Both the position numbers and the translations under genes were made by a program. A stretch of DNA of 59,086 nt, filler included, from Sphacelaria rigidula (Eukaryota): the NCBI GenBank assembly GCA_964200075.2. It is 10 parts of 10 records of this genome, joined end to end, with 100 filler letters (N's around TTAATTAATTAA, not from the genome) between each part and the next. Parts side by side here need not be neighbours in the genome. Positions count along the whole stretch, not along the records: positions 23,677 to 29,495 come from CAXNAA020024222.1; 9 more parts are not named here. One strand, given 5' to 3'. Positions 1 through 59,086 of this stretch are shown in pieces (position 1 is the stretch's first letter; every line of letters begins with the position of its first letter). The notes under the pieces were generated by a model that was given only the letters and a program-made list of their open reading frames with translations, was not told the origin of the DNA and made no database searches.

Positions 1-37
<37 letters not shown>

Positions 38-114
38 ACCAAGCCGTGTGTCTCCTGGTTTTTTGCCGAAGCGTTGGCGGATGCGGTCAGCTGCCGTAGA
101 CAGTAGAGATCCTT

Positions 115-440
115 CTATATTATATATCATATATTATATTATATTATATTTCGTATATTATATTATATTCTATTTCATATTTTATATCTTATATACATTA
201 TATTTTATATAGTATATTTCATATATTATACATCATATAACATAGGTCTATATTATTGGTCTATATTATACATATTCTTCTCCATAATATATACTATGTT
301 GTTTATACTATATACAATATATTTATATATGTATAAATTAATATTCATCAAGGGGCAGTATATACTATATCATACATGTATATATAAAAATATATGTGCT
401 AAAATATATACGATCGTTATATTATATATTATATTTAGAT
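115..440. repeat. AT-rich low-complexity (TATAT)n-like tract
   Basis: Degenerate tatat/tatta repeats; the ORF called here (296-514) is a compositional artefact. Confidence 0.85.
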
Positions 441-622
441 ACGTAAAGGAGCAGAAGCAAACATACACCCCGCAAAGCCCACCAAACTTTTCGGATTTAT
501 TCAATGTTCATTAATCAATTTCTTGCAACAAAATCAACATAAATAATCAAAACAGTGTTTATTGATCAATTTCTTGCGAAAAAGTTGACAAAAAAAAATC
601 AAAAAAATCATGACAATTTTCG

Positions 623-878
623 ACGGTTAAGACAAATCATCACGACTCAAAATCACCTAATTCACGATGTCTTCGGCCTGATTGCCCAAAAAAAGGAGAA
701 ATAAGTTGATCGCTGGTCCAAGGGGTATCCACGCAACTTTTGCGCCATTCTACGGGTCTGGGCTGCGTGTACCTGGGTTGCAGCGCTGAAATAAAGCCTA
801 GGAAATGATTCGTCACGAGTGGACTCATAATACTAAAACCAAGTAATTTCCTGAGGAATCATTATGTGTCCGACCCTT
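623..878 (+). mobile_element. MITE with 9-10-bp TSD (Mutator-like)
   Basis: Homologous to 45083-45341 and to the fragment at 11839-11935. Ends in GTCCGACCCTT. Flanked by aCAATTTTCG (613-622) and gCAATTTTCG (879-888). Confidence 0.65.
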
Positions 879-1104
879 GCAATTTTCGACAAAATGTCCT
901 CCGGGGGGGGGGGCGGGGGGGGGGGGGGGCGGGGGCTACGTGTCCCGATTCTTTTTTTCGGCTGCCCCTTGGTACATCATGAAATGTGTTGATCGGACCG
1001 GCGGGTCTGACTGTGGGGCTGGTTGTGCTATTCTTGTCGTGGTAGGTTCTGTTACTCTGCCAGTGGAGGTAGAAATATGCCGGTCGGAACCAGGTCAGCG
1101 GTGA

Positions 1105-1360
1105 AACAACGTAAAACCCGTGAGCACAGCACAACTTCTTCAGCTTTCCGAATCATCCCGATTTGAGCATATCGCTGTGAACGGCAGACCAACCGAGTCG
1201 TGCACGCTCTGCTGCAGCTACGCGAAGAAAAAAAAACAATACTGTATGACCTCACCAACGACATAATCACATTTTGCGGGGAAAAAGATCTGTCGGTATT
1301 CGAACTCGTGACCTCATTGACTGAAGTCTCCTTTATCCCTTCCAGTGTTTTAGCGCCCTA
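1105..1360 (-). mobile_element. tRNA-derived SINE family 2, diverged copy
   Basis: B-box-like GAGTTCGAATACC on the minus strand. The body aligns with 45538-45810 (shared gatttgagcatatcg.tgtgaac and cacaacttct). Confidence 0.55.
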
Positions 1361-1519
1361 ACCCTTCAGCTTCTAGACCGCGAGCATCGCCTCGGAACAG
1401 TTCCACGGGCTCGTGGTTTATGCATCCTGCCTTGAGCACGATCCCTAATGTGTTACCAGCATAGCTTCACACTGTAGTGTTGTTGAGGAACACGAACCAG
1501 ATAAATCAACAGCATCACA

Positions 1520-1816
1520 TGGTGAGACACCCCTGAGGCAGTGTGTGCTGTGGCTGTCCCTGGAAGTGGCGATACCAGGAAATGAAGCAACTCATTGGAG
1601 ACTGTCATCAACATGCAAGAATATCAGTACGCTTCGGTCCGAACAATCTGAGCAAGATGCACCTCACCCTTCATGCGACTCGTCGCACACATCACGGGGA
1701 TTCGTGCTTCGTGATTGATTGCTGGAAACCCCGGCGTACACCGTCCCAGCACTGTAGGGATGCGAGGTCAATGTCACATGACTGTGGCATGCAAGATCAT
1801 GAGTACACCCACCCCC
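1520..1816 (+). mobile_element. C-tailed dispersed element (long form A), 5'-truncated
   Basis: Aligns with 25700-26008 and ends ...GCAAGATCATGAGTACACCCACCCCC. Confidence 0.75.
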
Positions 1817-1849
1817 TGTCCTATGCAGTACAACAGTACTCGGTTGGGT

Positions 1850-4165
1850 AATTTTCGAAGTTGGAGACTTTTCTGAATTTTCTCGTGTAGTATTATTCTT
1901 CGTTAGCAGTCGCAAGTCCTAGCGTCGCTAGATTTTTTGAAAAAATACAGGTCGTGCTGAAAACAAAAACCTCAATTTGTGTTCACGGGGTGAAATGTAG
2001 GAAGTACGTCGTCATTCAGGGGGTGTAATCCATCGTCACTTGTCCAAAAACACACTTTCTCGGCTCTAGGGCAATGAACAGGTGGGCATGAAAAAAACAA
2101 TCACTTTCGTGTTGTTCACGAGAGCTATCGGGATAGCTTCAATCGGGCTGGGTGGTCGCAGGGCCGCCCGTCAGTCGTTCAATATCGAGTGCAGATATGC
2201 TTTTGGTTCATTATGTAAAATGGATTCCTAGTATCTCCCGATCCCCAAACTTAGGGGCCAAACGTTCGTGGGGATGAGCGGCGGCACGCAACAACATTAC
2301 CATCAAAAATCGACAACTACGAAAAACTCACGAAAATCCTGTATTTCAGCTGAAAGCTGCTGGAGTATAATAGTCAGCATCAGCAGTTTTCAGAGTTCGT
2401 AGTTATTGTATTTTTTTTTAGCTTTTCTCGAGTGCTATTCTTCACCACTACTTGAAAGTGCTAGCGCCGGTAAAATTAGGGGGAAATCGAAGGCCGCGTT
2501 CAAACTGCAGAGCCCAGGTTGATGTTTTTGGGGCGGTATGGACTAGATACCCCGTTTATCAGTAGGGTGTTATTGGCCGTTCTTGGTTCAATGAAAGGAG
2601 TTTCCGGCTCTCCCGCAACGAAACGGTAAATATTTAGGTAAATGAATACGTGAAAAAAACTTCACAATAATGATCGAGATCGTGTTTCCCTCCTAAACTG
2701 CACAGACCTCAGTCTAGCATTTTCTGCGGATGGCCTCTTTTCGGGTTTTTTCGCATAACATTTTCCATGAGCACTCGAAAGTGCTGGTGTCGATAGTTTT
2801 GACAAAATAAGCAGACCGTGCTCAAATCACAATGCCCAAGCTGGTGTTGTGGAGGCGGTACGGAGTAAACACCCCGTTTATCAGGAGGGTTTTATTCACC
2901 GTGAATGGTCCAAGAAACATAGTTTTCCGGCTTTAGCGCAGTGAATGGGTGGGGTTTAAAAAAAATAATCATTTTTGAGTCTTGTGTCATGAGGAAGGAA
3001 GATTGAAATTACCACTGTGTCCTTTGCGGGGTTTTGCTTTGCTTTTTATCTAGCTAGCGCGTCAAAGCATTGTGTGCTTTCTCCGTTTGTTCGCTAGCTC
3101 GCACCAACATTGTGTGCTCCTGCGAGGTCAACCGCAACTGTGAATTACGCTTTTTGAGGCACCTTTGGTTTTTCTGATTTGAGGTGAGGGAGGATCGGGC
3201 ACCAGGCTGGTCATTGCTCTCTTGCTTTATTTCTTTCTCTTTTCTTCTTCGCGTTGCCTCCTCATGACTTGATGAGTGACACAAGCCTCAATTTTAGTTG
3301 CTCCTGAGATTTCATCGCAACTCAAATAGAGGTTCGTCTGGGTGGGTGAGTGTCATGAGGAAGATAGAGAGGCGTTATTTGTTCCCACAGACAACTTTGG
3401 GGCAGGTTGGCTTACATATCATCCGATCTGTCCACGGGAAATGCTCCCATAGCTCTGGGAAGATTGGTGTACAGACTGGCGTACCCTAGCTGGGGAAGGG
3501 TAGTGTACAGATTGGTGTGCCCTAGTCCCCGGGAGGCGAAACGCCTTCCCGGGCCGAGTTCAAAAATAGGTTGTTCTACCGTGCCTCATGCACCCTCGCT
3601 CACTCTTGAGCTACCCTTCGAGCCGGACCATCTGCTCCTACTGTTTACCATTGGTGAGAACAGTGTGCTGGGCGATCAAGGGAATAACCAGTCAGAGTTA
3701 AAAAGATATCAAGCCTTTGAGCTCCTTTTGTTTGTTGCTTCTGTGACCAACAGTCACGTGAATCTGCACGCGTGCATTTGCAGCTTGTTTTACTCGGACA
3801 CCTAGTGCGTTTGCGCACCTACTCAAGCTTGCAGCACATTGATCATAGCCAGGAAGGTATGGAACCTGTCTATACCCCCCTCTATATCACACTTGACGTG
3901 TATTATCGGGATTGAGTCGGTCCAGCGAAACTACCGAAAAGCTAGAACCTGGGGTTGCTTTTTCGCAGGACCCCCGAAGATCGGTCAAGCCCGTAAGTCA
4001 CTCAATATTGATCGCCGATATTTTTTCTTTCATTACTTGTGAAGAGGATAACAATATCCCCAGATGCCCATTTTCTGGCATCCAACAGTCACTGTGATGA
4101 TCGGTGGCAAGCGAACCAAATTGGAAAATTGAAAATTTGAGAACCTAAGAAACTACGAATTCTGC
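1850..4165. repeat. Diverged ~250-300-bp repeat modules, probably old non-autonomous DNA transposon arms
   Basis: Similar blocks at ~1880-2110, ~2420-2640 and ~2740-2980 (e.g. accccgtttatcag..ggg). A second module occurs at ~2140-2350 and ~3960-4165. Inverted ends face each other at ~2310-2410. Confidence 0.5.
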
Positions 4166-5819
4166 ATACTTCTGACGCTGACCACTGTAGTAGTGACCAC
4201 GGCTGGATCCCTGGGGGGTAGCAATCAATCAACCATGAATCAAGAGGAGATATGACTACAGTGATCGGCGTGTTTCTCCAGGGACATTTCCGTGATCCAC
4301 GAAGCCTGCTCTCCTCGACTGCCCACTGGAAGCAAACGGTGGCTTCTCAGACTCTCGTTTGTGGTGTCGTATATTTTCTTCGGGTATCTTCTGTTTGGGA
4401 TATTATACAACATTTTTGATATCATTAAGGGAAACCCCGCCGCCATGGGTGTTGGAAATCGTGCAACACCTAACTACGAGGCTAGCCCACTTTACCGATT
4501 CGCCAGGCTCATAGGTTTAGCGAATAGCCAATCGCCGAAAACCTAGCTGGACATGAAAAAAAGTGAAAATGAGTTGGAGTTTTGCGAAGATCACAACACA
4601 CACATCATGCTCCCGAATTCAGTTAAATTTTTTGGGAACTGGCCGTTTGCCTGACCTAGAAAGCCCAGCGAATCAGAGAGTAGGCAAGGCTTCTCATTAG
4701 CGTGATGCGCAGAGTCCAGCACAAACGACAGTGATTTTACCTGCTTTGATACCACGACCATTGTGAAAAATCCCACACGAAAAAATTGACAGGCAAAATA
4801 AGTGTTATGCCTATAAATAATAACCTTAGCCTATATGCATCCGACACCAGCGCGAGAAAAACACAGGGGAAAGGCGCTCCGTGGGTTCCACGAGTTCAAT
4901 GGTCAGGCACAACATCGAATCCGTATCTTTCGTGGGGGCGTCGTGCTGTCCTATGACGTCTGCGGTAGATAGATTTTACGCGAAAGGCGTGCCTTCATGA
5001 CAACGTCGGCGACCCCGCGGAGATTCTTCGTTTGCGACCTTCCCTGCTGTGACCTTCTGGGTGGCCATCTGCAGGCTGGGTTGCAGTTCTTCAGCGCAGC
5101 CCCGTGCCATCCCTTTTCTGTCCAATCTAAGAACGCGCCTTACGACGCTCATGTATACGTGCGCCATGGAAACGTCGAAACCGACGATGGGCGATGAGGA
5201 GCATGGCGGCAAGTCCCAAACGCTGTAGGGCTGGTTATCAGTCGGTTTGATTATCTTGTCTTGTCTCACTTATAACCCTTCCCGTTCTTCGGGATGAGTC
5301 CCTGGCCTCAAGGAATCGACCCACGTCTCCCCCGGTATACGCCTCACAATTTGATAGCGCAGATTGGATCAGCACTCTCGCACCGCGTGGACAGTCGTCC
5401 AACAAACTCAGTGAAACAGCGTATCATGATTGCTCACATCAGCACGCTTTCAAGGACGGAAATTAGATTCTTGCGAGAAGAAAGCCAAAGCAGGCGCATA
5501 TACCTTTGTGAGAATCGAAGCCGCGTTTTTCCCGACCTACTGGCGTCAGTTGTAACGTTACACCGCCGGAGTGCGGCGGTCGGTACCACGTACGGAAAAT
5601 CCAACTGCCGAGGATGACCTCAAAATGTTCATCAATGCAATATTTATTGGAGATTCGTTTCAACAATATACCAGTACATCACTAATAATTTGCTATATAT
5701 TGGTGTTGTGGCGACGCAGCCGCCACCCTCGCGCCGTAGGCACGAGTCAAAATGCCCCCCCCCCCCCCCCCCCCCCCGGGGGGGGGGGGCGCCCGCGGCG
5801 GGCCGCGGGGGGGGACGAA

Positions 5820-5919
5820 NNNNNNNNNNNNNNNNNNNNNNNNNNNNNNNNNNNNNNNNNNNNTTAATTAATTAANNNNNNNNNNNNNNNNNNNNNNNNN
5901 NNNNNNNNNNNNNNNNNNN
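5820..5919. other. Artificial contig linker N44-TTAATTAATTAA-N44 (first of nine)
   Basis: Identical 100-nt spacer with six-frame stops at 5820-5919, 11739-11838, 17658-17757, 23577-23676, 29496-29595, 35415-35514, 41334-41433, 47253-47352 and 53170-53269. The flanking contigs are 5819 bp (x8) or 5817 bp (x2). Confidence 0.97.
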
Positions 5920-5920
5920 C

Positions 5921-6014
5921 ATACATCACGAAGGAAAAACCCAACGAATCGGGAATCTAACCCCCATTCTCTCCACGCTAATGGCGACAGTCGGACCATT
6001 ACACCACCGGGGCT
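5921..6014 (-). mobile_element. tRNA-derived SINE family 1, 5' head (cut by contig end)
   Basis: Reverse complement of GCCCCGGTGGTGTAATGGTCCGACTGTCGCCATTAG...GGGTTAGATTCCCG. Confidence 0.8.
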
Positions 6015-6168
6015 CTGAAATATTCAGGAAGGCTGTATGAATGGAGTCTTTGGATTTATTTATTTTTTCGTGCACGGCCCTGTATATCTGGCGAAAGAAA
6101 ACAAAACTCGAAAGACCCCATTTATACAGCCTTCCTGAGTATCTCAGTGCACCCGGCTACAAAATCAG

Positions 6169-6306
6169 CACACCCTGGACAACAGATTCTATTGTAAAAC
6201 AATGTACTGCGTACAGTATGGAATATTTTGTCTATTGCAGTAGGCGCAATAGTCGATACTGTACGCCGTACACTTTTTGACTGTACATTCTTTTGTCCAG
6301 GGTATG
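6169..6306. mobile_element. MITE with 8-bp TSD (hAT- or P-like), CACACCCTGGAC family
   Basis: TIR CACACCCTGGACAA / TTGTCCAGGGTATG. Perfect TSD AAAATCAG at 6161-6168 and 6307-6314. Other copies at 12380-12522, 47455-47591, ~50980-51090 and 55550-55770. Confidence 0.85.
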
Positions 6307-8417
6307 AAAATCAGACACCGCCTCCTAGGATCCTGGATATCTTTCGCAAAAAAACAAAAATCAAAATACCCCAATCATGCAGCCTTTCTGAATGTCACAG
6401 AGCGCCCGCGTGCGAATGTTTGGGTCTAAGGCCGCTCCTCATAACAGACAAAAGCGTAAATCTGGAAAAAGTGCCTTTTTGGAGCTTTGATGTCGTTTTA
6501 CGGCCAAAAAGAGAGCTAGTCAGAGTTTGGTACGTTGGAATGACTTGCTCCACTAGTTAACGTGGTTCCAGGACATCTCCTCGTTTTCTGGTGGCCGCAG
6601 TAGCAGCAGCAGCATTTATACGTCCAGCAGATGTGTATGGTTGGGAGTGGGGCTGAATCAGCCGGTGCCGATACTGCTGCTGCTACAGCTTCTCATCGTG
6701 CGGAAGGCGGTCCGCGTTTCGACCTGCGACAATGCCCACGCACCTTGCACGTGATGGCCACCCTACTGGGAATCGCTGGTCCGCACTACCCGCCGCTGGG
6801 TCCATGCGTGCTCACTCGGCGAAGTGCCGGGAGATATAGTTGTGCCCACCTCTCTTTCGGAGCTGTTCACGTCGTGTGTGTCTGCTCCCACGCGGGGCTA
6901 CTGCTCGTGATGGGAAAGCCAGCTAGCTGTGCGCCCCATGAAGAGCCGAACAACCCACGCTTGCAATCAAATGAAGATTCCTCTTCGCATTCGTGTACGC
7001 GAATGTTCATCCACTCTCACTGTTTAAGATCAATTCCCAAATGATTAACCCTTCTGGAACCCTCCGTCTCCGTCTCCGGGCCAGACGCCTCAATATTTCA
7101 TGCCCCGACAAGGAAGAAAGGATGGGAACAGAAAACACTGACGGCAACTATTTTTATGGCGGAAGGCCTCAGAAGAAGAACCCACCTTCATACGCCATGC
7201 GCGCACCAAGTATGTCACCCCGATGTGGTATGATCAGTGTTGTCCAATAAGGGGATGGATGGGGCAAGTGTAATCAATTTCGTGCACCCAGCCGAAATTA
7301 GCACTTGCGTGCCTGAACTCTACACAAACAAAATCGGCACCACCTCTCTATTTCTATATACTGAGTCCCGTGCTGCACTGCGGCACAATTATATGTGGGT
7401 CTGAAAAACACGCGTCGGGTGGCTAATAGTATTGCGTGAAAGCTGTAACAAACTCAACCATTTGTCGTTCAAAAAACAGCACCTCGAAATCCACACTTTT
7501 CCATCGCCAGTGCCAAGACGGCTATTTTTCTTTCGTGATAATGATTTCGGGGGCGATGAGAATCTGGCGCCAACTCACAACCAACTTGGAAACACAAGGA
7601 AGAACAAGCAAAAAAAAAACGCCTGAATCACCATCATTTTCACGTCGCATTGTCACTTTTCTCTCGTCTCGTTAGAACGGGCCTTTACAATGCTGTCGTG
7701 CAAAATAACGGCTTAACCCTCGCAGTGCTGCCCCGGAACACGGAGCAGCCCGTGGCGTCATGTTGTAGGTGGGCATGTTTGTTTGTTTTTTGCAAGGAAG
7801 GAGTAGACCTCACCCAACACCCACCCTGCGAAGTTGGCGGGTATGTGCTCACAAGAACCTACGACTCCGTTGCACCTTGAACGCCCCCCAACGATTTGTT
7901 GCTGTCCCATGCCATACACACCAAAATAGATCGGGTGCTGCAAAAGCAGCGTCAACACAGGTCCCGCCTCGCACAAACAATCCTGATCGAGGTAAGGAGT
8001 GGACGGGAGGGCAAGAGATCTTGCGATTTCAAACTCGCTTCTTTTCACTACTTTCTTGCCTTCCGCTCATTCTTGAGGGGTTGACCTTTTCATAACCCGT
8101 GGTCAACTGGCTGACCTAATAATCCTGCCGACTGTTCAGGGATGGCAGCAATAGCAAAGGCGAAGATGGCCGCTAGCTAGCCGTCCGTGCATGTGACAGA
8201 TTTCTTCTCCGTTATCGTTTTTTCACCGATCGGATTCCAGCCTCAAGTAGTCGATACAGTGGCGGGGGTTGGGGGTTCAACAGGCCGTGCCTGCCAGAGC
8301 TCAGCACCACACATCTCCTGATGTACGGAAGGGACTGTAGGCAGGATACATTCGCCGCTGTGACTCCATACGTTTGCTTGTGGGTCAACGTGTGTTCGCA
8401 GCGCGTAATTGGCTAGT

Positions 8418-8850
8418 GGGGATGGGGTGTACTCATAATTCTACATCCCGAAGCCATGATACCATTGATGTCGCATCCCTACACAGCCGGGAAGGAGCAT
8501 TGCGCCGGACCAGGCTGGCAGTCACCGAGCGCGAAGCGCTGGGGTGAGTTCGGCGAGTCGCGTGAAGGGTGAGCTGCATCCCACCATTAACACTGTTCGA
8601 CTCGACGCGTACTAATGATCTTGCATGTGGATATGACTGCTCCGTTCGAGTAAGTTGCTCCACTTTTCCGGTATCGCCACTTCCAGAGACGGCCACGGGT
8701 TACGCTGCTTCATGGGCGTCGGTCTCACAGTGTGAGCACTGCGTAGTACTATACCATCATACCCTTTTGCGGGGAGTTGAGGCTCTCCCACCCTGCACAA
8801 TATGATCCAACTCGACCACCATATTGGTTACCGCGAAAAAAAACGCAACT
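8418..8850 (-). mobile_element. C-tailed dispersed element (long form A), diverged
   Basis: Begins GGGGATGGGGTGTACTCAT on the plus strand and aligns in reverse with 25580-26000. Confidence 0.7.
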
Positions 8851-9069
8851 TGCCGTGAGGAATCCACACAGTGTCCCCACGGCACAACAACTGTTCCGAA
8901 ACGGACTCCTGACCATCCCGGCATTTGGGAAAATGCCCCGTATCGGTGGGGTGTAGATGGACGTCAATCGGTAGAGCTCGGAAATGGTTTGTCTAAACAT
9001 TAACCAGTTGAATGATTACGCGTAGGGCACTCATTAACCAGTTGAATGGTACATGATGGTTTTGTCATC

Positions 9070-9390
9070 GACCGGCGCAGCCGGGAGCAACCCCCCCCTC
9101 CCCCCCCCCCCGACAGAGGGGGGCATGGTGGAGGCGCCGTGCCGGAGGCACGTTTTTACGCGATTTGGCTTCACTACAGCTAAAAAATACGTCAAATTTG
9201 GGTCGATGTTCAAGGGCTGTATCTAGCATACGTAGCCGATAACGGCTTATAAAGCCGATAACGGCTTATAAAGCCGATAATGGTAAACAATGGCTTGAAA
9301 CCATTATCCATTTTTTTTCATACAACCGTTCCCATTATGACCATTATAATGATCATGGCCAGTTATTACTGGTACTGTTTCCGAGCACTA
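9070..9390. repeat. Dispersed repeat shared with 37770-38180 (opposite orientation), probable transposon end
   Basis: gcgccgtgccggaggcacgtttttacgcgatttggctt matches the reverse complement at ~38100-38145. Contains an internal tandem of agccgataacggcttataa. Confidence 0.6.
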
Positions 9391-10966
9391 TCAGTTGGAC
9401 ATGAGAGCGTCGTAGAATGCCCCGAAGATGTACAGTGCTCTTTGTTCCAGCCATATGACTAGCTCCGGAGCTCGTCACATCGGACTGCAAAAGCGGCGAG
9501 TGCCATGCTCATTGTCATCACCGGGAGTATTTGACTTTCTGCACATTCGACGAGAGGCTACATATAACAAGGCTGCGCCAGCATGCTCAGCAGAGTTGTC
9601 GTGAGCTCGTCGTCATACATACCACCACATTCAAAAAGAAAATCTCGTGCAGCATCCTTAGAGCCAGATCTTTGGAGGATCGGCAGTCCCGAGTGCTCCC
9701 ATCGTGCGCATCACGTGGTTTTGCTCCAATCGGCGCCGACGACAATTTGAGCTCTTCCAAAGCAAACATTGCCGAGGATATCGTATGCGTATCCGCCCCC
9801 CCCCCCCCCACAAAGATCGGGGACGGGAGCGGAAGAGGGTGGAGGGGGACAAGCACGGCGAAAGAAAGAAAAACAAGACGCNNNNNNNNNNGTTGGACTC
9901 CCACCGGCGCAATCGACCAATCGAAATCCTCCCAAGCAAACCTTCCCCAGTCTACTGTACTCGCATCCGCCCCCCCCCCCCCGGCATGCATCGGGCACGG
10001 GTTCGAGTTAGAGTGGAATGCGTCAACCGCGATGATAGGACGACGAACTCGCGCCAGCACGCTCCCCCCAGGCGACAGTACGGCTTTTGTACGTCTTCGC
10101 ACATGTATAGCCACGAGTACCGCTAGCTAAGCGCGATCACCGGTGATGGTCGCCAGCATGCGTAACGATCGAGGATGCTGTTTTCGCAGCCCATCTACAC
10201 CCCACACCGCTAAAGCTGTGACACGGCCTTTTGGCCTCAACCCCATCTCCTGTTCGTATGTACGCAGTATTCTTCCTCCAAAACGAAGGCATGTTCCCGG
10301 AAAATTCCGCGAGACATGACGAGGATTCCCTTCCCGCCATTTCCCCTCATATTCTTCTGGGGTAGAATGTCCGTTCCGGTGGTTTTTCAGGGGCGCAATT
10401 CCCTTCCCATCCCGTCCCCAAATATTGGCCAATTTTCCTTTTCCTCCGTTCCCTTTTATGAATGGGTTACGGGAAATGGAACCGTCTCTTCTCGCTGTTA
10501 TGGGGGAACCAAGACTAGAAAATATCCTCCATGTTTTCCCCCGCCCCTCCTTGAGTCCTCACGGGACATCTGATCATTATTTTCCCTGGTACTGAGCGGG
10601 ACGTTCCGTCGAAGGGACGAAAATTACGGTCGTGGGTCTTGCGGGGAAGACAAAAAAATATCCCTGCATACATGTTGTTTGGAGTTTTTTTTTTTTTGCC
10701 AGACGTGGGATACAGCATGTGTTTTCTTGAAGCAAGTCGCGGGCAGTTTCGGCGCTTACTATATCAGACTGCCACCCTTGCAACGGTAGCGGGTTACGTG
10801 GACCGGTGACGAGCATCTTGACGATCAAAGGTCCCAACATGAGAGGAGTTTTGGTGTGAGTGAGAGATACAAACAGGTTTTTCTGGGTCGATGGTGGTAG
10901 GCCGCTGGCGGAAGCCAGCCTAATACCGATGAGACCCAAGGCAGTTGGCCGCGACGAGCCAGGGAA

Positions 10967-11165
10967 GGGGGGCGGGGGTATACTCATGATCTTGCATGCC
11001 ATCGTCACATGACCGTTGAGCTCGTATCCTTACAAAGCCGGGACGGAGCACACCGGGTTTTCGCCGGACCAGGCTCGTACGAGGGGGTGGGGGGGGGGTG
11101 TACTCATTTGTTGCTCGCCTTAGTTGTTTGACCATTGACCACGCATCCCTCTCGAGACGGAGCGG
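10967..11165 (-). mobile_element. Two adjacent C-tailed elements (truncated A at 10967-11075; mini form B at 11090-11163) set in G-tracts
   Basis: GGGGGTATACTCATGATCTTGCATG... followed by GGGGGTGTACTCATTTGTTGC...GAGACGGAGC. Confidence 0.8.
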
Positions 11166-11607
11166 GGAAGCGGGGGGAGGGGGGGAGATTCTCGAAGGAT
11201 TAGGCGCTGCTTATTATAGTCGCTCCGTCTTGTTGTGTTCTTTTTTTTTTTTTCTTTGCTGCCCTATGAACGTTATCGAATAGTTGGTTGGTTTTTCTGC
11301 TCGGTCGCCGGTCGCAGGATGAATCATACGTATATGTTCCCGACCTTCCACTCGTACGAGGTAAAGCACGGCACAGCACGCATCTGTGTGGCTATTATAC
11401 AGTGATTCTTTTAGCTGTTGGCTTTTCTATGATTCATACTGCATGAATCACGTGATGTGGCACTGTTGCTACTAGTGCTACTGGACGCTTGTTTTTTTGT
11501 TTTATTTTTCTCGTGCGTTGCGCTCCTCCCTCCTGTAAACGCTTTCAACACTGTTTCACTCTCCGCCTCCAACGGAGATGAGAGACCATGTAGGGTTTTC
11601 GCCTTTG

Positions 11608-11608
<1 letters not shown>

Positions 11609-11666
<58 letters not shown>
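11609..11666. repeat. (CT)n microsatellite
   Basis: Uninterrupted ct dinucleotide run. Confidence 0.95.
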
Positions 11667-11668
<2 letters not shown>

Positions 11669-14600
11669 TTTTTTTTCCCAATTCAATATCTCGCACACAC
11701 TTATTTCCTCATACACTCACTTCCAATACAAACTCATTNNNNNNNNNNNNNNNNNNNNNNNNNNNNNNNNNNNNNNNNNNNNTTAATTAATTAANNNNNN
11801 NNNNNNNNNNNNNNNNNNNNNNNNNNNNNNNNNNNNNNATACCCCTTGGACCAGCGGTCAACTTTTGTTCTCCCTTTTGGGCAATCAGGCCGAATAAATC
11901 GTGGATTTGGTGATTCGTAGTCATGATGATTCGTTCTATCCGTGAAATATGGCCTCGGAATAGGTCCTCCAGACGCACCACCCGAACGAGCCGTGATGAA
12001 ATCGGGGTGCCGATTTGAGCTCTGCCAGTGCGCACTTTGCGTAGGGTACGTACACTTCAAATACCCCCGGCTAGAGGGTTCTCGGTCTGTCTGGGGTTCG
12101 GGTTCAGGTTTGGGTGCAGCAGTTGGACTGTAGGGTGTATCATGCATGGACGACTGGACGATCTTGCGCATACCCCCCGGCTCGTACTACTTCCCAAAAA
12201 CACTTTTTGGCAGCGCTGTTCATTTCTTGAGAACCGATATCTCTTCACTTCGTGGGTGAATTCGGGTAATGCAAGTGGCGCACGAACGCGGGAAGCAAGT
12301 CATTGACCCTAGGAATATGCCGACGACTGGGGAACGGTGGAGAGGTTGTGAAAGCGTCTCACCTCGACTAATGTTCACCACACGCTGGACAATGAATTGT
12401 ACTGTAAAAAAATGTACTGCGCACATTTTGGAATCTGTTGTCCGTTGCAATAGGCGCAATAGTCGATACTGTAAGTAGTACAATTCTTGAACGTGTATTC
12501 TGTTGTCATACTCCAGGGTGTGGTATTTACGAAACATTCGCCTGGGGTTGATGCAGTGGCTGGAGTCCTCTTAAAAGCATGCTTGTGGTAGTAGTCAACA
12601 TGTATTTCCCCTTTATTTATGCTCTCATGGTAAGGTGACCATGAAACACCATATGACCAACTAGCCTTCCAGCAAGTGCATGTCTCGTGAGAAGGCTTGT
12701 GGACCTTGAAAGATCAACATTGCACCGGGTGCGGGGGAAACAACACACAAATGTTTCGCTCGCTGTGTGCACATTGCACGATGGTGCGGACCAAAGGGAA
12801 GTTTTTGTTTTTTTCATCCCATTGTCATAGCACTACGACAGAACAGAACATACGCTATCGATTCCGCTATATATTGTGTGTTCCGCACACCCGTCGAGCA
12901 TGTACACCTGCAAGCACATGTTGTCAAGGCATTGACATTTTTTTTGCCAAATCAGAAACAAGTACCCAAATGTGAAATGATCTTCTGGGAGTCACTTCTT
13001 TTTTTTTCCCGAACGTCGGCAGGTGTCCTGTTAGTGCAGAGCACCTCTCCCACCATAGTCACACATTTCCCAGTTAATTCTCAAGAGGTTTCCCGAATGT
13101 TGTCAGGCATGCGCTACTTCCGAACCACTTTCCCGACAAACTCCCAAGGTGCAGGGGCATATGGCGCTAACGCTACCATACTGCATTGGTACGGCAGCCA
13201 CGAAGCTGGAGCGTTGCTCTCTTTTTTTAATTTGGCACGTGTGTGGGAGGGTGGGGTAATGGGTATTTGGTCCGTCGTTTGGGTTGTCCCGTTCGTTCTC
13301 GCGCTTTCCCTTGCACTCTCTCGTCGTTTCATCCTCCTCCTTGTTTCGGACGCCGCTCACTGTGCCTGTATTTTCGTCTAATCTCGGCTGGTCTGGCAGC
13401 AATACGACGCAAGTTTATCGACGTACGCCCGGAAGTACATTGTCCTGTGCATATGGCTGCACCTGGTGATGGCTCGAGTCTTCTTCGCATAGTGAGTCTC
13501 GGTCATTCCGCTTGCGCTTTGGTTTCCTTATTTTCATGTTATTCTTGTTTTTTGTGTTCCGTTACCTGTCGTTACTTACTTTTTTTCTCTCGTTTTTTTT
13601 CCCCTCCAAATATTTTCATTTTTCGTTTTTTGTCGTTCGTTTCCTGTAGTATTGTCTCGTTTGCCCTTCTCCTACTCGGGTTTTACGAAGCCATTTTTTT
13701 TTTTTACCGCAGGCATATCTGATTACCACCGGTAGATGCGTAGCGTATCGACCAGTCATCAAGGAGTCATGCCAATAATGAGTCTCGCCTCTAAAAGACA
13801 AGTTATATCTCGGAGGGTATACTGTTGTACTGTGTTGTCTTTACTGCAACAGGTAAATCACGAACGATATATTCGTGGTCAACTTTCGTGGTATTTGTTT
13901 TGTTCACAAAGGAAGAGTGTACCGCATACTTTCATACAGGGGTACGGGAGACAGAGACATGTCATTCAAATGCGTCAGACACGCACCCGGAGTTTCGTGT
14001 GTACGGGCAGGCGTAAAGTGCCCTCTTCACCATGTAGCAAAATATACTGTCATTAGTGTGCCATTAGTGTTGTTGTTGTCGTCGTTGTCGTCATGTCCGC
14101 GCTAACGACAGATCTCATTCGGCAATAATCAGTCTTTGGCGCCCTGCACGTGCCTTGAAACATAAGCTCTCATCGCGCTGCACACAATTCCGTGGCGAAC
14201 GCATGCAGTGTCCCTGGAAAAGCGAAGTAAAGCAGCTGGGAAGATTTCTCGTTCCGTGATTCGTCCCTTTTCACTTTTTTTTTTTTTATGCTCCATGAAA
14301 ATTATTTTATGTTGAAGCCGTGTTTTCGTGACATTTTGCCCCCTTTTTTTCGAGCGCAGTTGGCCGTTCGAAGATGTCAATGATAAACCAGACTGCGGCC
14401 TACTGTTTTGCGAGCAGACACCTGACGCAACACCGTTCACGGATGATCAATCGCAGATCGTCAACATCTTCGAGGTGAAGTGCAAAAGTGGACTTGTGTT
14501 TCATTCGCATGAACTTGGGATATCATTGGCTCCAGAGTGGCATGGGTGACTGCTTTTGTCGCTTTTTGTGCTATAGGGGCTTGTACTATCCCTCGGCTCC

Positions 14601-16959
14601 GAAATGACCTAATGTTGATGACTGCTGTTGTTTTCAGTACGGAGGCTTCGGGTGCCTTGGCCACAATCTGGTCCACGGAGATTGTCTGTTTTTGTTGTTG
14701 ATATGAGCGGTACATCCCTCGATTACAATTGCGGGGTGTTCCGTCGTGCTTTTCGACGATATTTCATTGGACACTGGACCGTGCTTCAGGTTACCGCGTG
14801 TATTACCGATATGTAGTATATCGCCCCTTGAATACCACCCCCGGTAGTGATCCTCGGATTTTGGTTCAATCACGCGGCTGTTTTCAGTATTGCATTGCTC
14901 CTCCCTTCAATGTCACTCCCGATTGATTTTATTTCTGGGAGAGGGGGGGGAGGGGGAGGGGGTCGATTTTGTCATCATGAGTTTTTCTTGGCACAACCGT
15001 ATGCAGATTTCACGCGTGGGGAGGGATGGATCATGATTATGAATGAGAACGGCGCCACAGTAGTGTATCGTCCAGATTCATTCGACACAAGCAAGCGAGC
15101 ATCCTGGTTGCTCTGTTTTTGTTTCTCATGGGAAACGACGCTGAAAAATAATAGGGCATCTGTTCGCCGCCTTGTGAAGAAATTGTAAAAATAGTCGAAA
15201 CTCCATTTCGCCGTATTCGATTCGTCGTAAACAAGTTACGGAAGAATTGCCAGGCTCCGCAGCATGGCGCGGCTTCGCTGCCAGGTGTATAGTAGCAGCC
15301 GACATCAAAAGCCGATAAGAGGTTGGTATACAAGGTATCCTAAGTTACAACGGAGCAATTCAAGGAATATCGATAGGTTGTTGAAGCGCTAATCCCATGC
15401 TGAATGATGAATTTATAATTCAGCATGCGGGACAATGTGATCGACTTTTTGGGAGTGCGGCATAACTCCGTGCGAATTCCGCTCGCGGTACATTTCCATG
15501 TCGGGAAAGAAGAAAAAAACGCTCGCCAGATTATTCCTTGACTTTGCAGCACTCGATGCAGGGGGTTTATATCATTCGCTCGAGGCAATATTTGATTTCC
15601 AATTGCATGCAGCGTCATTGCTTTTTGTAGTCCAAGCGCGAAACTCGTTTTTTTTCGTTGTCTATGAATGATGTCCATGCAGATTTTGGGTATACTGATC
15701 TTCTTGGTCGGAGGCGGGTTTTTGGCTTTGTGGTACATCAAACACTACGCTACGAAGCTCGTGACCAAGAAGCATCGAGAGGTACGGGAGCGCGTCGTTT
15801 GTGCCGGTAGTAATAGGGATGTTTGCTGCAAGAAAATGACGTCCTGTTTTGAAGTCGTAAGAATGCTAGCGCGATAACGGAGATGTGCTTTGTGTGGAAA
15901 TGGACAAGAGGATGTGTTGAATTTTAGAATCGTTCATTTTGCTGGGTGTGACCCTCGAATCCTGGACCCTGTATCGTAAAGTAAAACAAGACTTTTTTTT
16001 TCGCCTGCTTTCGTTTATGTCATTGTCTTTTTCTGGTTCGTCATCCTCCGCTTTTGTCCTGCTCTCCGGCTGTGTGTTACAGTTGTCTCGCTTCTCTCGT
16101 CAAGCAAAGTTGGTCATCCCTGAACGATTAATGTTAGAAGTTGCCACTTTATTATGACGAATGGCGGTCCTTCCGTAATAGTTACTTTTATCCAATGTCT
16201 TCTCTACTGTAGTCGTTTGACACAAACGCGTCCCAGTGTGACGATGATAGTGGGCCCGTGCACAATCGTACAACAGGGTGTCGCCTGTATCCGCTGGCGT
16301 GTTCGTTCTACGTGCACCCCTAAGACCACAAGTGATCGGTGACCAGTGACCGGTGACCAGTGATATGACACCCAACTGACGTCGATGTGACTGCCTGCCA
16401 GTACTTTAGTAATTGAGCAGTCGAGTTGAGGTCTCTTTAGCATACCGCCGTTTCATTTCAAACGTTTTTTTCGATCTACGCCCCGACAGGATGCGGGTTG
16501 GGTACGAGGACATTGGAGTGAAACGGATCGGAGTCATGATCCAATCGCAGTGTCGTGGGAGAGGCGTTGGTGACGTCGCGGTAGAGTTCTTGGGAGAAAA
16601 TGACGTGCTTCGATCCGCGCAGGTGTCGAAACGTTGTGCACTGAACAACTGAGCTATATATCTCTATATCTTTGTGTGAAAAAAATACCACCTTGCAGCA
16701 TGAGTGGCAAGCGTCCAATCACGAGACCTGCAACCCATGTTGTGTTGGGTCAAGTGGCATACCCTTGATTGATACCGAAGAACAAGGAAGACGCGACCAC
16801 TTGACACCAAACAACGTATAGACTGACAGCAGTTACCGATATATCCCTCCGTAGTAATATGTACACACTGTAGCATCGGCGTCTGGAGCTTTCTACCATG
16901 AAGCGCACAGGTCCAGGAGACCACTTCGTGGTGAGGAATCCCCCCCCCCCCCTCCCCTG

Positions 16960-17601
16960 CCCGAGGTTTGTAGGGGCGGACCCCCCTATGAGGTTGGCGT
17001 GGGTTGGCGATGATGCTGTAAAACATCCCACTCACCGCTTGAGCTAGGCAATCGGGTCACCGATTTGTTTTTGCGCGCTTGCGTTGTTTTTGTGGCAGCC
17101 ATGATGGTGGTCGAGCTAGATCGCATTGTGCGGGGTGAGAGAGCTCAACTCCGCGCGGGGGGGATGATCATACTACGTAGTTTTCAAAGCGTGAGAGACA
17201 CCCATGAGGCAGTGTGTGACCCGTGGCTGTCTCTGAAAGTGACGATACCAGAAAACGAAGCAACTCATCGGAAGCTGTCATTCAAATCCACGAAAATCAG
17301 TAGGCTCCCGGCCGAACAACCTGAGCAGAATGTAGCTCACCCTTCATGCGACTCACCGAACACATCACGGCGCTCCGCGCTTCGTGATTGATTGCAAACC
17401 TGGTCTGGCGAAAACAGCGTGCTCCGTCCCGGCTTTGTAGGAATGTGAGATCCATGATCATATGACTACAGCCCACACACACACCCTTATTGTGGGCACG
17501 TTTTGACTCCCCCTCCCCCTTGATATATAGGTCAATGGTCTGATGACCATGGCAAACCCTTATCGTGGGCACTTTTTGACCCCCCCCCCCCCCCCCCCCC
17601 C
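16960..17601 (+). mobile_element. C-tailed element (long form, variant 3' end GGGCACGTTTTGAC), followed by a second short copy
   Basis: Aligns with 25470-25970. The end motif acccttatYgtgggcacKttttgac plus a C-run occurs twice (17483-17520 and 17556-17601). Flanks ccccctcccc(c)t occur on both sides of the long copy. Confidence 0.75.
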
Positions 17602-17757
17602 GTCCCTCTCTCTCCTCGCTCAAGCCCGCACCAACTCACACAACGAACAAAGGCAGANNNNNNNNNNNNNNNNNNNNNNNNNNNNNNNNNNNNNNNNNNN
17701 NTTAATTAATTAANNNNNNNNNNNNNNNNNNNNNNNNNNNNNNNNNNNNNNNNNNNN

Positions 17758-20300
17758 GTCTCCGTCTTCTTCTCCGATCCGGTCAGTCCAAAGGCCCCAA
17801 ACACGTCCACCATGATGGTCATCATCCTCGCCAGTCCGTCGGGAGATCTCGAGACGACGCCGGCATCGTCGGCATACAGTATTCCCCACACCGCTCTTCG
17901 TACACGTTCCAGCGGTGTTTCCGCCCCCCTCCCCGTCTACTCATCGAGATCTACCATGTCCTTGGTGATCACATCGTCCTCGCTGAACCGCGGCGAAGAA
18001 GATGTTGCAGCAGGAGAGGCAGCACATATCCTTGTCGCAGTCCCTGTGTGACTTCAAACCACTTCGAGAACTCCCCGTCGTCCATGCGTACGCGAACTTG
18101 CATACCGTTGTGGAATTGGCAGATAACTGTCATCATCTCATCCGGAATACCAGCTCGGGCCAGTACCTGCCACAAAAGCTCTCGGTCGACCGAGTCATAT
18201 GCTTCCTGGAGGTCGACGAGGCACATGTACAGCAATATTCTCCGCCGCCGTCCCAGCTCCTGGAGCCGGGGCACTACGAACAGCATATCGACAGTGAATT
18301 GGTCAGGTCAGAAGCCATTCTGTTCCTCCGGTAATATCCCGTGCGTTTCGCAGTGGTCGCTGAGGCGGTTGGCCACTATCTTCAGGAGCAATTTCCCTGC
18401 GTGCAATACCAGAGAGATCTCCCTGTAGTTATTGCAGATGAACCGTTCCGAATCCTTGTGCAGCACCTTGATCGTTGCATCTTTCCACTCCCGCGGGACC
18501 TCCCCTCCGTTCCACACCTCGATGAGAATGGTATGGAGGCGTTCGAGGACGATGGGTTCGGCGCGGCCGTCGATCTTGAGTAGCTCCACAGGAAGGGAGT
18601 CGTGTCCTGGCGCATTCTAGTTGTGCATCCCCCGGACTGCTCGTCTGGTTTCCTCCAGTGTTGGTGCTGCCCCAAGCGGTACCGAGTCACCGGTGGTTGA
18701 CGCTACCGGTCGCTGCTTCTCCTCCTCGATGATGGCTGGGTTCAGCGTGGGCGATTTGGCGTTTGGCGGGGTGCGGAAGAAGCTCGCCCACCGTTCAAGG
18801 ATGGCAATTTTGTTCCTCAGTAGGACGCCGTTCTCGTCCTTTATTAACTGCTGCTTCCCGTATTGCCTTCCACCAAGACCCACCGATCTCTCGAGGTATT
18901 TTTCCAGGCCTCTCATGTCGCGATCCTTGTAGATCGCTTCTAGCCTTGCCACATACCTCTCCAGATGTACATGGATGTCGTCGCCTATTGCTGCACGTAC
19001 GCTCTTACACGCGGCTCTGAGTGCTTTCCACGATGCTGGGGTCCGGTGATTCTTCATCAGTCGGCGTGCCCCCTGTCGCTCGGCGAGCGCTGCCTCCACT
19101 GTTGCTCTCGTGCCGGGGCTTTCACACCATTCCGGCATACATGGTAATCGTGTCTCTTCCGGGAGTACTGTCTGCGCTGCTTCGAGGATAGCTTCGGTAA
19201 ACTCCTTCGCGGCCGCCGGTGCGGTGGTGATTGGTTGGTATTTTTGCTCGCCAAGTTCATGTAGGAACCTCTCGGTCACGTGTCACCTTGCCATTTCGAT
19301 CTGCAGCTGCTGTCGACTGAATTGACGCTGCTTCGATTTGGTTCGTACTGGGCGATTGTGAGCAACGCGGCCACTGAGGTCGACAGTGGCCACCACCATG
19401 TTGTGGTCCGAGTCCGCTTTAGCCAGGGTCCGCTTTAGCCAGGGTCCGCTTTAGCCAGGGGTGCGGGTTGGGGGTATACGACTACGTTGCGCACTCTACC
19501 TCGATGTGCCTACCGGGTGAGTATGTGGTCTATGCGCTTGAGGTCGCTCGTGCGATTCCCCGCAACACCGTTGTATGTGTGCGAGATTCCGCCTTTGCGC
19601 GTGCTGAAGAAGATGTTCGTGGTGGCTAGTTTGTTGTCAGTTGCGAAAGTCAGCAGATCTTGCTGTTATGGTTCAGCCCATCACATCCATAGGCGCCTAG
19701 GACCCCTTCGTCCTCTACACCCCCTCCTACTTTGTCCCCCGTCCGCGCGTTGGCATCCATCAAAACGTACACACATTCCTTCGACGGGATTCGCTGTACG
19801 AGATCATCAAGTCCGTCCCAGAAAGCTTGTTTCGTTTTGTTCTTGGCGACTTCAGTTGGTACATACGCAGCTACGAAATTGATCGCTCCTCTCTGTCCCG
19901 ATATTTCCAACCGCATTGCCATGGAGCGCTCGTCAACATACTCAGTAGTATAGGTAGCGTTATTGCAAATCGATTCTTTCACGGCTATCTCCACACCGTG
20001 TTGCCCACCTGACTCGCTCCCACTGCAGAAGACTCCGAACTCTGCTGCTGTACAGTCTATTGGCCCCGCCCCCCTTGTCTCCTGCAGTCCTATCACCGAA
20101 ATGTCAAGTCTCGCAGCCTCGTACAAGACGCTGTAGTCTCGCCCCCATCCGTTGGCCCCTTTCACAGCTATGGTTCTGACATTGTAAGTGGCTACCTTAT
20201 CAACTCGACTCCGCTGTCTCGCCCGGGCTACTCTTGCTGCTTTCCTAGCAAGCCTCCGCCTCGCCCGGCCCCTCCTCTTCTTTTTTCTGCTCTTGTTCAT
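17758..20300 (-). pseudogene. RTE ORF (endonuclease-RT polyprotein) broken by stops and frameshifts
   Basis: Split over ORFs 19650-20300, 18617-19279, 18308-18589, 17969-18286 and 17758-17891. In-frame TAG at 18617-18619. Tandem triplication of gtccgctttagccagg at ~19412-19459. Confidence 0.88.
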
Positions 20301-21010
20301 TTGTTTCTTTTATCGCGTTTTGGACTCTCTGGCTTTTGCTAGCCCGGTGCTCGCCTTTTATCACAGGAAGGTGCAACTTTCCTGCTCTGTCCGACTCTAC
20401 TCCTTCCTCGCTCCTGGTGTGCGTACCCACGCGATGTGCAGCCCTTCCATTCCTGTCGAGGCTGTCCCCACTGCGTTCTCCGCCGCTCCATAGCCCCGGT
20501 GTCCAGACCGGTGCTTTATCGTTTAGCTGCATGCTGCCGCTGAAGTTGTTCCGAAACGAAGCACCGCCACTCTCATGATCGTGGTGCCTCCTATCTTCCT
20601 AACTTGGTCTGCCCGTCGATACGAGGCTGGGGCCCGTGTCTCCGCCGTTGTTGGATGATCTTTGGATGGTGGTCTAAGATCACAGGCGAACTTCTGCCCA
20701 CCCCAGCATGGGCAGTCGGGGAAAGGGGGTGGTATCTGAAAAATTTAGTGCTATATGAACCACACTGTGTCTCACGACCCCTGTATCTCCTATCGCCCAA
20801 AACTCAGAGTCCACGTCGGCACGATGCTCGGGCTCGTGTCCCCTGCCTTTCCCCGCTCCGCCTTCGTTGCTTTGGTGTTCTTTGTGTGTGATCTGAGGTC
20901 ACTGGCGGTCCTCGGCCCACCCCAGCAGGGGGCAGGCCAGGAGGAAGGTGGAAGAGTCGTTGTCCTGGGGTTTATCGACAGTCGACAGTCCATTACCTGC
21001 TAGTCCCCCA
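17758..21010 (-). mobile_element. RTE-clade LINE (APE endonuclease + reverse transcriptase), decayed; 3' end lost at the contig edge
   Basis: Endonuclease motifs: VATYNVRT, VIGLQETR, VAAYVPT, LMDANAR. RT motifs: APGHD, NYREISL, EEQNGF, VDLQEAYDSVDR, GLRQG, LYADD. The single-ORF layout is typical of RTE. The 5' boundary is approximate. Confidence 0.93.
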
Positions 21011-23114
21011 TTGTCATCTGTCTTTTCTTGTCTTGTGTTTTATTTCCCTTTTATTTCGATAAGTTTTGAAGCAAATCTGAAGGGTTTGTTTTTTCCATCA
21101 TGCCGACGATGAAGTCGGGGGAAGCTATTTCTCACCTGTTTTTCTTGGCGTCTCTCTTCTTGTTTTTATTTGGTAATATTTTGTTTAATTGTGTTTGTTT
21201 TGTCTTTGGTCTGGAGTCTCATAAAAATTTATGATAACTATGTCTTGTAAAGAATAGCAGGGATGGTATTGGAAACGAGCCTACGTCCGTGACCACGGGT
21301 CGAGAGATTGGACTAGTGTGCGGAAATAATAATATTGATGATGATGATGGTGGTGATGATAATGACGACGACGATAAGCTTCCCAACCCCTGTGCCAGAA
21401 ACAAGCACGATCAGAGAACATAATATTTAGTGTACACAGCCCCCAAGTTGACTATACACCCGCAGAACAAGCGCACTAGCTCCGGCGCAAGCCCTTTCTC
21501 ATTCGCACCCGACGGTTTTCGTTGACGGGAGTAATGGTTGAGAAGCTGTAGTAGGTGAGCAATTGTATAGGACGCCAGAAAGATGCAGTTGTTGAAGGTT
21601 ATTGCCTATTCATTTTTTGACGGTTTCACCCACACCTAGCGCATCATACTCAGCTGATCAAACAGAAAACGCTCGAGCTATGCTTCGAGGAGTTGGGTTT
21701 AGGGAATCTCAGACTCATGCATATTTATACAGCAGGACAAGGTTGGATCATCGCATGCGCCACGGTGTGGTCGCCGCGTCATTTCCGCCGAGGGGCACTA
21801 TTATAAATATTTGTATCGGCCACTCTCATGATACGAAAAAACTCTCCGGGAAATTTTCACCGGGACGGAGGATCTAGCACGTATATCTAAGACCGTTTCG
21901 TGTGGGTCTTTTTCCGGGATGAAAAAATCTGCGAGTTCGGGAGTTTTCCCATAGGTTTTATTTTCCTGTCCACTTTTCATAGGCCATTTCTTGTGCTACG
22001 AAAAATTCAGTTTGAAAAAACTTTTCTGGTCAGTTCGGGGCAGATAGCTATATGTGTGATTGTTGCTTGTGGGGAACTTTCTCCGAGGAGCTTTGTTTGA
22101 GAGATGAAAGCTATGTCTGATTAAGCATATTGTTATACAATCGTCTGATGAATGCTTCCGCTTTTCGATCTGGATTAGGGCTGTTTGAGAAACGATATCG
22201 CCGAAAACGCCTCCATATCCATGCGTCGGGGTAGGAGTATGGAGTCTGGAGATTGTCTATACGTACAACGAGGAGATCACAACAATTGGGTCGGACATGG
22301 CACACCAGCTTGACAGCATTGTCGTCTTGGCGACCGTGATGAATCACAAGGCCGTCGCTGACAACATCACATCGTTTAATCATTTGGCGAGGAATCATCG
22401 TGAACTGACGATGATGATCTTCTCAACGACGAATTACCGGTGACTTCATCGCTATCTCTTGTCCTTGCGATGCAGCATCTGATGGCTATACCATAGTTAC
22501 TCGAATCGACGTAGGATGACTCAACAAATCACGGCAATTCTTGAAAATTCTCACAAAGCGGCCTCACGTGGAGACAAGCATGCGGTTTTGGGGATATCAA
22601 AAGTTCGTCCCAACAGAGTATATCAAAACGCCTCCTAACAAATACATTGCACCTGTCTATACAGACAGCGCACACTGTGTACGGTGTAGCAATAGTACTG
22701 AGTAAAAAACGGTCAGTCCGCTGTGCAAACTGGTGCAGCACGCGCAAACGTATTCATATGCATGCAAACACGAGAGCAGCAGCTTGCCTAGTACGTGCAG
22801 TAGAGATAACACACCGGCCGCTGTTTCGCATAGTAGAATTGATGATGACCATCATGCAGGAAATCGCTCCTATCCTGGCGTAAAACCCACCAATTACCAT
22901 CCAGAGTCGTGAGAAACGGCTTCGAAAACCGTTTTCGTCAAATAAATTTGCCGGGAAAAGGTCACCGCCCGAACATTTTCTAGTCTGTCGGAAATATTGC
23001 AGGTTTCTCACGACCCAAAACAGGAGTAGTGACCTTTTCCTGACAACCCTGCTCGACCTAGATTATTCCTGAAACCGCTTGTCATGACTCGGTATGGAAA
23101 CTGGAAGGTGTTAA

Positions 23115-23211
23115 CCTTAGACCGCGAGTTTAGTCTCCTGTTGAATCGGCATCAACTTCAAGTGAACAACAATATGCATGATCCAGCAAGACTAACCTCG
23201 CGGTCTAAGGG
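23115..23211. mobile_element. 97-bp piggyBac-type MITE
   Basis: TTAA-CCTTAGACCGCGAGtTTAGTCT ... AGACTAAcCTCGCGGTCTAAGGG-TTAA. TTAA duplication at 23111-23114 and 23212-23215. Confidence 0.8.
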
Positions 23212-23697
23212 TTAAACCAAGATAGGAGCGACTGCCTGCGTGATACTTGCTATTATTAATTTCGTGTGCCGACAGAGGCCACTGCACCGTCTGTCATTCA
23301 CGGTTGTGTACTATCTGCACTGCATGTTTCAATGCTCTCGTTCGTCGTACCGTATGCCGCTGCTGTTTGTGCATGCAGTTTATATACATGACTGTGTGCC
23401 GCAGCTGTGTACAACTCGTGCTGTTGCACAGCGGCATTCACTCATGTACTGTTTCTGTACCGTACACCGTTTGTGCTGTCCATACTGTGCCGCGGGCAGC
23501 TGTACTTCATCTATGTACGAGCTGGGCCAGCCTAAAAACGGATTCAAGCTCTAAAAGCAATATCTCATCGACACAGNNNNNNNNNNNNNNNNNNNNNNNN
23601 NNNNNNNNNNNNNNNNNNNNTTAATTAATTAANNNNNNNNNNNNNNNNNNNNNNNNNNNNNNNNNNNNNNNNNNNNCAACCTCGTGTTTGCAACGCG

Positions 23698-23734
<37 letters not shown>

Positions 23735-25434
23735 GGAAGGATCTTTTCGGCGTCGTGGGATCCCCGCTTGGCTTTATTCGCTTCTACGTCGAAGACAGCT
23801 ATATCTTGTTGTCTCAGACATTCATGGCGCTGATTTTCGGAATATTACAACCACTAAGAATTAGCAGAAATCACACATTACGGTCACGTACGTCACGTCT
23901 CTTCAGATCCGTGTGTCCCAGAAAGAAATGCGGGATGCACTGAGGCGCGTGAGAGACGCTTCGAGGCGGCAGGCGCGCTGGACTTGCGAGCTTGACTTTC
24001 ACAGAGCGCACGAACCCTAGTGCATACGGTGAACAATATTTGATATTTTTGCGACTAAGCTTCAAGAGCGATAAGTGTATATCTTTGCTGTATATAGTGC
24101 CTCAGGTGGACCACAGCACCAGTACCTGCAGTGCGGTACTGCAATATAATCGAACAGCATTCGGGTGACACCCCGCTTCAATATGAGATTCTATGTTTGA
24201 ATGCACTCAACCTATTATCCAAATATTATTTCAAGGGGAGAAGGGGAGAAAACAGAAGTGAGCTTTTTCTCTGGAGGAGCTACGTAGTTGTTGTACTATG
24301 AGCAGAAATTTGCAATGACAAGAATGTTTTGAATTGCGAAAAAAACGCATTGCCACGCAGAAAACCAGTACGAATACAACTTCTGAAACGCCTGATATCC
24401 TGATATTGCAGGGATGCCGATCACTTCATTCAAGATCGGGATCGCTCACTCGGAGTCGCCTTCAAACCTCACCTGCTTCGATAGTTTCTGGATTATGTAC
24501 TCTCGAAACACTGGCCGAACGAACAAGCTCAGGGGGGGGGCACGTTCAGCTGTCGTCGCCGACAGCAGTAGCAACGGAGCAGACTACAGGAGGAAACTTG
24601 TCCACTTCCGAAACAAGATAAACCAGATTTTCAAGGCTGGTGAAGTGATTACTGTCACGGTAAGCTCACCAATAAAGCCGCTGGTTCGAGTATATGTCAT
24701 CTATGTAGTCCGGGTAGTCGACAGTACGGATATCGCCAACGTACTGGCTTTTAAATGATTAGGTCTTCTTTGGACGGCTCTCGGGGGTCGGCGCGACGCA
24801 CGACCCAGGAGAGTCGTGGGACGACCGTGACTATTCTGAACGTGTTTTTCTTTCTCTCATGCAGTCACTTGAACGCGGGAACTTCCTGCATCGTAATGTT
24901 CCCCCCTAGCGCTCATCGTCCCGGCTAGCAGTCCCTGCGCGGCACATGCAAAGTGCAGATGATTGGGCCAAGCCTCCATCAAGGCTGTCAGTACGTTGAA
25001 ATGCATCCCAACGTCGACACCAGAGAAACTCGACCCCTTTTCCGGGCTAACATACCTTGCGAACACCTACCGGACAAGCCAGCGCATGACAGTGGTAAGG
25101 TGTCTGTCACACTCGATGGATTATGTTCAACACAAGACCACAGGGTGTCAGATTCGCCGTCTGCATCCATTGAATTGTTTGAGGTTTCATCGGTAGTCCG
25201 AGTCTCACTCCATCACGCCCATCTCTCTTGCTCACATTCCACGGCTAGAGTCACCATGACTACTGCCACTAGATCGTTGTTTGCTTCTTCCAAAAGTGGC
25301 AGCGTTGACATCGCAACTGTATGGTCGGGTGCGTTGACAACTTTGTTGATTCACTCCTCTGCACAGCATTTGCCCACCAGCCCCCCCCCACTCCCCAAGA
25401 GTGAGTACACCTTTCCCCCCTACTCCACAAAATA

Positions 25435-26008
25435 AGCTTGATCCGGCGAGAACCCGGCGTGCTCCGTCCCGGCTTTCTAGGGGCGGACCCCCGATGGGGT
25501 TGGCGTCGGTTGGCGATGGCGCTATTAAACACGCCACCCACTGCGTAAGCTAGTCAAGCAAGTTACCATTGTTTTTTGCGCGCTTGCGTTTTTGTGTTGC
25601 GGTAAGCATGATGGTGGTCGAGCTAGATCATGTTATGCGGCGTGGGAGAACCTAAACTCCGCACAATGACCATGATCGTACTACGTAGTGTTTATATCGT
25701 GAGACACCCATGAGGCAGTGTACAAGATGTGGCTGTCTCTGGAAGTGGCGATACTAGACAATAAAGCAACTCATCGGAGGCTGTCATCCAAGTGCAAAAT
25801 AATCTGTAGGCTTCGGGCCGAACAATCCTAGCAGAATGTAGCTCACCCTTCATGCGAGTCGCCGAACACACCACGACGCTTCGCGCTTGGTGATTGAGCG
25901 CAAGCCTGGTCCGGCGAACCGGCGTGCTCTGTCCCGGCATTGTAGGGATGCGAAGTCAATGGTCTGATGACTATGGCATTCACGATCATGAGTACCCCCC
26001 CCCCCCCC
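25435..26008 (+). mobile_element. C-tailed element, longest copy (form A, ~570 bp)
   Basis: Ends CATGAGTA plus a C14 run. Flanked by CCCCCCTACTCCACAAAATA (25415-25434) and CCCCCCTACTTCACAAGATA (26003-26022). Confidence 0.85.
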
Positions 26009-26370
26009 TACTTCACAAGATATCGTGTCGCTACCGTTTTTCTCGCTTGTGAACGTAGCGCATCTCGAAGAGCAGCATCATGTTTACGATAAGCGGAGAG
26101 TTCTTCAGCCACATACCCTTCAAGCTGCGATGACCTTTCGAAGGGATACCACCCAGAAGCTACGCCGTTTTCATACCACACTGCCGTCGCATCACGCCCT
26201 TTCCTTCGTGAGGTCATAGCGTTTTCAAGCGTTTTCTCGCGTGGGTCCCTTCCAAGCTATATTGCTTCGAACCAAAACGCTAGGAGAGCGATTTTTCGGT
26301 GTCAACGAAACGGTATACCAACAAAATATGTTCTTCCACTCCTGTCTGTGCCCACCCGGAATCTGCTCAG

Positions 26371-28531
26371 TTGAACGACGTCAAAATCAAGGCCGGTGTG
26401 GAGCAGGGCGAAATAGGGTTCAACCTGTACGCGGCTGATGGCGACAATCGGTGTGGCACGTGGCTGTCGCCACTCTATGACGAGTCCATCCTGGACGAAA
26501 GCGAGTACGCACTATGTACGTACTGTAGTCTCACACATTAATACACAATAAACCTGACGTGTAGATGACGTTGGACAGCATCGATATAAATATCAGTTGC
26601 GCACAAACGACATACCACATGCTGGTATGCTCTAGCACGCGGCGTCTTGTCTACTTCAGGTGTTCGTGTTTAGTTGTAACTATTTTATACAGGTCGAGCG
26701 GTGGTGCCCCTAGAGCTCCCCGTCGTTGTGCCCTCTAGAACTGTCCTGAACGTAGGCCAAATACCATCGTAAGAGTGGTATGAAGGTCTCTGCAAGCAGC
26801 TACAATGGCTGCGGGATTGATGCAACGTACATACCGCTGATGACTTGTCTGGTGTGTTTAGTACTTCCTGCATCATTTATGTAGGGTAAGGCGCAGGCAA
26901 CTCCAAACCTCAGCCGCTTTACCCCTTATTGTTGTAGTCCTCATTAGTTGGGTATATTCCTGAATCGACGTCAACTCGTAGAAATCTCCGGGATATAGTG
27001 GGCATCCTTGCTCACCGTCTCGTATCATAAACACATGCACCATTTTTAGCTTCAGAGGTTTGAGTACGTCTGGCAGATCGACCACGTGGATGTAGGGCTT
27101 CCGGCAAGTCAAGGACTGCGGTGCTATGCACATTTCACCCCTGTTCCACCCCTTGTACTGGTGGGGAAAGTGAAACCAATTAAGTGATACCGTTTTACGC
27201 TCACTAGTGTCTGATTATCGCAGCTTTTTCACATCTCCGTAGGTTGGTGGTTTATTGTGTTCCATCCATGTGGAAGGTAAAATTAATCAAGTGATACCGT
27301 ATTACGTTCACTAGCGTCTGGCCCTTGCAGCCTTGTAACACCTCCCTACCTCGGCGGCTACTGCAATCAGGGCCCAGCCGAGGTTGGGCCGTACGCCGCA
27401 GCTGTTCGATGATCACTGAAATCGTGATGCACGAATCCTAGAAGCGCCAACAGTTCAAGCTTTTTCACTTGCGCTTGATTTGATGGGATCCAGTTCTAAG
27501 CCTCTCCGCAGCATGGTCTTCTCGTGTATATATGCGACGAACTCTGACAGTGGTCGTACAATCCTTGCCAATAATGTTGGTGCGGTGTGAGTGTCATACT
27601 CTTCCAATGATAATATCAAGAAAAATTGTGCCACATCATGATAAAGGGTGCATCGCAGTCGACGTCACCAGCAGCGTGTGTCAGTTTAGCAGCGTTGCGG
27701 AAGCCTTGTGTGTAGGACAACTTGACCATCTCTGTGCTGCCCTGGTCGTGGTTCAAACTCTCGAACGAACACTTCCCGCGGCCTTCATGGTGACGTGTGT
27801 GCACCGAGAAGTGTAGAAAATTCACCCCGCTGCGTCTGTTCCTGAAACAAACTGCCCTAGGGATTTGACGCCGCAAGCCTCCAGCAATCGAGAATATCTG
27901 TAGTGCACCATGTGATGAAGCTCGCCATCCTCAGTTCCCTGAACCCCACCCCAAGCCTATTGATTTGATTGATTGATCATCTCACATTAGCTGATCGCCA
28001 CAACGCGAGCCTATATCTACCCATTGACGCCAACCATGACCTTAACCTGCCTTACTCGTGTCTGGCATGAATGTCACAGACGGAGCATTCAAACTCTTAC
28101 TTCCGAGCGCCACGTCCGTCGGCCGTTACTCTGTGGGGGTGGCACCGTATGAGTTCGAAGACACCCCCATGAGCTGTTCGAGGGTGTTTCAAGTCATAAA
28201 AAATAATGGTCGGGTGCTCGAGGAGTTGGAAATATCGACGTGGGGCGAAGGGGACCCCGCCGGTGCCTCTCTTGTAGATGATGACGTTAGCAGTGTGCAG
28301 TTCGGCGTTGATCTCGATAAGCATGAACCTGTGACGAATGGTGTTGAAGTGAGCGATAAAGATAGTTTAGAGGTAGATGGTTTCGAGATGCAGCCGCCTG
28401 CCCCTCCGCAGGGGAGGTATCACGGGGACCAGGTTAAGGGTATGTCTTCTGATCCCACCATCTCCATGTTTGTGTTCTGGCCATCGGAAACAGTAGGCAG
28501 TTATGCGGGTGTTGACGTAGAGAGTGCTTGA
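26371..28531 (+). CDS. 3' exons of a brown-algal EsV-1-163-like (Ig-fold) protein, partial
   Basis: Exon 26371-26515 (cag|LNDVKIKAG...IGFNLYAADGDNRCGTWLSPL...|gtacgt, phase 1) is phase-compatible with exon 28080-28531 (GAFKLLLPSATSVGRYSVGVAPYEFEDTPMSCSRVFQV...stop). The F-x-LY...CGTW...G-x-Y-S-V-x-V...CS-x-x-F pattern recalls EsV-1-163-like proteins (from memory, unverified). Possible upstream exons at ~24932-25094 and ~26059-26207. Confidence 0.5.
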
Positions 28532-28962
28532 TCAGATTTGTCAAGATATCAGGCGTCAGAGAACTGGCGGCCGGATATATCTTTGGGGGCCGCGGTTGTT
28601 AAAAAATGCGTGTTCTTTTACGTGCATCACATGCGAAGTAGTAGGTGTAGTTATAATGAAAGGCTGGGCTATCCACTGCGGATGACGAACCAATGCGACG
28701 GTCGTGCACAGAACAGTATGGAATACTGAGCCCGCCGCAGGGAGTGGGATAACAGGTCGTGGGTCCTACAGAGATAGGTCTCGACTGGCAATGCGGCGTG
28801 TAGTGGCTATGGCGAACCCAGGCATAATCCTTTACAGCGAAGAACAACGCGCGTTCTTCGATACGAAGTATTGACTATGTACAGCTTTCTTGGGTGCTCT
28901 TACGTCCCAGTCGGGTGTGCGCTACCACATGCAATATAGCTGTCGTTTCGTGAAGTTTGTGT

Positions 28963-29261
28963 CCCTAAAGAGTTTGTTCTATTCGTAAGAATGTATTAAT
29001 TGTAATTTCCCCTGTATCAGATTTTGTAGACCAGTGGTGTAGTGACCTTGTCCTTCGAATGTATTCCCTGTGAGAAATGGAGTCGTCGTGTGCGCCTACA
29101 CGTGCGTTTGTTCTCCTAAAGAGTTTGTTCTATTTGTAACACCCTATGTGTTGATTGTACTTTCCCCTGTATCAGATTTTGTAGACCGGTGGTGCAATGG
29201 CCTTGTCCTTCGAATGTATTCCCTGTGAGAAATGGAGTCGTCGTGTGCGCCGAGACGTGCG
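28963..29261. repeat. Tandem duplication of a ~150-bp unit
   Basis: cctaaagagtttgttctatt...cccctgtatcagattttgtagacc...gtcgtcgtgtgcgcc..acgtgcg occurs twice. Confidence 0.9.
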
Positions 29262-29399
29262 GGTGGTCGGTTGTAACCGCTCTGCTAAATGAAGGATATC
29301 TGACATTTTTGTACATTGTCGTGTTTGCAAAAAAAGGTAGCATTCACTTGATCGTGTGATATCAGTACTTGACAGTTGCCAGATACCCCTGGCACTATT

Positions 29400-29495
29400 G
29401 CCGCGCCCCGGTGGTGTAATGGTCCGACTGTCGCCATTAGGGTGGAGAGAACTAGGGTTCGATTCCCGATGCGTGGGGGTGTTCTGCGTAATGTA
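29400..29495 (+). mobile_element. tRNA-derived SINE family 1, 5' head (cut by contig end)
   Basis: A box TGGTGTAATGG and B box GGTTCGATTCC; same head as the copies at 43810 and 49257. Confidence 0.85.
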
Positions 29496-30020
29496 NNNNN
29501 NNNNNNNNNNNNNNNNNNNNNNNNNNNNNNNNNNNNNNNTTAATTAATTAANNNNNNNNNNNNNNNNNNNNNNNNNNNNNNNNNNNNNNNNNNNNTCGGC
29601 CAACGAGCAGCCCAACGAGCACGAGTGCCACGAGTGCCACTCGTGCTCGTCCGACGTATGAACAATTCACACAGACGCGATACAAAATAACTAAAAAACG
29701 AATATGAAATACTAGAAAAAAATATAAAAGAAAAAAGGAATACTGCTACAATAATAGTAGTCTAATAGTAGCACTCCAAGTTCCCATGCCGAATGTATGC
29801 GATCATTCGGGCTACTGGAGGCGGGGCCCGTTGATCCACTCAACACGCAAGGCCAAACAGGAAGGGAGCCAACTCAGGGTAAACTTTGGAATCTTCATGT
29901 ACAAGTAAGGGCAGCCACAAACATGATAACCGCACGAAGCGGTACATTGACCTACATGCACTCAACTGGACTGCTTCGCGGTGAAATGGGTCAAAGGCTG
30001 TCTGTCTGGCGAGGCTCCGA

Positions 30021-30437
30021 AGGGCTGGTCGAGTAGAGTATACCCAATACTCAGCATTTTCGAAGAGTAATACTTTTAGTACTCAATTTTTGAGTAGAGT
30101 ATTTGAGGCCGTACTCAATCTACGCATACTTTGAGTAGAGTATTTGAGGTCATACTAAATCTACCAAAAAAATGAGTAGAGTACTGAGATCATATCCCAA
30201 GTGATGACTCTATACCAAGTATTACTGAGAGTGCCTACTCAATATTTGAGTAGAGTGTTTGAGGCCGTACTCGATCTACTCAAAATTTGGGCAGAGAATA
30301 TGAGGCCGTACTCAATCTACCCAAAAATTGAGTAGAGTATTTGAGGCCGTACTCGACGTACTCGAAATTTGAGTAGAGTAAATACTCAGGTATTTTACTC
30401 GAGTACTCAAAAGTACATGTTCTACTCGACCTGCCCT
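30021..30437. mobile_element. Non-autonomous TIR element filled with ~40-bp tandem subterminal repeats
   Basis: TIR AGGGCTGGTCGAGTAGA / TCTACTCGACCTGCCCT. The interior carries repeated ttgagtagagtatttgaggccgtactcaatctac units. Confidence 0.75.
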
Positions 30438-32036
30438 TGGAGTCCTCATGTGATATCTAAATAGGATAGAGTCAAGTTACTTCTCGTACACTCCTCATGT
30501 CCACAGAAGGGTGTGGAAATGACGAGCTAAAGGTGCAAAAAGTGTGCATAATCAATCAGTGAATACTGGCCAACCAGAGGTGAAGTACAAGGAGCGGGAG
30601 ACGAACAAGTTATCATTTCTGTGTTGCGCAGATTAGAGTGGGTAAACGACAGCTCCGGGCGAATATCCGTAGCTTTTCAGTTGTCGTAGACAGAATTTAG
30701 TTCGTTTTCCCTGCCGTTCTTCTGGCAGTATACACGTAAAATATATTGTGCGTGTACAATATATCTCACGTGGAAGGGAAGCAACATTGTGTGTTCTTGG
30801 CCAGCAAAACGACTGGAAACAGGTCAAGCCCATGTCTTGACGTTTTTCGAGATAAAAGAGGATACTCGTTTTTCGACATAAGTAGACCTACGTGCAGGTT
30901 ACGTGGCGATGCTGTGCCTCCTACAGGCGCAGACGGTAGATGAACGGTATTATTTTGATACGTATATATGGCGAGTTGATGCTGCTTCAGCGAAGATCCC
31001 CCAAAACCGCGCAATCCAAAGATTAATCCGCGCGCTCTCCTGCACACCCCACATTACAACCAACTCCGAAAATGGGAAAACCGTTCGACGGATGTTCCGG
31101 TCTTGCTTCAACAATCAATCGCCATTTTTCGCAATGCTTTGCAGGACTTTCGTGACGTCTGCGCTTCAACATGATAAAATATCCTGAAGCAATCTCAGTT
31201 GCCAAGGCTTCGATGATCCGTGCCTTTTCACACTCAGTGACAAGAAAAACGGTCGAAGCCTAGCATCTATGCCGCCTGGGTCGATTTAAGTTTACTATTC
31301 ATACAGCAGCTGATTCTAGTGACCACATACGGAAACCACGCACACTGTTCACCTCATGTAGCAACAACTACGATCGAAACAAACTTCTGCCATGAGCTGG
31401 ACCCCAGTGAGTTCGTAGATCAGGCGACTACAAAATCGACAAGTATGATACGTACAGCATATATCTAGCATTATCCGGCAACGACACTGAGAAGCAGACT
31501 AAATTTGAGTGTATGATACCTTGCTCTCCTCCGTTAAAGAGTAAACTGGAGAACGATTCCAAGTAGAGAAAAACTTCACCGCTTTCATCACGTCGAGATG
31601 TACCCCTATCTGTCCACCCGTGACATCATCCACAAGAATATACTTCTCGATTCTCTGTTGGAACAGAGATTCATCTGGGTGCGGGATGGCGCGGAGAGGG
31701 GCGAAAGCGTAGACCCCGATAATCACGGCCGGGTGACTTCGAGTCCCCGCTACTCACCAACCAATGGACATTGTTGGAAAAAACATGCTTCCGACAGGAG
31801 CTGCACACGAATCCGTCCATCGCCAGTGCGGCCAAAATTTGGCGTGTAATGTCAAACAATATCTGCCCCATAACAAGACCTATTACGTAGTCCGACAAGT
31901 ATTTACGATACAGCAGCTTGAACAGGACGATATTTGGTCTACGGCGATCTCGTTCAAATTGGAATCTTTCACCTGCGACCATCGCATTCACGAATAACGG
32001 AGACAACTGACACACAAGAGGACGAGTCACATCTCA

Positions 32037-35000
32037 TTATGGCGTCACTACAAGTCCAGATGAACCCAGCGCGACGGTGAGCAACGCCGTCCGAACAGCT
32101 GGGATGCTGACCAACACGGTGCTCGCTGTAGCTGTGAGAGCCATCGCCACTGCGGAGAAAGCGAAGGAGGTGGTTTCGTCCACTATGGCAGCGGTGCCCA
32201 GTCCGTGTGCGCTGCCACCCTGAGCCAGCCCCCTCGCTGCCGGGTTGGTAACGCTGAAAGCAACGAAGCGGATACCGTGGCGAGATATGTGTACTGCATC
32301 ACATCATCATATTTACTCCTCGTGTACAGTGCAGGATGGATAGACGTCATTACAGCCTCAGTACGCGCGAAACGAGCAGTGCATGCCTCGAGGAGAAAGA
32401 TCAGATGAGTCAGTCTGCTGCGATCGCATGCTGTGCAAGGGGAGCAGTGGTTGAACCCTTCGGGGACTGTAGCTCAGCAAGATCGCACGAATCGAGTATT
32501 TGGGAGCTATGGATATTGATACATACTGCTTACACTTGCCGATTGTGTGGGAAGCGAGCCGCCCAATCTCCTGGGGGAAGTGAGTCAACGCAAGAGCTCA
32601 ACACAAAAGATCAACGAACATTCAACAGCTGTTGATTCCATGAGGGTAAGTACCCACCAGACATGTGCCAACACACAAAGATTGTGCGGACGTCGAAGGG
32701 CACGACATGCACACGAATACACAGCTAGCGCTCTGTGACTCGGTTCATGTTCCTTCAAGCTGACTATTTCAAGCTACAGGTGTCTAAAAACAACCAACGG
32801 CACGAAAAAACGTCAGGGTCTTACCCCATGGCATCCAGGGCAGTAGCTCCAAAATTTGCTCCGATAACGCCCGTGCACACAACGATCGCAATCGCAAGCG
32901 ATGCGTCCGCACCGAGTATGGAGCATATGGCCAAGGCCAGGGGCGAAGTGATGTTACGAGGAATCGCCGCGAGCCGAAGAGCGTTGGGAAGGCCAATTAG
33001 CCTGAGCGCGCGTCGTTCGGGTCAACAATTTCACGCGGATAGAAACGTTTCGTGATACATTGAAGCCATTGAATGGTACCCAATGATAGATCCGACAGCA
33101 TTCTCGCGCTTCGGAAGCATTTGCGGGAGTACCCCGTTTTCGCCGCTACTTTCGTGGGCTCTCGCCAAGCGAGTGCCTGAACAAATTCATCTCCATATAA
33201 GATCTTCGTCTCAGACCTTGACTCTACACCTTGTTAGCCGTACTCAGGTGACACTATTCCTCATCACCTCGACGCTGCGGCTGTCCCAAACAAGCCCGAT
33301 GCGGCACAGAAGATCGTCCCACCTGCCACTGGCTTTGCGTTCTTAAATATCAGCACACGCCGCCTGTGCGAACGCCGAAAATAGGAACCGCCATCCGTGC
33401 CATTCAGAAGACTCGCCGAGAGCGAATGGAGAATGAGTTGGAAGTAATGGTTGCTTGACGAAATTGAGTGATCCTCACTTACTCTAAACTTCTACACCTT
33501 CAGCTGTAACTTGGTTGACGATGTCCTTTGGTCCCGAGCGGCCGCCACAGTTACGATGGAGCTTTCAGTACAGCTGAGCAGACACTAGCATGACTGCTCG
33601 GGCGTCGTTTGATATGCGCCATTAAATACTGACCTGTACATCTGTACTGCAAATGAGAGCACTGATGGAGCAAGGAGGCCCAGCAGTAGATCGCCCGCGC
33701 CAAGGTGGACGGGACACCTGTCAACCATGACGTTGTTCCATGCAGCAAACGTGCCGTGTGGGACAGGAGCGTGGTCGCATAAGCCGCGAGTCTGGTGCTC
33801 TTTTATGATCAACCCAGCCTGAATGACAGGAAGCGGGTACAAAACACTGTAGACCGTCGTTTATCCACCACATCAGCGCAAGATCAAGTTGTAGAGCGAA
33901 ATAGCCATGACACTGAAATGAGGCCGCTACGACGCGTTCATTTTCTACAGTGATCCGCAGTGCAAGTGTAGATCAATTCTCGGCGCGTTACTCTAATTAT
34001 GATCCGGTAAGGATATAGGTACTATCGTGCACACGACGGCTCCAGGAAACTGCAGCTGATATGCTACCGATAGTGGCAACAGTTGGGAAGTCCGGTGAAA
34101 GAGTCGACTATCGGTCAAGAGACGGTTCAGGGCAAGCAACCAGCTCTCAGGGAAGGGCCACCTCACCTTCAAGAATCGCGCCATACAAATATTCACAACG
34201 AAACCTAGAAAGCACCGACAGGCGTTGTGAACGAACCTCCACACTCACAGTAGCAAAAGGCATGTACCCAACCCGCTCAACAGGAACAGGGCACCCCGTC
34301 CATCACACCTGAAGCCCTTGATTTTCACCTGGACTTGGTGACGTAAGACCTGAGCATATCAGCGAAGCTCACCGCACACCCACGTCCAATAAGCGCTGCC
34401 GTGGTTATCGCAACAGTCGTGCACGTCACCACCGGGTGCACCGCCTTCCTCAAACTTTTCGGCATCCGAGTGCCCGCCGAAAACCCGAATAGAGTGGCAA
34501 ACAGCAGCGATATCTGCCTAGTCGGTAACGCTAATTTACCAAGACTGAAACCTAACACCGTTCGCATGGAGCCAAACGTGAGAATGCTCGTCACTCCAGC
34601 TAAAGCTGCACCGATCCCCAACGTCTGGATTTTCCGCTTCTTGAACACAGCGGGTGCTTTCGAGGGCGTGCCGGGGGCGGGGCTATCTACCGCAGGCGTG
34701 CCGGGAGAGAGGGCAGTCACGACGGCAGCGGTGGTTGCCAGACTCAAGAACCAACCGCCAAAGACGATGGCGAGAAGACGCAGAGCATTTTGCGCGGATG
34801 GGGCTGGCGAGAGCGGCAAGATTACCAGCGTGGGCACGAAGAACACAGCAAGCCACCTGTGTTGGGGTTGGAACGTAAAGCGACGGCAACAGCTCATTAC
34901 TTCGTGAGGGTGAAACATGTTTACCTGGCGCTGTCTTGTCCAAGCACTATACTGCCGTGACAATCTGACGCGCGTCCCGATAGAGGTACCAGGGTCGCTG

Positions 35001-35186
35001 GCTCGAACTACACAAGAACTAACCATGCTGCAGAGCATCAGACAGCCAAGACAATGATGAACGATTTGCAGTCTACTTCTGTTGGAGAGTCTCTGGCACA
35101 CCTTGATAGCAGAGCCGAACCGGGTTCCATGACACCGACCACTTTCTCAGCTGCCTCGGGCGCGAACTTTTCTAGGGTCACAAGAC
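32037..35186 (-). CDS. PLGG1: LrgB-family plastid glycolate/glycerate transporter (PLGG1-like), 5'-partial, six exons
   Basis: GT-AG exons with matching phases: 35102-35186, 34329-34856, 33634-33717, 33268-33363, 32825-33001 and 32037-32253. Motifs RWLAVFFVPTLVILPL, GAGDLLLGLL, IPRNITSPLALAI, VVCTGVIGANF and ARGLAQGGSAHGLGTAA match LrgB/PLGG1. Stop TAA at 32037-32039. Confidence 0.92.
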
Positions 35187-35323
35187 CTGACGAGCAAACC
35201 AGCGACAAACGGTCAAAAGGGGTTGCAACGACTACCGCAAAATCAGATTCAGGGTCCACGCCACGACGGCCAAAAACCTCCAGGTCCTGATTTCTGCGCG
35301 TGATGTGAATTGTACAGGGGGGG

Positions 35324-35391
35324 GCGTACTCATTTGTTGCTTGCCTTAGTCATTTGACCATTGACCACGCATCCCTTTCGAGACGGAGCAT
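35324..35391 (-). mobile_element. C-tailed mini element (form B)
   Basis: Perfect 15-bp TSD ATTGTACAGGGGGGG at 35309-35323 and 35394-35408. Confidence 0.85.
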
Positions 35392-37575
35392 GGATTGTAC
35401 AGGGGGGGCATGATNNNNNNNNNNNNNNNNNNNNNNNNNNNNNNNNNNNNNNNNNNNNTTAATTAATTAANNNNNNNNNNNNNNNNNNNNNNNNNNNNNN
35501 NNNNNNNNNNNNNNGTCGTGTCACCCCTGGCCTAGCATGTCCTTCGAGAGTGAAGCCAGTATCACCTCGTGATCAGACCACGACAATCGTCATCGACATA
35601 CGTGCTCACTTCATTCGTTCGGTGCAACTAACCACACCCGCTGACCTGCTGCAGAGATTTGGGGGGGAAGACGGCTTCGCTCTGTGTATCTGTGTAGCGT
35701 CATCCCCGCAGAACAGATATGCCCCTTGAATATCATTTTGAGATCAACCCCAAAAGTTCGAATCCTCTTGGAAGGTAGGCAGCGACTGGGGGGGATCAGG
35801 TCGGAGGAAATGGTAAATCGAGACCGGGAACAATTGAGGTAAACAAACAACAGTATAAAGCAGCCGGCACGAGGGAGGGTACCGTTTCTCACGATTCCTA
35901 GTCCCAAAATGGTTTGTGTTCACATGAACAAAGTCCGTTCTCATCTTCCAGGGTTTCCTGTTTACAGTACAACAGTATAGTACGGTACAATAAAATGCAG
36001 TGCGGCCGCCAGGATACTGTCCTGTATTCCGACTTAGAACAATTCCACGCAGTGCATCATTAATACATCAGGTACCAAAATGCAGAGTGGAAATAGTCGA
36101 GTCGGTACTGTACGCCCCCAACAAACTTTCACCGTGCTGCGTCCGCATCTGGGCGATGTCAATCTTCATTCTTCGTTGCAGGGAGGGGGTGGTACGCTCT
36201 CTCTCTGGCTGCACAGAACGCATTTTCTGTACACACCTCAAGTATCATCTACCTTCTCCCTGATATTTTCGATCCGTGTTTCATGCCGCGGCACCGTATA
36301 CACGGAATAAGGAAGAGGATTCCGATATCACCCCGAAGCGATAGCTCATCCCATTGTGGTCGAATTACTGGGTCGATATTTACGGGCACATGACGCACAA
36401 TTTTGATATTACAGCATAATGACGAACCTTTGTCAGATCCTTCCCGTGCACAACGAACGTGGTCGGGATCGCTTCCAAATCATGGCGAGAGCCTCCATAT
36501 ATGATGTGAAAGGCAGGTCCCCAACCGAGGAGGTCGGTTCACTTGAGTGGCCCTTCAAAAATCAACCAAACGCGGTCTTGATTCAGTCGCGCGCGCCCTT
36601 GTTTTCAAAGATAGCACGCTCGACTCAACGCTCATCAATGTGGGACGAAGATATAACGTTTATGCAGTAGCATACCCTCGTCAACCCAAAACCGATCAAT
36701 TTTTCGGATGTCTGGTTTGGCGAGTACTGTAGCATATCCACAAGTTGCAACGGGAGTTGAACCCCGAACTCTGATGAGAAGGCTTCATTAACTTTTACTC
36801 TACGGTGCCAGCTGCCCAACAGAAAAACAGTAGCCGGTTGGATTTGCATTCGCCCATCTCAATCCAAACGCTCCGTGCATGATCATTTTCCAAGAAAATG
36901 TCATTCGCTTCACTCATGCCAGCTACCATACCAACTTCAACCTGTATCTCTGACGTTAGGGCTATTCATCCAGGAGCAGCCTCTCTTGTACGTCACCCAA
37001 CATACATCGCAACGATCGAATCGGCAACCTGCACATACCGGAGATACGCATTCACGTTCGCTCCGATATCATCTTCTCTAACCCGCCGTTCATACCTAAT
37101 TGTATACTTTATTGGATCATGACGAAGAAGTACATAATTCAGCTGCAGGCGATCATATCATCACACATAAGCATCGAAATATTTTCGAAGAAAATGAAAA
37201 CGTACTCTCCGGCCGCCGTGTGTCGCCTCACTCATCCTCGAGGAAACAATACATCACCCCGTGTGCACAGTGTATTGCATTGCGCATCCTCGCACAGTCC
37301 AAGACTGTACTCCTCTCAACGTCAATCATCTTCCGTTTCCGATGTATGACCATGTCTGACGGATTACGTACTTTAACTATGAGCCCCCCCCCCCCATTTT
37401 AGCTCATCAGGAACAAATGGCGTGTTCCATGAAACTTCCATCTGTGGACCACCCCTCGCTCCTTGATATTTAGATATTCGACAGTGATATTCCACGTGTC
37501 CCGAAACAGTCCTACAGGTACGGTATGAACTGCAAGTAGCCCGGAACTCATCATCCAGAGGTGTTATTCAAAGAG

Positions 37576-37645
37576 GGGGCGTACTAATTTGTTGCTTGCC
37601 GTAGTTGTTTGACCATTGACCCGGCATCCCTTCCGAGACGGAACA
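37576..37645 (-). mobile_element. C-tailed mini element (form B), diverged
   Basis: GGGGGCGTACTAATTTGTTGCTTGCC...CGAGACGGAACA; degenerate flanks tattcaaagagg / tactcagacagg. Confidence 0.75.
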
Positions 37646-38521
37646 TACTACTCAGACAGGAGGTGAAACACTACGCACAGGTTCAAACACCATGTTGAAC
37701 TGGCTGGCGATGCTTGGAGGTTCAACTTCTAGCTCGTTGCCTCATGATGCTCACGCTAATCCATGGCGAAAACGGATGCAAAATAGCAAAAACCCAGTCA
37801 TTAGAACTCGGTAATTACACCAATTATAACTGGTCATTACCATTGTAATGGTAATAATTATAATGGTTATATGAAGATTTTGGATAATGGTATCAAACCA
37901 TTTTTTACTGTTACCGGCTACGTATGCTACATACAGCACACAGCTACAATAGTAGACAATACAAAACATGCGGTAGCGGTCATATTTTTTCGTAAATAAT
38001 TTAAATGTGCAACTTCTGGGAATATCAAAATACCAAGCCAAGTGCGTCATGGTCTTGCCCTTGGAATTTGGCTCAAAGTTTACGTATTTTTCAGCTCTAG
38101 TAAAGCCAAATCGCGTAAAAACGTGCCTCCGGCACGGCGCCTCCAGCGGGGCCCTCCGTGGCCGCCTACGGCGGAATCCCATCTGCCGGGAGCGTACTCA
38201 TCATCATGCATGCCATAGTCATAAGATGCTGGGGGGGGGCTCTTTGGCTTGCGGCTTCGCCGCTCCATCACCAAACCATCATGTACCATTTAACTGGTCA
38301 ATGGTTGCATTACGCGTGACCATATCACTTCTTGATGGCTAGATAAACCGTTTCCGAGCTCTGCTACTCATATATTGTCGGGATCCGAACCCTCGACGAA
38401 GAGAAGTATACTCCACCCAAACTGGCCGAATGATGTGTACGTTGATCATCACCGGGGCGTGGCGCGGCGGGGCAGCGGTGTATGTATGTTTACTCGCATG
38501 GTATAGTTGATGGATGTTGAG

Positions 38522-41060
38522 TCAGAAGACCGTCCATGGACCCGAGGCCGTTTCGACGTCGTCGGCTTCGCCATCAGCACCGCCATTTTCATCTCCACAT
38601 CTGTTGTTTTGCACCAGCCTGGGCTGGGCAAACTCCAAGATAAGCTTTATCAGCCCTTTTTCACGGATGGAGGACAGCGGACATCCTCCTGCTGCACGAT
38701 CGCTCGTATCCTGCTGCTGCTGCTGTTGCTGTTGTTCGTCGCCCGCATTATCTGTTGCTGTTTCCGCAGTAGCGCTGCTACACACACACACGTAAGGACG
38801 AGGAAAATCAATCGATTCGATCATATGAGAGGACAGGAGGGGATGGAGAAGGGATGAATAACGGTATATTGATCCATCGATCGATGGAATCGGTTGATGC
38901 ATAGTCGCAAATTAACTGACCCGCGGGATCTTCAGCCATGACCAAAAACATGGACGTACTCGAGGTAAACAAAGACGGACACACTCGATGAAAAGATTAC
39001 ACTGAAAGGTCGCAGCTCGGGAAAAAGCTCGAGATGCGGCTGGCTCTACAAGCGGTTTCACTGGATATATCGAAAGATGGGGTATATTCATGATCTTCAA
39101 TATCAAATGATTTCGCGATATGCATGCACAACTATATATACTTTGACCTTGCCTGAGCGCGACTACACCTAGGCATTGCTCCGTTCAACATAAGAGTACT
39201 TCTCCCCCCTCCTCCGATTTTACGGAGGAAACGCCAGAAAAACAAAGCGGGGGTAGCTATACAGTGTGGGCAAGAAGCAGTTGCGATCGCTGCTTCCTTT
39301 CAGAACGGGGAGCGGCTATTTTGTGATTTTCTGCGGCGTTGACAGTGGGACCTTCTAGTCGGCCGTATCAAATGCATCCGGGACCAACCTTGGACTCCAC
39401 ACTCGTGAAGACAAAAATAACCACGTCTATTTTTCGATCGTGCATTGAACAAGACTCGGCGGTTGTTCAACAGAATATATGTCTCTGCTTGGTCATGGCC
39501 AATAAAAAAGAGAAAAGAAAAAGATTTTATACAGCGATCAGTCAGGTATGAGGACACATATCTTAGGGGCACAGTCAGCGAAAATGAAATAAACGACAGA
39601 AATACAACTATTGATCGATGCCATACAACAGTTCCATGCCATTCCCGTTTCAAGTGCAATTGGCGTGAAGAAACTGGTAACATAGATGACGTGGACCTAT
39701 CATTCTTTCAGATCGAGTTGTTCGCTTTCGGCCGCTTATTCTCGATGGCACCACAGCATGAAAAATGGATGAAATGCCAACTCTACAGGTATCAAGTAGA
39801 CACGGCCTGTTTGTGTGTGTGATTTTACCATTTTGTTCCGGGTGCGTCGACGTGAGGTTCCTGTCGCTCAGGTAAAATCGCAGAGGATAAGCGTAGTCCA
39901 ATATAGGGACAGTCCCTGATCGGACGGGAAAAAAAAAACGGCGTCTTTTTACACACGGACTAACGGTATAGTAGAATAGACAGAGGCCAGGCGCCTGTGG
40001 TCAGCACCCAGCTCCCGAGAGATCACACCGCGCCTCCAGGCGGCACACTAGCGGTACAAACAGACGGCCGAGATTGCTAACCTCGGTGGTGCTCACAGCA
40101 CAGATGCGATGATTTTTGTCGAAATCAAGCGCCTCACAAGCGCTGCCATGGGCAAGCCATTTCGTACAGAGGTGCGCTCGAGATAACCACCCCCGAGCGT
40201 ATCGAGACGAGGATCCGCAAGTATCAATTGACTCTGGTTCGCCGGGGGCGTTGCCCGGCAAGCGCATCATGCTCAGACGGTAGACGGCACAAGGGCCCAA
40301 CGAGGCTGGCCCGGCCTTCAACGCTTGGGGGGATCTCCTTGAAGAGGGAAAATGCGTGCGCTTGGGGCTGCTACAGCCAAGGTAGGACGAAGGAAATGGT
40401 TCGTGCATCGAGTAGAGGTCGAAGTCTCACAAAACTGGATCACTACCAACACGAACTGGGGCAAATGGGACCTGGGGGCCAAGAAAGGGGCGAAGGACTA
40501 CGAGTAGGCGGGGTGACGCGCAGATCCTCACATGTGAATTGGGCCTACGCTACAAGTAGAAGACTGTTGCGTTGACAGCTACCAGTGGAAGAGCATCCAC
40601 GGCTTGCACAATGTTATCAGCATTGACTTATTACTCTCTTTGCTTGCAACCTGAGCGATGTTCCCAAATAGCTGTGTCTTTCGGCATGTATTGCTTGCTC
40701 TACGTGTGCCATTTCCCTGTATTTTTTCTGTCCATCCACTCTCTATTGCCTTTCTCTTTTTCTCTTTCTGAGAATATTTCTGCAAAAGTGACAAGGAGTG
40801 GGTTGTGACGTCATCGAACTGCAGGAGAAGAGGAGACCAGGAGAACGGAGATTTTCGCCGCGAGATATCGTGTTTCCACTGCAGGGCAAAAATGAGCAAG
40901 GGAGGAGCTATACAACATAGGGGGGTCTAGTTGACGGTCAAGGAGTCGACCGTCGATAAGGCGACGTGGACTCAGACGCTCACCAGCAAATGCCTCGTGT
41001 CGATGGCTTTCAACCTAGAAGGCAAGTCGAACGCTGTCACGTTTGTAGTTGCCGATGCCA
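38522..41060 (-). CDS. Probable 3' exons of an uncharacterised gene
   Basis: Candidate AG-GT exons at 40984-41060 and ~40652-40819. A terminal exon at ~38522-38777 encodes polyQ and REKGLIKLILEFA. The internal exon chain was not resolved and no family was recognised. Confidence 0.35.
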
Positions 41061-41433
41061 CTACAGACACATCCGACGCATCAAGTCAAGAGGAGACACA
41101 TATATATATATATATATATATATATTCTGGTCCAAGTTGGACAGCACTGTGAAAACCAACTTCTCAACAATCATGTCTTTATTTTGATAGACGCCACCGC
41201 TAGGGCTGGGGTAAGAACAGCAGAGGGAGACTGAAAGGGGGGGGGGGGGGGGGGGAGGGGGGGGGGGCCTCCGAGAAAAACAAAACAAAAAAACCCTTTT
41301 TTCAACAATTTGGGGGGGGCAAAAGGTTCCCCCNNNNNNNNNNNNNNNNNNNNNNNNNNNNNNNNNNNNNNNNNNNNTTAATTAATTAANNNNNNNNNNN
41401 NNNNNNNNNNNNNNNNNNNNNNNNNNNNNNNNN

Positions 41434-41600
41434 GATTGTTCGGCCCGAAGCCTCCTGATGATCTTGCATTTGGATGATAGCCTACAATGAGTTGCTTTAT
41501 TGTCTGGTAGCGTCACTTCCAGAGACGGGGGGGGTATACTCATTCGTTGCTTGCCTTAGTCGTTCGACCATTGATCAAGCATTCCTTTCGAGACGGAGCA
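41434..41600 (-). mobile_element. Form A internal fragment (41434-41527) abutting a mini form B (41527-41600)
   Basis: gattgttcggcccgaagcc...cacttccagagac followed by GGGGGGGGTATACTCATTCGTTGC...GAGACGGAGCA. Confidence 0.75.
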
Positions 41601-42306
41601 TATGGGGGATACATGTTTGCGTATTGCTTTCAACTTCAAGAGCCGGAACCCGCAACAGCTACATGCGTCTGTTGTTGGGTCTCTGACTATTCACACATGT
41701 GTCTTGCTCGAACTCGCCGACTGCCGACATGTGGAACACAAGTGGTGTGCCCCTGGCGATGGCGCCGTCTCATATCCGCGCTCCCCAGCACATGAGAACC
41801 AGAGTCTCGGGTAAGTCATACGCCAAAACATCCATCGCGCCCTGAAGCGTTCATATCGGCGGCTGTCGATTTCTAAAGGATTGGCAGATGTTCCCGTGTA
41901 ATAGAGCAACGAGGGTAGGCTTTGCGGAACAAGAAGACCTCGTAGAGTCAATTGATGTAGGCTGGGCCGACTGCTGTCGTTCTGGTCTTACAGTACTCGA
42001 CGCCTGTCGTTCTATCCGTACCCCAAAACCAAGGAGCGAACGTGTCATATATCCTGCGCGTCCATTCGCAGCAATACCCGCTGAGTATATCCGAATCAAA
42101 AGGCGCCTGAAAAAGTCCTTTACCAATGGTATCAAGGGGATCACAACCCACACGTAAAACCTCTCGGCGTTCATGTATGGGGGTCAATTATTCAGTACGG
42201 GGTCACGGTTCTCGGCCTCGGCTCTTCCTTGTACAGGAACCACCGGCGGTGGTCGCAGCTGCTACTGTAGACCCTGCTGCTGCTCTTGCGCATAATCCTG
42301 CTGCTT

Positions 42307-44652
42307 TTATTTTTTAGCCTTTCCAACGTTCTCCGTGTCTCGGGGCCCGATCATCTCACTCTCGTGTCCATCCATTCCCCCCCCCCGCTGCTGCTGCTGC
42401 TGTTGCTGCTGCTCTGGCGCCGGCCTTTCCCGTCCATCCTCCGCAATAGCCACGGGAACAGTTGGGTCGGCCTGATTTGCAAATACCTCTTGCATTTGGC
42501 TTTCCATTTGGTTGTCGACCGCTGAACCCGAGTACGAGAAATCCTCGTGCTGCTGCTGCTGCTGCTGCTGTCGAGGCAAGGACGCCGGGGGGGCGTAGAT
42601 ATGCCCTCCTTTCCGCCTAGAGAGGGTGGTCGTGGTTGAGGCGGTCACAGAAGGGGACGTCGGTGGAGGGGGGCATGGAGGCGAAGCGGAGTGCTGTTTC
42701 AATAATGCAGTAGATGGTCCTCAATATAGTATACCTACATGGACCATATACCCTGTGTACACTGCGGTTCTTGCTAAAGCACGTACAGTTTGATGTTTCC
42801 TAGATGTCCCTTCACACAGTACACCTGTGTCTTGTGCCGACGTTCCACAGCATGCTCCTTGGGGGGCGCACTAGCTTCATTTTCATTGGTCTTAAGTGTG
42901 GGGCAAGTATCCGAAGGAAGTGTGTTATAGCCTCTATGTAGAGTATTCTTTGTAGCCTCAGCCTAACCGCAGTCCATGCAGGGTCGCCTCTTCGTATCTG
43001 GATCCGTGCTTTTTTTGGACACTTGATTTTTCTCCACTTCAGCGTCTCCCATGAGAAGCTCTTTCACCTCAGGTTATTTCAGCTATTGACTGCACCGGTG
43101 ATGCTCTTACTCTTACAGGGGTACTCATGGTCTTACAGGGGTGGGGGGGGGGAGGAGGGGGCGTCCTCGTGGGGGGTACCGCTTGCTCCGTACACGCACT
43201 TGCTTAGGTTTTAGTGGCCGGAGACCTCAAGGGTACGCATTTACGATACGTCTCTTCTAGAAAAAATATTTTTCATGTCGCCGGCCAAAAAATACGAATG
43301 ACTAACACGCAAAAAGGGGTAACATTTGCGAGAAATTCCTGAATTCTACAAGGATAACTCAAACGCAGGGGCCAAGGGGCTCGCAACTCTTTTATTCTCG
43401 GGTTCGCTGAGCGTCCTGCCGCGAGGTCAAAAAGATAAGTTTCGCGGTGTCAGGCTGAAACGAAAACCGTACATGAATCCAAGGTTAATGGGTCGATTGG
43501 GAACCCACCCATCGCACCCATATCTGCGTTCGAGGCATCGTTGAATAAGAGTCCGTGTCTACGGGTCGTCTTGTGCTATGTCGTGGACTGCTTTTCCCCC
43601 CTTCAACTCGAGATGCAGGTGTTTCCCCTGGGTCTCCCTCGTCAATGTACCATCAGGATATGGTTCTTTCACTAATAATGGATTCACCCTAATTGCTACC
43701 AATGAGTGTGAAAAATAGCTATGGCAGTCATATATAAAATATTGATGATTATCATCAGTACATGAATTAAATTGCCACATTACTACTGAAAACATAGCGA
43801 CCACTCATCGCCGCGCCCCGGTGGTGTAATGGTCCGACTGTCGCCATTAGGGTGGAGAGAACGAGGGTTAGACTCCCAAAGCGTTGGGTTTTCTCTTCGT
43901 AGTGCGTAATTTCCATCGTGGAAAGCGTGAGAACGTGAGTAAACAAAGTGATCGATTGAGTTTGTTTGACGCGAGCTGACGCCGTGCGGGAGTGGTGATA
44001 GTCATGACCCAATCCGCGAGACCAATATGCAAGGCGTGTCCTTGGGGAGAGATGGGATGATCCCTTGAGACTAGTAGATCACGGACTCGTCCCGAGAAAG
44101 GGGAGGGGTTCAAAGTGCAAAAAATAAAATCATCCTGACCAGCTTACCTTGCGCTTCCAACCGCGCCCCGGTGGTCTATCTCGTACACCAGTAGCCGGCT
44201 ACAAAAGGTGTGGACGCGAATCCCAACATCAACTGTCCCTTTTCAGCGTAATCTAGTTTCTTGCCGTTGAAAGGGTGAGGGTGTCGATAGCAACGCAAAC
44301 GTGGCGGGAGTCGACGCCGTGAGAGAGAGCTTGTTCACTCGACAATACCAAGAAATCAGGCGTACAGCGGGGGGGGAAAGACGGTGTTGATCCCTTGAGG
44401 CTAGGGACTCATCCCGACAAACGGGAGGGATCAAGACATGACGTGGGAGGCGGGGAATAAATGGAGCTAGTTATCTTCGTTCATGCTCTTGCCCATCCCT
44501 CACCGGAGGAGATTGATCTCCGCCCTGATCGCGTCCAATTCGCGTGCTTGAAGCTTCACCAGAGCCACCAAGCGGTCCCTTTCCTCGGCCTCTCTTCGCA
44601 GTGAAGGTCCCTTCGATCCCAGGGCAGCGCTACCGCCGCTATTGTTCAACTC
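42307..44652 (-). CDS. CFAP44: Cilia- and flagella-associated protein 44, last two exons (5'-partial)
   Basis: Exon 44504-44652 (EERDRLVALVKLQARELDAIRAEINLL, phase 2) splices to exon 42307-42616 (RRKGGHIYAPP...). The joined LQA..I.A...EI.LLRRKG matches the conserved CFAP44/WDR52 C-terminus as recalled. Confidence 0.8.
43810..44130 (+). mobile_element. tRNA-derived SINE family 1, full length (~320 bp), in the CFAP44 intron
   Basis: Pol III A/B-box head, body shared with 49257-49630, and an A-rich tail. A diverged neighbour lies at ~44160-44435 and a 3' fragment at ~53780-53865. Confidence 0.85.
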
Positions 44653-44982
44653 CTGGAAAAAATGGATTGAAGGTGCACGCAGCAGACTGACTAGTTTTGT
44701 CACAACGACCAAAGAACGAGTGGAAGCACCTGCCGTCAACGTGGGATATATTGTACACAGATTCAAGAGTGGGTACCCATATGTCACGGGGTGTGGGAAC
44801 GGCCGCTGAAGAACACGAGAAAATGACCGTAACATGCGAACACGATGTGGGTCCAGGGGCTACGGGAGAGTTGATAGTCATGGTCCAATGCTCCAGTGCA
44901 GAGGCTGAACAGGCATCGAGGGAAATATGGATGGATCCCCTTGCACGATAACCTTGTCCCGAAAGCCAGACGGGGAAGGGGG

Positions 44983-45050
44983 GGCGTACTCATTTGTTGC
45001 TTGCCTTAGTCATTTGACCCTTGACTACGCATCCCTTTCGAGACGGAGCA
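44983..45050 (-). mobile_element. C-tailed mini element (form B)
   Basis: Flanks AGACGGGGAAGGGGG (44968-44982) and AGACCGGGAGGGGGG (45053-45067) match at 13/15. Confidence 0.82.
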
Positions 45051-45082
45051 TAAGACCGGGAGGGGGGAAGTAAGAAGCAGGC

Positions 45083-45341
45083 AAGGTTCGGATGAATCAT
45101 CGTCAGTTTGATTCACCAAACCCACCATATTTTAGGCCTGATTGCTCGGAACAGAGGAAAAAGTTACCCGCTGGTAAAAAAAAAGTCTGCACGCAGTTTT
45201 TGCGCCATTCCACTTGCCTGGGGTGGGCGTACCTGGGGTGCAACGGTGAAGACAAAAACCCAATGATTGATTCGTACGGTACAAATCAATTACACTAAAT
45301 TCAAGTAGTCTACAGACGAATCATTAATTTGTCCGACCCTT
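45083..45341 (+). mobile_element. MITE with 9-10-bp TSD (Mutator-like)
   Basis: Ends AAGGTTCGGA / TCCGACCCTT; flanks agaagcaggc / agaaacaagc; homologous to 623-878. Confidence 0.7.
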
Positions 45342-45537
45342 AGAAACAAGCGCTGAGCAGCACGGTTCTTTGGGAAAAAATACTAACGGCCGCTATGAAC
45401 AGCAAACGAATGCTACTTGTCTGGGGTACACCAGCTTCGGCCCGCTTTGACGTCATGGGTAGATACACAAACAAGTATATGAAAAGCGTGATCACACGCG
45501 GGGATAAATATAATGCCAGCGTCACGAGGTGGGCAAG

Positions 45538-45810
45538 CCGTAAAACGTAGAACCTGTCAGCGCACCACAACTTCTCTAGGTCTCACACTAGCCTGATTTG
45601 AGCATATCGGTGTGAACTGCGAACCAATCTGGTCATGTAAGCTCTCCCGATAAAGAAAACAAAATACAATAGAAGTCCTGCAGAATATTTGACCTGAGCG
45701 AGGGAACCAGGGAACCGGATTCTGCGAAAAATCCCGGATATGTCGGGGTTCGAACTCGTGACTTCCTTGACTAGAGTCTCGTGTACCACTTGGATTACAG
45801 GGGCGCAGCG
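45538..45810 (-). mobile_element. tRNA-derived SINE family 2
   Basis: Minus strand GCGCCCCTGTAATCCAAGTGGT...GTCACGAGTTCGAACCCCG (A/B-box-like); second copy at 1105-1360. Confidence 0.6.
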
Positions 45811-47454
45811 GTGTCACACAAAACGTTCCACACGCAGTCCAACTCTAGGAGTTTTGAGACGTACTCTCACCAGGATCTTCTGCGCGCAAGTGAAAAACTC
45901 TTTTAGTTGAATAAAGACATTTTGTTTTTTCATGGAGTTACGAAATTTTCTAGTTTTTTGCTGAAAGTTCCAATCGCTTTGACTCCCTGTTTTTTAGTTT
46001 TTTTCTTCGTATGCTGAGGACTGTTTCGCTTCTTGATGAAAATACCGTATCAAAATTTCGGCGCCTAACTCCTCAAATTTTAGCTGCGCGTCGCGTATAC
46101 CCCGAAAAACAAATATATAGGCTGGCTCAACTCGTAGTCTTGTAGAAACCTCGAGGACCCCATATCCCCCAAAATGGTGTGCGAAACCGGAAAACGCAAG
46201 TGACGTTAGAAAACCAAGTATAAAGTAGGTTGCGCACTAGACGCTGGTGACCAGGGGATCGGACTCGTCGTTGAGCGCACCTTTACACACATTCACGAAG
46301 TGGCCGGCTATGAGTGGCCGTGGTTCGTTTTTCACGCGTGGCATGTAAAAATCACGTGTTAATTTTTGGAAATATTTTACACAATATTCGGCCACAAAAC
46401 ACCACATACCAACCATACACCGGCTTCATTTTCACGAAAACAAGTGCAGGCTTTTCAAGGGTCAGCCGCTTTGGTGCACTTCTGTGTCATCTCCTTCTTG
46501 CTACCCTCTCCCGAAAATCCCTCGGAAAATCTCAGGACTTGACAGAAGTACAACACGACAGGGCATGGCTTTACAAAGACCCATTTTTGCCGTTACTGTG
46601 CGCTGAGATGTACGCACGCATTTTTTCATCTATGTATATATGTGTAAAAAACACCGCTTGGTTCTAGGGTAGCGTGGTTTGCACGCCTCGAAATACTCGG
46701 CTTTACGCACACAGCATCACGTTGAAATGGGGTCGTGCCTCGTGTATGGCAAGCACGCCTCACTAGGCAAGGTCGAGGGGGCCAGACAGTAGGCTGGATA
46801 ACCGAGCCGTAGGCAAAAACATCCTGCAGCGTGTTCAACGCTGCGCACCACCCTCGTATTCATGACTCCAAGGTATCAGAATGTCACGCGTAGGTAAATA
46901 ATATATCTTCTTGATTACTTGATCTTAACCTCTCCTTCGTATCTAATCTCTCACCTCAATCAGTCAGTGTCACCGTGATGTTAAACGTCCTTGCTTGGGG
47001 TGAGATGTATCAGTGACCTCCAAGGGTGGTCTTACCGGCTATCATCCCCCGCTATATACGAGTTCATACTCGTATCTGACCAACTCTGCACAGACTTGCA
47101 GTCTTGAAATAACCTGAAATACAGCATCTAGCTGGACCCGTCGGCGGGTCTGAGGCGGCCTGACAGCAGGCTAGTATGCTCCGACACTTTCTACGATAGC
47201 CCCCCCCCAAAACCAGCGAAAAGTGTCACGAAAAAAATGACCATACAGCGCCNNNNNNNNNNNNNNNNNNNNNNNNNNNNNNNNNNNNNNNNNNNNTTAA
47301 TTAATTAANNNNNNNNNNNNNNNNNNNNNNNNNNNNNNNNNNNNNNNNNNNNGGTTGCCTAGCTTAGGCAGTGAGTGGCGTGTTTCATAGCGTCATCGCC
47401 AAGCGACGCCAACCCCATCGGGGGTGGGGGCTTGTACAAGAGTCGTCAAATATT

Positions 47455-47591
47455 CACTCCCTGGACAATAGATCGCATTGCCAAAAATGTACTGCTTTGG
47501 GATATATTGTCTATTGCAGAAAACGTAGTAGCCCATACTGTGCGCAGTACACTTTTTGGCAGTGTAATTTATTGTCATCATCCAAGGTGTG
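47455..47591. mobile_element. MITE with 8-bp TSD, CACACCCTGGAC family
   Basis: Perfect TSD CAAATATT at 47447-47454 and 47592-47599. Confidence 0.85.
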
Positions 47592-48474
47592 CAAATATTA
47601 CATCAGTTTTTGAAGATTTTGTACTCGTACAACAGAGCCGTTTGTTTGGTTGTGGAAACGCGCTTTGGTGATATTAAGGCTGCAGCTTTTATGCACAGTC
47701 TGCACGCCCAAAAGCTCGGGTTCGCTTCCGTGTGACAAACGACCATTTACCGCGGTGCAACGTACCTCTTCATGCTCTTCTAGAAACTGTTTGCTTTGTG
47801 GATGCTCCAAACCGCTGCTATATTTCCTGCGTCTCATAAGTCAGGGTATTTGGGTTTGCAAGGAGCGTTCACCCCAACGCCGTGTGACTATGGCACTCAA
47901 GTTGGTGTCGTCAGTAGGGAGATGAAAAAAAGGCGAAAATCCGACGTATATTTTCCGTTCGGAATTCGGGTCAAAACTGACCCAATTCTGGCCACTTAAA
48001 ATCCGGGTTTGGCCACATTTGACTGATTTTTGTTTTTTTGGCATTTTTATGCTGGACATGAGTGGAAACGCGACAAAGTGATTTCAGACGAAATGTACCT
48101 AGCCTCTGCACGAAAAGTAAGCTTGGAGAAAGATTATTTTGCGATTGTTTTATATTTTTTACGCGCTTTCATTTATATTGCCCCAGGAAAAGGGTCGAAA
48201 TACAACCCTTGTCAGGCCGACTGTTTTTGTTTTGGCCTTGCGACCATGTGGGGTAAAGCGACATCTGATTGGTTGTCACACCTTAACCGATCCTCTAGGA
48301 GTCATGATCCAGCCGTAGTCATCATCCACATGGTTGGCGTACCCGAGCTAAAACAAAATGAAAACACTCGTTGAAGAAAAGTGAAGAAAAAAAATAGAAA
48401 GAGAATACAGACGACCAGAGTAGACACTGAGAGAAGAAGGGGGGGGGGAAGGGAAAACACAAAGGGAAACAATG

Positions 48475-48475
<1 letters not shown>

Positions 48476-48511
<36 letters not shown>
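48476..48511. repeat. (AAC)n microsatellite
   Basis: About 12 aac units. Confidence 0.9.
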
Positions 48512-48639
48512 AACTAGAAATGACCTGCCTCTGCAACATAGCTACGGTGAAAAAGATGTTTGCGCAAAAATCATGGGTGATGCGGGAACATAAAAGGGAC
48601 AAATTCCCACAAGTGTCTCGTCAAGGAATCACCTTCACA

Positions 48640-48900
48640 CACTCGTACCCAACATGACACAAAATTTGACTTGACGGTCGACGAGGGAAAGGGACTGCTG
48701 AACCTCTCTCGCGATAAAAAATAGAGGCAAGCACCGCAGAAGGGAGGGGGGGTGCCAAAAACAAATAAAAGAAGAAAAAGCTCCTGTGTTGACCTTTCTC
48801 CTGTGTGATCCCGGCTGGTGCGCCCACATATACCGAAAAAAGGTGTAGACTGGCGTCCAGAATGTATGGGACGACGACGACACAACAACACCCAATCGTC
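48640..48900. repeat. Dispersed repeat shared with 56555-56810 (possible LINE 3' UTR remnant)
   Basis: ggtcgacgagggaaagggactgctgaac...ggcaagcacYgcagaagg...tgtgaYcccggc occurs in both contigs. Confidence 0.7.
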
Positions 48901-49256
48901 GAGAACAAGAATCCTTGGGGGCAGATTTGCGGCTCATCTATTTCGAACTCGCGAATGTTGGGTATGAGGTTCATATCCGCGAACGCTGCTAAAAGGAGAC
49001 ACAAAACTGCTACTAAAAGTGCATACACCGGGAGGAAAGAATACACAAATAGAGAGATGGGGAGGGAAGTGAGAGAACGGAGAAGAAGGACGCTACAAAA
49101 GCGATGGAAACCCGAAGGACAGTACAGTAGAGGCGGCATATACACACACTAGGGAGCACCGCAGAACCATCATCCATGGACAAAATCAGCAGCCGACGGA
49201 GAAAGACGGGGATACATCAGTTCCCGTGTCAGATCATTTTCTCGACTTCATCCCAT

Positions 49257-49630
49257 GCCGCGCCCCGGTGGTATAATGGTCCAACTGTCGCCGTTAGGGT
49301 GGAGAGAAGGAGGGTTCGGTTCCCGATGCGTTGGATTTTTCTTCGTAATGTATGATTTCCACCGTGGAAAGCGTGAGAACGTGAGTAAACAAAGTAGTCG
49401 ACTGGGTTTGTGTGACGTGAGTTGACGCGGTGTGGAAGCGCTGACAGTCATGACCCAATCCGCGAGACCAAACTGCAGGGCGTGTACCGGGGGAGATATG
49501 GGATGATCCCTTGAGACCACGTACTCGTCCCAATGAAGGGTGTACTCACGATCATGCATGCCATGGTCATTAGACCATTGGTGAAGGGGAGGAGTTGAAA
49601 GTGCGACAAATAAAATATTAAAATAAATAA
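49257..49630 (+). mobile_element. tRNA-derived SINE family 1, full length, carrying a ~45-bp C-tailed insertion at 49537-49580
   Basis: A/B boxes, shared body and an aaataaaat tail; has an extra segment relative to the 44085-44118 copy. Confidence 0.85.
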
Positions 49631-51513
49631 GTAATCCCTCGTCGGGTACAGTACAAAGCGGGCCTTTCTCTCGGCGAGTCCATCTTGGACTCCTGGTGAG
49701 CTGTTTCTGCACCTGTGCCTGCATGGGCAGTTCTCCGATTGGCGGCTCTGGACGCAGCAACCTCCCGTTTGTGGTGGCGGTCCGATTCTCGTTTGTCTTG
49801 GCGTCGCTACGTGTCCTCGACTCTCACCTCTTCCGCCCCTTTCTCGCCTGCCATATGTTGAGAAAAAAATCTCGAAATGGTTTCAACTAAACAAAACGCT
49901 CAAGAATCAATCAAAACATTAGAAAAACGAGAGCAAAATCGGACATGGTCGAGGGTCCGTACAAACTTGACCACACCAACTCATGCGACCGACGAAATAT
50001 GTGTCGGATCGTGTTTACATACATGTACCGCCGCATCCGTGTGGCGTCATTTTCCACTCCAAATGCTTCCCCTCCCTCCCCTTTTAATCCTGGTTATTCT
50101 TAAACGCGCCCCCTTCCTCGAGACAAATCCTCAGCGACAGCGACAGAAAATCAACCGGTTTCTCCCCTGGTACATAGATACATACGTGACATTTCGCTTC
50201 CTCGACCCTTGGATCAGCACTCCCCAACAGAGGCTAGTTAATCGGCGTCGGGCTTCAACGTGTTCATGGTTGACACAATTTACAACAATCGCTATCCCTA
50301 ACCCTAACCCTAACCCAACGCATACCGAGAACCCTCGGGTAAGGGCGGTAGATAGATCCCAAATCGGCGTCTGCGGCGCCGATTTAAACGAAAACGCGTT
50401 CTGCGATTGCGAGGAGCACACGGGACTGTCAGCCCTACCAAATATCCGATTCTTGTTGTACACACTCAAATCAAGTAACATCAACCATGAACATGTTGTA
50501 GCCCAACGCTGGTTAACTCCACTGCCCCAACAGGACGTCAACTTTCACCGACGCAGTACCTTGCGTCAGATCCTGTTCAAAAAAGATCCTATCCGTTGGG
50601 ATTCAAACTCGCCGCATCCACCCTACCCAGTCGTTGACCTCCGAGTTTGGGGTTGGTGCCCAAGCCAACGCGAAACCCCAAGCGCTCGCCTTTGGTGAAA
50701 TGACAACATATTATATTTTCATTGGACTAATGCCGTGATAGCCCCCCAACAAAACGTGCACCGGAGACCGTCCGACAAACCGGCTGCGATCCCACGATTG
50801 GGCTCGTTTGCGGCGATTTCGCCCACATGAGAGGCGTGTAGCAGTCCGAAATCAGCTTTAACTAACGCCCGCATGAGTCGCGCCGTGCAGCACGAAACCA
50901 GGTCTAACGGCATGTATGATCATCGCCTCCCTGCACTTTTTGGGCCGGTTCGGGGGGGGGCTATCTCGCCAGCAGGCATTGTCAAGAAGTGTACTGCGTA
51001 CAGTGTGAACTGTATTGTTGCAGTAGACGCAATAGTCGATACTGTACGCTGTCCGATTTTTGGACGATGTAATGTAGTTTCCAGGCCGTGGATTCGTACG
51101 CAAGTGCGGCGGCGCTGACCGGAGGCTCCGGCAACTGATATCCCGCCGCATAATCTACTCTTGCTCGCTCTGGTTCGTGTATTGCTCTTGGGGTGAGGTT
51201 TGAACAGATTTTGCGTCGACCACGGAGTGACGGGGAAGAGACGTCCTTGGCTCGCCATCTCCACAAGACGGCGCTGGAGCTTGAGTCGCGAGAGCTTGGG
51301 CGCCTTGACACGGTATGCTCGGGTAGTGTCGAATCAGAAGTGGGAGCTGGTTCACGCTTGTCACCCAAACTTCATTCATCCGCGAATGCTCACGCCGATT
51401 CTTTCAGTTGAACTGTGAAAAAATTTCACACACGTATGCCATGCAACATTACGGAACTTTTCATGGATGGAGTCTTTCGACTTCCTTTTTTTTCGCCACT
51501 TATGGGGGGAACG

Positions 51514-51586
51514 GTGCTCCGTCTCCAAAGGGATGCGTGGTCAATGGTCAAATGACTAAGGCAAGCAACAAATGAGTACGCCCCCC
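51514..51586 (+). mobile_element. C-tailed mini element (form B)
   Basis: Perfect 14-bp TSD CCACTTATGGGGGG at 51496-51509 and 51587-51600, with extra Cs before the 3' copy. Confidence 0.88.
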
Positions 51587-53099
51587 CCACTTATGGGGGG
51601 TCGCAGGGTTGTGAGGTGTTGGAGGGATCACATGTCCTTCTGGGACGCGCAGTGATTGACGAACAGGGAACAAATCGAAAGACCTCGTTCTAAAAGGTTT
51701 TGTAATGTTCCGTAGCATATATCTTACTCCAAGAATTGGCGTGAACATTTACGCTCTTGTGCGGTGAAGTGAGCTTGAAAGTTACAAACTCCAAACTACT
51801 TGATATTTTTAGTACAAAAACGCGTTTTGCATATTGACGCCAGAACGAGACCAGCGCATCAACTTTGGGAGTTGGATGCGTACATTTTTTTGTTTTTTTC
51901 AACTTCGAGACATTCTGAACCTGCCTCTGGGGGTCTTCACACCAGGACCCCCGGTCGAGAGCGGAGAAAGCTTGAAATGCTTCTCAACAATATATTTTAT
52001 GATGTTCAACAATATATATTTTTCATTTGAAGCGCCAATACCTATCGAATTACCAAGTCTGAGGGCAATCTGAGCTTTTCCATGACAGATGTAAGGGAAA
52101 CCGCCAAAGGCTAGATGTGTCTTGGTGCATGTCATCAGTGGAAATGCGACGACGCCGAAACCCCACGCCCCCGAAATAGCACGGTTTTGGATATAATTCG
52201 ATCCAATTGTAACCGTTGTCCAACCTGTTTTTCCCCGTGGATTCCCGAGCTGATGGCGACTACTACAAGTTGAAGCACGTGGATATTGAGTAGAAAATGT
52301 GTTCAGAGTTTTCCATTTTTAATTTCAGAACAATTTAAAGGCCGTTGATTGGGTCGAAGTACCTTCCCGCCCCTTAGCGCCACCGCTATGGCCTTGAGCA
52401 AAAATCCAGCTATGTCACCCTCACCAGTTGTCCATGGCGGTCAGTATGATACCACGTATGCGATTATTGGGTAGGTGATGCGGGAGGCATTTGCTGATGA
52501 CACAATTTGGGCGACAAGCATGACACCAGCTCGCATTTAGACAAGCACGTGTACGTCTCCATGAATATGTGGGTGATTTTCTTGAGTGTCTCTCTGACCG
52601 GCGGTGCCATTACTGCTTCTGTTCCCCCCCCCCCTGATGTGGCATATTTCCGATGATTTCTGACCCGGTGCGCGTAGGTAGGCTGTGCGTTTCTTCTTCT
52701 GCGGTACCATTCGAAGCCATTTTTATTCCGGTCATTTCAACATACAGTACATTCGGACATGTTTGTTCTGGCCGCGGCGCGATACTGTGGAAAATGACGC
52801 ATAATGACGCAGTTGTTTTGCTTGCGCTCGTTCCTGTGGCACAACACCCAACGACTGCAAGCAGACGGGACGTGGTACTACGTGCATACCCCGGAGTTTA
52901 TATACATACTGTATTCCTATACTGAGGGTCGGCTCTGTGGTACTTGTACTTACTTTTTTATACCGTCAAGGCGCGCTGTTCGTTTTGTGAGCTGTGTGCT
53001 TCGTTTGGTTGTTGTTGACGTCGTTGATAGCGCGGGAGTCTTGGGGTTATTGATAACCCCCCCCCCCACACACACACTCACACAGACACGCACCACCTC

Positions 53100-53169
53100 A
53101 GCAATAGAGAGCAGAAGTCATATAGTGGCAGAATGTGAACTGTACAAGGAGGAACGGTACGTGCTAAAG
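53100..53169 (+). mobile_element. Fragment of a LINE C-terminal zinc-knuckle region
   Basis: Translates as AIESRSHIVAECELYKEERYVL, the E..H...EC half of a LINE ORF2 CCHC motif; cut by the contig end. Confidence 0.55.
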
Positions 53170-54786
53170 NNNNNNNNNNNNNNNNNNNNNNNNNNNNNNN
53201 NNNNNNNNNNNNNTTAATTAATTAANNNNNNNNNNNNNNNNNNNNNNNNNNNNNNNNNNNNNNNNNNNNTTAAACTCTATTCTCGTCATGTCGCTACGTA
53301 CTCCGAATACCAGCATTACAAGTACCTGACCCGACCACTCTTTACTCCTCCATCCTCCCTCCCTTACCGTCTCTCTCTCGATCTTCTTTTTCGAGAGAAA
53401 AAGTGGGGGGGGGGGGGGCTATCGTTGAAAGTGTCCTTCGTGCTGCCTCTAGTGTCGTTGTGGGACACTAAGCAGAGACATCAGCAGCATACAGCAGATT
53501 GCGCCTAGTGGAGAGCGTTCGCACGCTCACTGTTTCTTGCCGCCGTATCCAGCAAAGACATAGAGCACACATACTAACTCTGCATGCGATTGAAATTAAG
53601 GTCAAAACCGGTCTCGTTTTTATGCAAATGCCCAACATCCACATGTTGATGAAGAATCGCTTCTTGGTTGGCGAGAAAAGAGCTTTACGGATCCTCGACT
53701 GTGGCATAGTCCGTCTGATTCCATCTGAGAGGGGTTTGCTGTCTAAGGGCTAACGCACACGATTTCTCCATTCCAATGATACCGGGGGAGAGATGGGTTG
53801 ATGCCTTGAGACCACGGACTTATCCCGAGGAAGGGGAGGGGTTCAAAGTGTGAGGAAAAAAAAAAGGATGTAGTCTGAAATCAAGTGTATCCAAGGAAAC
53901 GAAGAAAAGCGGTCGATGATTGGTAAATTGTCGTCCAACAGCTCGGACATTTTTCGACGGCGAACACCCCCCTCGTTACCACCCCCACCGGCCAGGCTTA
54001 TTTTATTATTTCGTAGTGGTGAGGGTTAGCCGTGGGGTTGGAAGTCCTTTCTGCTTATACTAAGAAATAATGTTTCACGTCAGGGTCATTTTCTGTTTGT
54101 CGCCATTTTGTCAACCTTCACGCATGCGAGATCCGTGGCATTGATATCTGCGGCCCTCCTGCCAGCCGTGGCTCACCACTGATCATCACCATCATCATGG
54201 TTATATTTTTGTTATCTAATGTGACGGGTATAATAATAATAATTATAAATATTATTATTACTGTTATATACATAAATAAGCCTGATCTCTCGAACCCGTG
54301 GTCACAGACGTACGCTCGCCTTTCCACTGCCGTCACCGCTATTCCTTACAAGGCACACAATTCTCATCCTTTCTCCTGGGACTCTGGACGAAATACAAAA
54401 ATAAAACACGCAGAAAAACACCAAGCAAAAATGATAAGAGAGACGCGAAACATTGGTATCGTGCGTGCAGCTCTCAAACGTACTTTGCTGGACGCGGCGG
54501 GCTCACAGAGCTGGCGAAAGCCGCTGGAGAAGTAGGCACGCAGTCGAGAGGCATTGGGCAGAAAAAAAAAAGTGATCCATTAAATAGTAGTTTCGGATTG
54601 AGGAAAGCGTCCTTCCGGGGTTGATCTCTTACTTATTTTCGTGAACTCATGAAAACTCTCCGACAGGTTAATGAACGAGACCTCCCGCTGATCGATTAGT
54701 GCATTGACCAAGTAAAGTTTCCGGGTAAGACGTACAATCTCAAGGCAATACCATCTCATCCTGCGGAACGACTCGTGCGGCTCAAG

Positions 54787-55005
54787 GCAAACTCGTCCCC
54801 ACTTCACCAAATGAAAAGTATGACCCAAGCCATTATGAGAAATGGCTCGTTGGATACGCGGGATACCGTTCTCCGTATGTTGCTGTTGCTCGCCCACCTG
54901 GATGCCTCGTCCCCCAAGTGCGTGAGCGATATGACAAAGGCCACCACCTTCGGGTTATCGCTGGTCTCAGCCTCGGAACCCACTACGCTCTCCCCGAGAC
55001 TGTCG
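54787..55005 (+). CDS. Possible internal exon of a helical-repeat protein
   Basis: Open frame ...QAIMRNGSLDTRDTVLRMLLLLAHL...SPRLS ending at a strong donor G|GTAAGC; no family recognised. Confidence 0.3.
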
Positions 55006-57364
55006 GTAAGCTGTTGGTTCTCCCTGGGTGAACAGTACAGGAAAAAACGAGCACGGGTGTGAATGATATGACGTAATACCTTGGTCCACAATATAGCTAC
55101 AGGGAGACATCGACTTGTATCAAATGGCCATCTACAGCTCGAGCAGGATGTGTTTTTTGTTTGCCGGCGCAATGACTACTTCCTCAGGCTCATACCCGGT
55201 TGTGCCCCTGTCAACGTTACATTTATGTCCTTTCTTTGAGCTGAAAATGTTTAGACGAAGCGACCAGTCACATTGCGTGATGATGAAAAAGAAAAAAAAT
55301 GAGGAAAACGGTCAACCTACGTGCACCGGTACACGTGAAGTGCCGACATCATCCAGGATAGTACACCCAATTCCGGCTCATTGAAACCCACGGGTTCGAG
55401 AGATCGAGCTAATGTGACGGATATAAGAAGAAGAAGAAGAAGAAGAAGAAATAAGAGCCCACCTGCACCCCTCCCTTCGGCGCAAACCGTCGCGGAAGGG
55501 TCACAAGGTATGTCGGCGAGAGGGGGAATTGATTTTCAAACTCTGAGCATTAACATTTTCAAAAAAACACCGCGTACAGTGTGGACTCTTTTGTCTATTC
55601 CATTTTAACGCAATAGTCGATACTGCACGCAGTACACTTTTTCACACCCTGGACAAAAGGTTCTATGGTAAGAAAATGTTTTGCGTACACTCTTTTTGAC
55701 TGTGTATTCTTTTGTTCAGGGTATGCACTTTCTGATGAATATGTGATCTACTGTCATCATCCAGGGTGTGATTTTTTGGAACCCTGAGAAGCGGTTTGAG
55801 CTCACAAGAACCGTGAGACGCCGAGAAAATTCGACAAAGAAGGGGCGTGCACGTCAACTGAGCGAGTACGATACTCTCTTCTTTGACGGAGAAAGTCTGA
55901 TCGTGAGCGCTAAAACGCCAAGAATCATTGATGTTGCTGCGGCATAGGTTGTTGGGGCAGCCAAGCACTCGGGGGATCGTGAAAAATAGCACAGAGGAAT
56001 GAAAACCACGCGTGGCTCGAGGGAGGGTATCACATTTTCAGGTTGAGTCTCACAGAGGCCAAAACATAAGCCGGACAAGGAACAAGCGTCCAGAAGCAGC
56101 GTGTTGATTGGCCGCCGCAACCATAGACTCGCCCGGCGATCAATCAATGCGTTGCTTTTGAACGCTTGTTCCGTTGCCCGCTTATTTTTTCAAGTCCCCA
56201 TAAGACGCGACCTTAACTCATGACATTGCGACAGTCACAACCACTCAAACTCAACCACTGCCGACACGCTGTAAAATTTCTGCCGAATGCCCGAGCCTGA
56301 CAGTACTTGGAGAGAAAGAAAAACAAACAGGAAACGAATATTGAGTCCAAAAGGCTTTTGAAGTTGCACACACTTTCACACATTCGTGATTCGAGATCGA
56401 TTGGGGACATTCATGCACAGCCGGTCGCCCCGGTGGCGAAGTTGGTAACCTCGGAAGCTTCTTAAGGTTGCGACGTGAGTCCGAATCTCGGCGAAGACAG
56501 ATGATCTGGGAGTTTTTCTCAGATCATGCCCAGCAGTGGAGAGCTACCGTGTCTTGAGTACCCAAAGGTCGACTCAACGGTCGACGAGGGAAAGGGACTG
56601 CTGAACTCTTCTCGCTTTAAAACGTAGGGCAAGCACTGCAGAAGGAAGGTGGAGTACGAAGAAAAGAACAGAAGAGAATTGTGCTGGCCTTCCTCTCGTG
56701 TGACCCCGGCCGATGCGTCCATGTATGCAGAAAGATATACACTTGCGTCCAGAACAGACAGGGTGGCCGGGATGGCAACACACAACACAACACGCACGCG
56801 AACAACCGTCGATGGCGATCGAATCAGACAGAAGGTCTATTCTACGGAGTAACAAGTCTGTACTGCTTTGAGAGAGGCAGGTTTGTCCGGCGTGGTCAAA
56901 CTGATGCGCGCGCGTGTGTGAATTTTCGTCCTCTTTTCTCTCTCATGTGCGGAAATAATAATGATAATAATTCCCCCAGGAATACAACAACGTGTCATTG
57001 CCCAGCTAGTGTTCTCAAGTGCGCGGAGTGAGTACGGTATTCTTCTTCGGGCTGCACACCAAACTATGTTACAAACACAGGGCGATGTCATCACAGTTAA
57101 CAGTCGCGCGTCCGGGTTTTCAATGTAGAAGGCTATAATACTGTATACTCTCTCCGACTTGCCACCGAAATAACTCGTCCGATGACAGGCGAGCAACATG
57201 TGTACTTATATGATCGATTCGCCACGAAATGTCTGACCAGCGAACCTCAGCAGCAAGGCCCGTTGCGAACGGTCGAATAGGGTACTCATGGAAACCTTCC
57301 TTCGAACAAGGAATTCTACAAATTGAGGATGGATTTTGTTTGGAGGATGAACCTTGGCAACCTT

Positions 57365-57665
57365 CATGAACCATCAAAATGTTTTCGAGATGAAAATGGA
57401 AATGCACCCTCCGGCCATGATGTGTGGCCTCGCTCATCCTCAAAAACAGATCATCCGGAATTCGTAAAATCCCGAACCTGTGTTGAACAGTTTCGACCTC
57501 CAATCATTCCCGTACAAAACAACTATTCTTGTTCGTCAGAATCCCCCACTGACACGATATTTTTGAAATTGAGTATGGATCTATTTTTTTGGATGAGCGA
57601 GGACACACATCACGGCCGGATGGTGCACTTGCATTTTGCGTTCAAGATTTTTTTTATGCTCATCA
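57365..57665. repeat. ~90-bp imperfect inverted repeat
   Basis: tgcaccctccggccatgatgtgtggcctcgctcatcc (~57402-57439) and ggatgagcgaggacacacatcacggccggatggtgca (~57591-57627). Confidence 0.8.
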
Positions 57666-58917
57666 TATGACCACGGCTGCGGGATCCCTAGGGGGGGGGG
57701 GGTGAGAGTGAAAAGGCAAGGGTCNNNNNNNNNNCCAACAACACAGGCCCCGGGGGGGGGCCGGCGGGGGGGGGGGGGGGGGTCAGTCAAAATGCAAGAG
57801 TCAATGAATTATCCATGCATTATCAACGTTTCTAAGGTTCATCCTCAATGTGTAAAATCCAGTGTTTTTGGCTGCTCTCATTTTTTCCGACCGGAAAAAA
57901 AGCAGAGTAAAACGGCTCCATGATGAACGTTTCGGGACATCCCACACCCCGTCTCAACTTCTCACAGTGACGCTGCAGCCCTTACACCACCGTAACCATC
58001 CCGGAGAACAGTGAGATTACATATACAGTACGGTGTAGTCATGGTGTGTGCAGTGCGGGGCTGGGTGGCGCTAAACAAGCAGAAGGAGTGCTAATATTGG
58101 GAGGGGGGCACTTTTCGATCGAAAATAGAAATGGGAGTACACATGGCGATGGAGATTAACGCATGCAATTTTCCCATTATCTTGAACGCTTTTCGGGAAA
58201 ACGGTCACGGAAAGTTGTCGGAACCGGAAAATTACTGATGATTTAAGTCGTCGTCTTCGATAGCAGTAGTGCTCGGTGTTCAAAAAGGATATTTTCTACT
58301 GATCACTAGGCTTTCGCTTTTGATGCGCGCACAAAAACTTCGTATAATACGGGGTTTTACGGATAACACCTTACGCGTTTTTCAGTATAACAAAGGCATG
58401 AAGCTAAGTTCTACGCATGGCTTGGCGCATATAGTGCTCCAGCGGGATTATGCACCTCATGCACAGCAGCTAGTAGCTACTCACGGGCGCTCCATGTGGC
58501 GTGGCTCGTCGAGTTGTGGCGTTTGTGTTGGGTAGCTTATTTTTTTGAGCTTTGTTCCGGGTCCGATATCGGTTCTTGTGCTGTATGTAAACAACTTGAT
58601 ATTTATATGACATTGACGGGAAAAACAAATGTGTCGTATTTCACATCAGACGTGGGCTCCGACTTTTTGTGCGCTTTTTTTCTTCTTCATGCTGGAAGGT
58701 ACGTTCCATGAGGAGTGCCGCCAGGAACCGCCTCAGGAAGGACGCGAAAAAGGCACGTGAGTCGCGCATATTTCACCAAAAAACGCATAAATCGGCGCGT
58801 AATTTTCACCTTCGAGCGAGAATGCCCAAAAACACCAGGGAGAGATACATGACACGTGACACAGCGTGACACGTGACGTGAGCGTTACGTTAAAATACCC
58901 GAATGTTCAAATCACGT

Positions 58918-58986
58918 AATATGTAACGTTTCATGTCACGTGTCACGTATAATATACGTGACACGTGACATGAAACGTTACATATT
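58918..58986. repeat. Perfect 34-bp-arm palindrome (1-nt spacer) in a CACGTG-rich block
   Basis: AATATGTAACGTTTCATGTCACGTGTCACGTATA-A-TATACGTGACACGTGACATGAAACGTTACATATT. Confidence 0.92.
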
Positions 58987-59086
58987 GCTTTACACGTTAC
59001 ACAATACGTCATAAACACGTTACATGAAGCGGTGAACACTTCAACTCTGGAATGAATTTTGAAATCCTAGAATATTGAAGGTTGTG

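Follow-up and report, generated by a model that had tools for sequence, protein, structure and literature searches.

On the minus strand, positions 10977-11054 of the stretch analysed here read GGUGUGCUC...GAGUAUACC and are followed by a C5GC6 tail. The stretch (hereafter the window; 59,086 nucleotides of Sphacelaria rigidula DNA) is composed of ten 5819-base pieces, joined by N44-TTAATTAATTAA-N44 at 5820-5919 and at eight further places, one every 5919 bases, and its adjacent pieces need not be neighbours in the genome. The terminal motif is found in 10 copies in the window, against 0.39 expected. The 10977 copy shares 81% identity with the copy at 25903-26001. The coordinates of these elements, which belong to forms designated A, B and C, are collected in Table 1.

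Table 1. Positions of the C-tailed elements, their fragments and a fragment of the partner LINE in the window.
Feature	Position	Strand	Remarks
3'-terminal domain of 5'-truncated form-A (RTEX-N1-like) non-autonomous retroposon	10977..11054	-	covariance-model match 10971-11057, 28.6 bits, E 2.3e-05
C tail (C5 G C6) of the 10977 copy	10967..10978	-	first two C also counted in the closing stem
Remainder of the truncated form-A copy, ~105 nt in all	11055..11082	-	begins directly after the C tail of the neighbouring element
Form-B mini-element: 67-nt domain 11099-11165 and C10AC5 tail 11083-11098	11083..11165	-	head-to-tail with the form-A copy
Full-length form-A element, ~560 nt + C14 tail; terminal domain 25921-25998	25435..26008	+	~20-nt TSD beginning C6 on the flanks
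Form-A copy, 5'-truncated, ~294 nt	1519..1812	+	
Form-A copy, 5'-truncated and decayed, ~425 nt	8424..8848	-	
Form-B mini-element; 100% identity to the LINE 3' end in L002	35317..35391	-	TSD C7TGTACAAT
Form-B mini-element, older; 89% identity to L002	37575..37646	-	
Form-B mini-element, C8 tail	41527..41601	-	
Form-B mini-element, C7 tail	44978..45051	-	C-rich imperfect TSD
Form-B copy, 5' end 7 nt further upstream, C8 tail	51509..51588	+	TSD CCACTTATGGGGG(G)
Form-A tail, 5'-truncated to 42 nt	49541..49582	-	TSD CCCTTC(A)
Extreme-3'-end remnant, 10 nt	43122..43131	-	exact 10-nt TSD (CCCCTGTAAG) on the flanks
Form-A tail, 5'-truncated to 38 nt	38191..38228	-	
Form C, two adjoining copies of a third tail variant	17417-17520, 17531-17601	+	
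Internal fragment of the partner LINE; 85% identity to L002 element positions 3429-3495	53100..53166	+	piece end cuts the fragment

A covariance model was built with the helices of the initial annotation (P1 GUGCUC/GAGUAC, P2 CGUCUC/GGGAUG and P3 GUC..UGGUC/GACUA.GGC). At E≤0.001 cmsearch returned 15 matches across the window and four outside contigs; ten of them, of form B, had been used for building the model, and the five form-A copies outside that set score 25-52 bits. The search at E≤10 yielded 31 matches, and the 16 with E>0.001, among them partial true copies at 17530-17553, 49535-49608 and 17413-17478, were left out of the pair counts.

The copies bear the marks of retroposition. Form A ranges from a full copy of ~560 nt (+C14) to truncated ones of ~425, 294, 105, 42, 38, 15 and 10 nt, and form B always appears in the window as a tiny element of ~67 nt plus a C run. 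TSDs of 6-20 nt that begin with a C run flank seven of the ten copies examined, the other three being unclear, and the 10-nt insertion sits between exact 10-nt duplications. Elements are nested in each other's C tails; the 10977 copy directly follows the C10AC5 tail of the mini-element at 11083-11165. The 5' end of form B is sharp: five of the six window copies share a start within one or two bases, at the U of UGCUCC, and the sixth extends upstream by another 7 nt. In four of the five sharp-ended mini-elements UGCUCC is preceded by A, where the LINE described below has G; this A may be untemplated or may come from a master copy.

Form C keeps helices 2 and 3 as they are in form A and differs in the last ~25 nt (...GGGCACKUUUUGA + Cn), its end being ...CCCUUAUYGUGGGCACKUUUUGA with a C run of up to C22. 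The GGGCAC of this end still pairs with GUGCUC, with two pair-preserving transitions (U-A to U.G and G.U to G-C). No further form-C copy was found in the window or in 101 loci.

At the start of full-length form-A elements (25441-25482 and 16953-16990, both on the plus strand) the 5' half of the element's own 3' domain is repeated in part. The repeated part covers the 5' strand of the closing stem as well as helix 2 and its loop, and may have arisen by template switching or go back to a tandem ancestor. The 59 kb also contain 46 C/G homopolymer runs of at least 7 bases (e.g. 1-35, 23699-23733, 5755-5789 and 17580-17601), including G35 at the starts of two pieces and a C23 directly followed by G12. 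Some C runs follow sequence unrelated to forms A, B and C (...GUCAAAAUG-C23 and ...AUCCG-C13/14), and other C-tailed families may exist.

Proposed helices and tests of the fold

The domain had initially been described as a covarying, cloverleaf-like structure with a closing stem and three inner arms. In the 10977 copy the 9 bp of the closing stem are confirmed, the last two pairs taking the first two C of the tail. The stem claimed for the copy at 25921-25998 (+) forms eight of its nine pairs and has one C.C mismatch, and across the copies 5-6 pairs are conserved. Arm 1 was described correctly for form B (CGUCUC-GAAA-GGGAUG); its form-A version (CGUCCC/GGGAUG) is intact in the 25921 copy, whereas the 10977 copy has AGGAUA and retains 4/6 pairs. 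Arm 2 (GGUCA..UGACY) would leave a 2-nt loop in the 10977 copy, where RNAfold pairs GUCAU with AUGGC instead. Arm 3 (CAUG..CAUG) exists in the 10977 and 1733 copies, i.e. in two of the five form-A copies, and is missing in the 25921 and 8423 copies and in every form-B copy.

Since MAFFT misplaced forms A and B relative to each other at helix 2, the sequences were aligned with the covariance model instead, a choice that favours the structure. The alignment comprises 15 sequences, 14 of them distinct, and 20 pairs (278 cells), and its power is low, with two to three subfamilies from one window and four contigs. Pairing is found in 90.3% of the 278 cells, compared with 29-51% when the partners are slid; such a contrast is expected, since the structure was derived from the very sequences compared. 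Covariation scored 0.073, with 0.074 for shuffled alignments, and 316 of 500 shuffles reach the observed score. Both sides have changed in one pair only, which 388 of 500 shuffles match. RNAalifold found no compensatory pair either among the 18 of form B alone (ten sequences), where it favoured a different closing stem (UGCU/AGCA), or among the 14 of forms A and B together (15 sequences). In the latter case P1 (5 bp) and P2 (6 bp) were recovered at -5.27 kcal/mol and P3 was not. The folding energies of ten copies lie within those of their shuffles (z-scores -2.13 to +1.12), and the form-C ends, with z-scores of -1.5 and -1.3, fold no better than shuffles. Neither significant covariation nor folding beyond that of shuffled sequences was thus found, the two outcomes that the initial annotation had itself set against its proposal, in a test whose power is low with 14 distinct sequences.

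Other features are consistent with a signal that is structured or conserved in blocks. In the alignment fitted to the structure the consensus sequences of forms A and B agree in 39/40 paired and in 17/35 unpaired columns. The loop of P2 has 9 nt in form A and is GAAA in form B, and its stem is kept; the sole systematic difference between the two forms within stems is C-G versus U-G. The sense strand folds better than the antisense strand in all 15 copies, and the proposed helices contain G.U pairs and are therefore restricted to the sense strand. At its 5' end the mini-element begins exactly at the base of P1. Two or three helices in the domain are plausible; a covarying tRNA-like cloverleaf is not supported.

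The resemblance to tRNA did not hold in direct searches. ARAGORN found no tRNA-like gene in the window, and the domain has no Rfam match at gathering score, nor any at E≤10 on 25880-26020 and 10950-11190 or at E≤1 on the four outside loci. In place of a 7-bp acceptor stem and a terminal CCA there are a closing stem of 5-6 conserved pairs and C runs of variable length (C7-C22) that lack CCA; at best three helices form, of which the third is not conserved. The nucleotidyltransferase that had been invoked for the C tail is dispensable as an explanation. Four independent contigs carry genomic LINE copies in which the C run is already in place, and a C run likewise opens the upstream TSD. This argues for a tail that is templated and pairs, at the nicked target, with a run of G; tail addition by a CCA-type enzyme is unsupported. 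The strict SINE head is absent as well, with no tRNA, 5S or 7SL match in the window (ARAGORN, Rfam), and for RTEX-N1 the annotation of the Ectocarpus library comes to the same verdict (PMC12477816).

The LINE that ends in the domain and its tail-only copies

The pattern of the domain was scanned for in outside contigs. Among metagenome contigs 8 loci were found, two of them true (L002 and L005), and among contigs of prokaryote genomes 83 stretches, of which two (L071 and L076) were judged true by their C tail and upstream motif; the scan of viral contigs gave no true copy. Full LINEs are present on L002, with an ORF of 1253 aa, and on L076, with one of 1382 aa; each ORF has Exo_endo_phos and RVT_1 domains. 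Both ORFs span the entire form-B domain, the stop codon being the UGA of AAAUGAGUACG, 5 nt before C8-C13, and the module is formed by the last ~20 codons of the single endonuclease/reverse-transcriptase ORF. L005 and L071 are shorter pieces that end in the same way. The window has six form-B copies, which match the terminal 71-81 nt of the L002 element at 89-100% identity. Form B is the final ~74 nt of a full LINE with a single endonuclease/reverse-transcriptase ORF.

The last 22 residues, encoded by the domain, are identical in L002, L076 and the protein P0121, with one change in P0122 and three in P0123 of Ectocarpus, and all these proteins end at the same residue. Identity over their C-terminal 200 aa is 69-85%. 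The changes in P0122 and P0123, translated back from protein and assuming single-base changes, would be G.U to G-C, U.G to C-G and a change in a bulge, which is no more than a weak hint. In a search of representative proteins 75 of 153 match the last 45 residues; these are mostly short products of decayed copies and were not used for base changes. In the LINE itself coding and RNA-level constraints on the domain are inseparable, and the conservation of form B could come from the C-terminal peptide. No ORF was found in form A, where a 1-nt insertion shifts the UGA out of frame; the conserved blocks of this non-coding form are therefore not a coding effect.

Several observations concern the sources of these LINEs. 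L071 and L076 are filed under bacterial MAGs (Sulfitobacter sp. MAG and 'uncultured bacterium' MAG) yet carry a eukaryotic LINE and its partners, and these contigs are most likely algal DNA binned by mistake. A stretch resembling the domain, but diverged, inverted and lacking a C run (GGUGCUCCGUCUC... ...CAUGAGUUC), lies upstream of the full LINE on the reverse strand of L076, at ~355-420. For the 3' part of the L002 LINE (1.6 kb), 73-87% of the sampled 31-mers are present in sequencing runs X1-X14, labelled as eight different organisms and one marine metagenome. Several labelled organisms thus have almost the same LINE, being either close relatives or the recipients of a recent spread.

The window contains one more LINE, at 17758-20309 (-), with APE endonuclease and RT, an in-frame stop and frameshifts, which is cut by the start of its piece. 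Its best named relatives are proteins of Ectocarpus sp. (65-74% identity), and other proteins reach 79%. This degenerate element belongs to a different family, with only 25% identity to the L002 ORF, and, being cut before its 3' end, carries no information on the tail.

Logan contigs from four runs were aligned along L002:600-1400, to which 21,660 contigs of run X6 fit. Loose ends gather at place 752 in 123 contigs and at place 754 in 146 contigs; their flanks are rich in G and correspond to C runs on the sense strand, and 26 contigs link 750-755 back to 681-690 and represent head-to-tail mini-elements. The summed depth of X6 is 1.57-1.76 million over 708-761 and 0.16-0.65 million from 816 on, contig depth being a measure of neither copy number nor expression. 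The RNA library X17 gives 81-90 thousand against 0.5-21 thousand for the same two regions, so that the domain is covered more deeply than the ORF, although contigs reveal neither a discrete small RNA nor its ends and level. None of the 40 variant places listed falls within 681-787. Tail-only copies are a large class, and the 74-nt element that consists of the domain and the C run alone, reported here, is amplified and abundant and has a sharp 5' end. Its amplification lends indirect support to a possible need for the 3' module in retrotransposition.

Proposed mechanism, alternatives and relation to known elements

Taken together, the domain at 10977-11054 is probably the 3'-terminal cis-module of a brown-alga family of RTE-X-type non-LTR retrotransposons that end in a C run. 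The suggestion that the domain acts at the RNA level as a 3' signal for the RT stands in so far as the module is common to an APE+RT LINE and its non-coding partners, which show TSDs, 5' truncations and an amplified 74-nt element; the tRNA mimicry attached to that suggestion is not supported. As in pairs of the stringent type, the LINE and its partner share the 3' end, and TSDs as well as 5' truncation are present. We consider recognition of the module by the RT, combined with pairing of the C run with a G run at the nick, to be the most likely mechanism, and one that the evidence makes fairly probable. The LINE protein would bind the module on the sense RNA, and the endonuclease would nick the bottom strand at a G run. 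This G run would pair with the C run of the RNA and prime reverse transcription; the cDNA would often be truncated at its 5' end, and a staggered second nick would produce the TSD beginning with a C run. The non-coding partners (form A of ~560 nt, like RTEX-N1, form C and the 74-nt mini-element) carry the module and would use the machinery of the LINE. The family itself, the overlap of its ORF with the module, the tails, TSDs, truncations and tandem arrays are observed; we infer the binding of a protein to the module and the priming by a G run by analogy with LINEs of the stringent type, and the two or three helices may or may not be required.

In L1 the poly(A) tail is complementary to a T-rich nicked target, the TSD begins with the base of the tail and 5' truncation is common. 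The same homopolymer tail facing a complementary target homopolymer, a TSD that starts with the tail base and 5' truncation are seen here, with C/G in place of A/T and, in contrast to L1, with a tail encoded in the element and not added by polyadenylation.

It is conceivable, though rather unlikely, that recognition is relaxed and depends on the C run alone, much as L1 relies on poly(A). The domain would then owe its conservation to coding for the C-terminus of the LINE protein and to a recent origin of the partners from the 3' end of the LINE, and the helices would be incidental. Covariation that does not rise above shuffles, folding energies within shuffles and a domain that is coding in the LINE would all agree with this. 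So would form C, which has a different last ~25 nt and still a C tail, and for which the C run alone might be sufficient. The 46 C/G runs in 59 kb, some of them after unrelated sequence, also point in this direction, as does another element with a C-rich terminus and C-rich site, unknown7-N1, in the Ectocarpus table (PMC12477816). Relaxed recognition does not account, however, for the non-coding form A, which matches the LINE in 39 of the 40 paired columns and only 17 of the 35 unpaired ones, or for helix 2, the loop of which was swapped (9 nt versus GAAA) while the stem was retained. Further points against it are that both changes in the 3' strand of the closing stem of form C keep the pairing and that the mini-element starts exactly at the closing-stem base.

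The other two readings are far less probable. The RT of the Mauriceville retroplasmid initiates on a 3' tRNA-like structure, and here, too, a structured 3' end adjoins the site where reverse transcription starts. By analogy, a CCA-adding-type nucleotidyltransferase could add the C tail to a tRNA-like cloverleaf after transcription and the RT could start there; the closing stem that adjoins the 3' tail and the internal hairpins are in line with this, and the sharp 5' end of the 74-nt mini-elements at the closing-stem base would fit RNase-P-like processing. We regard such a model as very improbable in view of the absence of any ARAGORN hit and of any Rfam family, tRNA included, at E≤10, the two or three helices only, with the third arm unconserved and a closing stem of 5-6 bp instead of 7, and a C7-C22 tail without CCA that the genomic LINE copies of four independent contigs encode and that recurs at the beginning of the upstream TSD. 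Unlike the retroplasmid, the present element has no tRNA-model match, CCA or cloverleaf, and is a nuclear LINE with an endonuclease and target priming. The idea that the domain is the terminus of a cut-and-paste or rolling-circle element, acting at the DNA level and recognised in double- or single-stranded form, hardly deserves more credit and is, if anything, even less probable. It would explain a conserved terminus beside a homopolymer, and C-rich insertion sites are noted for an unclassified Ectocarpus element as well (PMC12477816). Against it, the terminus lacks a counterpart in inverted orientation, the copies have one constant and one variable end (lengths of 10 to 560 nt), the TSD varies from 6 to 20 nt, the domain closes an APE+RT ORF, and its helices depend on G.U pairs and fold on just one of the strands.

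If the cis-module reading is followed further, the last 74 nt and the C run might exist as a separate RNA and constitute a retrotransposition module complete in itself, a proposal we put forward as speculative and rather doubtful. Processing, a stalled exonuclease or protection by the bound protein could define the 5' end of this RNA at the closing-helix base. The 74-nt module would then be one of the shortest LINE-dependent retroposons. As the stop codon is located 5 nt before the tail, within the 3' strand of the closing helix, a ribosome completing the protein has to melt the module. If so, this melting could couple the termination of translation to the loading of a new RT onto its own RNA.

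C-tailed RTE-X LINEs with short partners are already catalogued in brown algae. The Ectocarpus annotation (PMC12477816) describes RTEX-1_Ec32 by 'single EN-RT ORF; (C)n 3'' and a 'C-rich' TSD, RTEX-2_Ec32 by '(C)n termini/TSD', RTEX-N1_Ec32 (604-607 bp) by '5' head unknown', 'can be present in tandem' and '60 bp 3' end 83% RTEX-1/RTEX-2', and RTEX-N2_Ec32 (188 bp) by 'similar 3' tail'. RTEX-N1 and RTEX-N2 share their last 60-100 bp with the RTEX LINEs, and RTEX-N1 is given there as the most abundant family in Ectocarpus with >6000 copies (Genome Biol 2025, PMC12477816). A recently active RTEX-1 is reported for Saccharina (PMC4421812). In the literature searched no paper text on a poly-C LINE tail was found, the (C)n tail being recorded only in the supplement table of PMC12477816. 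The family of the window resembles the RTEX_Ec32 entries in its single EN-RT ORF, (C)n 3' end, C-rich TSDs, tandem copies and very high copy number, and form A resembles RTEX-N1 as a ~600-bp non-coding partner with an unknown 5' head and the last 60-100 bp common with the LINE; the match is one of annotated features, not of sequence. In contrast to the present description, the entries of that table give nothing on secondary structure or on an ORF running into the shared tail, and its 7 rows marked C-rich include no ~74-bp tail-only family. The RTE-X label should be read as provisional, since it reflects the feature match to the Ectocarpus annotation and a 67%-identical C-terminal match to an Ectocarpus protein.

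A wider comparison is offered by a review that covers 58 SINE/LINE pairs with shared 3' ends and describes stem-loops in stringent-type tails (PMC3747384). In such pairs (eel UnaL2/UnaSINE1, RTE/Bov-B with Bov-A2, RTE1-N1_LA) the partner carries the LINE 3' end, as it does here, a stem-loop near the 3' end is typical, and the 3' repeats are thought to serve priming and slippage (PMC3747384). According to the same source RTE partners are built from LINE ends, often from 5' and 3' parts and without a Pol III head; its table of 3' repeats of plant and green-alga LINEs has no (C)n entry (PMC3747384). The tail of the present elements differs from those of the reviewed pairs in being a C homopolymer, not a short repeat or poly(A), and the shared module lies inside the ORF and not in the 3' UTR, with no compensatory changes seen in it. 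Three points are new here: this placement of the module within the ORF, whose stop codon falls in the closing helix, a third tail variant that keeps the helix and an abundant 74-nt mini-element.

With regard to the original claim the main result is negative, a tRNA-like covarying cloverleaf and an enzymatic addition of C being unsupported. The elements themselves are of broader relevance, as C-tailed RTE-X elements and their partners rank first among the repeats of brown-alga genomes, Ectocarpus having >6000 copies of RTEX-N1 (PMC12477816). Knowledge of the module in the ORF, of the C/G-run target and of the 74-nt form allows better repeat annotation, since tiny copies and tandem arrays are easily missed. 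C-tailed elements also explain at least part of the many C/G homopolymer runs in brown-alga genomes, and the 74-nt module offers a compact natural substrate for testing how LINEs of the stringent type choose their RNA.

Follow-up and report, generated by a model that had tools for sequence, protein, structure and literature searches.

In target-primed reverse transcription (TPRT) of L1 and Alu, the tail pairs with a T-rich nicked target and the resulting copies are massively 5'-truncated. LINE/SINE pairs of the stringent type, such as RTE/Bov-B with its SINEs and eel UnaL2/UnaSINE1, carry short tails that are not made of A. The closest described elements are found in the brown alga Ectocarpus, in its 2025 transposable element library (PMC12477816), which was the only relevant paper that we found on RTE-X elements and their tails. 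The entries of its supplementary file 1 considered here give RTEX-1 and RTEX-2 a '(C)n 3'' end and 'C-rich' target-site duplications (TSDs), and among the Ectocarpus LINE rows considered here this combination occurs only in RTE-X, RTE having (CAA)n and CRE (CA)n. According to the same entries, RTEX-1_Ec32 and RTEX-2_Ec32 are autonomous, with a single EN-RT ORF, thousands of copies and consensus sequences of 5.5-5.9 kb, and RTEX-N1 and RTEX-N2 are non-autonomous elements that have their 3' end in common with RTEX-1/RTEX-2. RTEX-N1_Ec32 measures 604-607 bp, is 83% like RTEX-1/2 over its 3' 60 bp and 'can be present in tandem'; with 2.48 Mb it is the most abundant Ectocarpus family, and the authors did not place the origin of its head (PMC12477816).

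These entries correct the first-pass annotation of the DNA studied here, which knew of no described C-tailed LINE/SINE pair. The same annotation had suggested a comparison with 'Sower', the most abundant repeat (~2.5 Mb) of the 2010 Ectocarpus genome paper, and the suggestion was apt: 'Sower' is probably RTEX-N1_Ec32, an equation drawn from matching size and rank alone. PMC12477816 does not use the name Sower in its main text or in four of its supplements, and 'C-rich' has 0 occurrences in its main text. Among the matches listed in our literature searches, there was no paper on C tails of brown-algal non-LTR elements, and none with poly-C or C-rich tails of retrotransposons in its title.

The window analysed here, a stretch of 59,086 nucleotides from Sphacelaria rigidula (GCA_964200075.2), consists of 10 unrelated pieces of ~5.8 kb each, joined by N spacers. 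A retroposon family with an oligo(C) tail of its own had been reported in it, with about 16 copies in 8 of the 10 pieces. A blastn search with 25415-26022 against the window, combined with self-blast, recovered all 16 positions in the same 8 pieces, and blastn divides them into 7 long-form copies or fragments, 6 short copies of ~74 nt and 3 smaller stubs. The family takes up 2665 of 58166 non-spacer bases (4.6%). Exact matches to ATGAGTACR number 7 in the window, where 0.72 would be expected, and this count is reached in 0 of 100 shuffles. Copy alignments bear out the fixed end reported earlier, ATGAGTACR followed by a C-run, and the variable truncation of the other end, which the blastn matches across the window show to be one-sided (5' only). 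Taken together, the ends, the truncation and the TSDs described below support the retroposon family as first annotated.

The short form (~67 nt plus Cn) consists of the final 21 codons of a single-ORF LINE, together with its stop codon and 5 further nucleotides. A 28-nt segment from the short form, used to search for this partner, matched one metagenome contig and one genome-bin contig. At locus L001, a 673-codon open frame with an RVT_1 domain (P0001, E 2.8e-33) extends across the short form, with its stop codon 5 nt before a C8 run. At locus L003, an uninterrupted 1382-codon ORF (P0097) stops 5 nt before a C13 tail; it holds Exo_endo_phos at residues 193-415 (E 8.1e-11), with Exo_endo_phos_2 also present, and, C-terminal to it, RVT_1 at residues 763-1012 (E 6.7e-32). 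The first-pass annotation had proposed looking for a partner that encodes an RT and has an identical 3' end; these two ORFs provide it. The overall organisation is that of an APE endonuclease, a reverse transcriptase and a C-terminal CCHC knuckle in ~1360-1380 codons, the APE and RT domains being read in the related loci L001 and L003 and the window holding only ORF ends. The best PDB sequence matches of the protein are R2 and L1 ORF2p. With an RT domain, an N-terminal APE domain, and a fixed 3' end with variable TSDs and neither LTR nor TIR, the element has the features of an APE-type LINE.

The LINE protein is 71-76% identical to Ectocarpus-like forms and 88-90% identical to P0002 and P0097; its closest named protein, from Ectocarpus, is 71% identical and has the same C-terminal peptide. 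A protein Atlas search returned generic EN-RT clusters without taxa, and a scan of viral contigs with one DNA pattern and one protein found no relative. Two further pieces of the LINE lie in the window. Positions 53098..53169 (+) encode the zinc-knuckle region (residues ~560-583 of P0001) and represent a 5'-truncated copy that runs off its piece, and 53270..53384 (-), 81% identical to L003, covers the 5' leader and first ~32 codons and begins ~20 nt after a C14 run (53405-53418). The 20 window ORFs of 145-278 codons contain 0 Pfam families. Other C-tailed ends also occur in the window, of the forms ACGATAG+Cn and TTTTGA+Cn; neither matches the C-termini of 95 LINE relatives.

By tblastn, the LINE C-terminus matches 6 of the 6 short copies of the window at 68-100% identity. 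The copy at 35317..35391 (-), with a C8 tail, is identical at 74 of 74 nt to the 3' end of the intact L003 LINE, and its TSD (35391-35408 and 35306-35323; 18 bp with 1 mismatch, 15 perfect) starts with C7. The copy at 51508..51588 (+) has 81 nt, 98.8% identical to the LINE 3' end, and a C8 tail, and is flanked by a perfect 14-bp TSD (51496-51509 and 51587-51600), the target contributing 2 Cs. The others lie at 11089..11163 (-; C10 tail), 41527..41601 (-; C8 tail), 44978..45052 (-; C7 tail and a 15-bp TSD with 2 mismatches) and 37575..37646 (-), an older copy of 88-89% identity with no clear TSD. Two of the smaller stubs sit in host repeats: one of ~40 nt (38188..38230, -) within a C-run that is an uninterrupted C8TC12 in the paralogue without the stub (9091-9111), and one of ~45 nt (49538..49585, -), with a 7-bp TSD, that is absent from three paralogous copies of its host repeat. 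The copy at 17531-17554, of the smallest class, was found by blastn and self-blast. From its sequence, the short form reads as the 3'-terminal coding part of an autonomous LINE with APE and RT.

The short form could instead be a micro-retroposon, derived from a discrete short RNA with a fixed start and mobilised in trans by the LINE, a reading that we consider rather unlikely. Four of the six short copies begin at the same position with an A where the LINE has a G, which simple independent truncation does not explain, and the short form retains exactly the region held in common with the long form. Abundance points the same way. When contigs of four runs (X1, X3, X4 and X5, from two studies) were compared with 47353-53169, taking the best-supported rows, the bin with the short form had the highest summed depth in 4/4 runs, ~4 times that of the next bin, which holds LINE-coding DNA. 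However, the copy at 51508-51588 includes 7 additional nt of LINE sequence, another copy (11163) starts 2 nt later, and, among the contigs listed, 207-219 (X1 and X3; 51 in X5, none for X4) run into LINE sequence upstream of 51508. Six short copies are also too few, and a favoured RT stop with one untemplated nucleotide would give the same picture. We keep to the reading of the short form as 5'-truncated LINE ends.

The long form shares with the LINE its last ~60-75 nt (~80% identity over 61 nt, blastn). Its only copy to reach the known 5' end of the family is 25435..25994 (+), which is preceded by the left TSD copy (25415..25434, +), opening with C6 and matching 26003-26022 over 20 bp with 2 mismatches, and followed by a C14 tail (25995..26008, +) whose final Cs overlap the right TSD copy. 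It contains an internal direct repeat of ~45 nt (25434-25482 and 25902-25947), which duplicates part of the LINE-derived tail. Two copies are 5'-truncated, 1519..1816 (+; query positions 282-591, 78% identity, blastn) and 8414..8848 (-; query positions 170-596, 73% identity, blastn). The copy at 16953..17468 (+; query positions 60-559) has C13 immediately before it (16940-16952), and its 3' end is rearranged, up to 17601, by small insertions ending in other C-runs. The copy at 10966..11075 (-) is reduced to the last ~110 nt and lies immediately past the C tail that ends the short copy 11089-11163, and the 5'-truncation point of the fragment at 41434..41526 (-), which is cut by the piece end, adjoins the C8 tail of the short copy 41527-41601. 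The fragment at 47355..47425 (-; positions 73-143) is 5'-truncated, since contigs of other copies continue past 47425 into the family's 5' region.

The long form at 25435..25994 has no ORF of more than 46 codons on its own strand, and its body has no LINE protein match by tblastn. Lacking an ORF and sharing only its last ~60-75 nt with the LINE, the ~570-nt long form reads as a non-autonomous passenger of this element. The description of the family as a non-autonomous retroposon thus fits the long form, which has no ORF, but not the short form, the coding 3' end of an autonomous LINE. ARAGORN found 0 tRNA-like genes in the whole window, and 25380-26040 has no Rfam match to a tRNA, 5S, 7SL or SINE family at E<=10; a classical SINE with a Pol III head was rejected on these grounds. 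The shared 3' end shows no conserved RNA structure (RNAalifold, 3 pairs and 0 compensatory changes), and its single-sequence folds are no better than those of shuffles (z-scores -0.8 to +0.5).

The ends and flanks of the copies also bear on other element types. Being short, abundant and flanked by duplications, the elements might be taken for DNA transposons (MITEs) or Penelope-like elements with a ribozyme, and a CTGATGA motif in the long-form tail (25970s), which we take to resemble a hammerhead core, could speak for the latter. That motif is not conserved across copies, and Rfam yielded no hammerhead at E<=1 in the whole window and, on the element itself (25380-26040 and 51480-51620, E<=10), no family of ribozymes, tRNAs or SINEs; its matches, none of them relevant, were a bacterial sRNA (22 bits), a flavivirus element (16 bits) and miRNA-like hits on an unrelated palindrome. 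The ORF combines APE and RT with no GIY-YIG match, so that a Penelope-like element or retrozyme was rejected. Terminal inverted repeats are absent (the best match has 5 nt), truncation is one-sided, and TSDs vary from 7 to 20 bp, so the combination of constant TSDs with true TIRs that the first-pass annotation held to be decisive against a retroposon is not seen. The DNA transposon or Penelope reading, to which we give a negligible probability, is refuted for practical purposes by the TSDs, the absence of TIRs and the ORF domains.

The five TSDs quoted in the first-pass annotation are all present as described, at 20 bp (2 mismatches), 18 bp (1 mismatch), 15 bp (2 mismatches), 14 bp (perfect) and 7 bp. 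Both ends lie inside the window for 13 copies: in 5 of them the TSD includes letters other than C, in 3 there are C-rich matches only, and in the other 5 no TSD is convincing. The annotation's argument from position 51514 is correct: the target (51496-51509) supplies CC and the filled site has C8, so the tail belongs to the element. We weighed against this the reading in which the C-run is never part of the element RNA, the endonuclease cutting C/G homopolymers and the run being duplicated target. Many TSDs start with a C-run that is also found upstream (25415, 35402-35408 and 16940-16952), 10 of 15 5' junctions adjoin C-runs, and C/G runs of at least 7 are common in any case, the window containing 46 where shuffles average 4.9 (~9-fold). 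This reading is nevertheless very improbable given the Cs gained at 51496-51600. Furthermore, the C8 of L001 and C13 of L003 precede unrelated flanks that do not resemble C-run derivatives, the consensus past the element end at 51588 consists of 15-28 consecutive Cs in 4/4 runs (637, 657, 391 and 71 contigs), and the published consensus sequences bear '(C)n 3'' in the entries considered here (PMC12477816). Nor is it at all credible that the C-runs are sequencing or assembly artefacts such as poly-G read ends. Runs of 35 Gs do stand at the very start of two pieces (1-35 and 23699-23733), but the element-linked runs are internal, between element and TSD, and are seen again in all four sequencing runs, which come from two studies, as well as in two public contigs assembled independently. 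We conclude that the oligo(C) tail is part of the element and not of the target; from the DNA, the transcript would carry it as well.

Insertions show a strong preference for C-runs that were already present, among them the tails left by earlier copies. A run of at least 5 Cs lies within 25 nt upstream of 10 of the 15 5' junctions, with copy boundaries set by the analyst, compared with 2.6% of 20,000 random positions; these junctions are not independent, because several copies sit in each other's tails. The two paralogous empty sites, for 38188-38230 and 49538-49585, show that stubs were inserted in C-rich sites, and together with the junctions they support the insertion at C/G runs proposed earlier. 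Against it stand the remaining 5 of 15 copies, which have no C-run near the 5' junction; the copies that lack such a run, like those that lack a convincing TSD, are mostly the more diverged ones. In each run, several contigs contain head-to-tail joints, from 51588 to 51515, 51517 or 51527. Among the contigs listed from the four runs, none bridges the short copy 51508-51588, those that enter it stopping at 51535-51537 and resuming at 51564 or 51626, and no orthologous empty site was recovered.

These data very probably reflect a two-part non-LTR retrotransposon system, in which an autonomous C-tailed APE+RT LINE and a passenger of ~570-600 nt move by C-run-targeted TPRT. The last ~60-75 nt, common to LINE, stubs and passenger, would be the region recognised by the RT, followed by an oligo(C) tail, whose length ranges from 7 to over 20 Cs and which is placed in the LINE directly after the ORF and 5 nt. 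The endonuclease would nick the bottom strand at or beside a G-run (a C-run on the element strand), and the freed 3' oligo(dG) would pair with the C tail of the RNA and prime cDNA synthesis. A second, staggered cut 7-20 bp away would yield the variable TSD, which would tend to start with Cs because the nick falls at the C-run, and early termination of the cDNA would give the 5' truncations. Since every insertion adds a C-run, old tails would become new targets, producing nested and head-to-tail copies.

It is possible, and we suggest it tentatively, that the C tail acts as a self-propagating homing signal, which would explain the nesting, the excess of C/G runs and the rise of the stub. With a G-run as primer, each insertion would then plant a new preferred target, and the ~67-nt stub would be the genome's most repeated unit, possibly a micro-retroposon with its own short RNA. 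We found no analysis of C-tail self-propagation, C-run excess or a rise of stubs, the C tail figuring in PMC12477816 as a remark in a supplementary table only. The C-tailed stubs and the ~570-nt copies rank, by summed contig depth, with the most repeated sequences in the genome. At 51553 this depth, which is not a copy number, is 8.8e6, against ~25-30 for neighbouring single-copy contigs in run X1. Identifying the stubs and copies as debris of a putative RTE-X-type LINE therefore accounts for much unclassified repeat content, and for many C/G homopolymers. The system lets the model of primer-tail pairing in TPRT be tested in nature with a letter other than A, in a LINE with three unusual features: an ORF reaching to 5 nt from a C homopolymer, a coding end used as a borrowed recognition module and homing to C/G runs.

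How does this system compare with those already described? As in L1/Alu, tail and target would pair (T-rich target for L1, G-rich as proposed here) and 5' truncation is massive; in both cases TSDs open with the letter of the tail, because the tail pairs with the nicked target. By contrast, the tail here would be encoded or propagated as (C)n rather than added by polyadenylation, and recognition, unlike that of L1/Alu, probably needs the specific 3' ~60 nt. Like the stringent-type pairs, the system has a partner that bears the LINE 3' end and not poly(A), a short simple-repeat tail, 5' truncation and variable TSDs; it differs from them in its C homopolymer, its shared 3' end that is coding (with a 3' UTR of 5 nt) and its preference for C/G runs.

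The likeness is greatest to the Ectocarpus families, as far as the supplementary entries describe them. RTEX-1/2_Ec32 have in common with our LINE the single EN-RT ORF, the '(C)n 3'' end, the C-rich TSD and the brown-algal host, which suggests that the LINE belongs to the RTE-X clade; compared by description, the two differ in lineage, at 71-76% protein identity to Ectocarpus-like forms. The long form answers to the description of RTEX-N1_Ec32, being non-coding, of 560 nt plus C14 here and 604-607 bp there, with a C-rich TSD (opening with C6 here), a last ~60 nt that resembles the LINE end (~80% here, 83% in Ectocarpus), a 5' part of unplaced origin, tandem or nested copies and a place among the most abundant repeats. 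In contrast to RTEX-N1_Ec32, with bodies compared by description, its 5' part carries the LINE-derived tail a second time, in incomplete form. The match to a classified element, which the first-pass annotation had named as a reason to abandon its reading, is thus one of kind, judged by published description: an RTE-X LINE with a 600-bp passenger is already catalogued in Ectocarpus. As the (C)n 3' end, the C-rich TSD and the non-autonomous partner are on record there, the gain from Sphacelaria rigidula is incremental.

Blastn of 25415-26022 against the window, together with a self-blast of the window, recovered all 16 positions, spread over eight of the ten unrelated ~5.8-kb pieces that N spacers link into the window, at which the first-pass annotation had placed a C-tailed retroposon family, and separated a long from a short form. 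The sole complete long copy (25435-26008) comprises 560 nt followed by C14; the other long copies are truncated on their 5' side, at 16953, 8848, 1519, and 11075, or persist as cut fragments (41434-41526 and 47355-47425). Six short copies (11089-11163, 35317-35391, 37575-37646, 41527-41601, 44978-45052, and 51508-51588), each made of ~67 nt and a C-run, share 86-99% identity, and three smaller stubs lie at 38188-38230, 49538-49585, and 17531-17554. The family occupies 4.6% of the window, which contains 7 exact matches to the motif ATGAGTACR versus 0.72 expected. Alignment over 47353-53169 of contigs from four public sequencing runs confirmed truncation at 47425 and 49580, where the contigs of other copies extend into more 5' sequence of the family. 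The five target-site duplications (TSDs) quoted earlier were all found as described. Both ends can be seen in 13 copies: five bear a TSD including letters other than C (20, 18, 15, 14, and 7 bp), three display only C-rich flank matches, and five have no convincing TSD. No inverted repeat was detected between the 40 terminal nucleotides of the element's two ends.

The C tail is part of the element itself. At 51496-51600, the element is followed by C8 although the target contributes CC, and in each of the four runs the consensus behind 51588 in other copies consists of 15-28 Cs (637, 657, 391, and 71 contigs). Several contigs per run contain head-to-tail joints, in which the tail of one copy meets the 5' end of the short copy that follows. 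In run X1, the summed depth of the short-copy bin reached 3.0e6, a value that does not equate to copy number, versus 25-30 for neighbouring single-copy contigs. In the run data, the short form thus ranks with the most highly repeated sequences, consistent with its density of six copies per 58 kb of window.

When 28 nt of the short form were used as query, one matching contig was obtained from the metagenome collection (L001) and one from a genome bin (L002/L003). Contig L001 has an open frame of 673 codons, with an RVT_1 domain (E 2.8e-33) and a CCHC knuckle, that continues through the short form and ends at a TGA within the ...ATGAGTAC... motif, with C8 starting 5 nt further on. L003 carries a complete, uninterrupted frame of 1382 codons, encoding an APE endonuclease (E 8.1e-11) and then a reverse transcriptase (RT; E 6.7e-32), whose stop lies 5 nt ahead of C13. 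Because these frames run through it, the short form corresponds to the last 21 codons of a LINE, its stop codon, and a 5-nt 3' UTR. The copy at 35317-35391 is identical to L003 over 74 of 74 nt, and the LINE proteins match all six short copies of the window (tblastn). The same LINE left a zinc-knuckle fragment at 53098-53169, detected by tblastn with the LINE proteins, and its 5' leader plus the initial ~32 codons at 53270-53384, starting ~20 nt past a C14 run. Full-length relatives in the protein database (1328-1360 residues, identities of 90% and 76%) have the same domains. The closest named relative is from Ectocarpus, in which a chimeric gene model contains the C-terminal two thirds of the LINE protein, with 71% identity and an identical end peptide. 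Together with the label "algae metagenome", which one study gives to public runs containing the piece with the complete long copy, this relative points to an algal, probably brown-algal, host. Separately, L003 (5259 nt, the whole contig) and L004, both from a bin labelled 'uncultured bacterium', contain one intact eukaryotic LINE together with a portion of another, indicating that this bin contains algal DNA.

The long form is a passenger of the LINE. It has no own-strand open frame of more than 46 codons, its body has no LINE-protein match by tblastn, and no tRNA-, 5S- or 7SL-like head was found on it. The sequence it has in common with the LINE is limited to the last ~60-75 nt (~80% identity), and its 5' part includes a second partial copy of the tail segment (25434-25482, compared with 25902-25947). 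The tail translates to a string resembling the ...GCVVNG...AMA... terminal peptide, of which a similar version is also present in more distant relatives (~40% identity), which places the origin of the long-form tail in a related subfamily of LINEs.

A run of at least 5 Cs lies within 25 nt upstream of 10 of 15 5' junctions versus 2.6% of random positions, a statistic in which junction boundaries were set by the analyst and several copies lie in each other's tails. Three copies begin right at another element's C tail (41526, 38230, and 11075). Paralogous empty sites are supplied by two host repeats: the stub at 49541-49585, flanked by a 7-bp duplication starting with CCC, splits a repeat that is uninterrupted in its three other copies, and stub 38188-38230 sits within a C-run that in the paralogue, at 9091-9111, is an unbroken C8TC12. 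The latter host repeat, at least 400 nt long with an internal long C-run (8973-9373, + strand; 37819-38362, - strand), provides the empty and filled pair for this one stub. The window holds 46 C/G runs of at least 7 versus a shuffle mean of 4.9, a ~nine-fold excess; only ~ten of them are attributable to the family, and several others terminate other repeats. Over the whole window, homopolymers of at least 7 on the + strand are enriched for all four bases (A 31, T 29, G 31, C 15).

Other C-tailed ends and repeats were also observed. A different 17-nt end, ...ACGATAG, with a TAG stop adjoining the run, occurs at 47184-47208 (+, C9) and 53405-53434 (-, C14); the two have only these 17 nt and the run in common, and may represent the 3' terminus of some other C-tailed LINE or passenger. 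Short units ending in ...TTTTGA followed by C-runs (C22, C17) lie at 17483-17520 and 17555-17601 (+) and at 57766-57795 (-); two of these units interrupt the long copy 16953-17468 in its 3' part. They may represent a further C-tailed family; no LINE C-terminus matching this end was found among 95 relatives. Two related ~174-nt units, head to tail, end in ...ATCCG and C13/C14 (9796-9809 and 9970-9982). The remains of a different LINE (18029-20024, -), whose 3' end falls outside the piece, share 28-33% (RT) and ~26-33% (APE) identity with the C-tailed LINE proteins. Another high-copy family is present at 49256-49540, 43802-44102, 29393-29495, 5920-6022, and 53779-53853. In contigs of other copies, the consensus upstream of 49336 includes GGTTCGATTCC, which we take to be a Pol III B-box-like motif, and because of this resemblance the family may be a tRNA-derived SINE. 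A ~90-nt near-perfect palindrome (58906-58996) gave miRNA-precursor-like Rfam matches of ~41 bits versus gathering scores of 67-110, and is probably no more than a hairpin or an inverted repeat. Finally, 35-nt G-runs at or near the start of two pieces (1-35 and 23699-23733) may be either genuine long tails or artefacts of poly-G reads where contigs terminate.

As a whole, the observations are consistent with target-primed reverse transcription by the APE/RT protein. The terminal Gs of the nicked bottom strand would pair with a C tail presumably present on the RNA, and the shared 3' end, in which no conserved RNA structure was found, would be recognised by the RT. In L1, T-rich nicks pair with poly(A); the G-ended nick and C tail would be their counterpart here. 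Four of the six short copies begin at one common nucleotide, an A, where the LINE has a G, which hints either that they were copied from a discrete short RNA or that synthesis tends to stop at this point and one base is then added without a template. The first-pass annotation was correct in observing a C-tailed family and largely right on mechanism. The family comprises a LINE as well as its passenger, not just a non-autonomous element.

For a related alga, Ectocarpus, an existing catalogue already lists a C-tailed LINE with its passenger (PMC12477816). In the entries of its supplementary file 1, RTEX-1a is described as "single EN-RT ORF; (C)n 3'" with a "C-rich" TSD, RTEX-2 as having "(C)n termini/TSD", and RTEX-N2 as a 188-bp relative; the RTE families listed there have (CAA)n ends, and CRE has (CA)n. 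RTEX-N1a (607 bp) has a "60 bp 3' end 83% RTEX-1/RTEX-2" and "can be present in tandem" (PMC12477816). The main text of that paper (Genome Biol 2025) leaves the C tail undiscussed, with 0 occurrences of 'C-rich'. By size and rank, RTEX-N1 is probably "Sower", the unclassified, most abundant Ectocarpus repeat (~2.5 Mb; PMC3145265), a word absent from PMC12477816 and its four searchable supplements. The likeness of our LINE and passenger to RTEX-1, RTEX-2, and RTEX-N1 is drawn from annotations, and the RTE-X placement is putative. To this catalogue, our analysis adds a description of the 3' end, in which no more than 5 nt separate the ORF from the tail and the shared module is itself coding; a quantified C-run preference; paralogous empty sites; and the observation that the ~67-nt stub is extremely abundant.
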